Assembly: GCA_030390025.1 (NCBI GenBank)
Contig: JASTWF010000415.1
Location: 62,001 to 126,000, forward strand
DNA: 64,000 nt
Source of the DNA: Squalus acanthias
Taxonomy: Eukaryota
Direction: 5' to 3'
The position numbers and the translations under genes are program-made. This document shows positions 1 through 64,000 of this stretch, one piece after another. Each line of letters opens with the position of its first letter. The stretch's first letter is position 1. The notes beneath the pieces were generated by a model. The model had not been told where the DNA came from, made no database searches, and saw only the letters and a list, made by a program, of their open reading frames with translations.

Positions 1-562
1 GCAACATACAATCCTGACAGGAATATTGGTTGTGATAATCAATGCCAATACTTACTGCACAAACTTTGCTGAGTGGTGATTAAGTGTTACCTGTCACTGG
101 GTTCAGTTTTTATATACTAAACTTTGACTGTTGTATGTGTGGGGATAATCAGAAGTGGAGAGTAGTCAATATGTTTGGAACATTTTGCCGTGGAAAAAAA
201 TCTGAGAGACAAATAGCACGATGAAGCATTAAAATTCTATGTGGCAGTTTTCCCGATAGGAACTCTATCAATGTTTTTAAATAGAGGTAGGGGATGAAAT
301 ATACTGAAGGTCATGAGGAAAATAGCATTTTTTTCCCCTCTTTCTGTTTCTCCCCCCCCACCCCCCCTGGCTAAAATGACAGGTACAAGAATGTTTTATG
401 TAGAACCTGGAGAGCTATAAGGCAAGGCGGGGCGGGGGGCTAAATGCAACATCTCTATATTCTGGGCAACTCCTGGAATAGATTGCTGTCTAGCGCAGTG
501 AATGGTGATTCAGCTGAAGCATTTAAAAAAAAAAAAGAAATCCTACTTTTCAGGGAAGTCCT

Positions 563-1899
563 GTTGCTCTAGTCTTTCCTTGTAACTCAAGCTCAGTTTG
601 TCCATGAGTTCCAGTTCCTACTCTCTTGACCCCTGACCACCACTGGGGTGGTCAGTGGTCACTAAACCACTGACCACCCCACTTCCCTTCCTGGCCCCCA
701 TGCTGGCTGACAATGTAAGTGTTTCCCTCTCCTCGGGTACTGTTCCCCTCCTTTTCAAAATCACCAAAATCACCCCACTCCTCAAAAAAATTCCACCCTT
801 GTCTCCTCTGTCCTTGCAAACTAGTGCACCATCTGTAAGCTCCCTTCCCTCTCCAAACTCCTTAAAGATGTTGTCGCCTCTGAAATCCACACCAATCTTT
901 CCCACAACTCCACATTTGAATCTCTCCAATCATGTTTCTGCCTCTGTCAAAGCATTGAAACAGTCCTAATCAAAGTCATAAATAACATCCTCTGTGACTG
1001 TGACCATGGTGAACTATTCCCACTTGTCCTCCTCAACCTCTCTTCAGCATTTTGACACAGTCAACCACACCATCCTCCTCCAACCCCTCTGCTCCATTGG
1101 GACTCAGTGGAACTACCCTTGCCTGGTTCCACTCTTACCTATCCAATTATAGTCAGAGCATCCCCCAACAATGATTTCTCCTCCAGACCCAGCACCATTA
1201 CCTCCGGAGTACCTCAAGGATCTGTCCCTGACCCCCTCCCCCTGCCCCATCTACATGCTGCCTCTTGTGAAATCATCCAATGACATGGGGTAACCTTCCA
1301 CATGTACACTGATGTTCTCTACCTCCCCACCCCCTGCCTCGACAGCTCCACTGCCTCTGTGTTATCAGACTGCTTGTCCAACATCCAGTCTTGGAAGAGC
1401 CACAATTTCATCCAGTTAAACATTGGGAAGACTGAACAGTTGCCAAAAACTCCGTCCTCCGTCCCCCCTCCCCCGCCACTGTCTCAGGTTGAACAGGACT
1501 GTTTGACACCTATTCAACCCCAAGCTGACCTTCTGACCCCATAAAGTCTCCATCATAAAGACTGGGCATTCCATCTCCGTAACATTACCCACTTCAGTCC
1601 ATCTGCTGCTGAAACCCTTAACCATTTTCTTTATGAATTGTCCACCCTGCCTGCAACTCTTTTTCAGGGCCTGGCTACCCCGGGGGTAGTTTTAACCTCC
1701 CAGGATGGGTGGGAGTTAAAAATTCAAAAATGGGAAACTCCACCCCAACCCGCCTCCAACGTGCCAGCCAGGAAGGGAAGTGGGGTGGTCAGTGGTTTAG
1801 TGACCACTGACCACCCCAGTGGTGGTCAGGGGTCAAGAGAGTAGGAACTGGAACTCATGGACAAACTGAGCTTGAGTTACAAGGAAAGACTAGAGCAAC
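563..1899. repeat. Perfect 133-bp inverted duplication (563-695 and 1767-1899)
   Basis: Base-by-base comparison shows 1767-1899 is the exact reverse complement of 563-695, with no indels. Confidence 0.95.
600..1625 (+). mobile_element. Degenerate L2-clade LINE, RT region
   Basis: LPFLAPMLADNV..SLSSGTVP..K...TPLLKK, then decayed LDLSAAFDTV-like, SGVPQGS and YADD-like motifs, with frameshifts. Same family as the L2 at 33970-36903. Confidence 0.85.
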
Positions 1900-2290
1900 T
1901 AGGGCTATATTCTCTTGAACTGAGAAGACTGAGGGGGTCAGATTTGATAGTCATTCAAAATGGTGAAATAAATAGATGGTAAACATAGATCATTTCCATT
2001 GATGGGTGCTGAAAACAAGAGGCCATAATCTCAAGATAAGCACTAGCAATGTAAAGTGCAGGATTAGAAGAAACTCTTTTGTGCAAAGAGTTATTGTAAA
2101 GTGCAATGTTTTGCTGCAAGCGATGATTGATGCTAAATTGATTGCAGCATTCCAAAAAGTACTGAATAATTTCTGAAAGAAGAATAATAATATGAAATGG
2201 CATGGAAAGAAATCAGGAAAATGGGACTGTGCAAAATCCCAAGGGGCCTAAATTCAGTGCTGGCAAGAAGGGTCGAATGGTCTGTTCCTG
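1870..2290 (+). mobile_element. Old CR1 LINE 3' fragment
   Basis: Translates as LSYKERLEQLGLYSLELRRLRG; decayed CR1 tail. Confidence 0.7.
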
Positions 2291-2311
2291 TGCTAAATAG
2301 TTCTGTTTCTC

Positions 2312-2530
2312 TTTAAACCTCTCCACCTCTCTAGCTCTATCTCCTCCTTTTAAGACGCTTCTTAAAACCTGTCTCTTTGACCAAACTTTCGGTCATCAGT
2401 CCTAATATCTCCTTATGTGGCTCGGTGTCAAATTTTATTTGATAATCGCTCCTGTGAAGCACCTTGGGACGTTTTACTACGTTAAAAGCGCTATATAAAT
2501 GCAGGTATAAATGTTATATAAATGTTGCTG
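2312..2530 (+). mobile_element. L2 LINE 3' end
   Basis: tttgaccaa...gcaccttgggacgttttactacgttaaaagcgctatataaatgca tail, as at 61548-61981. Confidence 0.8.
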
Positions 2531-2669
2531 CTGTTGTTTTCTGTTTCTCCCAGTTCCACAAGAGTTGCTAAACAGGGCAGCCAAGTGAGGTAAATTTCTC
2601 TTGAGCTAGAAATGTAACTTACTATTAGCAATCCAGTCAGTAATTGGAAGACAAAGCAATTTTCTGTAG

Positions 2670-2894
<225 letters not shown>

Positions 2895-3782
2895 TAAGTG
2901 GCTACAGTTATGGAGAAAAAGTGCATTTGACCCTCAAATTTGTAGAGACCAAAAAAAAAGTTATTTTGTGAGATATTTTCCTTTAAAATGTCCTGTACTC
3001 TGGTAGCAGCAGCTGTACAACATCTCAATGTATAAAGACCCATTCTAAACCATCAAAATTGTTGTCAATGATGAGTTCCTGATGTAAAATCTCTGATTTG
3101 ACTGTCTGGAGTAGACTATCAACCAAATCACAACTGCTGCAATCATTTTGGTTTTAAAATTTCCCATCTTCCGACAGGTAGCACAACCCGACCTGACTTT
3201 GGGCCTTTAGCTGTCTTTCTGCCCTCCTTACTCTGTCCATTCTACTCTTGCCAGACGAGTAAGATATGCTTTGGAAGGCAGGGTAAAGAACCATTTGTCA
3301 GTCCGGGTGCAGCTGCCATGCAAGGTTCTAAATTGATCATTCCCAGGTTAAGGAGCCCGAGTGCCCCGAATGAAACTCTGACGACCTCCTGATTTGGAGA
3401 TAGGGAGAGAAGCAAGAAAATCTGGAGCAAGGTAGGAGAGTGAAATGGTGTCAAGATAGGCAAACATGCCTGATTACAAATTTCATAAAGACAGATTACA
3501 GATCAATGAGAACAGGCTCGACTTTGTTGGTGAAAAATATACACGCTTCGCTTTCTGCATCGGATCCTTATGAGGGGGAATAGGAAGTAGCATTTGGACT
3601 AGTCTTGGGAAGACAGCTAAATTTTCGTAAACAAATTGCAAAAGAAAAAGGATTTCAATAATTCAATGAAAATGCTGGGGTCAGAGTGAATTAAAAACTC
3701 TAGTTTGCCCCAACGGTTCCCAACCTGTCTCTTTTTTGATGGTCCACGCTGATTCTGTTTGCTAAAACTGATTTCTTTTTAG

Positions 3783-4173
3783 GGATAACCTAATGACTGA
3801 CATCTATGGTGCCAATCTATACAACCGCTACCTTGAAGAGGAATCTTCCAGAAAAGGCTCACGGGTGCAAGCTAAAGTTGCCGCGGGAAAACAAACAGCC
3901 ACAGTTTCCCAGGATGAAGATCCTGATGTAATAGCAAGCGAACTGACACCAGGTTCTGCTACTTGCTGCAAGTCTGTGCTGGTTTGCACAGGTGTGCACC
4001 GTCCCTGGAAAGATGATACAGTAGCCCACGAGGAGTTGATCACAGGGACTGTATTTCATGGGCACAGGGACTTTAGGTTTGATGCTGATTTATCTGATCC
4101 AGACTATATAGTACCAGATATTGATGCTGCTGTGGAACTGATCTATGAGCTGGAAAAATATGTGCCTAAGTAA
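3783..4173 (+). CDS. HDHD5/CECR5-family HAD hydrolase, terminal coding exon
   Basis: Acceptor ttctttttAG at 3781-3782 splices in frame to give IGDNLMTDIYGANLY (HAD motif IV, GDxxxxD), then SVLVCTGV and FHGHRDF as in HDHD5; stop TAA 4171-4173. Whether it is the orthologue or a paralogue of human HDHD5 is unresolved. Confidence 0.93.
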
Positions 4174-6214
4174 CTTTAAAAAAAAATCCTCCTACCTGTT
4201 TGCCGCACTTACATCTGGACCTAGAAAAAAAAGCGGATTTAAAAAATTGCATAAAAGCAAGTCGCCAAATTCAGTTCAAACAAATATCTAATTATCTTCT
4301 ATACTGTGTACTACTGTATTTGTCAGCAGACCCCCCGCCCTACTCCCCAACATAAGTCTCAGTTTTGAAGAATTGTAGCTGAAATGTTAATTTTGTAATG
4401 GTCATTTAGTGTGACCAGATTCTTAATTGTGTGACCTGCAGATGTGTTGATCCCATTACCTTTATGAAAATGGAGGAGAGTAACTCGTCTTTTCTGTGAT
4501 GAATCTCCTCCACAAGAAATGTTGTATTATTTTTAAAAAGATCTTCCAGCCAAGCTCAGTACAAACAGCAATGTGGTTTCTTTTCTCCTCACTCCTGTCA
4601 CTACAAACGTGTCCTTTTTGACCATATTGCTAACTGATCTGTGGACACAGGTTCCTACATAGTATGAAATATGTAAATGCTTTTAATTTATTTTAAGCTG
4701 CTGACAAAAGCATTAGTTGCGAGGTAGGGATAACAAATTTGTTGGAACTTTGATTAAACCAGAACTTACCCTTGGAGGTAGGTGTTTGCAAACTAATATA
4801 TGAAAATGTTGTTATTGATCTGGCATTTTTGCTTGGGCACTGTTGAGTTTAATGTTTGAACATTAGTCATAATGTTTCCTCTCTCTTTCCTCCCCCCACA
4901 TCTGAATCATGGACCACATCCAGGTGAATATTTGGAAATGTAGGTTGACGTATATTCGTGGTTACCAGTAAAAAAAAACAGTTTGGAATCTGTACAGTTT
5001 TCTACTTTCTCTTTGTATGGTTAGGTAGTGCAATAATAGCAGCATAAAAAACACTCTTAATTCTATAATAAGAGTGTGGCCAACTTTGTGTTAATGACTT
5101 TTATATACTGTCAATCTTTTATAAAGTATTTTATTACAAAGAAAGTAGAAGTGGGAAGATAGACCTCTTTTAAGAAAGATATATAAGTTAAATGTTCTGT
5201 TAATTTACGTCATCCTCCTCACTTCTCCCCAGTACAGTCTCTTAGATGTGAGTAAAATTTTTCAGCATTATCTTTTCCAGCTGTCTGTGAACTTCCACTT
5301 GCCACATCAATAAACTGAATTTGAAAATATGGTGACATGCCATTTTCAGCAACCTCCTGCTATCAGACACTAGATTCTTTTTTAAAATAAGTGCATAATG
5401 GAGCATTTGGTAATCCTGTCAGAAGGGCGTGTCCCCTTCAATATAACTTTTAAATGTTTTGTATTTTAAACTTCATAAGTTTTTCAACCCATTAAACAGT
5501 CCCTTTGCAGAAGTTTCCACAGTTAACAATTAAAAAAGCCAATAAACTTTATTCTCTTTACAATAATGCCTCCTTTATTTCACCTTTTGAACTGCAAAGG
5601 GGTGGTTTAACATATTTTGAGTTGTAAAAATTCTCAAGAATGTTTTCCCTTGCAAGTTCTTTTTAATGCAGTGTTGCAGTTTAAACTCTTCTGCCTCTTT
5701 GTTAGCCATGGCAAAGAATTGATTCTGTGCGCTTAGTTTACAAGTGAAAGATGGGTATTGTGACTGCTCCGAATTGTCTGCTGCCCAGTGTTGCTAAGTG
5801 CATAAACAATGAGGAGGCTGAGGCTATTGCTACTTTTCCTTATTTTGTTTACAGTGAAACCAGTTTGTCCTTTTAATAGGCAGACCATACTAACTGGATT
5901 TCTGTTCCTGTTCAGCTTTGAAAGCACAATTGGCTTCTGTATCCCACTCCTACGCCCCCAGCAGGCCAGTGCTTGCTTGACATTCTGAACATACCATGAA
6001 GAAGTCTGCTTGACTGACACAAAGTACAAATCAAGCATGACAAGCCCAGGGATTTTTCCAGCTTTGTTTCTTTCTTTTCACTGGTTGGTTGAACAAGCAT
6101 CTTGCTTCCATATACTTGCTTCTGTCGGACAAATATCTCGGGTCGGGATTGGCTTAACATCATCATCAGAATCAAGCACTTAATTGTTTGATCATTTTAA
6201 AATGTTGCAGTATG

Positions 6215-6550
6215 TAGGAACTGGGTTGGGCACTTTTTTTTAACCTCCGGGACATGAGTTCAAACCCAGCCTAGACTGATGGGATGAAATTCTCCTTAGT
6301 AAGGCTGCTATGTGAAATGAGTTTAGGCAGTCTCACTCCAGTTCCTGATGGATATGGGCCTGCATCACATAACTGCCTTTAATTCAGCATTGGTAAGGGC
6401 ACTGAGACAGGCTGAAGGATGGTTGGTGTAGGAAATGGGAAATGTCACTGATGCAGTAAAGGGTGCTTATCTGAGGTTATGGTTGAGGCAGAGTGCAGCG
6501 AGCTTGTTCTGTGTTTCGCTGTAACATGCCTGACACTGGGTGCCTGGAAT
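6215..6550 (+). mobile_element. LF-SINE-like tRNA-derived SINE
   Basis: B-box-like gagttcaaacccagcc, and ctatgtgaaatgagtttaggcagtctcactccagttcctgatgga (6308-6352), which resembles the LF-SINE core as recalled. Not verified by alignment. Confidence 0.6.
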
Positions 6551-8355
6551 GGAAAGTTTTGAGTACACACAATTTGAAAAAAAGTTAATCCTTGCAGATG
6601 AATACATTTTTAATATAATTAGAACAAAAAATTCAATAAATACAAAACAAAAATGGCTGTAGAGAAAACTGCTGTGGAATATGTTCTTGATTTGCATAGT
6701 CTGTTAAAACATGAGGATAAATGTGCTGCTACTGATGCAGTTTGACTTTATATAATTTATATATGAATGGATAGTTACTTAATGTTTCCTACATGATTCT
6801 CTTCTGTGCGTTGAAAGAAGAGCAGTTTTAATGGGCCGAGGGTGTCTTTCTCGCCTGGATGGCCCCATCCCCTGTAGGAATGACTGGATAGGCAGGGAGA
6901 AAAATCACAAACAGGCTACAATACCCATTGATAGGGCCTGCTGATACCTGTTCAGCATTACAGTATTACCGAGACTACATGGGGAGCTGGTGTGGAAAAT
7001 GCTATTCATGACTTGAGGGTGCTTGATGCATGATCCATCCCCTAATGCTGACATCCTGATAAGCAGAAAAAAGTCACTAAGGAAGTGTCTCTTTACAGGG
7101 AAATAAGTGGGGGAAGTTGCCTATTCTGCTTTCTTAAAGAGTAGTAATCTTACTACAGGAAAAAAAATACATTATAGCAGGTCAAACAATGACTTCATAG
7201 ATTGAGGTAACGTTAGCTAGGCCTGGCCTATGTTTGTTTGAAGTCTAGGAAATCAAAATGGAATTTGAAATCAAATGGAGATTATCCTTGTACGAATCCA
7301 ACTCTATCTTAGCAGAACAATTGCAATGTGGGGAGGCACAAATTAGAACCCTAATAGGGTGACATTTAATGGTAGACTATAGGAACTGACCTTGTTGCAG
7401 CTGGTCATCCTCTTTCACTGTTAATATGCCCTAGCTAACGAGAAGCTTCTTCCTCTATCTGTTTAACTACATGTGGGCATACTTCAGTGATGCCCATTAA
7501 ACCTTGCATATGGAACGTCAGTGCTTTCCCTCTGCCCCTTTCTTTAGGTCAATAGAACACAAAATGGGAGTGCAAACAAAACATTCAGGATTGGGTTATA
7601 TATTGCTGCAACTACTTTTACTTCTGTGGCTAAGTTGTGACCACAAGTATCCATCAACAAACAACTTGACCATCTACAAGAATTTGTTGAATTAGCAGAC
7701 GAGTGACCTTTTAAGTTTGTTTTATTCCACACTGACTAATACATTTAGGTGGGTTGCATCAAGAAAGCAGTAACTTACCATTAGCACATTTCAGGGCATT
7801 GAAATTCATAGTTTGTCTTGGCACCATGATTTTAAATAACAACACTAATTCTGTAGTATTTGAATTTTGGTAATTTATTTGCTGATTATAACTACTGACC
7901 TTGAGAAATTTCTGATAAGAGCACAGTTTAAAATATGTGTAAGTACTCTGCAAAATCTTTTTATGTCAAATCATCTTCCTGTTACCTGAATTTTTTGTTT
8001 TTAAAAAGCCAAGGTTTGACATCCTGCCTAATTTTTCAAACACTTCCTATGAAGCCAAAATGGTTTTTTTTTAAATGCTGTAGTAGAAGATAATCTACGT
8101 GTGAAACTAGACCAGAGACACTTGAAAATGTATTTAAAATATCCTAGTATATATGTTCAAGGCTGGAATGCACAGCATTTTTACGAGCTATAAACATTGA
8201 TTTTTATTCTTGTGATCTACTGTGTATCACATCTACACACTGTTATACCATTGAACATCCGATTATATAAATAATGTAGAAAAACCAATGTTCTGATCCT
8301 TATGGTTTCTGAATCATGCAAAATGTGTAGCGATGACCTCAAAAACTTTTTATAT

Positions 8356-8361
8356 AATAAA
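8356..8361 (+). terminator. Candidate distal polyadenylation signal of the HDHD5-like gene
   Basis: AATAAA followed by a T/GT-rich tract (tttgctgttgtttgattc) at the end of a long repeat-poor AT-rich stretch. Proximal AATAAA alternatives at 5309-5314 and 5541-5546. Confidence 0.35.
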
Positions 8362-9060
8362 ATTTGAATTTTTGCTGTTGTTTGATTCTTCAAGTGTTTG
8401 GGGAATAGAGGGTATCTATACCATGTAATAGTCTAGCTTCAAAGATGATGATGCCAGGTTAGTTTATTAAAGGACGCAAAGTGTATTTTTTTAATATATC
8501 CAGATTGCTCCTGGCACAGTCCCAGGCAGGAAGCGGGGGAAGAGAGATTGAGATTATCAGTGCCGTCTCCTCATTTGGCTGAACTAAAAGCAAATTTCCA
8601 TTCCACATACAGCTCATACCTTGTAGTCATGTCCTGTAATGACTGGTATGGTTTTAATAGCTGAACAATCTGCCCAGTGGTTTTAGTCACAGTACATAAA
8701 CCATCTTGAATAATTTGGAGGTACAGTAGATATTATTTGATTTTCCAGATGAATCTTCATTGATTTTCCATCTTAAGGGCCCCTTCACATACAATACAGT
8801 AAAACCATATTTTCCAGCAGGATGGAGCCCCACAGCCATGGGTGGCTAAAGCTAGTCCTGTTCACAGTGCTCAATGACAGCAGTCTAAGATTGGCTCAAC
8901 TCAACAGCCGTACATGCAAGAGCTGAATGCCGAAGAAGAGGTAAGAGTAACTGCCCTCGACATCAAGATAGTATCTGACCGAGTATGGCACCAAGGAGCC
9001 CGAGCAAAACTGAGGTCAGTAGGGTCAATGAGAAAACCCTCCATTGGCTGGAGTTGCATC

Positions 9061-10135
9061 TTTTTTTAAATATTTGTTTATGGGATGTGGGTGTCGCTGG
9101 CAAGGCCAGCATTTATTGCCCATCCCTAATTGCCCTTGAGAAGCTGGTGGTGAGCCGCCGCCTTGAACCGCTGCAGTCCGTGTGGTGAAGGTACTCCCAC
9201 AGTGCTGTTAGGGAGGGAGTTCCAGGATTTTGACCCAGCGACGATGAAGGATCGGCGATATACTTCTCAGTCAGGATGGTGTGTGACTTGGAGGGGAACT
9301 TGGAGGTGGTGGTGTTCCCATGCGCCTGCTGCCCTTGTCCTTCTAGGTGCAAGAGGTCGTGGGTTTGGGAGGTGCTGCCGAAGAAGCCTTGGCGAGTTGC
9401 TGCAGTGCATCTTGTAGATGGTGCACACTGCAGCCACGGTACACCGGTGGTGGAGGGAGTGAAAGTTTAAGGTGGTGGATGGGGTGCCAATCAAGCGGGC
9501 TGCTTTGTCCTGGATGGTGTCGAGCTTCTTGAGTGTCGTTGGAGCTGCACTCATCCTGACTTGTGCCTTGTAGATGGTGGAAAGGCTTTGGAGAGTCAGA
9601 AGGTGAGACACTCGCCGCAGAATACCTAGTCTCTGACCTGCTCTTGTTGCCACAGTATTTATGTGGCTGGTCCAGTTAAGTTTCTGGTCAATGGTGACCC
9701 CCAGGATGTTGATGGTGGGGGATTCGGCGATGGTAATGCCGTTGAATGTCAAGGGGCGGTGGTTAGATTCTCGCTTGTTGGAGATGTTCATTGCCTGGCA
9801 CTTCTGTGGCGCAAATGTTACCTGCCACTTATCAGCCCAAGCCTGAATGTCGTCCAGCTCTTGTTGCATGCGGGCATGGACTGCTTCATTATCTGAGGAG
9901 TTGTGAATGGCGCTGAACACTGCAGTCATCAGCGAACATCCCCATTTCTGACCTTATGTTGGAGGGAAGGTCATTGATGAAGCAGCTGAAGATGGTTGGG
10001 CCGAGGACACTGCCCTGAGGACCTCCTGCAGTGATGTCCTGTGATGATTGACCTTCAACCACCACAACCATCTTCCTTTGTGCTAGGTATGACTCCAGCC
10101 AGTGGAGAGTTTTTCCCCCGATTCCCACTGACTTT
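9061..10135 (-). mobile_element. CR1-group LINE, 5'-truncated RT/3' end
   Basis: [25 protein letters not shown] and ILGVTIDQKLNWTSHI RT motifs; 3' UTR gggcaataaatgctggcc with an A-rich tail. Confidence 0.9.
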
Positions 10136-11128
10136 TTACATGCAGGTTATGGTAGCCGAGGTAATGACCATTTCCATTGCTCTCACTATCCGCAAGAATA
10201 CTTGATACTGGCCTGGATGCAGGCAACCGCAACAACACTCAAAAAGTTTAACACCATCCCAGGACAGCGCAGTCCACTTGATTAGCCCCTCTGCTACTGG
10301 ACTCAATGCAGCCACAGTCTCTGTGGATATTATGTACGATCTGCAAGATGTACTGCAGCAACTCTAAGCTTACCTCAACAGCCCTGTGACCTTTACCACT
10401 GTGAAGGATGAGGGCAGCGACATCATACGAATATCATCACCTTCAAGTTCCCTATAAACTAAAGGGTACAATCCTAAAGGGGGTGCATGAACAGAGAGAC
10501 CTGGGGGTATATGTGCACAAATCGTTGAAGGTGGCAGGGCAGGTTGAGAAAGCGGTTAAAAAAGCATACGGGATCCTGGGCTTCATAAATAGAGGCTATG
10601 GGGGCGATATTCTGAGCCCGAGGAGGCGGCAAAGGCGGGAAAATCGGAAAAAATGAGTGCGGGTTCGGAACCCGCCTCCGCGCGATTTTGCCAGGTGCCG
10701 GTTTTGCAGGGCGGGAAACGGTCCCGCCTCCAGCAGCCAGAGAGGTTGTTAAGAGGCTTAAATACCCGTTAAGGGCCTCTCTAAGCCTATTTTGAGAGGT
10801 CCTCGTTATTTTTCGACCATTCCAGCGTGTTCCACGACCCTCCTAAACCACGCCAGCTAAACCTGGTGGGTTGACAAGTGGGTGGCCTCCTCACAGCTGC
10901 AGCTCCACCATTAAATCGCAGCTTTCATCAGGGAGTAGTTGCAGGCGGCAGAACTTTGCTTTAAAAGCTCTTTCAGCACTTTTAGCAGGCCTTCCGAAGT
11001 CGGAGGTGCTGCAGCTTGAATCTATCAATGGTGGGACCTCCTTGGAAGACCCTCTCCCTGCTTGCAATGAGCGTTTCCCCAATGGAGGCATCTGCAAGCA
11101 ACATGGGAACCATTCATTTCCTTTCACC

Positions 11129-12814
11129 ATGGACCTCAGATTTGATGAGGAGCATCCACGGCAGCAGCAGAACCAGGCAGCTCAGCAGCAACAGCAGCAG
11201 GAGCCCCAACCTCCTGCTCAGCCACCTGATGCTGCACAGGGCAGAAGGCGCCAGCGCATCGAGGCACCTCGCCACAGGAGATACCCCCAACACAGGATTT
11301 ACAGACAGAGGATGAGCTACCTCAACATGAGTGAGCAGCAGTGCCAAAGGAGGCTGAGACTTTCGCGAGAGGTTGTCCGAGAGATCTGTGGACTGCTGCA
11401 GCAAGACCTGGTGCCCAGAGGAACGGGTGGACACCCCTTACCAGTGGCTGTCAAAGTCACCACCGCACTCAACTTCTTTGCCTCAGGCTCCTGCCAGGGA
11501 TCATCAGCAGACATCAGCGGCATCTCCTAGTCGGCCGTCCACAGTTGCATCATGCAGGTTACCGATGCTCTTTTCGCAAAGGCCCACAATTACATCCAGT
11601 TCTCAAGGGATCAAGTAAGTATAACCACGTGTTCGGTTGGCTTTGCAAATATGGCAGGCATGCCAATGGTGCAGGGCATCATGGACTGCACACATGTGGC
11701 CCTTAGGGCACCCCATCACAACCCAGCTATCTTTGTCAACCGAAAGGGCTTCCACTCCCTCAACGTACAGCTGGTGTGTAACCACAAGAAGGAGCTTTTG
11801 CCTGTTTGCACCAAGTTCTGCGGTAGTTGCCATGACTCTTTCATCCTGCAGCACTCTGGTGTTCCTCCGCTTTTCAATCCGCCAAACCAACTTAACATAA
11901 GAAATAGGAGCAGGAATAGGCCACTTCGCACCTCGAGCCTGCTCCGCCATTCAATAAGATCATGGCTGATCTTGGGCTCAAAGCCACTTCCTTGCCCGCT
12001 CCCCATAACCCTACTCTCCCTTATCTTGCAAAAATCTGTCTATCTCCACCTTAAATGTATTTAATGACCCAGCCTCCACGGCTCTCTGGGGCAGAGAATT
12101 CCACAGATTTACGACCCTCTGAGAGAAGAAATTCCTCATCTCAATTCTAAAAGGGCGACCCTTTATTCTGAAACTATGCCCCCGAGTTCTAGATTTCCCC
12201 ACAAGGTGAAACATCCTCTCTGCATCTACCTTGTCGAGCCCCTCAGTATCTTATATGTTTCAATAAGATCACCTCTCATTCTTCTAAATTCCAATGAGTA
12301 TAGGCTCAACCTTTCTTCATAAGTCAACCCCCTCATCGCTGGAATTAACCTAGTGAATGGTCTCTGAACTGCCTCCAATGCAAGTATATCCTTCCTTAAT
12401 GGATGGCTCCTTGGTGACAAAGGCTACCCCCTGAAGAAGTGGCTAATGACGCCGATCAGGAGGCCAGCTAACGAGGCTGAAGAGTGCTACAACGGCAGCC
12501 ACACTTCGACCAGGTCCATCATCGAGCAAACCATTGGGTTGTTGAAGATGCGCTTCCGATGCCTTGACCAATCAGGTGAAGCCCTGCAGTATACACCATA
12601 CAGGGTCTCCAGAATGGTCGTGGTCTGCTGTGCACTGCACAACATCGCACAGCGTCATGGCTTGCAGCTTCCTGATGAGCAAGTGGCTCAGTTCCAGCCC
12701 TCCTCAGATGAGGAGGAGGAGGTCAGAGCGCCGGTATATCGACCAGCAGCAGCACGCGAGCACATGGCTGCCCGTGATGCAAGGGATGAACTTATCCTGG
12801 CCAGACTTGCATAG
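11129..12814 (+). pseudogene. Harbinger (HARBI1-like) DDE transposase, disabled by one stop codon and one CR1 insertion
   Basis: Motifs [26 protein letters not shown] (D), [32 protein letters not shown] (D), [16 protein letters not shown] (E), CCALHN. In-frame TAG at 11528-11530; 504-bp insert at 11896-12399. Start codon uncertain. Confidence 0.92.
11896..12399 (-). mobile_element. CR1 LINE 3' fragment inserted in the transposase
   Basis: [34 protein letters not shown]; CTTAA present at both junctions (11891-11895, 12395-12399). Confidence 0.92.
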
Positions 12815-13044
12815 GTTGCCCAAGTTGGCACATGTCCTTGGCTCCATCTTAAGACATCATAGACAATGGACATGACTCTCTGGCCTCCTTTCACTCTGGC
12901 CACCAACCTGACAACGCAAGTGTCGCGGAGCCTGCAATGTGAAAGAACAGATGCCATAACGCCAACATTTTGGCATCAAATCATTTTAATGCTTTCCAAC
13001 AGGGATGGCATTTCATCAATACACAGAAACATTCACCCAGTCTG

Positions 13045-13226
13045 CACACAGATCTGGAGGTTAAATCCCTTGCCAGCTGGACCCACACAGCCTTGGTTTC
13101 TTTGGGAGGCCTCTTCCTCCCAGATGAGTGGAAGAGCACCTCCATGCTAGCTCTCACCCCCTCAACCAACATTTGCAGCGCTCCATCCGAGAACCTCGGC
13201 GAGGCCCTTGCCTTGGAATTGGACAT
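13045..13226 (-). pseudogene. Truncated Myb/SANT-like DNA-binding ORF of the Harbinger element
   Basis: MSNSKARASPRFSDGALQMLVEGV...EVLF...GRKRPP..TKAVW..LA..LTSRSV is the typical N-terminus of the Harbinger accessory protein; it is cut off by an internal deletion. Confidence 0.75.
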
Positions 13227-16050
13227 AGTGGTTTCTCAGAATATGTTGCAGGTGGTGCAGCATCGGCAGAAATCCAGTGGAATGATCCAAGGCAGCAAGC
13301 AGCCCTAAAATCAGGCTGGAAAAGTGATGTCAGCAGAGGCGACTTTCAGTTCCAAAACACTAATTGACCATGGGCAAGCCACACCTCTGAAATCAACTGG
13401 CCAATCAGGGGAAAATCGCAATTTTTTGAAAACTCTCGGTGGAGGCGGGTTTCGAACCCACCTAAACCGAAACCTGCCTCCATCCCGCCTCCAGTGGGAA
13501 AATCGCCCCCATAGAGTACAGAAGCAACGAAGTTATGATGAACCTTTATAAAACACTGGTTCAGCCTCAACTGGAGAATTGTGTCCAATTCTGGGCACCG
13601 CACTTTAGGAAGGATGTGAAGGCCTTAGAGAGGGTGCAGAAAAGATTTACGAGAATGGTTCCAGGAATGAGGGACTTCAGTTACGTGGATAGACTGGAGA
13701 AGCTGGGGTTGTTCTCCTTGGAGCAGAGAAGGTTGAGAGGAGATTTGATAGAGGTGTTCAAAATCATGAGGGGTCTAGACAGAGTAGATAGAGAGAAACT
13801 GTTCCCATTGGCGGAAGGGTCGAGAACCAGAGGACACAGATTTAAGGTGATTGGCAAAAGAACCAAAGGTGACGTGAGGACATTTTTTTTTACGCAGCGA
13901 GTGGTTAGGATCTGGAATGCACTGCCTGAAAGGGTGGTGGAGGCAGATTCAATCGTGGCTTTCAACAGGGAATTGGATAAGTACCTGAAGGGGGAAAAAA
14001 AATTGCAGGGCTAGGGGGAAAGGGCGGGGGAGTGAGACTAGCTGAAGTGCTCCTGCAGAGAGCTGGCACGGGCTCGACGAATGGCCTCCTTCTGTGCTGT
14101 ACACATTCTCTGATTCTAAGTCTCAGCAACCTGACTTGGACATATATTACTGTTCCTTCATCACTGCTGGGTCAAAATCCTGATATTTCCTAAGCCAGGA
14201 GTTTCCTCGTCCCGGGGCTGAAGGAATAACAGCAGCCAGTACTCCCAGAGAAGAGAGGTGTTCTGGCTGCTCCAGGGGCATTAGTGGGATCCACCTGGGA
14301 GTCCAGGCCCAGGATTTGATCTGGACCTCTGAAGTGTGCAAGGTTTTGTTTTCAGTTCCTTTATAAAAGGGGGCTAATGGGCCACATTGTGGCATGTTTC
14401 CAGGGGTGATCCAGGCATTCCTACCCCCTTGCCCTTCCCAAGCAGGTAGCCTTCACCACATTTAGGGGCCTCCATGGACTGAGGGCACTCGAGATGTGCT
14501 CCTCGTGGCCTGGGAACCTGCCAGTAATATTTAAATGAAGGAACCTCCTGCAACCTCAGAAAATCTGGCAGGGTCAGCGCTGGAAGTTCCCGGCCGGAGC
14601 ATTTATACCGGGATAAAAGACCAGCTGATTGTTGGCTCAGATTAAATTAGGCTAAATTAGCTTTACTGTTCTACTGTAGTATAAGTACCTTAAATTGTTG
14701 TGCTAGTGCATTGCTGCCTTTAGGACAAAGATATTTTAAAGAAAGCTTTTATACAAGACTTCTCAGTACTGGTTGTATTCTATGAATGTGGTTGAGGTTA
14801 ATTTGAAGGAGTTATTTTTCTTGCTGACATTCTTCATTCCCCTTCTCTCCTGCAGGTGCTATTTTCTGGGTATGGTTGCATTGGCACCAGGCATCCTCTC
14901 GTACCTACCTAAGTGGCTATTATGAAAGTGTGAGCAAAGGTTGGGGGGTGGGGAACAACTCACAGCCAAGGCTGAGCTTATCCTTACTTGATTTCCACAC
15001 ACATACACCTCCAGCAGCAGATGGCTATCAGGAGTGGAATCCTGGCTGAGTTTTTTCCCCCTCCCTAATAAAGTGGTGCTGAGGCCATTGCCCCAGTTGA
15101 GACCAGCTAACTCAATAGACTATGAAATCAAGGGTAGGCTCTTCCTAGTGTTTATGACTAAAATGCTCTACTGAGAAACTCAATGAGCCATTTGGGTAAC
15201 CGTAGGGGTTGAATGGCCTACTCCTGTTCCTATGTTAACAACACATTGAAGATTAATTGGCTCAGCATGGTACAGAAAACACAGATATTAAATGCCCAAG
15301 ATTTATTTTTACTTCCAAGGTATTTTACAATAACAGACCTCAGTATGTAATCTCAACCTTTTTGTTTCAGAAATCTGTTGATCTAGTTACACCAAGTCAT
15401 TCATTCTACTTCTTTTACATGTATAAACAATACACAATAAGGAACAGTAAAATAAAATGGATACTAAGTAGAGGGAAAGAAAAAGAGTATGAAAACTACT
15501 TCAAGTGATCTGGCTGGGGCAGCAGTGTCTCATATCTCACTGTTTGACCTCCCGCCAGTCATGTACAATACTCTACCATAATGTGTTCAAGTTCAAGCTT
15601 AAGAACATTTACGTATCCCTATGGTTAGCTATGAGGCAGTGCAAGCTGCTTACAGTGGGCTCATTGTTAAAGGATTCAATTTCAAATTGTTTTTTAAGCC
15701 TGTTATTTGATTACCTCCAGTCCAGGGCCAGTCATCTGTTGATGTTTCTGCTATTCAGACATCTTGTGAAGAATGAGCATGCCCAAAACCAGTAGCCACA
15801 GTGAGAATTGGTGGAGGGAAGAGTGATAAGATTTATTTTTAACAATAAACTGAGCTTGTCACCGATCTACTGTTAGCACAGAGCTAGGTAAAATGCAACA
15901 CATCCCACTATGGTGCTAGACCCCAAAAATGTCAAAAGATGAAATTCACTTTATAGCTGCTTTTTCAATGGTGTGTTATACATTGAATTTTTTTTAAATT
16001 GTTAAATTTAGCTTTCTTGAAATGCTGTTAGCTCCCTTACTAATCAATTA

Positions 16051-16200
16051 ATAGAATCATAGAAATTTACGGCACAGAAGGAGGCCATTCAGCCCATCGT
16101 GCCTGTACCGGCCGAAAAAGAGCTATCTAGCCTAATCCCACTTTCCAGCTCTTGGTCTGTAGCCCTGTAGGTTACGACACTTCAAGTGCATATCCAAGTA
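16051..16200 (-). mobile_element. CR1 3' tail
   Basis: atagaatcatagaa...ggaggccattcagccc; another short CR1-type tail lies at about 17606-17750. Confidence 0.75.
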
Positions 16201-18193
16201 ATTGTTTTGACGTCAGAGAAATTAATTATTGTGTCCTGAAGAAACTATTAATTTCCACGTACGTGGAGTAAGTTTAAAAAAATCTCTTCTCACCAATTTT
16301 CTTTCCTCCCCATCTCTTCTGACGATGTCGTACAGTTCAACTAGCATTGGTATCTTGCCCAGCTGGCTGTTATTCAAGTGTGAACCTTGTTGGTGAATAT
16401 TGGTGAATTTGATTGTGAGCACATCACAGCTGAGCCCAATCCTGTATACACATGCACACATCGGGTACGGGTTGCTGGGTGGCAATCAGCTGCTTCTCTC
16501 CAGCAACCACCCCACCACCACCCTCCCCCTGCCCACTATCTGCTCATGGGCTGTTGCAACCAATTGTAGCATTCCTTCCCCTACCCAGGCTGCGTTCAGC
16601 TAACTCAGCATAAATTGCCTCTCAAACCTGGGGCCTTCCTAGTCAGCACGCCTCAGCTACTTGCTGTGTGACCCAGCGGAGAGATCCCATGGAATGACTT
16701 AAGTTCAAGTACAGGTATGGTATAAATCTGTCTTTTCAAAATATCAGAATATATCAGTCACAAATTAAGCAGAGTAAAATCGAATTCAATTTAAAACTTT
16801 ACACAAAACTTTTATCCTACTAAAATAAACTATAAAGAATTGTAAAATGTAAATACAGACTAGTTGACCTCTAACTTGATGCCTATCATTTGACTGACTA
16901 TGATGTGTTTAGCCCTTATGTACATGTTCTTGTTAATTGGTAATAAAGTGCAGTATTAGTTTTGGAATATTTGGTGTGTGAATTTTGAATGCAGTATGAG
17001 CCACATTGGAACCAGATTTTAGTTATATGCTAGTAGAACAGACTGCTCGGACGTTTGCTTAGTGCCACCTTCATATTTTACAAAGTGCAGGTTTCTCGTA
17101 CAGTTTGCAAATTTAAAACTGCTTTTAAAAAACATTACGACACATATGGAAACATTATAATGGGATGGATTCTGAAAAAATCTACAAAATCTGAAGTTAC
17201 TGAATGCTAACTTATATCTGCTTCATGCCATCAAATTAAAAACAATGAATAGGTATACTCAACAATGCATAAACCCTATCTTTTTGAAAAACAGACATTG
17301 ATCTGTAAACAGTCAATACAGTAGAGTGAAACAATCCAAATTGGAAAGATTTCTCAGGACCTCTAGATATAAACGAGATTGGCTGTATATGTACTGCTGA
17401 AGATTAGAGACATTAATATCATCTGGAATACATTCTGATAATGTGGTCACAAAAAACATTACACAATTTAGTAACCTTTACTTTGCCCTAACTTAAGAAT
17501 TTGAAACCACACTTTGTGTTCATTGAGAAATCCACATTGTTTATGATGGTGACAGATGTGCAGATATGAATGAGGGGTGTGATAGTCTATAAATAACCCA
17601 CGTTACATAAGAAATAGGAGCAGGAGTAGGCCATTTGGTCCTTCGAGCCTGCTCCACCATTCAGTAAGATCATGGCTGATCTTCTACCTCATCTCCACTT
17701 TCCTGCACTATCCCCATATCCCTTAATATTCGAAAATCTATCAATCTCTGATGGTTTGAGATGGGATATTATTGTATTGTCCTGACTGACAATCAACTCA
17801 ATTTAGCAACTGAGTAAATTATAGCTATTGTGTATTAACTTCATTGAAAACCTTACTGTAACTTACTCTGAGATTTCTTTCATTTAAATATTAAAAAGTA
17901 ACAAAAATACATCCACCTAAAGGCAGCCACTACCAGTCTGCAGCAAAATACAAAAGTTGCTCCTAAAGACATGACTTAACGGAGTCTGAGTGCAACATGA
18001 CTGCATTCTTGGGTTTTATTTTCTTACTCTACTAGTCCTATTAAAATTGTATAGAAATTAAATATCCATTCAATGTAATATAACCTTATTGAGATAATTT
18101 GCGTTTTATGTTTTCTGGGTAAATTCTGTGGCCATTGAGCTGGAGGAAGTCGGTGTTGAGGAAGGAAATGCTTTTTTCCACTTTCCACACTAA

Positions 18194-18781
18194 AGGGGGA
18201 ATTTTAACTCTTCCTGATTGGCAGGAAGAGCGTGACAGCAGTTAAAATGGAGCGGCTCCATTCCCGCCGATTCCCCATTTTAATGCCGCTGATTTTGACA
18301 GCGGATGAGGCTCTGGCTGGACTCTGGTGAACACGGGACCCTGATGGAATTTTAACCCTCTCCTGAGCAGGGCACCTGTCACAGCCGCTCCGTCAGATAA
18401 AGCTATCGGGAAGCCGGCGAGGCAACTGAAGGTGAGAAAACTTTCCTTAGTGGGGCCAGGAGGAGCAGGAGTGCTCCACCAGGCCCTGCAAGGAATGTCT
18501 GGGCCTTTCTGCCCCGGCCTCCTCTTCCAGGCGCGAGACCTTCGGAACACCCCCCCCCCCAAGCGATTGACCTTGCTGTCGGCAGCCTTCTCTTGGTGCT
18601 GGTGAACAACCTCCGGGCCACTCGCTCTTCGTCGCCCAGCTGCCGCTATCAGCTCAGAACAGGCAAGCAGCTGACCGGCAGCATTCAAATAAGGCCCGGC
18701 AGTTAAAACATGCTGTTGCCTCCAACTCAAGCTCCCGGGCGGGAATGCTATCCACTCCCACCGGGACTTAAAATCGGTCCT
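18194..18781. mobile_element. Non-autonomous Harbinger-type element (MITE)
   Basis: Imperfect TIRs agggggaattttaa / ttaaaatcggtcct; internal ggagcaggagtgctcc motif shared with other MITEs in the window. Confidence 0.65.
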
Positions 18782-20693
18782 TGAGTGGCAGCAATATCGG
18801 GTCAGACCAAATGTAGTAATACGCTTCCCAAGTATAACTTAACCACAACTTTAGAAAAGCAACCCCTATTGCATTAACATTTCCACGTCCCACGGCAACT
18901 ATTTTGTCTGTCGATTCACCCCTAACAAGGAGCTGGCTTGAAAATGCCCAGATTCATTTTGCAGAGAATCCCCCTTACAGGTGGCAGAAAGAGACATTAT
19001 GCCATCAGTTAGGACTGGAGTTGAAAGCAGGTCTTTGAGATAAGAGGACATTGTTAACTCACTGCACTATCCCATTGCTACTTGTATTTAAGTAAAATAA
19101 GGGCAACACCAGTGACTACTTACATCAATATATAATATCCATAAAAGGTTGTAATTAATACACTAGATTTTAGTAAAGCAATGTGTGCAAAACTCTTCCA
19201 TATATAGTTAAATACTGTAGGCACTACCCCTTTACCTGGTTATTAAAATAATATATGTCCTCTGAATGTTCATTATTTCATCCTAAGCACAAAAGTTTTC
19301 TTTTATTCCCTTCTATAAAATAATATCGTACCAAGCTACATACAAACCACTTTGTAAATCAGAATGCACAAAGTTCTCTGGCTTATTCCATTCTTTAGTT
19401 TGGATATTGAAATGTTAATGTTGATCTGAAATAAGCATCATCAGAAAGTAGTGCTGTTGCTTTCAATATAATCAAGGCTAGTTCTGGGAGAGTTGGGTTA
19501 TACAATCTATTCAATGTGATTAGAGACCCATCTCCCCAAAATCACTATTGCTGAAAAAACTATTTCATAACCAATTTTTGCTGTTATTCTGGAACCTGCT
19601 TTCTTTTTTTTTAAAGTGCATGATGCATTTTCTAGGAGAGATTATCCCTGCCAAGCATTTTGCAAATGCAAGGCAAAGAACACATCAGTACTGTCTGCTG
19701 CTGGATGCTTTGTTCTCACCAATACAGAGCACATACTTTGAATCAATAATAAGGCTGGCATCGATCCCAGTTGGAAGTTAAATGTAGGACCGCACAATAC
19801 AAAGCACAACACCCAGGCAGGGAGTTGCAATTATCTGTTGCTAGGCTAGCCAATGCCTTCTCGAAGCTGCTCTCTGATTTGGCCCAATCAGCAGTGAGAA
19901 TTACATCATTGTCTTGGGAGAAACAAAACACTTAGGTCAGATGTGGGCCACAACACACTGAGCAAAAATTGCAGAATCACCTTCAAAATGTAATTACTAT
20001 GTATATGCATTTGATTCAAGTTTCAAATGAAATCACCACCTATTAAAATAGGTCAGACAAGTATACAACAGCCCACAGTAAAATATGAACTCAGATTTTA
20101 AAGAGCAATACGTAGGACTGCCAGGATTCCTAATAAATACTGAACTGGGACAAAAAGTAGCTGGAATGCATGTATTTTTATTTGTAAGGCAACAATGGAT
20201 ATGCAAAAGAAAACTAGCTAATTGCACACACCTCCCCTGCCCCGACTGCTTACAAGCAGTCATTTTTATCAAAAAGAAGAGCAGTCCTACGTATCATCTC
20301 CAATTTAATCTCAATTACACTTTCACATTTGAAATGTTCATGTCTTCTCTGTAAAATGCTCTGTTCAGATCTATAAATTTAATTATAAAAAGGGCTGGTA
20401 GAGAAAATGAGTGCTTCATTATCAGTAGTTAAGGCGATGGGACTACAGTTCTTATTGGAATGTCAAGGAACCTGGAATGTCAAGATTTCATGACCAGCAA
20501 GAACAGCTTTGACTGTCGCCGGCGTCAAACTAGAGGAATGGATACAGTTCACAATGGTCTGCACAGATTCTGTGCAAAAACACACCACTAAAACATAACT
20601 GGCTCCAAGCCAAGTGATTTAAACCGCATTTGTGATTGATCCGTCTATCTGAAAACGAGATGATGCGAAACCCAATAAAATGAACCTGGAATG

Positions 20694-20944
20694 TCAGCAG
20701 CTACATCCCCATCCTTCATTCACATCTTTGCTGTTTAATTTGATGCTTTCGGTTGCTTTCTCAGTGAACATAGGCCCAGCGTGTCTCAGCATTAGCTCCG
20801 TGGCCATTTTTATAAAAGCTTCTTCCACGTTGCTAGAATCTTTGGCAGAAGTTTCTAATACAGACACCATATCATAGTGATCTGCAAGAGTTTGGGCTTC
20901 TTGGCATTGAACCTGTCGGACATCATTCTTATCGGACTTGTTAC
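20694..20944 (-). CDS. RAB43: Rab-43, coding exon 3 (not in the supplied ORF track)
   Basis: Acceptor ttgcAG (20946-20945); (G)[11 protein letters not shown]...[54 protein letters not shown]. Contains NKxD, ETSAK and a C-terminal CXC geranylgeranylation motif. The three exons total 630 nt = 209 aa + stop. Confidence 0.95.
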
Positions 20945-21318
20945 CTGCAACAGTAAACAGAAACTTAACATTCTGCTAAATCAATGTACACTAGTTTGTC
21001 CTATTGATGCAGCATTTTCAGCCTCAAATTCATCAAAAACATAGACAATACACAGAAACAGGCCAACCAGTCTGTGTGAGCAAAAAGTCCTAATCACATT
21101 TATCTGCTCAGTTCCATATCCCTTTATCCTTCATCCACCTATTCAATCTAATCTTGACAGCTTCTGCCTCAACCACTAACCTTGGCACTGAATTCCACAG
21201 CCTCATACGTCTCTGTAAAGAAGTTTCTCCTGCTGTCTGTTCTAAATCTCTGACATTTAACTTTGTACCTATGGCTCCTTGTTCTAAAGTAAGAACTTGC
21301 ATTTCTATAGCGCCTTTC

Positions 21319-21665
21319 ACAGTACTGTGGGAGTGCTGCACTGTTGGAGGTGCCGTCTTTCAGATAAGACATTAAACCGAGTCCCCGTCTACCCTCTAAG
21401 ATGGACGTAAAAGATCCCATGGCACTATTTTGAAGAAGAGCAGGAGAGTCCTGGCAAATATTTATCCCTCAATCAACATCACTAAAACTGATTATCTGGT
21501 CATTATCACATTGCTGATTGTGGGAGCTTGCTGTGCGCAAATTTGTCTGCCGCGTTTCCTACATTACAACAATGACTACACTTCAAAAAGTACTTCATTG
21601 GCTGTAAAGCGCTTTGGGGCATCCGGTGGTCGTGAAAAACGGGAGATAAATGTAAGTCTGTCTTC
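21319..21665 (+). mobile_element. DeuSINE (SacSINE1-like)
   Basis: gtgctgcactgttggaggtgccgtcttt..attaaaccgag..gtaaaagatcccatggcactatt Deu-type core and tgtaaagcgctttggg tail. An inverted tail copy abuts it at 21291-21320; a second fragment lies at about 32346-32525. Confidence 0.8.
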
Positions 21666-21699
21666 TTTTCTAAACAGATAAGCTGGCATTGAAAGTTGG

Positions 21700-22390
21700 G
21701 AAATAGAAGGGTGGTTAAGTGAAGGAATCCCTGGGAAGAGGGGATCACTGAGCTCAAGTACAGAGTTAGATAGAGGTGAGGCCATGCAGGAATTTTTATT
21801 TTGTGGCTTTGAGAGCCATTGTAGGTCAATGAGGACAGGAGTGATGGACGAGCAGGACACGTTGCAGGTTAGGAGACAGGCAAGCGTTTTGGATGAGCTG
21901 AAGTCTATGGAAGGTGGAGGATGGAAAGCCGGCCGGGACAGTCATCAAGCCTGGAAGCGACGTGGGAATAAATGAGGGTTTTGGTGCAGCTGGACTGAGG
22001 TAGTGGCAGAGCTGGGTGATGCTATGGAGGTGGAAGCAGGTGGTCTTTGTGATGGAGAGGATAAGAGATTGAAAACTCATCTCAGGGTTGAACAGGACAC
22101 TGAGCTTGCAAACAGTCTGGCTCAGCCCGAAGCATTGGCCAGAGAGCGGGCATGGTGAGGGTACGGAGCTTATGGCAGGGGCTAAAGACGATGGCTTCGG
22201 TCTCCCCAATGTTTAGCTGGAGGAAATTATGGCTCATCCAAGATTGGAAGTTGGTTATGCAGTCTGATAGCATACAGGCAGTGGCGGGTTGAGAGAGGTG
22301 CAGCGAAGTGTTAACAGCCTACATGTGGAAGTCGACCTCATGACTGCAGACAATGTCACCACAGGACATCATGCAGATGAGGAAGAGAAG
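21700..22390 (-). mobile_element. Degenerate L2 LINE fragment
   Basis: LSDCITNFQSWMSHNFLQLNIGETEAIVF; LQLIQN motif. Confidence 0.75.
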
Positions 22391-23324
22391 CCATTGCTAA
22401 AGATGCTCTGGTTCCGATCAAATAGGGTAACTACAAAGTTGCTTTAAAGTTTTTAACCAAAGAGTTGTATGATTAGTGAGCACTTTTCACTTTCCATTCC
22501 AGATACAGGAAGCAAATTACTGGAATCAGAACAGAAATAATAGTCAAGCTTTCAGCGGTCACCATTGTCTACAGTACTAAAACAGTACAACAAATGTGCT
22601 GCTTGCAGTTTGGCAAGTATCATCACTACAACTGTAAAGGGCCATACATACTCTGAAACTCACTCTTGGGACTATTGCTGTGTATCACATTTCAATATGG
22701 AAATAATCATTAGTGAAGATCAGTGTACTGTAATTATAATGGCATTTTAAAATGTAGTAAGCTACAATGGAACGAGAATATGGAATTACATGGTGTACAA
22801 ATGGGCTGTCAATCTGAACTATATTAACATGAAACATACATTGGCACAACACTGAGCAACAACTTCATGTGTGCCTAGAAACCGTATAATTTTGCACATT
22901 AAACATGGCTTCATTCAGAAGTGGTTTTCATTTGGATTTATGTAGTCTGCATGCAGGTACAATTGAGGTAGGATTTCTACATTAAGTATTGATTCTTTAT
23001 AATTGTACACAGAAAATTTTCATTTAAAACACAACCCTCTTCTGTTTATGAAAAAAAGTAAATTTCAAGTTTACTAAGGAAACAAAATTCTTCTCCAAAT
23101 GGTTGGCTGAGTGAAGGGAGAAGCAGGGTAGTAGAGGGATAAGCTTTGATGGGTTGAATGACCTTTTCTCATCCTTTACTCTTCTATGCTCTACCAGTGA
23201 GGTACTCAGCTCCAACTATTTCACCACTAGGAAATGCTATTTCTTTCACTCATGCAATGCTTTCTGGAAAGTATGGCCACTGGAATTTTTGTGACAATCC
23301 TTTGAATGATTTACTACATTAAAG

Positions 23325-23710
23325 ACAACTTGTACTTTTATATAACGCCTTTAACATAGTAAGACGTCCCAAGGCGCTTCACAAGAGTGTTATCAAACAA
23401 AATTTGACACTGAACCACATAAGGAGAAATTAGAGCAGATGACCAAAGGCTTGGTTAAAGAGGTAGGTTTTAAGAGCGTCTTAAAGGAGGAGAGAGAGGT
23501 CGCGAGGTGGAGAGGTTTAGGCAGGGAATTCCAGAGCTTAGGGCCTAGGCAACAGAAGGCTGGCTGAACGATTAAAATCGGGGATGCTCAAGAGGCCAGA
23601 ATTAGAGGAGCGCAGATATCTCGGGGGGGTCGTGGGACTGGAGGAGATTACAGAGATAGGGAGGGGCGAGGCCATGGAGGGATTTGAAAACAAGGATGAG
23701 AATTTTAAAA
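23325..23710 (-). mobile_element. L2 LINE 3' end
   Basis: Reverse complement of the 61548-61981 element. Confidence 0.85.
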
Positions 23711-24764
23711 GACACTCTGCAAGTGTAAATTGTTGTTGGCTCAAGATCAGTAACTAGGATATAAAACCTTTCAAGATAACTTTTTGGCTGATTAACTGAA
23801 ATAGATTTTAAAATTATATTAATGAGGCATGATTATTCTGGTGTATTTAGCTTGATAACTCTGGTTGGTCATACTTCTGGAGGTTGCATCACATGACCTC
23901 CCACCGCCAACCACCCTGCTCCCAGGCTCCCGCTATTGGTCACCCGACACGTCCAACCTCGCGGCGCACTGCCTTCCTACACCAATCGGAAAGTGAACAG
24001 GCTTTTCATTACCTGATTGGATGACTCTTGACTGTCAAACAGCCTTTTTCCACCCCCATTGTCAATATTTTTATAACTAAAAACAAAAGTGTTCAAAAAA
24101 TATGAAAAAGACCACCCAATTTTTTAAATACCCCTATGATTTTTTTCCTGGGTTGATCGCAAATGTCCAGAAGATCTATCTTTAATTCCTACAAACTCCA
24201 GGACAAGGCAATCCTGTGGTCTACTCCTTTTAATTCACATCTTATTTTGAATTTTGATCATTTAATTCTTTTTCAAGCACTAAATTTCCACGTTGCGGTT
24301 ATTTATGTTGCTTAATTTGAATTACTGGTTAATTCACATTTTTTAAGTACAAAAAATGGCTTTGAATTATCAGGAATAGACAGTAATACTACGTCAACTG
24401 TCCTAGGAATCATTCCACAAGGGAAAATCCACAGCCTACTCAGGGTGATGCAATAATAAAGCAATTATTACAAGCTAGATTTCTCCACAACGTAACAGCA
24501 TAAGATTAAGACAAGTTGGCAGAGGATTTTGTTTGTATGTAAGCAGTTAAAATTTGGCTGCAAAAATTTCACACCAATTAGACCATGGCAGAGGTCTGAA
24601 CATTCTGTTTCATTTACAAACTGAATAGTCCTTTTGAGCAGTTCTTAATGCAATCTCACATCTTAAAGGTGTTGGGTGAACTTCTAAACAGAGTCTGAGG
24701 AGTACATTTTATTGGACTATAATAAATTGCACTTTTCTTTCTATGAACATAAATATGGTCATCT

Positions 24765-25030
24765 AGGTAAAGGGGGTGTAGAAACAGAAAGACCGGGGGC
24801 TGTACATACACAAGTCTTTGAAGGTGGCAGGACAAGTTGAGAAGGCTGTTAAAAAGGCATACGGGATCCTTGGCTTTATAAATAGAGGCATAGAGTACAA
24901 AAGCAACAATGTTATGCTAAATCTTTATAAACACTGGTTAGGCCCCAACTGGAGTATTGTGTCCAATTCTAAGCACCACACTCTGGGAAGCATGTCATGG
25001 CCTTAGAGAGGGTGCAAAGGAGATTTACTA
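24765..25030 (+). mobile_element. CR1 fragment
   Basis: KVAGQVEKAVKKAYGILGFINRGIEYKS. Confidence 0.85.
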
Positions 25031-25743
25031 GAACATAAGAACATAAGAAATAGGAGCAGGAGTAGGCCATTTGGCCCTTCGAGCCTGCTCCACCATTCAA
25101 TAAGGTCCTGCTGATGTTCTACCTCAACTCCACCTTCCCACACTATCCCCATACCCCTCGATTCCCTTAGTATCCAAATATTTATCAATCTCAGTCTTGA
25201 ATATACTCAAGGATTGAGCATCCACAGCCCTCTGGGGTAGAGAATTCCAAAGATTCACAACCCTTTGAGTGAAGATACTTCTCCTCATCTCAGTCCTAAA
25301 TGGCCTACCACTTATTCTGAGATTGTGACCCCTGGTTCTAGACTCCCCTGCCAGGGGAAGCATCCTCCCATTATCTACCGTCAAGCTCCTTAAGAATTTT
25401 ATACATTTCAATAAGATCACCTCTCATTCTTCTAAACCTAGGGAATATAGGCCTAGTCTACTCAATCTCTCCTCTTAGGACAATCCCCCCAACCCAGGAA
25501 TCAGTCTAGCGAACCTTTGTTGCACTCCCTCTAAGGCAAGTCTAGGTAAAAAGACCAAAACTGTACACAGTACTCCAGGTGTTTTCTCCCCAAGGCCCTA
25601 TATAATTGCAGTAAGACTTCTTTACTCTTATACTTCAATCCTTTTGTAATAAAGGCTAACCTATTATTTACTTTCCTAATTGCTTGCTGTACCTGCATGT
25701 TAACTTTCTGTGATTTGTGTACAAGGACACCCATGTCCCTCTG
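25031..25743 (-). mobile_element. CR1 3' fragment
   Basis: QVQQAIRKVN..KSKEVLLQLYRAL..HLEYCVQFW, ESRTRGHNLRI..FTQRVVNLWNSLP; (TTCTTATG)n tail. Confidence 0.88.
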
Positions 25744-27538
25744 CCAATTTTAACGGCCAGCACCGATTAGCTTGTCATTTACTCACTTTCTGACCAAAAG
25801 GGCCAGGAAGTGGCTGTCTGGCTGTCAGGAACCCGTGGGAATACAAGGTTCGGGGAGGCCCATGGTTTCCTTGTGGGACTGGAGAAGCCCTCCTGCTTTA
25901 CAAGGAACTGTACAATTTTTTGTTAAACTTTCCTGTGTCCTGTTCCCGACAGGTTTGGTCTGGCAGGGAAGCTCCACTCAGGCCTCAGGCTAAAATAGCA
26001 GTCGGGTCCCGCTGGCATCATCGGTCCCGACCTGCATATTTAAAAAGGACCCTGCCGGCTTCAAAACAGGATTCTTAAATGTCTTCGCGATAAAGCAATA
26101 AAATATATTTGCATTTAGCTCAAGCCACTAACCTCTTGCAATATAGTAAAAAAAAGACAATGCCCCTGAAATGGCCCCAATAAGAAAGCTGTATTGCATG
26201 TTTGGTGTCATGTAAAGTGATTTAAGCTTCACAGTGATACAAAAGTGAAGTCAAACCACCAACAGTTTGAGGTTTGGCAGCAGATATGAAACCAGCTAAA
26301 GATAGTCTCACATTGCTGCAGCTTCATATCAGTTGTAGTATAACTACACTTGGTGCAAACCAGTCAGTTTAATTTTAAGATAAAAATATCCCTGGCACTG
26401 CTGGTACACCTTTTTTTAATGTTTTTAATGTTAGGTCTTTTGGTTCTTCAATAACATAATTCACTGCCTTTTGGATGCCAATCAGCAGAGTTCTGTGCAA
26501 CTTCCACCTGATGTCCCCCCCCCGCCCACCTCCGGTCAGGTCAAGAACTGGTTTGAGTAGGGGTTGCACCAAGCGTTAGCGCTCAAATGCTCAGTGTCAT
26601 TGGACCACCTCAAGTAGCTTACAGCACAATTAGAGAATGGTAATTACACAACCTGGTGCTAAGAAATATAGTAAAATGCTCCTTAAAATGTATTTCGATT
26701 GTTAGACTTTAATGTGTTTAAGAGACTCTGTATAAATGCTGGAGTGACATTGTGGACCGAAAGCAGACTCTCTTGTAGACCATTTCATAGCCTTGTGATG
26801 ACCAAAGAATTGTAATTGGACACGCATGGTCTTACTGGTAAAAATATTTCTACCTGCCTCACTGGGTAGCTGAATAAAACGTACCTTGGCTTAAAAACCA
26901 TTTCCAGAAACTTGCCAAGACCACAAGTAGAGGAGGTATGGGGGAGGGGGAGCTTGGTGGCCTCCTCGAGCTCATGGCTAGTATTATCCTTTGCTTTTCA
27001 TTTCTTATCTCCTTATTCACTTGCTCATTCATTTCCACCCAGAAATTGGCAAAGTAAGGATGGACGATCCCAACCCACGTGTACAAAACAGCGTGTAGGC
27101 CCAGACAGCCACTACAGCAACACCCATAGTGCCTGCGTTTGCAGAGCCATGTAAATGACCCAGTACAAGGAGGAACTGGATCACCTCCATCCCTCGAGTT
27201 AAGACAGTGATATCCAGCAGACATCCTCCTGATATACTCCTCTCACCAAGCAACACTTTCAGAAAGTAGACGACACGCACTTTCAGAAAGGGGCAACATT
27301 GGAACATAACTGCACCAAACATTGCAAGGGCAAAGTAAATGTATCACTGCTGCTGGCCTGATGCTTCATTCGAGAAGGGGCAAAACAAGATAGTTGTGGA
27401 GAAATGCTGCTTTACTCATGGGTAATGCTGTGGCTATTGATGGCAATGTTTTTCTTTTCTGGCTAAGGTAGTGGGTATTCACATGCATGACTCTGTACCT
27501 CTGCACTTTCACTTAAAACTTTCTGTGAGAAAACCTAC

Positions 27539-27722
27539 CAATTAATAATTGCACAATGTTTGAACCGGCATACTTCTTCACATCTTCTATCCACCGTGGC
27601 ACAGATTCAAAAGATCCCCTTTTGCTAATGTCATAAGCAATAATCGCACCATTAGCACTTCGATAATAACTCTGTGTAATTGTCCTAAATCGTTCTTGCC
27701 CAGCCGTGTCCCATATCTGCAA
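27539..27722 (-). CDS. RAB43: Rab-43, coding exon 2
   Basis: Acceptor ttccAG (27724-27723); [32 protein letters not shown]...NIVQLLI(G); donor G|GTAGG at 27538. 184 bp, phase 0/1. Confidence 0.96.
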
Positions 27723-29185
27723 CTGGAAGGCAATAGGAAAACACATGAACAATAATGAAAAAGAAGAAACATCACTGCTCAAAATGGGTTCTGTGGTTAG
27801 TTTGGGCACAGGGTGAAATTCAGTTCCCTTTAAATTCTTTACATCTTGACAAAGGATGATGAAACACAGATGCAATAGTTGATTCTAGACTCTGAACTAA
27901 TTGGTTTGCCATTATTACTGCATTTGCCTGGGTTATTTCACTTTTAGTACCTGTTCTTCCCTCAAAACAGAGGTTTCCAAATAATTATGGCTACTGATAT
28001 GTCATATTGACATTTGTTATCAGAGCAAGTTTTTTATTACATATATACAGGATAATAGATACTTAAAAAAGTGTTACTGGAGGGGGGATTCAGGTGATTT
28101 GAAACCATGAGAAAAAACTCAAGTTTTTATGTATATCATCCAAATTGTGAGACATAACACAATTTGTTAACACATGGCAATATTTTTTTTACTCTGTAGA
28201 AATCTTACTGCATTGCATTGCTGTAACTGAAACCCTCAGCTATGCTTTGGTTACTGCCAGACTTGGTCGGCCTCCCATCTTCCACCCTCCATAAACTTGA
28301 GCTCATCCAAAACCCAGCTTCCCGTTTCTTTACCCATACCAAGTCTTGCTTCCCCATCACCCCTGTGCTTGGCTCCCAGTCCACCAACGCCTTGATTTTA
28401 AAGTTCTGCTCCTCATGTTGGGACTAGCTGAAGTGCTCTTGCAGAGAGCCGGCACGGGCTCGACGGGCCGAATGGCCTTCTTCCGTGCTGTAACCATTCT
28501 ATGATTCTATGTTTTCCTATGTTAAAGGCGCTATATAAATGCAAGTTGTATAACACAAATGCTGGTCATTAGGTGGGGAGCTTGAAGACATCAATAATTG
28601 AAAGGGTACTGCCAAGTCAGAGGTGGCTCAAATGTCATAGCATGGGAGTTGACCTGACTGTCATTGTATTATGGCATATTAATTGAAATGATTAATGCCA
28701 TGTGATTCACACTAGAGTATTTTACACTTTATTTTGAAGCCTGAGATGAACATTATACTGCATCTACATTCCAATTCAAACTAGAAAAGCACAATTGAAT
28801 AGATTTTAAAATCTGATGTTGATTAAAAAGATAAAAGAGTTGCTTGAAGAGGTCTGGAAACATCACCTGTTCCCCTCTCAGACAGTGTTGTTGGACGTAA
28901 TAAACACGGGTCTAAAACAAAACGCAATAAAAATGGCAAAACAATCTGCCAATCTGAAGACATTTTTGGTCCATATATCTGTCCTCATATGTAAAATAAG
29001 TTTATTTTGAAAGCATCACAATGGACAGTTTATATTACCTAATCTGAATTTTTTATACAATAACCTGTGTGCATTAACTATCGGAGTATGGAATTGACTG
29101 AATTTCACTTGCTTGTTTTCTTTCCGCCTAACACCATGCTGCCAAATTGCTGCAGGTCTTTGAGGGAGAGCAGGTGAGCCCTTGC

Positions 29186-29209
29186 TATATATATATATAT
29201 ATATATATA
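29186..29209. repeat. (TA)12 microsatellite
   Basis: Direct reading. Confidence 0.95.
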
Positions 29210-29435
29210 GTTGATTGATTCCACACTAACACTTTAATATACACCTTATTCAATAAAAAACAATATTATGTAATGTGATAGATGGCCAACTTCCTCTTCT
29301 CTGCTTGAGATGAGGCGTCAAAAATGTATCTGTTCTTGCCACTTTGGGTGTTTTACAGTATGATGAAACCACATGCTATTTCCTCTCCGGAGACAACAGC
29401 TTAAAGTGGCACAAAGAAGTGAGAGAAGAAATTTA

Positions 29436-30262
29436 CATACATACGAACATACGAATTAGGAGCTGGAGTAGGCCACTCGGCCCTTCGAGCCTGCTCCGCC
29501 ATTCAATAAGATCATGGCTGATCCGATTACTCCACATTCCCGCCTACCCCCGATAACTTTTCATCCCCTTGCTTACCAAGAATTTATCTACCTCTGCCTT
29601 AAAAATATTCAAAGACTCTGCTACCTATCTTTGTGTCATCAGCAAATTTCGCAACCATACCGTCGGTCCCTTCATCCAAGTCATTTATATAAATTGTAAA
29701 AAGTTGAGGCCCCAGCACTGATCCCTGTGGCACACCACTCGTTACATCTTGCCAATCAGGAAATTACCCATTTATGCCTACTCTCTGTTTCCTGTTAGCT
29801 AGCCAATCTTCTATCCATGCCAATATGTTACCCCCTACACCATGAGCTTTTATTTTCCGCAATAACCTTTGATGTGGCACCTTATCAAATGCCTGCTGGA
29901 AATCTAAGTACAGTACATCCACCAGTTCACCTTTATCCACAGCACGTGTTACTTCCTCAAAGAAATTGGTTAAACATGATTTCCCTTGCACAAAACCATG
30001 TTGACTGCCTGATTACTTTGAACTTTTCTAAGTGCCCTGCTATAACGTCTTTAATAATAGCTTCTAACATCTTCCCTATGACAGATGTTAAGCTAACTGG
30101 CCTGTAGTTTCCTGCTTTCTGTCTCCCTCCCTTTTTTCCAATCTAATGGAACCTTCCCCGAATCTAGGGGATTTTGGAAAATTAAAACCAACGCATCAAC
30201 TATCTCACTAGCCACTTCTTTTAAGACCATAGGATGAAGTCCATCAGGACCTGGGGACTTGA
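29436..30262 (-). mobile_element. Internally deleted CR1 LINE
   Basis: GKSCLTN..FFEEVT..VDVLYLDFQQAFDKVPHQRL RT motif plus a CR1 tail. Confidence 0.88.
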
Positions 30263-30649
30263 AATTTACTTTGCCAACACTTCAGTCAAAGTCCAATATG
30301 ACTCATCCTTGACTGCCCGGTTTGCAACACGTTGTTACAATAATACTGGATTTTAAAGAGTCTATTTAACAAGCCAAGTTGCGTGTGTTGGTGCAAAAAA
30401 TTTTTTTAGAAAAAAGTGCAATTGGATTCCTCCTGCCAGCTCGGGGCAACATTAAAATAATAATAATACAAAAACCCTGTTCCAAGCCAGGATTGGAATA
30501 TGGTTCAGGAATAACACTGTAATCCGGCAACTGGAAATGAACGGTCGGCGCTGGAACACTATCATCCGGCTAGAGCAAAAGAGGCTTCAAAATGAAAGCC
30601 TGGTTGAAAGGATAAAGTGGGTGTTGATGGGATTGTGCTGGGGGTGGGA

Positions 30650-31220
30650 GCTGCGCACTTACCTTCACCCGCTTGCCTTGGATCTCCACCGTTTTCATGG
30701 TAAAGTCCACCCCGATCGTGCTGCCTTGTCTCTCCACGAAAATCCCCGACTTGAAGCGCTGGACGACGCAAGTTTTGCCAACGCCGGCGTCTCCGATCAG
30801 AACTATTTTGAACAGAAAGTCGTAAGACTCGTCCGGATCCACAGGCCCCGACATCATTTAGAAGATTTTTCTCCCCAAGTCACGGGCAGTTTCAATCGAA
30901 GGCTCTTGGGCTCATGAACGGCCGGCACCAACTGATTCCCCACCTCCCCAAAAAATAATTATTAAAAAATCCCCGCAAACTTGGGGACATGACGTGGATG
31001 CGAAACCCCGGAACTGACAACGCGGAAGAAATGTGAGAGCGAGAGAGGAGAGATCGGCTGCAAGGCCCCCGCTGGCCGCCTGCCGCAGCGCCTGAGCGCA
31101 ATAACATGCAACCGATAGGGCGCTTTCACACAGCTGGCCCCTGCGCGCCTTCAGGACCCATTGCCGAGCGCCAGCCGCACATGGCTGCCAATGCACAGCT
31201 TCAGCGTTCGGAAACGTGCT
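30650..31220 (-). promoter_or_regulatory. CpG-island-like promoter / 5' UTR of RAB43
   Basis: Locally high GC and CpG density over exon 1 and about 350 bp upstream, in an otherwise CpG-poor window. Confidence 0.7.
30663..30857 (-). CDS. RAB43: Ras-related protein Rab-43, coding exon 1
   Basis: [29 protein letters not shown]...[20 protein letters not shown] (65 codons; P-loop and switch I); donor AAG|GTAAGT at 30662-30661; lies in a CpG-rich region. Confidence 0.95.
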
Positions 31221-31323
31221 CACCTTTTCTTCTACATAACAAATAAGACTGATTTTAAAGATGCATAAATTACACAGCAAAGTACAGACATTGCACAGGG
31301 AGCTTAAAACGCAATTGATTGCT

Positions 31324-31733
31324 CTGGGGTTGTTCTCCTCACAGCAGAGAAGGTTGGGAGGAGATTTGATAGAGGTGTTCAAAATCATGAGGGGTCTGGA
31401 CAGTGTAGATGGAGAGAAACTGTTCCCATTGACGGAAGGGTCGAGAACCAGAGGGCACAGATTTAAGGTGATTGGCAAAAGAACCCAAAGGCGACATGGG
31501 GGAAAACTTTTTTACGCAGCGAGTGGTTAGGATCTGGAATGCACTGCTTCAAAAGGGTGGTTGAGGCAGACTTAATCATGGCTTTCAAAAGGGAATTGGA
31601 CAAGTACCTGAAGGAAAAAAAATTGCAGGGCTACGGGAAAGAGCGGGTGAGTGGGACTAGCTGAAGTGCTCTTGCAGAGAGCCCGGCTGAATGGCCTCCT
31701 TCTGTGTTGTAACCATTCTATGATTCTATGATT
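31324..31733 (+). mobile_element. CR1 3' fragment
   Basis: LGLFSSQQRRLGGDLIEVFKIMRGLD; (ATTCTATG)n tail; closely similar to 13700-14117. Confidence 0.9.
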
Positions 31734-31764
31734 TTAAAAGGGTCATCAGACAAACTGTTAGATT

Positions 31765-31897
31765 GTCTGATGAAAAGTCTTTGACCTGAAACGTTAACCC
31801 CCGTTCTCGCTACACAGATGATCCCTGATGTGTGTTTCCAGCATTTTCCTGTTTTTATTTCAGATTTCCGGCACCCAGGAATATTTTGCTTTTATTT
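31765..31897 (+). mobile_element. Possible Penelope-type terminal repeat fragment (a reverse copy at about 32200-32270)
   Basis: ctgatgaa..gacctgaaacgttaac..ccagcatttt..gtttttatttcagatttcc, a common elasmobranch repeat end; family assigned from memory. Confidence 0.45.
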
Positions 31898-32544
31898 CTG
31901 TTCGACTATTTTTGTTGCAATTTCTCTCACATTAAGATGCACACAGATGGACTTGCAGGATCGTAGCTCACTCAGTTTTGAAACAGATCCCGTTTTGGGT
32001 AATTTTGGAGCTTTCTTTGCACAAAAGGAGTTCAAGGTTGAACTTCTCTCAGATTCCCCATGATGGTTATGATCTGCTCTGGTTTATGATGTCACCTGCA
32101 TCCTGTGATTAGATTGCACGCTCTTAATGTACTCCCAAATATCCAATATTAAACTTCTTAACATATGTAACAACATATAATGAATATTTTAAATAAGAAG
32201 AAAAACACTGCAAATGCTGGAAATATAAACAGAAAATCCTGAAAATACTCAGCCAGCCACAGTCTGTCAGTGAATAATTTGCTCTGTATAAAGGAGAATC
32301 CTGTAACACTACAACACCAAACTGTTGTACTGTTCTACAACAAGTGTCACCCTTGGCTCATTGGTAGCACTCCCTCAGTACTGCACTGTTGGAGGATGAG
32401 ACATTAAACCGAGGTCCCGTCTGCCCTCCCAGGCGGACGTAAAAGATCCCATGGCAGTATTGTGAAGAAGAGCAGGGGGTTTGTCACTGGTGTCCAATGT
32501 TCCTGCTAAGCTGCGCGGCCGGGCAGCTGTCTGGAGGTCCCACC

Positions 32545-33110
32545 AGGGATTCCCAGGTGTCGGTGGGGATGTTGCACTTTTTCAAGGAGGCTTTGAGGGT
32601 GTCCTTGAAGCGTTTCCTCTGCCCACCTATGGCTCTCTTGCCGTGTCGGAGCTCCGAGTAGAGCGCTTGTTTTGGGAGTCTCGTATTGGGCATGTGGACG
32701 ATGTGACCCGTCCATCGGAGCTGATCGAGCGTGGTCAAAGCTTCGATGCTGGGGATGTTGGCCTGAGCGAGAACACTGATGTTGGTGCGCCTATCCTGCC
32801 AATGGATTTGCAGGATCTTGAGGAGGCAGCGTTGGTGGTACCTCTCCAGCATTTTGAGGTGCCTGCTGTACATGGTCCATGTCTCTGAGGCATACAGGAT
32901 GGCGGGTATCACTACTACTCTGTAGACCACAAGCTTGGTGCTGGGTTTGAGGTCCTGGTCTTCAAACACTCTCTTCCTCAGGCGACCAAAGGCTGCACTA
33001 GCACACTGAAGGCGGTGTTGGACTTCGTCATCGACATCTGCCCTTGTTGGCAGTAGGCTCCCGAGGTATGGAAAATGGTCCACGTTGTCCAAGGCCTTGT
33101 CGTGGATTTT
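32545..33110 (-). mobile_element. RTE-clade LINE, C-terminal ORF fragment
   Basis: VDHFPYLGS..ASAAFGRLRKRVF..LYASETWT..RWTGHIVHMP..RLPKQALYSEL..GGQRKRFKDTLK. Confidence 0.9.
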
Positions 33111-33969
33111 GATAGACTAAGTAAGTGGGCAGTAAGGTGGCAGATGGAGTATAATGTAGGGAAATGTGAGGTTATTCACTTTGGTAGGAAGAATAGAAAA
33201 ATAGAATATTTTTTAAATGGTAAGAAACTTTCAAATGTTGATGTTCAGAGAGATTTGGGTGTCCTCGTGCAAGAAACACAGAAAGCTAGCATGCAGGTAC
33301 AGCAAGCAATGAGGAAGGCAAATGGCATGTTGGCCTTTATTGCAAGGGGGTTGGAGTATAAGAGTAAGGAAGTCTTGCTACAATTGTACAGGGCCTTGGT
33401 TAGACCACACCTGGAGTACTGTGCACAGTTTTGGTCTCCTTATCTAAGGAAGGATATACTTGCCTTGGAGGCGGTGCAACGAAGGTTCACTAGATTGATT
33501 CCTGGGATGAGAGGGCTGTCCTATGATGAGAGATTGTGTAGAATGGGCCTATACTCACTGGAGTTTGGAAGAATGAGAGGTGATTTCATTGAAACATACA
33601 AGATTCTGAAGGGGATTGACAGGGTAGATGCTGAGAGGTTGTTTCCCCTGGCTGGAGAGTCTAGAACTAGGGGGCATAGTCTCAGGATAAGGGGTAGGCC
33701 ATTTAAGACCGGAGATGAGGAGGAATTTCTTCACTCAGAGGGTTGTGAATCTTTGGAATTCTCTGCCCCAAAGGGCTGTGAATGCTGAGTCTTTGAGTAT
33801 ATTCAAGGCTGAGATAGATAGATTTTTGGACTCTAGGGGAATCAAGGGATATGGAGATCGGGCGGGAAAGTGGAGTTGAGGCCGATGATCAGCCATGATC
33901 TTATTGAATGCCGGAGCAGGCTTGAGGGGCCGTATGGCCTACTCCAGCTCTTATTTCTTATGTTCTTAT
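33111..33969 (+). mobile_element. CR1 LINE 3' part
   Basis: WQMEYNVGKCEVIHFG..RDLGVLV..KANGMLAFI..LVRPHLEYCAQFWSP; TTCTTATG tail. Confidence 0.92.
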
Positions 33970-34768
33970 GAACAGGACTTCGTTGACTACACGGTTTGAC
34001 TCAACGGCTGTGGCGCTGCTCTGCTTTTCAGTCATTTCAAGTCTTATGCTGCAGAATTCCTTTGTCAAATTGGTTTCCGATCTCCTGGACTTCTCTGTAC
34101 ATCTACACTACCTTTCTGCTTTGAACTACACTGAATTACACTACGTTTCTGTACTGGACTATACTGGATTACACTGTAAGATTTATCTGCTATGTCTCTA
34201 TCTCTGCTGCTGAAAGATTTTTACCTTGAAACTGCGGCTGTGTTGCTGCTAAACTGGTTCTACTGGTTTTTCAGCTCTGCTGGCTTTGTAGGTAGAAGCT
34301 GCTGCTCCACTTGCTGTCCGGTGACTCGTTCTACTGGTTTTCAGCTTTGCTGGTCGCTGGCTCCGGACCCGAGCCATTCAATACTTTTCCACTTTTTCCC
34401 CCTCTTTTCCTTTCTCTCTATCCCTCCCTGACCGATCTATCCTGTCGTCATGCCTCCTTTCATCGCTCCTCTCTCGGATACTCTGCCCTCCCAAATTCCT
34501 ACCCCAATCCTTCATTACTCTGCGACCTTCCTACTCTCCTGCCGTTGTCCCAGGCTTGACTCCCTCCTAGATAAGTCCACAGCTTCCCTCTGTGCCTCTC
34601 TTTGCATCCTACGAAGGGCCCATTGAGGCACTCGTCGCTGCCCACCTTACAAACAGCAACCCCAACTGTCCCATCCTACTCTCTCACCAACCTTCCCGCC
34701 CAGCGCGCCCACTGGGGGCAAATCTTGCCAATCTCGATTATGGTTGGTCGTTCAACTGCGTCCTGGGA

Positions 34769-34786
34769 ATCCTGCTGACTACGCCA
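34769..34786 (-). promoter_or_regulatory. tRNA-Ser primer-binding site
   Basis: Minus strand TGGCGTAGTCAGCAGGAT; 17/18 complementary to the vertebrate tRNA-Ser 3' end ATCCTGCCGACTACGCCA. Confidence 0.85.
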
Positions 34787-34789
34787 AGT

Positions 34790-35279
34790 TGTTGTGGGAT
34801 TTCTCTCTGCCCCAAAGCAGACGGAGACGAGCGTGTACTGGCTCCAAGCGATCTTTATTCAAGCACGTGCAGGGAGAGGCCCTCTCAGTCTGAGCTGAGA
34901 CGGGAGTCTCATTTTTACATTCGAGCAGTTGGCTTATATACAATCTTACATCTTGTTTCCTTCACATCTTCGGGACTTGGCCAATTAATTGTCCAAGTCA
35001 CTTGCACTTAATCACATCTCCACAAAACACACCTTGTTTATCTCATTTGCCCTGTTTCCACATCTGCCATTGTTCTATCCAATTTACGTACGCTTAACCT
35101 CATCTTCGCAAATCACATCTTGGCGGCCCATTGTTCAATGTATGGCCTCCTTGATTCTTTTACTCCCCCAATCATCATGTAATATGCTTTTTCCAACTGC
35201 CTTTGTTCTGCCAGACTTTTCCTTTATTACATCAGCCAGCTAGTCAGTTAAGCCGCTAATCTAACTCTTAACCCCTTCA
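34790..35279 (-). mobile_element. LTR (490 bp) of an endogenous retrovirus / LTR retroelement
   Basis: Minus strand begins TGAAGGGG and ends CCCACAACA; TATATAA at 34940-34934; AATAAA at 34859-34854; followed after 3 nt by a PBS. Confidence 0.8.
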
Positions 35280-38200
35280 CTTGCGAACAAGGCCCTTACC
35301 ATCCATAAGCTTATCATGGATGATTGCATCGACATCATGGCCCTTTTGGAAACTTGGTTGAGGGGTGATGACACCTTACCCTTAAATGAATCCTCCCCGC
35401 CTGGCAATACCTTCAACCACTTGCCCCGCCCAGACCGCCGTGGTGGTGGTGTGGCTCTCATCACCAAATCACACCTTGGTCTGTCCCCCATATTCCTCCA
35501 GCACTTTCTCCTCCTTTGAGCATTTTACCTTATTCCACCCCTCTCACCTCTCATTTAAAATTCTTGTTCTCTACTGGCCACCCAAGTACTATAAAAAATT
35601 TATTACCGAGATATCTTCACTGCTCTCCTCCCTCAGCCTCTGCACCGAACGACTTCTCATCCTCGGTGATTTCAACCTCCATCTCAATTCATCATGCTCT
35701 CTCTCCTCTGAGTTCACTAGCCTCCTATCCTCCCTTAATCTCTCCCTCCATGTAAAGTCCCCAACTCATATTCACGGCCACCCCCTCAACCTTGCTATCT
35801 CTCGTGGCCTCGCTACTCCCATCATGTCAATCGCAGATAAGGCCATCTCTGACCACTTCCTTGTATCACTCTCCGCCCACATCCCCCTTCCACCCCACCC
35901 ACAACCCTACTCTCTCCCATCTCTCTTACAACTGCACTTATGAAATTCCAACTGTCCAGCCTTTGGCCCTCCATTCACCATGACATTTCTGCAGCTACCG
36001 ATCTGCTCAACCACACCCTCACCACCACCTTTGATGCCCTAGTCCCTATTAAAACAATTACTCTCTCTCACCCTGGCCGCTCCCCCCAGTACGGCTCTCA
36101 TCTTCGCTCCCTTAAGTCCAAGGGACGCAGACTTGAACGGATATGGTGGACAACTGGTTTAGCCATTCACCGCCAGATCTGGCTGGACCACATAAAGCAT
36201 TGTCAGGTCCTGCTCTCGTCTGCCAAAATTGCTCACTATTCCAGAATCATTCTGGAATGTAAAGATAAACCCCAGCTCCTATTCTCTACTGCTAACCGTC
36301 TTCTTAAACCCCTCTCCCCTGTCTCCTCCACCCTCACCTCCGACAACAAGTATGAGGAGCTCATGGACCTCTTTGTCTCTAAGATTGAGACCATCCGTTC
36401 AGCTGCCTCTGCCACTTCCCTTCCTTCCCCTAGCCCACCGGGCCAAACTTCCTCTAAGGTTCCCCCCTGCCCTAGCCCTGAACTCGCATCTTTCTCCAGT
36501 TTCTCTCCGATCTCCCCTCATGACCTCTCTGCGCTCATCTTGTCCATGAGACCCACTTCCTGCTTCCTCGACCCTATTCCCACCAAACTGCTGACCACCC
36601 AACTTCCTTTTCTGGCTCCCATGTTAGCTGACATTGTTAATGGTTCTCTCTCCTCAGGTACTGTCCCCCTCTCCCTCAAATCTGCCGTCATCACCCCTCT
36701 CCTCAAAAAAACAACCCTTGATCCCTCCGTCCTTGCAAACTACCGCCCCATCTCCAACCTCCCTTTCCTCTCCAAAGTCCTTGAACGTGTTGTCGCCTCC
36801 CAAATCCGTGTCCATCTTTCCCGCAATTCCATGTTTGAATCCCTCCAATCAGGTTTCCACTCTTGCCACAGTACCGAAACGGCTCTCATCAAAGTCACAA
36901 ATGGCATTGGTCTATTGCTGGCGGGACTCATGTCTGTATCCTGCCCAGCATTAAGCAAATCACCGACAGGATCAACATCTGTGCATAAGTGTGAATTTAA
37001 ATCCCATCCTGCTGCTCTTCTGGCGGCAGATTGTGGCCATTGGAATTTCAGGGCCTTCGAACCCTTGGAAACGGTGCCTTTTAGCAGAGGGACAATTTAA
37101 ATGTTGCAGAATTCAGGCTTCTGGAGTGTTCCAGACCAGTTCCACTGCTCTATACTACTTGACACCAGTGTTTTTCTGGCATCCAGTATGATCAGCAGTG
37201 AGGAAATGCGGTGGATGATGCCATCCCCACTGGCTCTACTTACCTTTTGATTTCCAGGGCTCCAGGGACAGATGGAAATTCTGCCCATAGTTGCCCCCAG
37301 GAAACTTGCAGTGTCAGACGTAAGGGGTGGAGACATGTTGTTACTGGTACCTGTGCTACTTTCTGCCCCTCCTCCATGCTTGGAGCACCAGACCTCTGTC
37401 CAAGGAAATTTGGGGCCAGTGTATTTATTGCAAGTTGATCATGGACACACATTCTGTTGATATCATTTTAAATAATATTTGTACCTTCCATGTTACATTT
37501 TGAAGTTAGTTTTAAAAGGCAAACAGTATTGTGCAGCTGATCTACTTGTCTCCAGTTCTTAAATCACAAGCACATCGACTTGAGATATGGGTCTGCATGT
37601 TACTAATCAGATGGATTTGACGCAGTTGTGAAAAAATGAAGCCATTTTGTCAATGACGTATCAGTGTAATTCTTTCAGTCATGGTATGTATGGTGTTAAA
37701 AACCATTCTGATTCTCAGAAATGTCTCAGCTTGTTTTGAAACAGTAACCCCAAAATATAACTGATTTTTGTGTGATTACTGTCTTGTTAGGTGTCCATGG
37801 TTGAGTTGTATATGGCAGTAACTTTAAAGACTTTAGTAAGAAGGTCCAGTCAATAGTTTTAAGGCTATTTTCTTTTTTTTTCTGCTTGCCCTTAGATTGT
37901 CATGAGCCTTTGTGCCAATTAGTGTAGTTTTTTGCCCTTGCCACCAACTGGCACCAAATGGGGAACATAATGGAGGGTTGTCAGGCAGGTCAGGCTGCAC
38001 GAGAGTTGTTCTGTGTCTACCCACCAGTAGCCACAAACCCACATCTCACTTTGACAGGTGATTAGTGCATGCAGAAGTTTATAACCCCAAAACAGGCTGT
38101 GAAAAGCAGACTCAGTGGCACCACTATTGCATGTGAATGCTGGACCAACTGTAATGTTGGGTTCTTCGTCAGAAGCACCTCAATCATAGTGTGCCATGTT

Positions 38201-38987
38201 TTCAGTGGCACTGCATTAAAGAAGATACGCCAGATGGTCTGTCAGCATACCCTAATTGAAGGGACCCATCAAGCATATTTGCAGGGATTTTTCTATCTAC
38301 CTGGCAATCACTTTGGAGAACTGTCTTCCTAGAGTCTGGGTCAGCAGACATTCAGATACAGAGCTGTGCCATCTGCTGCTAGGTCACCTGTAGCTAACAT
38401 GCAGCATAGGGCTGGTATGGCTAGTGAGAGTAGCAGTTAGCTGCGTACTCAAGTCTGCTTCCACTTCCTTCCAGATATGCTATAATGCAGACTCATTGGG
38501 ATGGTGCTGTGGAGTGACATAGAAGGCAACTTTCCTCATAACTACCCTGTGCAGCATCATCTCAATTTCCATAGTCATTACTTGCCTGCAGACTCGTGCC
38601 TGCATCTGGGATTGCTTTTCCTTCCATTTTTGCCAGTCACTTATTAATCCCCTTCCCGTTCAGGCTGCTAAAACATTGGGATGCCACTTGAACCTTTTCA
38701 AAGGCTTGCAGAATTTTTGTTCCCCTATTCTAACACTCTCCCTTAATTGTCGCTGTGCCTTTAAATTTGACTTGCATGCAGTTTTTGCTCCCATTACTAG
38801 TACTCCCTGTGCCCACCAAAATCTGCACCTGAAGTTGTGAATCATTATACAACTGGGAGGTCCAACAAAACTGAGTGCTATTCGCACATGATCATTCTAG
38901 TGAGATTTACATCAGCTCTCAACCATAGAACTGACTTAAACCAGTACATGAAACTCTGCCTCATTTTGTCTGGCCAGGTGTCTAAGG

Positions 38988-39070
38988 CAGTGTTTCTCAA
39001 ACTGGGATCCGCGGACCCCTGGGGGTCCGTAGAGACTTTCCGGAGGTCCGTGACCGAAGGTAATTTCAAG
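38988..39070 (+). mobile_element. hAT-Charlie-type transposon end
   Basis: CAGTGTTTCTCAAACT terminus preceded by gtctaagg (Charlie-like target), with repeated ggtccg subterminal motifs. The partner TIR was not found. Confidence 0.5.
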
Positions 39071-41119
39071 CCTGCTCCTCTTTATCAAACTGACACTGAT
39101 TCGGTTCTTGCGAATTATTCTCAATGGCCAGGCCCGCCTCCTCACAGAGGCCCACAGCTCTCACTCACTTTGCAACGAGCGCTCCCTGCCAGTCGAGCCG
39201 ATTCCTCTCCCTGGCGCCGCGACCCTGTGCCATCCTCTCGACATGTGATCAGGGCGCCTGCGGGGCCCTTCAAACACGTGCCCGAACTTGTTCACGCAAA
39301 CACATACAATCCCACAGTGCAGCTGTTACAGAACATGCCAGTGGGACAGTATGGCGGTGAGCCATGCTTCCAGCAGCATCCCAGCATGCGCATGGGTGCT
39401 CGTGCCCTCACTCACCTTGGCCAGCCTGCTGACGGCTTTAAAAATTGTCCAGCTCTAAGTGGCTAATAGTGGCCATCTGTTGCTGCGGAGTACCCAGAAC
39501 TGGTATGAGGAGCAGGCACGCCCATTTCACTGATATCTGTAAGCAAATACCTATTTTCTTAAAAGTATTATTGAAACACTCTTCACATGCAGTACTTTCA
39601 TATCATAAGTATTATATAATATTATAATTTAGATGGAGGGTCCGTGATTACTAATCGATTTGATTAGTATGGTCTGGTGAAATGTTTATTCTACCACTTT
39701 CTGAAGTTGAGGAAAATCACATAAGCCAAAATATAGTAATGAGAATGTTCTGTTTAATCCTTGGACTCGCTGCAAACCACATGGATATTGGGCAGGTAAA
39801 AGCACAATCCAGGTTATTGGAGCAAGGATCTGCTTATAACATTTCACCATATTATAATCAACCTACCAGGGGAAGAAGGAGGGGAGAGCGAAGTAGCACT
39901 CGCCTTTATTAAACTTGTCTTTGATGTGATGCTCCTGCTTTCTCTGAAAATGCAATTTCAAGGCTCAGGCACATGGTGACAGTGCTTTGCATAAAGCATA
40001 ATATCAGAGCTGGGGTAGGAAAATGCTGCCTCTTAGTTTCAGGAGACCTATGGTGTGCTACATGGGAAACAGTGACTTATTTATTTTGCTAGCACATTCT
40101 AGTTAAAAACCCCACCTCCAGATCTTGGTGCAGATCTCCACTGTTAGGTTAGGCTGGTACAAAACAATCCGATGCAAATCTCTAACCGTATTCAATCAAG
40201 GAGAATTTGCACTGGGCAGGACGTCTGTACCCTTCAGTGCTTGAACAGATTTGGGCGTCATTCAGATTAGGTCATCTTGACCGAACATGAATGTGAACAT
40301 CTGTAGCTAAAGTGTACTGAGTGCAAATTACATCGCATGCTGTGATAAGGGTCCGAGTGTTGCACTTTTTTAGCAGCTGAATAAACACTTTACTGGCCAG
40401 ATTACCTTCATTTCAGAAACTTTATGACATTATTTCCCAAGTATCTGGGTTTCCAGGGCGCGCAGGTGAGTTTGAGCTGGCCCTTTGGTATCTCCGTCAT
40501 CACTGAAAAGAATAATATGAGGAAGGAACCTGACTCTTCCATAATCTTTTAACTAAAACTCTCAGTAACAAAGTCATTTGCTGAAGTTGTGTTGAGGAAT
40601 TCCCCTCAATAATAGCTCTTTAAAAATTGTAACAAGCTCCTTGACTAACTCCAGAAATAACTCATATATAGCACTGTAACAGCCTAAGGGCTGATTTATA
40701 TTCACAATCCCATTCCCCCCTCCACTACTACCTATGAACTGTGGTTATTTTTGTGGATTTAAAGCGCAGTGTTTTCAAAATAATCAGCTCCAGCTATTTT
40801 AAATATGACAGATCAGAGTTTAGAGACCAGTGAGTTGGTTGGACTCTGATACCTCACTGAAGAATTTGACTGTGTAATCAGTGACCAGACAATCATTTGG
40901 CAATTATAGTACATGATACGAGATTTCCACTTTGTTTTCATACTGTGCAGGTGTTGAGTATCCAGTGCTGGGAATGACCTGTGAGACACTGAGGGGTAGA
41001 AAAGAGTCTGAACCCATTTTTGGCGCTGCGGGACCAGTACACGCCTGAAGCAAGAGGCACAAGGATCTCATCAACATACTCATCGCAAGCTGCTGCCGCT
41101 GGTTGGTGTGATAAAGGCC

Positions 41120-41505
41120 AATATTCCATTAGCCTTTTTGGTTACTTTTTGCACCTTGCACACTAGCTTTTAGTGAATTGTGTACGTGGACACCTCAATC
41201 CCTTTGCTCCTCTACAGCTCCTAGTCTCTCACCATTACGAAAATATTCAGTTTGTTTTACTCAGATCCAAAGTTCACTCCCAACACCCTCACACTGCCCC
41301 ATTGAGCTCCATCTGCCCCAGTTTTGCCCACTCACTTAATCTGTCTCTGTCCCTTTGTAACTTCCTGCTCCCATCCACACAACTTACTGTGTCTCCTAAC
41401 TTAGGGTCATCTGAAAACTTGGATATACAGCTCTCCATTCCTTCATCCAAGTCATTAATATATATGTGGTGAAAAGTTGAGGTCCCCATACAGATCCTTG
41501 GGGAA
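41120..41505 (-). mobile_element. Degenerate CR1 RT fragment
   Basis: [36 protein letters not shown]. Confidence 0.8.
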
Positions 41506-42389
41506 CATTTGGCCTATTAAAATGACCTGAACCTGGAAATACAGGTCATATCGGCGCGAGTGAACTTCAGGTGAGTAATGGCCAGACGGAGGTGGGAGGA
41601 GAGGAAAATTGACCCCCATATCTGTGTTACGTAAAGGGCAAATAAAACAGCGTTTAAAGGGTGAGAGTCATTTTCACTTCATACATAATTGTGTTGATTT
41701 CTTCATTTTCTTTAGTTGTATAAACACATCACCATGACCAAGACTGCTGGAAAATTGGCTCAAGAGAAACTCTTTAAGGAGGAATGATACAGACAGTTCA
41801 ATAAATTCTCTACCAGAGAAGCAGATGGGAGCCAAATGTTTATCCTATTGACTTGATTATTGCAGCTATTATACATCACCTGTCATTATGGTACAGCTTG
41901 TTTTATGTGGAGTTTTAACTGCCACAAATACTCATCATGTTCAAATCCTACAAAATGCACATTTTTCACCGGGGCAATTAATATAGAATCATTACTAATC
42001 TGGTAATTATTACTTAATTTTCTGGTTCCAGCATTGAATTAATCTTGTACAATTGTACAGACCAGATTACTTACTAAAGTGACACCGGATCTGAAAAATA
42101 TGACATTGTGCTAAAGTTATTTAATGAATTAAGCAACAAATGCCTGAAAGGGATTTGTTTGGGTTCATTGGAATATGCAGTTTTGACTGTTGGTGAACAT
42201 TAAAAAGCTCAGAATTCATTTGACCCAATGTTGTATTGAACCAAATTTGGTGGCATTATTCTTTGCTTCATATATTCCCTCAATGTCAAAAATTGTAAAA
42301 AAAAAAGTGGTCTTTCTGAATCAAAGTAGCTGATGAACAAGATAATATGTAATCAGTTTAATTTTATGGATGAATAATATTAGATCACA

Positions 42390-42792
42390 ACATACATAGT
42401 ATTACATAGTATTTACAGCACAGAAATAATCCATTCAGCCCAACAGGTCCATGCCAGTGTTTATGCTCCACGCGAGCCTCATCCTACCCTACTTCATTTA
42501 ACCCCATAAGCATTCCTTTCCCCCTGCATGTGCTTATCTAGCTTCCACTTAAATGCATCTATGCTAGTCGCCTCAACTAGTCCTTGTGATAGTGAGTTCC
42601 ACATTTTAACCACTCTCTGGGTAAAGAAGTCTCTCCTGAATTCCCTATTGGATTTATTAGTAACTATCTTATATTTATGGCCCCTAGTTCTGGTCTCCCT
42701 CGCAAGTGGAAACATCTCTACGTCTACCCTATCAAAACCTTTCATAATCTTAAAGACCTCTATCAGGTCACAACTCAGTCTTCTCTTTTCTA
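42390..42792 (-). mobile_element. CR1 3' fragment
   Basis: EKRRLSCDLIEVFKIMKGFDRV..TRGHKYK..FFTQRVV. Confidence 0.85.
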
Positions 42793-43346
42793 TCAATTAG
42801 ACAACATCAGTATTACCTTAAATGGCACTTCAGCACCGCACTAAACTTCCTACAATGGATGTACTTGCCATTTAGAAAACAATCATTTGGATTAGCTTCA
42901 GACACAATGAAAACCAAATACTCAGCCTTCTTAACATCATTGTTGATTTATTGTTTGTGTTTTCCCACTTTCTTTCTCTCATTTTTCAACTCTCAACCTT
43001 TCAGCTGTGAAATAGGAGTGAGAAAGGAAGGTGTGGAACCCTCAAAGATTCTGTTGGTAATTCTGCAGTGTAGGGCAACAGCAGGACATACACACTTCAG
43101 TGGGTGGGAGGAAAGGAAATATTGGGCTGGACTTTGCGACACCTACGGGTGCGTACGAGGTGTTATAAGGCCATTGTTATAGCTTTCCCTGACTAATTAT
43201 CTTTATCCTTTATCTGTCAATCATTCAATTGGCCTAGTTGACCCAGATTTTTAGTCACGATAATTGGAGAGTGCAAGTCATAAATGTGGACTTTAGATTG
43301 CCCTTAAAATGTTAATCCATGTGTCATATAAAAACACACAGCTGGC

Positions 43347-44102
43347 TCAATGTAACTTGATTTTAATGTTATGCTTTGAGTGCAATGTACTTAATACCTG
43401 TGGCAAAATCTCCATACTTTCACAGGGAAAGGGTTTCTCTATCAAGATGTCACTTGTCCATTCAATACTTGACTCAAGTTCTGCCATCTCCCAAATCCTC
43501 TCATCTTGTATGCACCTGATTGGACTTTGTTTTATTAAAGGGGTGAGTTCAAATTCATTAAAACCAATATTTGGAGTAAATATGTATGGTATTGATTTGA
43601 CACAGGTGAGAGAATACATTATTAGAATGAAAAGAAGCAGATAGAGAAGACAAAGAGCAATACTTCCAAAGTATAAGTCTTGACATCGGTATTGGTTATG
43701 GGACCGACAATTTGAATATTCATTTCCTCTTAGTTCTGCCACAGGCGTTATTCTAGGAGTGAAACAGGTCACATTAGGATGAACCATTGCTGGTGGATTC
43801 TGCAGCCACTGTTTGAGGTATGCGATATGGCAATCACAGTTCCAGACATTGTTGTGGAGGCTAATAGTCCGCAGGCTCTGCAATTTGTCAAAAGTACCTG
43901 GAGCAACTGTAGTTAGTAAGTTGTTGTGCAGATAAAGCTCTGTTGTAGTTTCTGGAATAAATGGTATTTCCTGTAGGCCTCTGAAGCTGCAGTTAATTGC
44001 CATACCCTGAGAAGTAGATTTACATTTGCAGGATTCTGGGCATAGTTCAGCATTGGAAGACCTCAAGAGAAAGAGCATGGCTAAACCTGGAGAAACCATC
44101 AT
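43347..44102 (-). CDS. Platelet glycoprotein IX-like LRR membrane protein, long cytoplasmic tail (251 aa, single coding exon)
   Basis: Signal peptide; LRRNT CPESCKC..C; LRR ELYLHNNLLTTVAPGTFDKLQSLRTISL; LRRCT WNCDCHIAYLKQWL..C..C; TM about aa 146-168; tail about 83 aa. Acceptor ttattttcAG (44105-44104) 1 nt before the ATG. Confidence 0.88.
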   Translation of the reverse strand: MMVSPGLAMLFLLRSSNAELCPESCKCKSTSQGMAINCSFRGLQEIPFIPETTTELYLHNNLLTTVAPGTFDKLQSLRTISLHNNVWNCDCHIAYLKQWLQNPPAMVHPNVTCFTPRITPVAELRGNEYSNCRSHNQYRCQDLYFGSIALCLLYLLLFILIMYSLTCVKSIPYIFTPNIGFNEFELTPLIKQSPIRCIQDERIWEMAELESSIEWTSDILIEKPFPCESMEILPQVLSTLHSKHNIKIKLH

Positions 44103-44279
44103 CCTGAAAATAAGTTAATAAAAGACAAAGAATAAGATCAGTAAATAATATATATATATAAAACATTCTCTATATGTTTGTGTATGTGTATGTAGAACAA
44201 CTTTGTTACATGACAAATTATCAAAAACATGTGAACTCTTTGGACTCACTTTGTTCTGATCTCCTGCAGAATAGACTAA

Positions 44280-44990
44280 GGGGGGAAAATTGGGTTGCTT
44301 TGCGCCTCCCGTTAGCGCTCTAAGAGGGCGCTAACGGGGCGCAAAGTAACTAGCGCCCAGGCACGGCGCCACCCACGCCTCCCGCAAAATTCAGCGGGAG
44401 GTTAGCGGCGGCGCTAACCGGTAGCGCCCCACGGCGCTGCGCCACCAGCGATGACATCATCGCCGTGCACAGCGCCCCGCTCGCGCCCCGACCGCAATCT
44501 TCGGGAGCGCCCCCTGACTTACGGCCGGAAGCTACGTCCGACGGGGTCAGGGGGGCCTACCTGCGGCCGGGGAGGCGCAATTTAAAGGCGAGGTGCGGGG
44601 CGGCCATTTTTGTTGCTGGCCACCTGCCAGCACCTGCCTGCGCTCCCGTCCCCAACCTCCAGAAACGCCCCCCCACCGCGAAGTGCCGGCTGCGCTCCAA
44701 GAGCCCGGCACTTCTCTTGAGAGCCGGGCTCTTTTGCCAGCACTCCCGATCCCCGGAGGCCTAGCTGGGCCCCGGGTCGCGCTGCGCAAGGCCCCTCCTC
44801 TTTAAGAAGGGGAGGAAGGCCTGCAATACCGCGGCACATAACGCCTCGATATTAACTCGCAGCGCCCCAAGAGGGATGCGGGGTGCTTCCAGTAGCGCCC
44901 CGCTTCTCTCTTGGGGCGCAACCACCGAAGTTCCGGCGCGGGGGCGCTAATTTTTCTGGGACTCTTGGGGCGCTACTCAATTTTTAGCCC
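44280..44990. mobile_element. GC-rich Harbinger-type MITE with TAA target-site duplication
   Basis: TAA at 44277-44279 and 44991-44993; imperfect TIRs ggggggaaaattggg / ctcaatttttagccc; many agcgccc/gggcgct subterminal repeats; CpGs largely retained. Confidence 0.8.
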
Positions 44991-47437
44991 TAAATGTCTA
45001 ATCTACTGTCTATTTGAAGATAAAGTAAATCAAAGTTAATGTTAATCACATAGTAGAGCTCTATGGTAAGTATATTTATAAAAAATTAAATGCAGTTCTT
45101 TGACTCAGATTTTTTAGTTTGGAAGCGACAATTGTAGACGGCTAGAACTGGTTCAGACATTAAGTAGACTACTGTATGCCAGCCGCAGCCATCAGCTAGG
45201 TATCCCCTATGATATTTTGGGCATAAAGGTCAAGAAATTGTGTCGCGCAGAACCCATTTTTCAGGTGAGAAACAGGCGCTGAGGAGTCTAATATGGTGTG
45301 TGTTGTGCACGCGCTCATCCCACACCAGGTATTTGCCGCAAGCCATAAAGGTTAGGGTGCCCTGTAGTCATCCAGGGCGCCCGCCTGAAACAGGAGCTAG
45401 ATCTATTGCCTATGAAAATTGGGGGCTTACCGCTTATTTCAGGCCCCGTTCCAATATTGGTTCGCACGCATGTTGCAAACAGTTTTTTCAGGCGGACAGC
45501 AGCCAAACCAGCGGTCTTTAAAGGAATCGCAGGAGGCTGCCACCAAAAACGTAAGTAAGATTTTTTTTCCTAACCTCCCGTTTGCTCTGCTGTTTTTCTT
45601 AAAGGATGATGGCAGCCACAATAGGTGAAAATGTCATTTTGCTATTCTCTTATTGGTTTTGCAGAATTAGGCAGTCTGTTTTATGGCATCTCTGATATCA
45701 GCTTATAGCCAACGGATGTGTAGGTCACTTTAGTATTTGGAGAATGCAGTGTGGCTGCAATTAATTTCAACCCTAACTATCTTGTAATCTTGTGGATCGT
45801 TCTGGGTAGATGAACAAAGATGGCATGAATGGCCTTCCTCATCTGTAATTATTTTGCGAATTGGACCTCTCTAACCCTTAATTGCTGTTCACGCAATATT
45901 TTAGGGAAACCATTGTTGCTGTTCTAGACGTGTGTTGAAAACTGGGAATCACTGTCCATACCAAACGACAATATCACTGTATGTGGCATTGGTTTCCCCA
46001 AATGGTAAGCTGCCAGAAAATTCTAACACCTGAGAGGTTGCAACTGCTCATCTCTAACCATAAGCCAGACTTTAGCAATGTCCTTTGTTCCTTGGTACCC
46101 TGCCCTATTTTCCCCTTCTCAACTCAAGGGAGACTAATTGTTGTTCCCTCCCACCACCCCCACAGAGATCAACTAACTCAGTACAAACTGGATTAAATGT
46201 GGGACTTCCCGCTCTGTAGAGGCTAGCTTGCTTGATAAATTTGCTGAGTCACGGAGCGAACAGTCAGCATTTTCTGAATGCGCAAGGGTGAAGACAGGCA
46301 CATTTTCAATTCCGAGAGACCAGTAAACCGTTAACTTTTCCAACAACTGACATCTAAAATTCTGAAAAAGCCAATACTTGACAGAAGGCCATTGCTTCCT
46401 TTGCCTTCCTCTGTCTCCAAACTATTTGGTGTCAACCATCAAAATTTGGTCCCAATTCAGAGCGATGTTTTAAATTTCCTTCTGAATCTCCCATGGCATC
46501 GTTGACAGTGAGTTGGAAGTTACGCTGTTGCAAGTGGCTTGCTACGATGAGAAATTGGCAGAGGGGTGCACATCTCTACTGAAAGGATTTGGAAAGAGGT
46601 TTGCAAGTGCTCTGCTCAGACACAGCAGAGTAGCCTGAAAATTTTGCTTCCCACTCTAGTTAGATCAATAAATACATTTGTTGTCCTCATATACCACACT
46701 TACTTAAATAAATAAAACGGAATGTCTCACAGGGTGGAGAGCAGCTCTTTACCTAACATATAAAATTGATACTCTGTTCCATCTGTTTGGAATAAGGGTT
46801 TTTATAATGAGTCAAGAAACATGAAACTTCAGAAAGATTAAACTAATTTCATCTTTCCTTCTCTGTAACACATTTTAGTTCTCTACATGCTCCTGCTTAA
46901 ATAAACATACAGTATTTAAATTTAGGATTTTTATTCATAACTTCCCTGCAAAGTTGAACTTGTTGCCAATATTATTATTTTTTCTGATTGTTTTGAGTAA
47001 ATAGAAGCAATAAAATGTACATAAGTAAAAGCAATGCAGCTATTAGAACCGTTTAGAATAAAAATTAAACCATATCAAATTTCAAAACAGAAAGTTTGAC
47101 TGGTCACACATGATGGCCCCAAAATCCCATTCCATTTTTGTCATTTCTGGAGCATTCAATCGGAGCAATTTATTTCTCTGGATGGCAAATTGGGGTGGAA
47201 TTTGTGTCCGTGCTTTTCCTGTCCCAAGAATGATGCAATCGAATCTCCAACTACAATTTAGCCCTTTCCACGATCCACCCACTGAGCCCCCATGCTGCTG
47301 ATTTTAATATATGTAAATGAGGGTCAGTGGCATCGGAGCTCTGCATTTCTGGAACATACGCTCGCAATACACTGGGGATATGTTAGATTGGGAAATATAA
47401 GCCAGGACAGCCAAGACTGACAGAAGTGAGAAACTTT

Positions 47438-48019
47438 GGGGTCGATTTTAACCTGTTCGAATTGGCGTTAAAGAGGTGCTCATGGCCTCAAAATGGGGTC
47501 GGAAGACTTACCACCCTGTTAACGCCAAAGCCATTTTTAACGGGCAACGTGCCCACCAGTTTCAGGCATTTGGCCCTTTTAATATGCAAATAAGAGTCCT
47601 ATCACATACATTGCTATTTTGTGAGACAACTGGGCATAGTGCGCACCGAGCACGCTCTGACCAGTATTACGGGCCGTACAGCCGAAGAGAACCTAAATAA
47701 GGTCAGTTTGAAACTATTTTTGTAAGGCCTGGAGGAGCAGGAGTGCTCCACTGGGCCTCGCAGAATAATCTGGGTCACTCCCGCCTCTCCACAGTCATGA
47801 ATGACCCCGCCCCCCCAACCACCAGACTTGCCTTGCTGCCGATGGAGCAGCCTCTGGCCCACCCAATATTGCGCAGTCCTGAATCCGCCGAGCTGCATCA
47901 AGACACCTGTTTGGGGCGGGCAGCTCACTGGTTCCCAGCTAAATGAGGCCCAGGGCCTCCAAATGGCTCCGGCCTCTTCACAGCCAATGTTTAGCCGCCT
48001 GAAAGTTAAAATCTACCCC
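47438..48019. mobile_element. Harbinger-type MITE
   Basis: 15-bp TIRs ggggtcgattttaac / gttaaaatctacccc (1 mismatch). Confidence 0.8.
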
Positions 48020-50596
48020 AAATTTGATCCTGAAAACTCCTGCAAATTTGAGTACTAATTACTGCAGCTTGGAACAAGTTTTCCCAGTGATTCTTTTTTG
48101 GCTTTGAGCCTGGACATTGTGTGTTTAGAAGGGGTGGGACGTGGGGGGGGAGGGGGGGGGGGGAGCGGTGGCTAAATATCCTGATGGTTTCCCTGTCCCA
48201 CAGGCTTTTGACTGCCTGTGGGACTGTGAAACTACTAGGAAATTTAGATCCCGTTCCCTCAAGAGCAGGTATGGGATTCCCAATGGACATGCCTTTCTAT
48301 GCCATTATCAAATAAAGGACGAATCGTTCAATCAGTACCAATCCTAGAACATCACAACACATAGGAATTCTTTGCTCTACATGACCATACCAATAATAAT
48401 CACTTGCTTGAATATGTCAGCACAAAATAAGTGCATCTTTTCCTATATGAATCCATGAATAACAAAGCACGGCATGTGTACAACTAACTCCAAAGTGAAC
48501 AGAGGCCAACTTCCTCTTTCCTCACACTGAGTTTCCCCTGGATGACTTAATGTGCCCTTCTTCCTCCCATTCCCGTGCTTCTCCCAATATGAGGACCTGG
48601 TGTTGCCTCCTATGTGCCACTGGCATGGATCTCTGATGGAGAAGGCCAAATGCCTGGCATGTGCTGTCGTCCTGAGAAATGACACCTTTAGGCAGGCATA
48701 TTTCAGCTGCCACCACTCCACTGGGCCTTGGATTTGCGTCTCCAATGATCAGCAAGATGGCTGGATTAGGCAGCTATAAGAATCTGAGAGCCCTGAGAAA
48801 TAGAAGCATGCATTTCAGTCCACCAGGTCCGAAAACCAGTATTCAGGGTGCTGTCTATTCTATACCAGAGGTACAGAGGTACAGGAGGAGGTGGTACTAA
48901 TTGGTCCCTGTCCCCTTCTTAGGTGGAGGTCTGCTGCAGATTCCAATCAAGCGGTCCCCTGCTGTATTGATATTTTTGGAACAAAGAAAAAGCTCTCTTG
49001 ATGTGGGTTGTGGACTCCTGAGACACACCTGTCAGATGCTGCACATCCTTGCAGACTGACCTCAGAGACTGTAAATAGGTGTGATGTTCCTCAAACATCC
49101 TTCTTTTCAAGCGAGTGCCCATGAGGTCTGGATCCCACAACTCTAGAGCCATGGGCTGCCTTCGCCTCTTTTGGGAAGGTGGCATATCCTCATCCACTCT
49201 TACGGTTCCCTCGTACTCATTAACACTATCGATTTGCCCCTTGGTGAAAATATCTGAGGTAGTGAGTGGGAGTGATGAAGTAAGTGATGTTGTGGGTAAG
49301 ATTGTGACAGAGGAACATGCCAGCGAGCTGCCTATTGCTCCTCGCAGTTCTCCGTCTTTATGAAAATGAGGCTCAAGCAAAAATATTGAGGGCGCCTCGA
49401 GCCTCACCATTCAGACACAGGGATCGATCCCTGCATTCCACGTTCATCCAGAAATAGGCACGCCCGAATTTCTAAGCCACAGTTTTCTATCAGTTCAACA
49501 TACTCATTCTTATTTATCTTCAGTAAATAAATACATTGCATCTCATAGCTTAGACGAACTATAATAGCCAGCTAATGTCAGTCCAACATCAAATTAAAGA
49601 TTCTCACTTGAACCTATATTAGAACAATGCTAGTCCATAAATGACAGTCCCAAAAGTACTATTTATAGGTGAGATTTTCTTCATAGCCCAAACATCAGAC
49701 AGTTAATACACCTACCTTTATATCTTATATAAACTTGCAAAGTTGTCAAATGATTTTCCTGCATACTTCGCAAGTAAGAGAGCTACGTCTCCCCAGCAGC
49801 TGGAACCTGGTTCTTAGTGATACGTTCAGATCAGCACAAAGCAGTAGATTCAATTAGTTGCCGTCAGTTATACGTCTACGTGACCAGTTCCAAATAGCTA
49901 CGGCTTGTTTCAAACAGGCAGAAGCGTGACAAACATTTTAATCTCCAATATGATCAGGCAGCTGCAGTAATCTGACTTGCGGTTAGGCTGAAGCTATACC
50001 ATGTGATGGAGAGGAAACCTAATGTTTATGGAAGATAAGAGTTCCTTGACGAATACATTTAACCACCGCCTAGCTTTTAAGAAATGTCTTGAATCCCTAG
50101 TACATTGTATTATTAGGGTTACAACATTAAAGCTACAATCTTTTTGTATTTCTGCCAATTTTGTTAAAAAAAAAAAATTAATTGGTGTGTACACTACAAA
50201 GTATGAGGTGGCCAAGTGTACTGCTTATATGGTATTAAGTACACACAAGAGTTGTTGTATGGAAGTTTAAAAAAAAATTACAGCAAGAGGCACAAAGCTA
50301 TGATGACTTTGATGCAGGAACAGATAGGCACAGTATTCATTGGCTGATGTGCTGCAGCTAACTAATGAACCATTTCACCGAGAAACCTGCTTTTAAAATC
50401 AACATATTGTTACTTATTCCAAACACTTTTTACAAACATTTCTCTTTTTTCCCCCTCTATTTTCTCCCTCTCAAGTTAATCCCTGCCCACACATTATCCT
50501 GTGCAGTTGGAAGGGCTACATACACAGTTAATCACATTTAATTTTGAAGATGCTATCCATAAGGCTCCTTGGTTGATCTGTCAGTGGGAGTTCTTA

Positions 50597-51857
50597 GGGC
50601 TGAATTTTGCCGGCGCTCAGAGGGCGGGTTCAGAGGCGGGTCCGCTGTCAAAATAGCAAAGATTGACAGCGGGTAGGGAACCCGCTGTCAACCCGCCTCC
50701 ACGCGAGTCCCCCAGGTGTCGGGTCTGTCGGTGCTGAACAGACCCGACACCAAGCGGCGGGGAAGGTAATTCACATCATTAAATGGGTTGTTAACATCCA
50801 ATTAACTGTTATTTTAAGCCTACATTTCAATTTTACGTGCTCCCCCACGGGAGACCCGCTGCTCGGGGAACACATCAGCTCAGCATGTCGTGAGTGGATT
50901 CAGCATTGAATTATCTCATGACCTGACAGCTGCCAAAGTTGTATAAAAGATCCCATGTTACAGCTGTTCACTTTCAAAGCTCAGAAACTGTTGGATACTG
51001 CATTTGGAAGACATATTGAGCTTTCTGCAGCTTGCAAGTGTTTGGAGCCAACTCTCTATCCAGTGCCACGTCATTGGAACATTGGTTAAACCACCCAAGT
51101 GCCTACCCTTATGTGTTGTTAGTTGGTATGCTTGCAGTAGGATGAGGGTGAGTGTGAGAGGTGGTTAGTGAAATGGGGAAGTGATAATGTAGATAGAGAG
51201 GGATGGGTGGAGTTGCAAGGTAAGTTGGTGTGAGTAAAGATGTGCAGGAGTAGGGTAGGGAAGGCAGAGTGATAGGGATGTGATGAGTGGCACAGCAGGA
51301 TGAGGTTGAGTGTGGCTTGGCAGTAACGTTTCGTGATCTACTGAGATCATTAAAAGGCTTGCGTCACTGCAGCCAGGTCCTCCTAACGACATCCCTGCTT
51401 GTGCCCTCCTGTGCAATGTGCAACCAGGCTGCGTTGATCTCCTGGGGAGGTCTCTTCATATGGAGGGAGTCATGGGAGAGCCTGAGTGCAGCCGTGCATC
51501 TTTGTGCAGTGCTTGTCAGTGTTTACAGCTCCTCAATGTTGTAGAACACTGACAGCAGAACTGTCAAAATCAATTTGGACATGGCCCCTTTAAGGAAACC
51601 AAATGACGTCATCAGACCAGCTTCCTATTAATTAGCTGGGAACCTCGCAGGGCGGGTTTAACAAGCGTAAAATTTTAATGTAAAATCACTTGGAAAGTGC
51701 AGGCTGCAGTAGGTAGTGGGTTGGGACCGCAACACCGAACCCGGCCGCTCCGGACCCGCCTCGGTCAGCGAAATCGCAGCCTTAGATTTGTGGTCAAGAA
51801 TCCTCTCATAGCAGTTTTCCCTCCTTCTTTCAGACCACTTCTGGCAAAAATCGCCCT
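50597..51857. mobile_element. Non-autonomous Harbinger derivative with a Myb-like ORF remnant
   Basis: TIR-like gggctgaattttgcc / ggcaaaaatcgccct; minus strand at about 51330-51420 reads SRDVVRRTWLQ*RKPFNDL (SANT recognition-helix region). Confidence 0.7.
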
Positions 51858-52060
51858 CTACAAGATGTGCAAGTACAATGTGAGTCAAAATTAAGATTGC
51901 AGTCTTGGAATTCCTTTCAAGAGTGTTTACATTTTTGGGATTGTCAGCCTGTCCAATTTTGTTTATATAGATGTGATGATCAGATTATTAAGGATGATTC
52001 AGACAAATCTACAATGGCTGGAACACAATAACATACAGCCTGCAAAAAACAAATGCAATA

Positions 52061-52675
52061 CAACAACAACAACTTGTATTTATATAGCGCCTTTAATGTA
52101 GTAAAACGTCCCAAAACATCCTAAGACAAAAAATTTGATATAAGGAGAAATTAGGGCAGGTGACCAAAAGCTTGGTCAAAGAGGTAGGTTTTAAGGAGCG
52201 TCTTAAAGGAGGAAAGAGAGGTAGTGAGGCGGAGAGGTTTAGGCAGGGAATTCCAGAGTTTAGGGCCGAGGCAACAGAAGGCATGGCCACCAATGGTTGA
52301 GCGATTTTAATCAGGGATGCTCAAGAGGGCAGAATTAGAGGAGCGCAGATATCTCGGGGAGTTGTGGGCCTGGAGGAGATTACAGAGATAGGGAGGGGTG
52401 AGGCCATGGAGGGATTTGAAAACAAGGATGAGAATTTTGAAATTGAGGCGTTGCTTAACCGGGAGCCAATGTAGGTCAGCGAGCACAGGGGTGATGGATG
52501 AACGGGACTTGGTGTGAGTTAGGACACGGGCAGCCGAGTTTTGGATGACCTCAAGTTTACGTAGGGTAAACCGTGGGAGGCCGGCAAGGAGTGCATTGGA
52601 ATAGTCAAGTCTAGAGGTAACAAAGGCATGGATGAGTGTTTCAGCAGCGGATGAGCTGAGACAAGGGCGGAGACA
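52061..52675 (-). mobile_element. L2 LINE 3' end with (CAA)n tail
   Basis: Closely similar to the reverse complement of 61548-61981, extending further 5'. Confidence 0.9.
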
Positions 52676-52679
52676 ATAA

Positions 52680-53230
52680 GGGGGGATTTTAACTTCTACT
52701 GCCCAGCAGAGTTAAATTTGAGTTGGTCGACTTATCGCCTCTTTCCCGCTCCGCCATTCTTCCTGGGGGCCTTTCACTGGACAGCCCAGGCACTCGCCTG
52801 AATCAGCCAGGTGTCTCATGAATCTATGTAAATTGGGGGCCTATGATGCACATAGGACCTAGATGCAATTTTAATGGCCTACTGGGCAGCTTGTGCGTCG
52901 TGGATGCTCCACTCTCGGTAAAATCTTGTGAGCAAGAAGAGCCCCGGAAATGTATGTGTTGAAATTATTTTGGTGGGGCCCGGAGGAGTAGGATTGCTGA
53001 TCCGGGCTCCGGGAGAATAACATGGGCCACTGAGAGACGCCCCAGCCCCCATTTCTGCGATTGCACACCTGTCCTCGGACCTACATGTTCGCCTAATATT
53101 GCACCAGTCCAGAGCTACAGCGGGACACCCATTCGAGGCGAGGAGCTGCTTGGTGCATGCTAATGAGGCCCGGCCCTCAAACTGGGCCAGGGCTCGCGCT
53201 GCGCAGCTGCACAATAGTTAAAATCCCTCC
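52680..53230. mobile_element. Harbinger-type MITE
   Basis: TIRs ggggggattttaac / gttaaaatccctcc. Confidence 0.7.
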
Positions 53231-53605
53231 TAGAATGCTTTGAACATGTATGTAATTCACACAAGTGGCTAGGATGTGGTAAAGCTTCCTGAAGACTTAA
53301 TAACACTGGAGTAAAGATTCCGCTGTGCTGCTCGGTGGTGTGTGCTGCACACTCCCGGGCAACAATTTTACATCCGTTAAAGTTAGTGGAGAGAAAATCA
53401 TGGGCTGGGAGTGCGCAATTTAGTGAAATACATTCCCAGCACGAACCAAGGAGAGACGCAGTGAAAGTTTTGCTTTTGCATTGCAACACATCATGTGGTG
53501 AACTTTGATTTAGTGCTCTCGGTGCAGTCCTTTGAGTGACGGAGTACTTATTGAGAATTCAGGCAGCATTCTTTTAAAACTCGTTCAGGCTTTGTTAGAT
53601 ATACT

Positions 53606-54274
53606 GGGATAGAAATTGGTCCTCATTGTGCTCATTTTACGGGCGTAAAATAGCCGCAAAACGGACCAATGTTGGGCTCAACGTCCTGTGCCCAATCTGC
53701 GCTAGGGGTACAGATGCCGTCACAGACATAGGCGACTGCCCAGGCGGCTGTGGCGCCCACCGGAAACAGGCATTAGGCCCCTTGTGTGTGTGAATGAGGG
53801 GCCTTATGCCTGTTAGAGGAATCCTGCAGGAAATTGGGCAGCGCTGAGCAGAGAAGGAGCTGGGCCTACTCTGCGCAGGTTTCCACAGCGATTGCTGCGG
53901 CCTAAGCAGCAGCCACCACCAAAAAGGTAAGTTTGTTCTTCTTTTAAACCTCCCTGTGGAGCTGGCAAGAGCCGGAGTGCTTCTCTAGGCTTCACAGCAC
54001 TCCTTAGGGCCGCTGCCTGCCCGCAATCGCCCCCCTCTTGTTCGCCTTCCCCTCCCTGGGACTTATGTGAGGGTCGCTTCCGCCGAGGTAGATAGTAATT
54101 GGGCAGGCTGCCTGTGGACATGCAATAGGAGCCGGCAGCTCGGCCCTATTACTACAATGAAGCCTGAGGCCCAATTTCTGGCGAGCCTTGGATCTGTTGG
54201 TTCAGGCACGTACTGTGCTGGAAGCTCACCATCAGTTATGCGCCTGAAAACGGACCATAACAAACTTCTACCTC
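53606..54274. mobile_element. Harbinger-type MITE with 3-bp TSD (ACT)
   Basis: ACT at 53603-53605 and 54275-54277; imperfect TIRs gggatagaaatt / aacttctacctc. Confidence 0.7.
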
Positions 54275-54423
54275 ACTGAGTGCAGTAAATTTAATGAACC
54301 CATTTACAGTATTGTTACATAACAATCCTTCCCCAAGTGACAACATGAACCATCATTATCTTATTGTTCAACTAAAAATGAGAATAACAGAGCATGAAAC
54401 AATCCTATGCGGTTTTTGCATCC

Positions 54424-54477
54424 TTTATTTACAAATAACAGGAATTCAGGAAATTCTGGTATTATAAAACATTTATT
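54424..54477 (-). terminator. Candidate polyadenylation signals of the short-tail GP9-like gene
   Basis: Two minus-strand AATAAA (plus-strand tttatt at 54424-54429 and 54472-54477), about 0.9 kb past the stop codon. Confidence 0.4.
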
Positions 54478-55367
54478 TCTTCACACAGTTGTAATAGTAT
54501 TGCATTTTTCTAGCAACATGAAAAGCACAGCAAGGTTATAGTTTGTTATTATAAATAAAAACTGCAGATGAAACATGTTAACTTGTTTTTCAAATTCTGA
54601 TAATTGACAGTAGAAATTTACAATCATTTTTGTAGATACTATATAGGAAAAAAAAGCTGAATATTTCTTTGACACTCATTATTTTCCTTCTTTTCAGCCC
54701 TGCTCTGCCACATACTAAGGTGCAGGCAACCAACTTCAAGCTGTATTGAAGATAATGAGTGTGAATGTATGTTGTACCACTGCAGTTTGTGGGCACATTT
54801 TTAAATAGCACGATGTGTTTTGATACAGAGGAAAAATGATGACGGAGAAAGAATATGATTTGGGTTGCTGAAATGATGAGAGGCTTGATTTTGCAGCTAT
54901 AAGCCGATTATTTAATGTAGATTGTGATCACAGAACTGGAGGGCCGGAGTATGAGATTGCAGAGTAATAGGTATCTGGAATAGTCTCCCAGCAAAAGCAA
55001 TTAATATTGTGTCAATTAACTACTTGTTAGTCATGCTGTCAGGCAGAGGCTTAAAAAGAGGGGGAGAAAATCTAAAAATATACTGGAGGTAATTTTGACT
55101 TTGTGGGATAGCGTAATACGGGTGATAGCAAATCGGCAGCCCGTTTTACATCTCTCCCGATTTTTATTTCCATTGACTTCAAAATTACTCCCTCCCCCAT
55201 TATTACAAAAACACTCCAACCGTTTAATAGTCAAAAGACTAGTACTGAGGCACTTTAATGTAGGGGAGCCCTTCTGTAGTAATGCTGCTTTACTGAGCAT
55301 ATTAGGGAGAACACTGATGGGAATGCACTGTTAGTCAAATTGAGAAAATACTTTCTCAAAGTATTTT

Positions 55368-55964
55368 CTATTGGCTTTTTAATCTTCTTCTGGGGCTTTC
55401 TGGCAGAAAGTAAGAATCTGCCATAAAAACCCAGCAGCTTAAGTGCTTTGCAATGTAAACTGTGCACACCAACAAAATAAGAACAAGCAAAGATGCAGCA
55501 AACAGCCAAATATCTCTGTGAATAAATGGTTTACATTGCATCGATTCATGGCTCTCACAGGCAGGATACTCATTCCCTGTCAGGCTCAATATCTGTTTGC
55601 CATTAATTAAAACAGGGGTTGAACAAAGAACTGATGGATTAGAGTCGAGTTGTTGGTCTTCTAGCCAGTGTTTGAGATATCCAATATGGCAATCGCAGTT
55701 CCATGGGTTGCTGGAGAGGTCTATCTTCCTCAGGTTCTGAAGCTTGTCAAATGTGCCTGGAGCAACTGTGGTTAAATGGTTGTTCTGTAGGTAAAGTTCA
55801 ATTGTGTTTTCAGGGAGAACAGGAACTTCCTTCAGTTGCTTTGCGCTGCAGTCAACTTTGAAGCCCTGGTCATTGAATTTTGTGCATTGGCAGGATACTG
55901 GGCACAACTCGACACTTGGCAAATTGAGCAAGAAAAATAATGCTAACCCACCAGAGGCCAACAT
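55368..55964 (-). CDS. GP9: Platelet glycoprotein IX (GPIX/CD42a)-like, short tail (198 aa, single coding exon)
   Basis: Signal peptide, LRRNT-LRR-LRRCT, NPWNCDCHIGYLKHWLED (compare GPIX NPWHCDC..YLRLWLED), LTG motif, TM about aa 152-172, tail about 26 aa. Acceptor tttatcacAG (55972-55971) 6 nt before the ATG. RAB43 is the neighbouring gene of human GP9. Confidence 0.85.
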   Translation of the reverse strand: MLASGGLALFFLLNLPSVELCPVSCQCTKFNDQGFKVDCSAKQLKEVPVLPENTIELYLQNNHLTTVAPGTFDKLQNLRKIDLSSNPWNCDCHIGYLKHWLEDQQLDSNPSVLCSTPVLINGKQILSLTGNEYPACESHESMQCKPFIHRDIWLFAASLLVLILLVCTVYIAKHLSCWVFMADSYFLPESPRRRLKSQ

Positions 55965-56039
55965 CTTGAGCTGTGATAAAATTAATGGTTGTAAAACAAT
56001 ATATTAAAAGACAGCTGAAATAGCTAATTGACATTCACT

Positions 56040-56395
56040 TTTTCTCCAATTTTCTCCCTTCCCCTCTTCTCCTGAAGCTGTTGACTCCCTTACTGGGATA
56101 TAGTTCCATGAGGAGCAGCAACCATTACTCATATGTAAACCTTGATACTGAGTCTCTGTAGGTTATTTGACTGCAGGAGACAAATCAGTCTCCACATGCA
56201 CACAAATTTATACAATTGTATCGCGATCCAGAGCAGGAACCCTTTCTGACTTTTCTCTTCCATAAGTCGGATTGTTGAAGCCAGTTGTACCACCACTATT
56301 GCTGCTAATCAAACATAGACCAGGGATCAAACTTGGGATCATCTCAGTCTGCATAACTCAAAGACAGTAACATTACTACTGAGTCGTGAGGGCAG
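56040..56395 (-). mobile_element. Old tRNA-derived SINE family (related copies at about 14825-15190, 16290-16690, 46080-46250, and inverted at about 58700-58880)
   Basis: Shared tccccttctctcctga..g end and a B-box-like gtttgatccc on the minus strand; copies are diverged. Confidence 0.5.
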
Positions 56396-56493
56396 CTCTC
56401 CCTCTATGTTTCAATAACAAGAACATTTTCTACAGAATTACATGATTATACCATACATTGCAGCACTAAATATTGTAAACCAAAATCACTCAC

Positions 56494-56591
56494 TACTCTG
56501 AAATTGGCTCAGCTTTTTAGGTTTGCTGTATATTAATTCTCATCAATGTAAAATACATTTTGAGCGTGTTAAGCACTTTACTGAACAACTT
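56494..56591 (-). other. Putative non-coding 5' UTR exon 2 of the GP9-like gene at 55368-55964
   Basis: Minus strand: branch-like ttaactgactaat, acceptor gcatttcatttcAG (56593-56592), donor GTGAGT (56493-56488). Prediction only. Confidence 0.45.
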
Positions 56592-57035
56592 CTGAAATGA
56601 AATGCCAAGCATTAGTCAGTTAAATTTGAAATACTTAGGATTATTTATGCTTACTCTCAGTAAAGGGCATTCTGTCCACATTAGCGGAGAGCAACAAATA
56701 TTGGCTTATTATTTAGGGATCGTGAAGTGATTACTTACCAACATGGTGCAGAAGTATTAGCCTGCAAATTATTATTTGAGTGCTATTTGGGGGTTAAGTG
56801 TGGGTTACTAAAAGTGTTTAGGAGAACTTACTCCTGCTTGTTTACTCATAATTTTTCTGTTTTCAGTCTGTTGGCTAAAAGGTGGAATAGATCTCCTGAA
56901 CAGCAGGCCAGACAATGAAAAGGCAGAAGCACTAATCCACTTGATTAACTACGAACTGTAATTAGGAGGCAGCTAATCGCCGAGCAGAGATTGAAAACCC
57001 TACTGCAAGAATTCAGGACAAGGGAATACGCAACT

Positions 57036-57462
57036 TAGAAACATAGAATCTAGGAGCAGGAGTAGGCCATTCGGCCCATCGAGCCTGCTCCACCATTCAA
57101 TACGATCATGGCTGATCATCCAAATCCAGTACCCTGTCCCTGCTTTAATCCCCACAGTACACATATCCCACCCTACCCCTGTAACCCCACGTATTTAATT
57201 CCCCCTAACATATCCCATCCTATCCCCATAACCCCACATATTTAATCCCCCCCTAACACTAAGGGTCAATTTATCATAGCCAAATCAACCTAACCCGCAC
57301 ATTTTTGGACTGTGGGAGGAAACCGGAGCACCCGGAGGAAACCCACGCAGACACGGGGAGAATGTGCAAACTCCACACAGACAGTCACCCGAGGTCAGAT
57401 TCGAACCCGGGTCCCTGGCGCTGTGAGGCACCAGTGCTAACCACTATGCCACCGTGTTGCCC
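57036..57462 (-). mobile_element. HE1-type V-SINE (tRNA head, V-domain, CR1-derived tail)
   Basis: gggaggaaaccggagcacccggaggaaacccacgcagacacggggagaatgtgcaaactccacacagacag V-domain; tRNA A/B-box head; internal duplication of about 45 bp at 57162-57255. Confidence 0.88.
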
Positions 57463-59092
57463 CTTCCCATCCCACCAAGAAGCACCTGGTACACCTTGCA
57501 TGTGAGCAGTTGGCTGAAAGCAGGCAGAACCAGTTAGCCATCAAGGTCTCAGATGTGCCTGACTCACATTCAGGAACCAAATGGCAACATGGGTGCAGCC
57601 CCTCTGGACTTTGGGAAGGCCAGTAGGTTTGTGGATTTGGGTTACCCTCTCACTTTGCTATTTTTGATCATTGCATCCTCGATTTCCTTGGTACATCTGT
57701 AGACAAGTACTGCCAGTACCATACGGATGTTATCATGTTGTGTGGCGTTTTCGTGAAGGATATGGCACAAAGCTGTCAATTCCTAAACTGCAACATATGA
57801 TCTTATTGAATGGTGGAGCAGGTTCAAGGGGCCAAATGACCTACTCCTGCTCCTACGTCTTATGTTCTTATGTAACTGCCTTACACAAGTCTCTACTGAT
57901 ATTGACCAGTAGCTGTGTCTGGTGTGGAATTCCTGCTGGCTGGTGAAACTGCAGGATTGGATGGTAACCCACATGTGTCACATCACGGGCAGCCCTTACC
58001 TGCTCTTGCTACTTCACCTCTGCCAAGTGCAATGCAAGAGGAGCATTGCATACAGTTCCCACACTGCACAGAAGCCTAGAACATTGAAAGTACATTTAAA
58101 GCAAATTACCTTTAAATTAAGCCTTCAGCTTTCTCATTGCAGACTCTCTAATAACACCAGCTTTATTTGTGGAAGATGAATGCCTTGCACTAATGCTATG
58201 TTACTACTGCAATATGGGTCATTTCTTTTTTCAGTGCCCAGTCTGCTGGCTTAATTGTCCTACTGCATAACTTGAGTACATAGTGCTTGAACTTCAAATT
58301 CAAATTACACAATTTTGTTAGTGTTAGGAAATGCCTAACAAATAACAGCCATACCACACTCCTGATATTACTGGCAACTATCAAACAAATCTTTACACTG
58401 ACAGTAATTTCTAGGCCTAGATTATTGAATTGCCTGCTAGGAGGTTGTAGAGGGGTAAAAGTAATTGTAAGGGAAAGGGCAGAAATATAATTCCACAGAC
58501 AGAACAACTTGTGGTGACTTCTACGTACCTTTAAAGAATGAGCACAATACTGGCACAATTTAACTTCCTGAGGTCCCATTTTGTACAATAAGTTGATGAA
58601 AGGGAAGTACTGCTGTATATATGCTGCTTGCAGGACTCAAACTAGTGTTTACTTGAATTTTAAAGGATTTTGATCCAAGTTTTTAATGGAGAAATAAAAT
58701 CGGAAATAAAGATGGCTTGGTGGTCCCCATAATTGGTTAGCCCAATGCCACTATCTGAGCTTACAGATGAAGAATAGTTACTTGAGCATAGTGCTGGAGG
58801 GCTCCTGCTTCCTATGGTGGTACGCCCAGAATGAGCGATCAGCTTTAGGAGAGGAGGGGAGAGAAGATGAGAAAATTTAAGGGGAAACACATCTTCCTGA
58901 AAGCATAAGAAGTTCTGAGTCTCAATGCTCTCTTAAGATTCAATAAATAAAGCTAACTTTCTGATTACAAATCTATTCCCCAAATTTTTTTTTGTTACAC
59001 AAATCTCACTTCACCTACATCCCATGCATAAACTATTTACGGAATTTAAATAAATCACACATACACCATCTGTGTTAAGTTTAATCTCTTAC

Positions 59093-59180
59093 CTTGCTGT
59101 GCAGATTCTTTCTTATTTGACTTGATGGTCAAATAAAGTCTCAAGACTGAGTAACAAGTAAGAAAACACAAAGGGACTGG
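59093..59180 (-). other. Putative non-coding exon 1 of the GP9-like gene (5' end approximate)
   Basis: Strong donor CAAG|GTAAGA at 59092-59091; TATATA at 59205-59210 and an ETS/GATA cluster immediately upstream. Confidence 0.45.
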
Positions 59181-59188
59181 ATGTCAGA

Positions 59189-59317
59189 ATGACTAAGCAG
59201 GACATATATATCTCCCTTCTAGAAACTAGAATGGATGTGAGTTTGCAAACTTTCACATATCGTCTCAGGTCATACTTCCTGTTTCATGCCAAAATGTTAT
59301 TTAAAGTTCTACTATCT
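59189..59317 (-). promoter_or_regulatory. Candidate thrombocyte-type promoter (NF-E2/MARE-like, TATA-like, ETS, GATA)
   Basis: ATGACTAAGCA at 59189-59199 (+); TATATA 59205-59210; ACAGGAAGT on - at 59274-59282; AGATAG on - at 59312-59317; a further TGATAA near 59419 (+). Confidence 0.5.
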
Positions 59318-60134
59318 CTATTAAAAGATTGTTCTGAGCAATTTTATTTGAAAGAAGGAGTCTAAAGGCAGTTCATCCTCAACATATACTCTTGCTATGA
59401 ATGGCTTCCCGTGCTGCCTGATAAAGGATGTATATTTCATTATATTAGTAACAGTTTACTGTTCATCCATCTGTTTCATTTATTTGTTAGATTAGAATCT
59501 CAGCCTGGTAGGAGTGCATATTCAGTTCGCTTGTTGAACAGAGAAGAACCATGTGGAGGGCACATGATACATTCTCATAGTCAGTGTACAAATTAAGGAC
59601 TCTCTGTTATAATCCCTGAGGCTCACAATAACTCACCTAATAATGGACCAAAAAAGGCACACTTCAGATTGTAGGGGGATGTAAGGTCCGCTTATAGGAA
59701 AGACCAGTGACCCTGAACCTGAGAAAATATCTAGTGTAAAAGCCCAAACACATGACCTTTGGTCAACATGGTACTGCACGACTTCATGGCCCTTGTTTTT
59801 GCATAATGCATCTGGAGCATCTGAACAGCGCTCCACACTCAGCACTCGGATTGCACCGGCCTGTTCCCTCCTATTGGATCTTTGCTTTTAAAGTGATCTC
59901 ATTCATTAAAACTTGTTGTCAGTATCTGCTGTTTTTCTTTCCACTTATTTTACTTCTCTTTTTCTGTAGAGCTGTGTCATTGTTTAGCTGGTTTACTAAA
60001 AGGAGAAATTACAGTTAACTTTCTTTAAACTGCACTTCATCTGCTAGTTCTGCCTATTTCTCCAGGCATTGTGTTCCCAATATGAGTATTCCTCTGGGCA
60101 TCCTCTGTATTTGCAGATTCTAGAGGAGGAGCAG

Positions 60135-61115
60135 CAGGAGTTCCTCAGGGCAATGTCCTCGGCCCAACCATCTTTAGCTGCTTCATCAATGACCTTCCCT
60201 CCATCATAAGGTCAGAAGTGGGGATGTTCGCTGATGATTGCACAGTGTTCAGTTCCATTTGCATTTCCTCAGATAATAAAGCAGTCCGTGCCTGCATGCA
60301 ACAAGACCTGGACAACATCTAGGCTTAGGCTGATAAGTGGCAAGTAATATTTGTGCCACACAGGTGCCAGGCAATGACCATCTCCAACAAGAGAGCGTCT
60401 AACCACCGCCCCTTGACATTCAATGGCATTACGATTGTTGAATCCCCCACCATCAACATCCTAGGGGTCACCATTGACCAGAAACATAACTGGACCAGCC
60501 ACATAAATACTGTGGCTACAAGAGCAGGTCAGAGGCTGGGTATTCTGCGGCAAGTGACTCACCTTCTGACTCCCCAAAGCCTTTCCACCATCTACAAGGC
60601 ACAAGTCAAGAGTGTGATGGAATACTCTCCACTTGCCTGGATGAGTGCAGCTCCAACAACACTCAAGAAGCTCGACACCATCCAAGACAAACCAGTCCAC
60701 TTGATCGGCACCCCATCTACCACTTTAAACATGCAATCCTTCCACCACTGACACAAAGTGGCTGCAGTGTGCACCATCTACAAGATGCACTGCAGCAACT
60801 CGCCAAGGCTTCTTTGACAACAAATCGCAGCCCAAACACGCAACCTCTACCACCTAGAAGGACAAGGGCACCAGGCGCATGGGAACACCACCACCTTCAA
60901 GTTTACCCTTCAAGTTACACACCATCCTGACTTGGAAGTAGATCGCCGTTCCTTCATCGTTACTGGGTCAATCCTGGAACTGCCTCCCTAACAGCATTGT
61001 GGGAGTACCTTCGCCACAGGGACTGCAGCAGTTCAAGAAGGTGGCTCACCACCACCTTCTCGAGGGCAATTAGGGATGGGCAATAAATGCTGGCCTTGCC
61101 GTGAATGAAAAAAAA
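60135..61115 (+). mobile_element. CR1-group LINE 3' part (same family as 9061-10135)
   Basis: GVPQGNVLGPTIFSCFINDLP..MFADD; ILGVTIDQKHNWTSHI; gggcaataaatgctggcc..gaatgaaaaaaaa tail. Confidence 0.9.
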
Positions 61116-61547
61116 AGGATTATTGGAGGCGTGCCAGACAAGTGCATTTGCATTTGAACTGCTCACTTAGACATGCCCTTATGTGTCACTTTTGTGCATT
61201 GGGCCAGACATTCATTTCTGGACATAGCTGGAGTTGTGATGTAGTGGAATTCATTTCCAGGGTGAGCCAATATTCAAAATTATAATGGATAGGTGGATGA
61301 AGGAAAAGGGTTTCAAGAAAAAGGGGTTAAAGGAAAAGGGGTTGAAGGGATCTAGGGACCGGGTGGGTAAATGTAATTGAGCTATTTTCTCACGTGGAAG
61401 GTAAATGCTGAAATGGACTAGTTGGGCTGAACGGCTTGTTATTTCCATGTTGTAACTTTTATGTATTTCTATGTATTACATTTCCAGCATATGTACAGTC
61501 TACGATCCCAATGGACATCACAGAATAGTACATACCCATGTATCCAG

Positions 61548-61981
61548 ACCTTAAGCAACGCCTCGATTTCAAAATTTCTCATCCTTGTTTTCAAATCCCT
61601 CCATGGCCTCGCCCCTCCCTATCTCTGTAATCTCATCCAGCCCCACAATCCCCTGAGATATCTGCGCTCCTCTTAATTCTGCCCTCTTGAGCATCCCTGA
61701 TTATAATCGCTCAACCATTGGTGGCCGTGCCTTCTGTTGCCTAGGCCCTAAGCTCTGGAATTCCCTGCCTAAACCTCTCTGCCTCACTACCTCTCTTTCC
61801 TCCTTTAAGACGCTCCTTAAAATCTACCTCTTTGACCAAGCTTTTGGTCACCTGCCCTAATTTCTCCTTATGTGGCTCAGTGTCAATTTTTTTTGTCTTA
61901 TAACACTCCTGTGAAGCACCTTGGGACGATTTACTACGTTAAAGGCGCTGTATAAATACAAGTTGTTGTTGTTGTTGTTGT
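61548..61981 (+). mobile_element. L2 LINE 3' end with (GTT)n tail
   Basis: FKILILVFKSLHGLAPPYL-like motif, gaagcaccttgggacg...tataaatacaa(gtt)n. Confidence 0.9.
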
Positions 61982-64000
61982 AAAAAAGCAATTCCCAGAA
62001 AGAATGGCTCTGTTAGTGACTGTCGTGGTAAACTGCTTTGATCTTTTACACCACTGGGTCAACACCAGGAGATATATGACAAATCTTCCAAACTGCAGTG
62101 CACCTGGAGGTCAAAGGTGCCTTGTTTGCCAAGGTCACTCTGTACATCTATTTCCCCATGAAATACACACAGAAACATGAAAGAGCCCGACACTTTTGTG
62201 GATTTTGCAATTGCACCTGCACTTGCTCCTTACTCATGCCTAGTTCTTCACCAAATGCTTCCCTGTGCAATTCACTAACTGACTCCACCCCCTCTCCACC
62301 ACCCCCGCCGTTTGCGCCCCCCCTGGAACATTGGCGGCACTTGATGGACAGCGAGCAACCCTTGACTGGCTGCTGGTGCCTGAAATGAAGAGCCCTGCCC
62401 TCAGGTGCTCCCAGTGTGTCATGTGCTTGGAGCACCGTAAGTTTATATGAATGAGCTGACCTTACATTATAGGGTGAGACTGGCTATATATGAGCAGGGA
62501 GGGCGATTTGAGTGCCTACAGTGATCCTGTCATTGTGTAGCTAGGAATGCATAATCATTGTATCCTGCATTCATCCATTCCACCATTACCATCCATGAAG
62601 CTCTGTTACTGACCTTCATAGGAGATTGCCCCCCTGCTCCAACAAAGACCACCCTCTTTGCAGCACCTCATCTGAAGCTGCTTCTTTAACTGGAGCTGTT
62701 TGTTTTGGTTGTCTACTTGCAGCTATTTCTCCATCTTTTCAGTGGAAGAAAAGCTTTAAAGGCCTCGAAGAGTTGCTGCTCATGATATCACACCCCCTTG
62801 ACCCCTTGTGTACTCCTAATGTGTCATGCGCTACGAGCCAAGGGTCTCTCATTAAAATATAAATGAGCTGTTCTCACATTATCGCACAAGGTCAGTTAGT
62901 TTTGTGGAGCACAGGCATACACAGCGCCTGAGGGGCACGGTCCTGATCCCATTGTGCCAGGGCCGCATTATCAGTTCCTGCAACTATTGAGATATGACAG
63001 CTCATGGAATTAGGGAAGGGAATTTACTGATTAGATACAAATTGAGAAATAGAAAGTAAACAGTTATGTATGGGTATTGTATTGCAGAGTAATGACCTGG
63101 AATCAGTGCCCCTCTCAATCTTCATAAATAACACTAATGAGGGAATAATGAACAATTTATCTAAATCTAAAGATGACAAAATATTGAAAGGGAAGGCAAA
63201 TTGTAACACAGAGAATTTAGGTAGATTTAATAATTGAACAGATGAATGAAAAATTCTATTCTTTATAGATGTAAAATCATACATACTGAGCCTTAAAATA
63301 TTAAGCAGAACTAAAGCAAAAATATCATAACCTTACAGTTAAATTAGTTTAGGAGCATTCAGCAAGAGGTCATTATCATAGATGATTAAACTCAGGATTA
63401 CATTAGACACTTAATGAACCTCTGACCACATATGAGTACTGATTTTAACTACCAGCATAGAATGGTGTGGTGGCGGGTATGATAAAAATAATAAAAATAA
63501 GAAAGGATCTGAAAAAATAGGTAAAGAGAAGAAAGAAGAGGTCTCATTTTAATCTCACTGGTGAGCTGCAGGTGCCAAACAATTGCTCTGCTGCAGCTCA
63601 CCGGTTCTGGGAAGGTGGGAAATTGGGCAGCTTCCACACTGAGCGGGCCGACAATTGGAGCCTGGGATAAGGGTGGGGGAGTTGTAATCCCCAGGGAGGC
63701 CTCGGGTGGCTGGCAGTGACCTAAATATTTTTACTGGACCCGGAGGAGCACGCCTGCTGGCCCCACCAAAAATAAAATTAGACATTTCTTGGACCATTTT
63801 GTGAGTGGCCTCCAGCAATCCCTTTAAGGACCACTGGTCAGGCCGCTCACCGCCCAGTACAAATGCAACTGTGGTGCTATGGTCGCATAATTCAATGAGG
63901 CTCCCACGGATTAAGGCAGGAGCCTAGGCTTCCCTTGTAAAGGCCCCAGAGAAAAATGGCCGTAGGCGGGATTAGGAGTGGGAATGTGGCGATAACAGCA

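What the first reader, a model, noticed from the sequence alone, without database searches (positions are those of the whole stretch)
43347..55964. Tandem pair of intact GPIX-like genes with very different cytoplasmic tails
Seen: two intact, same-strand LRRNT-LRR-LRRCT-TM genes about 11 kb apart, each with one coding exon. The LRR/LRRCT core is 36/46 aa identical (ELYL..YLKxWL), but one tail is about 83 aa (ending MEILPQVLSTLHSKHNIKIKLH) and the other about 26 aa (ending PESPRRRLKSQ). Established: mammals have a single GP9 with an almost absent tail, acting as a subunit of the GPIb-IX-V VWF receptor. Inference: thrombocytes of this fish may assemble alternative GPIb-IX complexes, with the long-tail subunit adding signalling or cytoskeletal docking. 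From memory (unverified), ray-finned fish gp9 ends in a similar LPQ..LH.KHNIKIK motif. If so, both forms could be ancestral to gnathostomes and reciprocally retained in teleosts versus tetrapods.
Basis: partly seen in the sequence, partly recalled or inferred. Interest (0 to 1): 0.75.

Follow-up and report, generated by a model that had tools for sequence, protein, structure and literature searches.

The report
Ancient twin platelet-receptor GP9 genes
This shark carries two side-by-side copies of GP9, a subunit of the blood-clotting receptor GPIb-IX; the pair likely dates to the first jawed vertebrates, zebrafish-type fish and humans likely kept different copies, and the long copy ends in a conserved signal predicted to hold it inside the cell until the receptor is assembled.

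Summary
Confirmed. Two intact GP9 (GPIX) genes lie on the minus strand near RAB43: a short-tail copy (198 aa, tail about 26) upstream of a long-tail copy (251 aa, tail about 83).

Both forms occur in chimaera, skates, sharks and sturgeons; a frog has both, its long type shortened. Neighbouring accessions and fused sturgeon gene models point to a conserved tandem pair. Lungfish, coelacanth and all teleost hits are the long form; human GPIX fits the short form better. A shark-only duplication is rejected; gnathostome age is likely, though the tree alone is weak.

(1) The long tail ends in a conserved 22-residue block finishing K-x-K-x-x-COOH (30 of 31 motif-bearing proteins), the COPI ER-retrieval consensus. 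It is therefore more likely an assembly or trafficking control than a signalling dock.
(2) Both non-mammalian forms keep a juxtamembrane cysteine aligned with GPIbβ Cys122, which human GPIX lacks, so they may bond covalently to GPIbα.

Expression of the two copies in this species and all function are untested. Ten literature searches found no description of the pair.

The parts
43347..44103 (-). Main coding exon of the long-tail GP9 paralog (GP9-L; 251 aa; ATG at 44102; splice acceptor AG at 44105-44104): signal peptide, LRRNT-LRR-LRRCT, TM about residues 148-168, 83-aa tail
43347..43415 (-). Conserved C-terminal 22-residue block plus stop: predicted short helix followed by K(-5)-x-K(-3)-x-x-COOH, a COPI-type dilysine motif
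   Evidence: helix 232-244 at low pLDDT (53-58)
43683..43685 (-). Codon for Cys140 of GP9-L, the unpaired juxtamembrane cysteine equivalent to GPIbβ Cys122
49712..49764 (-). Coding part of an upstream exon of GP9-L (in-frame ATG, 18-residue optional N-terminal extension, GT donor at 49711); suggests GP9-L has its own 5' exon between the two genes
   Evidence: tblastn match to the Stegostoma isoform X2 N-terminus, E 7e-9
42947..42952 (-). Nearest AATAAA downstream of GP9-L (candidate polyadenylation signal)
   Evidence: motif only
55368..55970 (-). Main coding exon of the short-tail GP9 paralog (GP9-S; 198 aa; ATG at 55964; acceptor AG ends at 55971): same domains, TM about 152-172, 26-aa tail with K at -3 only
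55533..55535 (-). Codon for Cys144 of GP9-S, the juxtamembrane cysteine equivalent to GPIbβ Cys122
55163..55168 (-). Nearest AATAAA downstream of GP9-S (candidate polyadenylation signal)
   Evidence: motif only
27513..30857 (-). RAB43 (first two coding exons near 30.86-30.66 kb and 27.7 kb): synteny marker of the GP9 locus
   Evidence: best PDB hit Rab-43, E 7e-32; human GP9 and RAB43 share one 140-kb window (PMC6591479)

Best explanation
The two genes are tandem GP9 paralogs that likely arose before cartilaginous and bony fish split and likely serve as interchangeable GPIX subunits of the thrombocyte GPIb-IX receptor, with the long copy's conserved C-terminal KxKxx predicted to return unassembled subunit to the ER until GPIbα/β assembly masks it. 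Shown: two intact genes near RAB43; both forms in chimaera, skates, sharks and sturgeon; the motif's conservation and fixed distance from the C-terminus; the juxtamembrane cysteine. Inferred: (a) a single ancestral duplication, about 0.85; (b) teleosts kept the long copy and mammals the short one, about 0.7; (c) both fill the same slot in the complex, about 0.65; (d) the tail works through COPI as an assembly checkpoint or surface-level control, like the dilysine signal of FcεRIα, about 0.5, the short amphipathic helix perhaps holding the lysines near the membrane; (e) the extra cysteine lets non-mammalian GPIX bond covalently to GPIbα, about 0.45.
For: Two A. sinensis gene models fuse short then long, the order seen in the window (P0062, P0063). 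Sturgeon S and window S end in the same 6 residues.
With the distal tail left out, profiles trained on bony vertebrates sort 12 of 12 cartilaginous proteins correctly; in the reverse test all 8 long-type score above all 6 short-type on L-minus-S. L and S are two sides of one branch in three trees (74/75, 79/72, 75/83); elasmobranch-only origin rejected, p-AU 0.0007.
Human GPIX scores 144.8 bits on the S profile and 134.6 on the L profile, while several other top LRR hits score higher on L. Zebrafish Gp9 runs past residue 207, where mouse and human rows are empty (PMC9244818 supplement).
Of 71 stored proteins, 31 match a pattern that leaves the two lysine positions free: 31 of 31 have K at -3 and end two residues later, 30 of 31 have K at -5 (many are near-duplicates). 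In 12 chosen lineages K-3 and K-5 are 12 of 12, positions -1 and -2 show 6 different residues each, and tails run 70-110 aa. This is the rule for COPI binding (PMC3521961). GPIb-IX subunits associate in the ER and need each other to reach the surface (PMC8508601); a dilysine signal masked by assembly is known for FcεRIα (PMC2120483 abstract).
The juxtamembrane Cys is in 33 of 34 aligned rows and aligns with GPIbβ Cys122, where human GPIX has Val; Cys122 bonds to GPIbα (PMC4284388).
Against: The tree alone does not reject a duplication confined to cartilaginous fish (p-AU 0.36 and 0.30), L/S support is never starred, and there is no GP1BB outgroup or mammalian row. In the cartilaginous-trained test 5 of 8 long-type bony proteins still score higher on S in absolute terms, and the frog long-type proteins sort as L only with bony-trained profiles. 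The human S-over-L margin is only about 10 bits. Absence of S in teleosts, lungfish and coelacanth, and of L in mammals, was not tested on genomes: the search saw only 50%-identity representatives and gave 26 hits.
The conserved block is 22 residues, longer than COPI needs. Dilysine signals are reported to weaken far from the membrane (PMC4831884 discussion). The helix's hydrophobic moment beats 95% of shuffles in only 5 of 12 sequences.
The motif is missing in three frog long-type proteins, the bichir long-type model P0042, the Stegostoma and Rhinoraja models and the unnamed P0043 and P0050. Elasmobranch L (4 of 4) has Ser where human GPIX has the TM Asp135 (the role of Asp135 is recalled). 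No expression data for this species were obtained.
Confidence: 0.58

Rival explanations
1. The long tail is a positive docking site for a signalling or cytoskeletal partner, and the terminal lysines are part of that site, not a COPI signal.
For: Seventeen residues upstream of the lysines are also conserved, with L-19, L-12 and K-9 invariant in 12 of 12; AlphaFold places a helix at 232-244 after a low-confidence linker, as in many short docking motifs.
Against: No conserved Tyr, Ser or Thr in the block; the fixed two-residue distance to the C-terminus with free last residues is the COPI signature; human GP9 mRNA, and a Gp9-eGFP fusion (tag presumed C-terminal from its name), both restore thrombocyte markers in the zebrafish mutant (PMC9244818), though by overexpression and counting cells only; no Pfam or Atlas match for the tail.
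Confidence: 0.2
2. Both paralogs sit in the same receptor: GPIbα's two cysteines bond to different small subunits (for example GPIbβ and one GPIX), giving four different chains where mammals have one α, two β and one IX.
For: Both paralogs keep the Cys122-equivalent; both have been kept side by side in sharks, chimaera, sturgeon and frog; elasmobranch L differs from S at the TM polar position; annotators called some L proteins 'Ib beta chain-like'.
Against: Only one form was found in teleosts and one is known in mammals, and human GP9 substitutes for zebrafish gp9, which fits a shared slot; both score far better on GPIX than on GPIbβ (76 vs 54 and 96 vs 54 bits) and lack GP1BB_C. GPIbα and GPIbβ of this species were not available.
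Confidence: 0.15
3. The pairs arose by independent tandem duplications in cartilaginous fish and in bony fish from a single long-tailed gene, each followed by tail loss in one copy.
For: AU tests do not reject a chondrichthyan L+S clade (p 0.36, 0.30); core identity between copies is higher in sharks (29-36 of 46) than in sturgeon and frog (22-23 of 46).
Against: Same short-then-long order and the same terminal hexapeptide of S in shark and sturgeon; cross-lineage profile sorting without the tail; best trees give one L/S split; slow shark evolution (recalled) explains the higher identity; only 18 of 34 shared core codons are identical, so no recent conversion.
Confidence: 0.1
4. In this shark one copy, most likely the long one, has left the GPIb-IX complex or is expressed outside thrombocytes.
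For: Elasmobranch L lacks the TM Asp and the window copy has a 3-residue deletion in LRRCT; Stegostoma L models stop before the motif.
Against: Intact frame, splice sites and conserved upstream exon; top fold matches are GPIb-IX chains; the likely L-type gene in zebrafish is needed for thrombocytes (PMC9244818); Callorhinchus L has an NP_ RefSeq record (that NP_ implies transcript support is recalled).
Confidence: 0.08

Closest known systems
Mammalian GPIX (GP9), subunit of GPIb-IX-V (PDB 8WFS)
   Same: Single-LRR ectodomain with 8 capping cysteines, one TM helix, locus beside RAB43; best full-length match for the short copy (E 3e-26) and top fold match for the long copy.
   Different: Two genes instead of one; tails of 26 and 83 aa instead of 8; an extra juxtamembrane cysteine; a C-terminal KxKxx in the long copy.
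Teleost gp9 (zebrafish Bernard-Soulier model, PMC9244818)
   Same: Named teleost gp9 proteins carry the same terminal block and KxKxx as the window's long copy.
   Different: Treated in print as the plain counterpart of human GP9; here it is likely the other paralog. Teleost forms lack the acid at -24 seen in 7 of 7 non-teleost long tails.
GPIbβ (GP1BB)
   Same: Same fold; juxtamembrane Cys122 aligns with Cys140/144, and Gln129 with the TM polar position.
   Different: Much lower scores than GPIX, no GP1BB_C domain, different locus (22q11 in human; PMC4284388).
Dilysine ER-retrieval signals on receptor subunits (FcεRIα; KxKxx cargo such as yeast Emp47)
   Same: Type I membrane subunit of a multi-chain receptor assembled in the ER; lysines at -3 and -5.
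   Different: Here the motif is 70-110 residues from the membrane and sits behind a conserved helix; function untested.

Membership tests
GP9/GPIX | Signal peptide, LRRNT, one LRR, LRRCT, TM with GPIX as best match | tested here: met
   named homologs are GPIX or GPIX-like
GP9/GPIX | Locus next to RAB43 | tested here: met
   RAB43 exons about 12.5 kb away; human linkage PMC6591479
GP9/GPIX | Very short tail and no cysteine bond to GPIbα (mammalian form) | tested here: not met
   tails 26 and 83 aa; ninth ectodomain Cys in both. This is the variant character, shared with non-mammalian proteins annotated GP9
GP9/GPIX | TM Asp135 (importance recalled) | tested here: inconclusive
   present in the short copy, Ser in the long copy and other elasmobranch L, Asp in chimaera, coelacanth, sturgeon and frog L
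GP9/GPIX | Thrombocyte expression and assembly with GPIbα/β | not tested
   no expression data obtained; partner sequences not available
GP1BB/GPIbβ | GP1BB_C domain and best match to GPIbβ | tested here: not met
   no GP1BB_C; 54 bits against 76 and 96 for GPIX
GP1BB/GPIbβ | Juxtamembrane cysteine (Cys122) | tested here: met
COPI dilysine (KxKxx) signal | Lys at -3 and -5 with a free C-terminus on a type I membrane protein | tested here: met
   long copy; 30 of 31 motif-bearing proteins; rule from PMC3521961. Short forms: K-3 in 19 of 24, K-4 or K-5 in 0 of 24, so not met for them
COPI dilysine (KxKxx) signal | Binds α/β'-COP and confers ER retrieval | not testable with these tools
   needs peptide binding or a reporter assay
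AP-binding dileucine [DE]xxxL[LI] (consensus recalled) | Acid four residues before a leucine pair | tested here: inconclusive
   acid at -24 in 7 of 7 non-teleost long tails but Ile-Leu in 6 of them; Leu-Leu without the acid in 5 of 5 teleosts

The most novel reading that the evidence does not exclude
The ancestral jawed-vertebrate VWF receptor had two GPIX chains, both able to bond covalently to GPIbα like GPIbβ, one carrying a COPI-read assembly lock; sharks, sturgeons and frogs still build such mixed receptors, teleosts and mammals kept opposite copies, and the mammalian 1:2:1 receptor with a tailless, cysteine-less GPIX is a derived simplification. Zebrafish gp9 is then a paralog, not the ortholog, of human GP9.
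Probability: 0.3. Interest if true: 0.75.

Novelty: new variant of a known kind. Interest (0 to 1): 0.58.

Why it matters
GPIb-IX is the main platelet VWF receptor, and GPIX is described as a tailless subunit with no intracellular partner (PMC8976409). A hidden pair of paralogs would change how the zebrafish Bernard-Soulier model is read and give a natural swap experiment. It also offers a testable sequence signal for why this receptor leaves the ER only when assembled, and suggests how the 1:2:1 chain ratio and its disulfide pattern evolved. The proteins are already annotated as GPIX or GPIX-like in databases; the pairing, the dilysine motif and the Cys122 equivalence were not found in print in the searches run.

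Tried and rejected
No genome is held for this window, so GP1BA/GP1BB and wider synteny could not be checked. Run search: no RNA holder listed; no read layout was obtained, so expression in this species is open.
The tail-only word search found just the whale shark protein among 2 candidates (insensitive), and the Atlas gave no usable hit for the tail. The two-sequence C-half profile found no PDB chain and retrieved no named mammalian protein.
GATA/ETS/RUNX density: 39 of 637 windows pass the threshold and none marks the long gene's upstream exon, so it is uninformative. No similarity between that upstream region and the rest of the window. Upstream exons matching the whale shark X1 or Carcharodon N-terminal extensions were not seen in the visible part.
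The nurse shark spleen paper names a thrombocyte cluster, but GP9 is in neither its text nor the one supplement held; gene tables not held might bear on co-expression.
Recent gene conversion rejected as the cause of the 36/46 core. GP1BB identity rejected. No complex was predicted: partner chains were unavailable and a pass between the paralogs would only echo solved GPIbβ/GPIX structures. dN/dS was not possible without orthologous DNA. Earlier-findings look-ups were empty.
Literature searches for the pair found no description; the library lacks most subscription papers.
Full report
Observation. Two intact ORFs lie on the minus strand at 43347-44102 (251 aa, 'L') and 55368-55964 (198 aa, 'S'). 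They are 46% identical over 186 aa, 36/46 in the core, with tails of 83 and 26 residues. Each main exon starts at a splice acceptor just before its ATG and has an AATAAA downstream. L has an upstream exon at 49764-49712 that matches a Stegostoma isoform and splices in frame, so it probably has its own 5' end between the two genes. The S protein is 88% and 86% identical to Heptranchias and Pristiophorus GPIX, so the source is a shark.

Identity. Both match human GPIX better than GPIbβ (76 vs 54 bits; 96 vs 54 bits) and lack GP1BB_C. The L model's top fold hits are chains of the GPIb-IX cryo-EM structure (mean pLDDT 64.5, tail mostly under 50). RAB43 lies about 12.5 kb away; human GP9 and RAB43 fall in one 140-kb window (PMC6591479, one table row). 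Both genes are GP9.

Distribution. Word searches gave 6 and 12 proteins; a profile of the two C-terminal halves gave 26 representatives, of which P0045 is unrelated and P0043 was not looked up by name. Both forms: Callorhinchus, Amblyraja, Leucoraja, Stegostoma, Acipenser, Huso, Bombina and probably Erpetoichthys, with consecutive accessions or equal contig lengths in most. Two A. sinensis models fuse S then L, the window's order. Only L was retrieved for lungfish, coelacanth and four named teleosts; only S for Pogona. These absences are not shown, since no vertebrate genome could be searched.

Age. Trees used ectodomain, TM and juxtamembrane columns only (164 of 491), leaving out the distal tail. 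L and S were two sides of one branch with all 34 rows (74/75), without 3 long-branch or fragmentary rows (79/72) and without 10 rows including the teleosts (75/83); never starred. A clade of the two window copies (p 1e-5) or of elasmobranch L+S (p 0.0007) is rejected; a chondrichthyan L+S clade is not (p 0.36, 0.30). Cross-lineage profiles sort 12 of 12 cartilaginous proteins correctly and rank 8 of 8 bony L above 6 of 6 bony S, though with a bias toward S. With shared order and the shared S terminus in sturgeon, one duplication before the gnathostome split is the simplest reading (about 0.85). The frog 'GPIX-like' proteins fall on the L side and sort as L with bony-trained profiles, but have tails of about 40 aa without the terminal block. 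Human GPIX scores 144.8 on S and 134.6 on L, against a background that leans to L. The zebrafish alignment in PMC9244818's supplement has a row from residue 207 with no mammalian counterpart (the residues are a picture and were not seen). Reciprocal retention in teleosts and mammals is thus likely (about 0.7).

The long tail. It is a variable linker (tail 70-110 aa) ending in a 22-residue block. Of 71 stored proteins 31 match it; all end two residues after a lysine, and 30 have a second lysine at -5 (near-duplicates included). In 12 chosen lineages from chimaera to teleosts both lysines are invariant and the last two residues are free. That is the KxKxx rule: lysines at -3 and -5, fixed spacing to a free carboxylate, and only weak binding with the -3 lysine alone (PMC3521961, passages). 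GPIb-IX assembles in the ER and needs all chains for surface expression (PMC8508601, passages), and FcεRIα uses a dilysine signal masked by assembly (PMC2120483, abstract only). I therefore favour an assembly or trafficking control (about 0.5). Against: the block is longer than COPI needs; distance from the membrane may weaken such signals (PMC4831884, passages); amphipathicity is modest (5 of 12 beat 95% of shuffles); 8 of 24 listed long-type proteins lack the motif. Human GP9 and a Gp9-eGFP fusion rescue the zebrafish mutant (PMC9244818, section 13 and passages): the tail is not needed for thrombocyte counts under overexpression, which fits a negative control signal better than an essential dock. 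Short forms keep K at -3 in 19 of 24 but never a second lysine, possibly a weak relic.

The extra cysteine. Both window proteins have nine ectodomain cysteines. The ninth is in 33 of 34 aligned rows and aligns with human GPIbβ Cys122, where human GPIX has Val128. Cys122 is the bond to GPIbα Cys484/485 (PMC4284388, passages). Non-mammalian GPIX may thus be covalently tied into the receptor (about 0.45), which opens the mixed-complex rival. The partner of this cysteine is not shown.

What is known. Databases already name these proteins GPIX or GPIX-like. Reviews describe GPIX as having an 8-residue tail and no intracellular partner (PMC8976409, PMC4284388; passages). A vertebrate hemostasis survey treats GPIX as one gene (PMC4486697, passages and supplement search). 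Six searches aimed at the pair listed no description; most subscription papers are outside the library. PMC10529500 was seen as one passage and a supplement search.

Verdict. A real, ancient paralog pair: a new variant of a known system with two concrete, testable predictions (COPI signal; covalent link) and a consequence for the zebrafish disease model. Expression and function are untested. Interest 0.58.

Noticed in passing
window 2670-4173 (+): Two exons that look like the end of an HDHD5/CECR5-like hydrolase gene (name recalled; no Pfam or NCBIfam hit for the last exon).
   Followed up: partly
window 10847-12814 (+): Fragmented Harbinger-type DDE_Tnp_4 transposase.
   Followed up: partly
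window 48919-49410 (-): 163-aa ORF in the long gene's intron with no Pfam hit; probably repeat-derived.
   Followed up: partly
window 44290-45000: GC-rich stretch with a 136-aa open frame and no Pfam hit in the long gene's intron; probably an interspersed repeat.
   Followed up: no
window about 43750 (-), GP9-L LRRCT: In-frame 3-residue deletion relative to all five other cartilaginous long forms aligned.
   Followed up: no
P0046 (unnamed): Divergent GPIX-like protein with the juxtamembrane Cys and TM Asp but neither tail type; candidate pre-duplication relative, taxon unknown.
   Followed up: partly
P0050 (unnamed): Long-type protein grouping with the frog GPIX-like proteins (87/89 to 95/90) with an unrelated tail; may show the long copy surviving in another tetrapod group.
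   Followed up: partly
P0002, P0019 (Stegostoma), P0004 (Rhinoraja): Long-form models that stop early or change frame before or inside the terminal block; real loss or assembly error not resolved.
   Followed up: no
teleost long forms P0035, P0038, P0047, P0048: First LRRNT cysteine is missing, unlike other GP9 proteins.
   Followed up: no
window 9267-9953, 13466-14014, 32484-33788, 35386-37100, 52307-52711, 60329-60930: Broken LINE-like reverse transcriptase pieces (one weak RVT_1 hit).
   Followed up: no

What the first reader, a model, noticed from the sequence alone, without database searches (positions are those of the whole stretch)
43683..55535. Both GPIX-like proteins have a ninth, GPIb-beta-style juxtamembrane cysteine
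Seen: each ectodomain has 9 Cys (long-tail: C21,25,27,38,89,91,113,132,140; short-tail: C21,25,27,39,90,92,114,136,144). The extra Cys (codons 43683-43685 and 55533-55535) sits exactly 8 residues after the last LRRCT Cys, shortly before the TM. Established: human GPIX has 8 paired ectodomain Cys and binds non-covalently, whereas GPIb-beta uses a ninth juxtamembrane Cys to form a disulfide with GPIb-alpha. Inference: these GP9-locus proteins may be covalently linked to GPIb-alpha or to each other, resembling a state before GPIX and GPIb-beta specialised.
Basis: partly seen in the sequence, partly recalled or inferred. Interest (0 to 1): 0.7.

Follow-up and report, generated by a model that had tools for sequence, protein, structure and literature searches.

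The report
Ancestral GPIX cysteine lost in mammals
Both shark copies of the clotting-cell receptor subunit GPIX carry an extra cysteine just outside the membrane, which nearly all sampled fish, frogs, lizards and birds share but marsupials and humans lack, so it likely links GPIX into the receptor by a disulfide bond outside mammals.

Summary
Observation confirmed exactly: both minus-strand ORFs have nine ectodomain cysteines, the last one 8 residues after the final LRRCT cysteine. Both proteins are GPIX (GP9) family, not GPIb-beta, and a RAB43 gene lies next to them. The cysteine is not a shark relic: 151 of 156 non-mammalian GP9-like sequences have it (sharks, bony fishes, coelacanth, lungfish, frogs, squamates, birds); 0 of 6 marsupials and human GPIX do not. 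It is the old jawed-vertebrate state, lost in therian mammals. It has no obvious partner in its own chain and sits where the membrane helix starts, so an interchain disulfide within GPIb-IX is likely (0.55) but untested. Two further leads emerged. (1) The tandem pair represents two old paralog lineages: human GP9 resembles the short-tail one, while all 89 teleost-type sequences are long-tail, so fish 'gp9' is probably a paralog of human GP9. (2) Putative cartilaginous-fish GPIb-alpha has one juxtamembrane cysteine, not two, suggesting that mammals moved a thiol from GPIX to GPIb-alpha. Shark GP1BB could not be checked. New variant of a known receptor; interest 0.45.

The parts
55368..55964 (-). 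Short-tail GP9 coding exon (P0002, 198 aa): signal peptide, LRRNT, LRR, LRRCT, TM, about 25-aa tail; same lineage as tetrapod GP9
55533..55535 (-). Ninth (juxtamembrane) Cys144 of the short protein, +8 after C136
   Evidence: +8 in 44 of 44 non-mammalian short-type sequences
55512..55514 (-). Asp151 at the TM start, aligned to human GPIX Asp135 (its role in assembly is recalled, not tested)
   Evidence: alignment
55449..55511 (-). Predicted TM helix of the short protein (about residues 152-172)
   Evidence: hydropathy; model helix 145-184
43347..44102 (-). Long-tail GP9 paralog coding exon (P0001, 251 aa); same lineage as teleost 'gp9'
43683..43685 (-). Ninth (juxtamembrane) Cys140 of the long protein, +8 after C132
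43599..43664 (-). Predicted TM helix of the long protein (about residues 147-168); Ser in place of the GPIX TM Asp
43350..43421 (-). Conserved C-terminal cytoplasmic motif of the long paralog (residues 228-251), shared with chimaera, sturgeon, gar, bowfin, coelacanth, lungfish and teleosts; function unknown
49712..49764 (-). Probable upstream coding exon of the long gene (adds 18 residues in frame if spliced to 44103)
   Evidence: tblastn of the Stegostoma isoform P0016; GT donor and AG acceptor read; splice not shown by RNA
30663..30857 (-). First coding exon of a RAB43 gene, the neighbouring locus marker (further exons near 27.7 kb and 20.9 kb)
   Evidence: only Rab43 hits at E<=1e-22; that RAB43 neighbours human GP9 is recalled

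Best explanation
The two genes are tandem GP9 (GPIX) paralogs whose extra cysteine is the old jawed-vertebrate state, missing in the therian mammals sampled, and it likely forms an interchain disulfide with another subunit of the GPIb-IX membrane bundle (GPIb-beta or GPIb-alpha). Shown: eight cysteines fit the LRRNT/LRRCT pattern and the ninth lies at the start of the predicted membrane helix, 29 residues before the first cytoplasmic basic residue. Inferred: during assembly in the ER the parallel TM helices of GPIb-alpha, two GPIb-beta and GPIX bring their outer ends together, as they do for the human alpha-beta bonds, and the ninth Cys is oxidised to a neighbour. With one Cys on the putative shark GPIb-alpha, one on each GPIb-beta (assumed) and one on GPIX, four thiols would give two bonds (alpha-beta plus beta-IX, or alpha-IX plus beta-beta). 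The bond would stabilise the complex rather than be needed to build it.
For: Conservation: 151 of 156 non-mammalian sequences carry the Cys, at exactly +8 in 44 of 44 short-type ones; only 2 state changes on the 55-row tree. No intrachain partner: in 3 sequences (one bird, two teleost-type) the 2nd and 4th LRRCT Cys are lost together while the ninth stays; in teleosts loss of an N-cap Cys and loss of the ninth do not go together. Position: model helix begins at residue 145; distance to the first inner basic residue is 25-30 in 13 GP9 proteins and 27 for the single Cys of three GPIb-alpha-like proteins. Precedent: human GPIb-alpha Cys484/Cys485 bond to GPIb-beta Cys122, and the four TM helices form a parallel bundle (passages of PMC4284388; PMC8976409). 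Fold matches GPIX in the GPIb-IX cryo-EM entry best.
Against: No bond was observed or modelled. Model confidence around the Cys is low (pLDDT 57-64 for residues 131-150). 5 of 89 teleost-type sequences lost the Cys, and 5 others lost the 4th LRRCT Cys while keeping the 2nd and the ninth, which suggests it can pair inside the chain. Human GP9, which lacks it, restores thrombocyte counts in zebrafish gp9 mutants when overexpressed (PMC9244818 section 13; the zebrafish sequence itself was not seen). The human alpha-beta bonds are reported as not required for assembly. Spacing in the long lineage varies (mostly 5-8). The GPIb-alpha assignment of P0140/P0157 is only moderate: best single end-to-end match is GPIb-alpha, but their tail found no PDB match, the Atlas gave LRRTM-type clusters and databases call them 'slit-like'. 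Shark GP1BB and expression in thrombocytes were not shown.
Confidence: 0.55

Rival explanations
1. The ninth Cys links GPIX chains to each other, as homodimers or as a short/long heterodimer that mimics the GPIb-beta/GPIX pair.
For: Both paralogs have the Cys in the same register in chondrichthyans (20 of 20 at +8); the long elasmobranch protein lacks the GPIX TM Asp and has a long signalling-type tail; only one Cys on the putative GPIb-alpha.
Against: Birds and the teleost-type set yielded only one paralog yet keep the Cys, so a heterodimer cannot be general; spacing differs between paralogs in sturgeon and frogs.
Confidence: 0.15
2. The Cys stays a free thiol or acts as a small helix-capping residue; it is conserved for packing or redox sensing, not for a fixed bond.
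For: Dispensable in mammals and in 5 of 89 teleost-type sequences; replaced by aromatic residues (Tyr in marsupials, Trp in human); human GP9 rescue in zebrafish.
Against: Near-invariance while the neighbouring residues vary freely; no other stray Cys in 16 ectodomains; unpaired extracellular thiols usually oxidise (general knowledge).
Confidence: 0.15
3. The Cys pairs inside the chain, exchanging with the 2nd/4th LRRCT cysteines.
For: Five teleost-type sequences keep the 2nd LRRCT Cys and the ninth but lost the 4th.
Against: With nine Cys one thiol is still left over; co-loss of the 2nd and 4th with the ninth retained in 3 sequences.
Confidence: 0.1
4. One reading: these proteins are unspecialised GPIX/GPIb-beta intermediates, or one stands in for a missing GP1BB in sharks.
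For: A coelacanth and a chimaera long-type record are named 'GPIb beta chain-like'; the long paralog has a cytoplasmic tail, as GPIb-beta does; shark GP1BB was not found among my hits.
Against: Both lineage profiles score human GPIX far higher than GPIb-beta (162.9 against 91.4 bits; 140 bits with GPIb-beta outside the 60 rows shown); zebrafish has both a long Gp9 and a separate GP1B in the tree of PMC9244818 Fig S5; my searches were not aimed at GP1BB.
Confidence: 0.05

Closest known systems
Human GPIX (GP9; PDB 8WFS chains E/X)
   Same: Single-LRR ectodomain with eight aligned Cys, LTG motif before the last LRRCT Cys, TM Asp (short protein), best sequence and fold match
   Different: Human has Trp where the ninth Cys lies, an 8-residue tail against about 25 and 80 here, and one known gene against two tandem paralogs
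Human GPIb-beta (GP1BB; PDB 3RFE, 8WFS chain c)
   Same: Same fold; one extra Cys just outside the membrane (Cys122) used for an interchain bond
   Different: Much lower similarity; spacing +6 (recalled) against +8; no GP1BB_C match seen; TM lacks the Gln/His pair of GPIb-beta (recalled); locus neighbour here is RAB43, not SEPT5 (SEPT5 link recalled)
Teleost Gp9 (zebrafish Bernard-Soulier model, PMC9244818)
   Same: Long tail with the same C-terminal motif as the long window protein (78 of 89 teleost-type sequences) and the juxtamembrane Cys (84 of 89)
   Different: Cys usually at +5; first N-cap Cys mostly lost; no short-type partner among the sequences listed

Membership tests
GP9 / GPIX | Type I membrane protein with LRRNT, one LRR unit, LRRCT and eight conserved Cys | tested here: met
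GP9 / GPIX | Closer to human GPIX than to GPIb-beta | tested here: met
GP9 / GPIX | Groups with mammalian GP9 in a tree (orthology) | tested here: inconclusive
   Short protein is on the marsupial side of a branch with 87/84 and 88/92 support, long protein on the other; a chondrichthyan-only duplication is not rejected (p-AU 0.377); no GP1BB outgroup
GP9 / GPIX | Next to RAB43 | tested here: met
   RAB43 exons in the window; the human neighbourhood is recalled
GP9 / GPIX | No unpaired juxtamembrane Cys, non-covalent association (mammalian definition) | tested here: not met
   Ninth Cys present; one search shows that this feature defines only therian GPIX
GP9 / GPIX | Expressed in thrombocytes and assembled with GPIb-alpha and GPIb-beta | not testable with these tools
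   No RNA holder on record; no complex model obtained
GP1BB / GPIb-beta | Unpaired juxtamembrane Cys | tested here: met
GP1BB / GPIb-beta | Best sequence match to GPIb-beta | tested here: not met
GP1BB / GPIb-beta | GP1BB_C (PF28456) TM/tail region | tested here: inconclusive
   No hit, but the local Pfam copy may lack this model; nearest Atlas clusters are GPIX, one of them with 14% GP1BB_C
GP1BB / GPIb-beta | Disulfide to GPIb-alpha | not testable with these tools
   needs biochemistry

The most novel reading that the evidence does not exclude
GPIb-IX kept four juxtamembrane thiols but rewired them: ancestrally one on GPIb-alpha, one on each GPIb-beta and one on GPIX, making GPIX a covalent subunit in nucleated thrombocytes; therian mammals moved the fourth thiol from GPIX to a second Cys on GPIb-alpha, freeing GPIX. 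In parallel, GP9 was duplicated in early jawed vertebrates, mammals kept the short-tail copy and teleosts the long-tail copy with its own conserved cytoplasmic motif, so the zebrafish Bernard-Soulier gene is a paralog of human GP9.
Probability: 0.25. Interest if true: 0.7.

Novelty: new variant of a known kind. Interest (0 to 1): 0.45.

Why it matters
The textbook rule that GPIX joins the von Willebrand receptor only non-covalently may hold for mammals alone. A covalent GPIX would change how force on GPIb-alpha's juxtamembrane region passes to the beta/IX ectodomains in thrombocytes, and its loss maps near the origin of platelets. It is directly testable: put Cys at human GPIX 127 with or without removing one GPIb-alpha Cys. 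The paralogy matters for the zebrafish model used to test patient GP9 variants, since fish Gp9 carries a Cys and a long conserved tail that human GPIX lacks. The sequences are public and the receptor is well known, which limits the surprise.

Tried and rejected
No genome is held for this window, so GP1BB, SEPT5 and GP1BA of this species could not be checked; no GP1BB sequence appeared among the listed hits, which were not aimed at it. RNA: no RNA holder listed (19 runs, none on record as RNA), and no reads were laid, so expression and splicing are open. Attempts to display the human GPIb-beta alignment failed: its register is recalled. The tail of the GPIb-alpha-like protein gave no PDB match. 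An N-cap Cys as partner of the ninth was rejected: the two are lost independently in teleosts. Palmitoylation of the ninth Cys was rejected on topology (extracellular side; other Cys lie in or after the TM). Recent duplication or gene conversion between the two window genes: nucleotide identity 40-75% per 20 codons with no high-identity tract, and only a 71% match in blastn. A clade of teleost Gp9 with short-type GP9 was rejected (p-AU 0.0035 twice); a single tetrapod clade was not (0.082). Literature: 10 searches listed no paper on this Cys or on two GP9 paralogs; most Blood/JTH papers are outside the library and Luo 2007 (PMC1785083) was not held, so absence from print is not established. 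Earlier scan findings: none.

Full report
Observation. The window holds two minus-strand ORFs, 43347-44102 (251 aa, P0001) and 55368-55964 (198 aa, P0002), 46% identical over 186 aligned residues. Each ninth Cys is 8 residues after the last LRRCT Cys, before the hydrophobic core, and 29 residues before the first cytoplasmic basic residue.

What the genes are. The nearest named relatives are shark, ray and chimaera 'glycoprotein IX' records (88% for Heptranchias; 69% for Rhincodon). Against solved structures, human GPIX beats GPIb-beta for both proteins and for both lineage profiles. An AlphaFold2 model of P0002 (mean pLDDT 71, only 2 of 5 models above 70) matches the GPIX chains of the GPIb-IX cryo-EM entry first. 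RAB43 exons lie 13 kb downstream on the same strand; that RAB43 neighbours human GP9 is recalled. So these are GP9-family genes.

How far the cysteine reaches. I counted 162 GP9-like sequences. Left out: two records with aberrant ends (Naja P0132, Crocodylus P0162), one truncated chimaera model (P0078), and isoform or cluster duplicates. One search listed only its best 120 of 312 hits. An extra Cys within 13 residues after the last LRRCT position is present in 20 of 20 chondrichthyan, 9 of 9 sturgeon/bichir/gar/bowfin, 2 of 2 coelacanth/lungfish, 10 of 10 frog, 20 of 20 squamate, 6 of 6 bird and 84 of 89 teleost-type sequences, 151 of 156 in all, and in 0 of 6 marsupials. In 8 of the 151 the last LRRCT Cys itself is missing, and most teleosts lack the first N-cap Cys, so 'ninth' is positional there. 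39 of the 89 teleost-type, 3 squamate and 1 skate-type record carry no source name and were grouped by similarity. Human GPIX has Trp127 at +8; marsupials have Tyr at +8 or +9. Tyr and Trp are each one base from Cys but two from each other, so two separate losses are possible (inference, alignment-dependent). Monotremes, turtles and intact crocodile sequences were not sampled; human is the only placental seen.

Two old paralogs. A 55-row tree of ectodomain plus TM splits a short-tail group of 26 (window short protein, other shark short forms, one sturgeon and one bichir form, frog GP9, squamates, birds, marsupials) from 29 long-type rows (window long protein, the other chondrichthyan, sturgeon and bichir forms, gar, bowfin, teleosts, coelacanth, lungfish, a second frog, snake and crocodile form), with support 87/84. 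With the linker columns and three poor rows dropped it is 88/92, and the bony-vertebrate short clade is 96/88. This is not decisive: a chondrichthyan-only duplication is not rejected (p-AU 0.377) and there is no GP1BB outgroup. Independent support is the shared tail motif, largely outside the tree's columns (6 of 8 chondrichthyan long, 4 of 5 basal ray-fin long, 2 of 2 lobe-fin fish, 78 of 89 teleost-type, 0 of 50 short-type; absent from the 8 tetrapod long-type rows counted), and the same short-then-long order in fused sturgeon gene models. Joining teleosts to the short group is rejected (p-AU 0.0035), and all 89 teleost-type sequences score higher on a long-type profile built without teleosts. 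Human GPIX scores 162.9 bits on the short profile, which includes marsupials, and 140 on the long. The zebrafish paper compared only zebrafish, mouse and human; its alignment is a picture whose letters I could not see, but its row numbers show zebrafish Gp9 running past residue 207 (PMC9244818 supplement passages).

How it likely works. Shown from sequence: eight Cys fit the N- and C-cap pattern and one is left over. In three sequences the 2nd and 4th LRRCT Cys vanish together while the extra Cys stays, and N-cap losses do not track it, so it has no regular intrachain partner; five teleost-type sequences that lost only the 4th are a counter-hint. In the model the long helix starts at residue 145, directly after C144, though confidence there is low. 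From papers: human GPIb-alpha Cys484 and Cys485 bond to GPIb-beta Cys122, these bonds are not required for assembly (PMC4284388 passages), the subunit ratio is 1:2:1, GPIX is non-covalent and the TM helices form a parallel four-helix bundle (PMC8976409 passages). Inferred: a GPIX Cys at the same height would be oxidised to a bundle neighbour.

Which neighbour. Among the profile hits were bamboo-shark and chimaera proteins named 'slit-like' (P0140, P0304-P0306, P0157, P0307) with 2 to 4 tandem LRR modules, a short Ser/Thr/Pro stalk, a TM and a tail motif that resembles the filamin site (resemblance recalled). One module aligns end to end with human GPIb-alpha as a single stretch (131-133 bits; other proteins score higher only by summing short pieces), but the tail has no PDB match and the Atlas did not name GPIb-alpha, so the assignment is probable, not shown. 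They have one Cys at the outer TM edge, 27 residues before the first inner basic residue. If right, the human wiring cannot apply, and alpha 1 + beta 1 + beta 1 + IX 1 gives the same four thiols as human alpha 2 + beta 1 + beta 1 + IX 0. This swap is my most novel reading; it rests on three genera and an unchecked shark GP1BB.

Against. No bond was observed. Overexpressed human GP9 restores thrombocyte counts in zebrafish gp9 mutants (PMC9244818 section 13), and 5 of 89 teleost-type sequences lack the Cys, so it is probably a stabiliser. Expression of either window gene was not shown.

Literature seen. PMC8976409 passages; PMC4284388 passages; PMC9244818 passages, section 13 and supplement passages; PMC6726462 passages, nothing relevant; PMC2793433, no GPIb terms; others as search listings only. 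Ten searches listed nothing on this Cys or the duplication, but the main GPIb-IX structure papers are outside the library and may show such alignments.

Verdict. Real feature, rightly noticed, wrongly framed as a primitive shark state. It is the general non-mammalian form of GPIX, a new variant of a known receptor with a cheap decisive test. Interchain disulfide within GPIb-IX 0.55; teleost gp9 as the long-tail paralog about 0.8; full thiol-swap story 0.25; interest 0.45.

Noticed in passing
P0140, P0304-P0306 (Chiloscyllium, Hemiscyllium), P0157, P0307 (Callorhinchus): Probable cartilaginous-fish GPIb-alpha, annotated 'slit-like', with 2-4 tandem copies of the ligand-binding LRR domain, a short stalk in place of the long mucin and a single juxtamembrane Cys. 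Repeat number may partly reflect assembly.
   Followed up: partly
window 43350-43421 (-): C-terminal cytoplasmic motif of the long paralog conserved from sharks to teleosts, coelacanth and lungfish, and absent from the tetrapod long-type copies counted; binding partner unknown.
   Followed up: partly
teleost-type sequences: All 89 are long-type; most have lost the first N-cap Cys, leaving three; zebrafish gp9 may be a paralog of human GP9.
   Followed up: partly
P0014/P0052 (Bombina), P0132/P0206 (Naja), P0162 (Crocodylus): Frogs and snakes carry both paralogs; the Naja and Crocodylus long-type models end aberrantly, which may be decay or bad annotation.
   Followed up: no
window 49712-49764 (-): Probable in-frame upstream coding exon of the long gene, matching a zebra-shark isoform.
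   Followed up: partly
window about 20800-30857 (-): RAB43 gene, three coding exons seen, on the same strand downstream of the two GP9 genes.
   Followed up: partly
P0001 residues 116-119 (about window 43746-43757): The long protein has a 3-residue deletion in the LRRCT loop relative to other shark long forms (C3-C4 spacing 19 against 22), also seen in one frog (Spea); two N-glycosylation sequons, none in the short protein.
   Followed up: no
window 9267-9929, 11129-12814, 13535-14014, 32484-33788, 35386-37100, 60374-60751: ORFs that read like LINE/CR1 reverse-transcriptase fragments and a Harbinger-type nuclease (recognised from memory, not searched).
   Followed up: no
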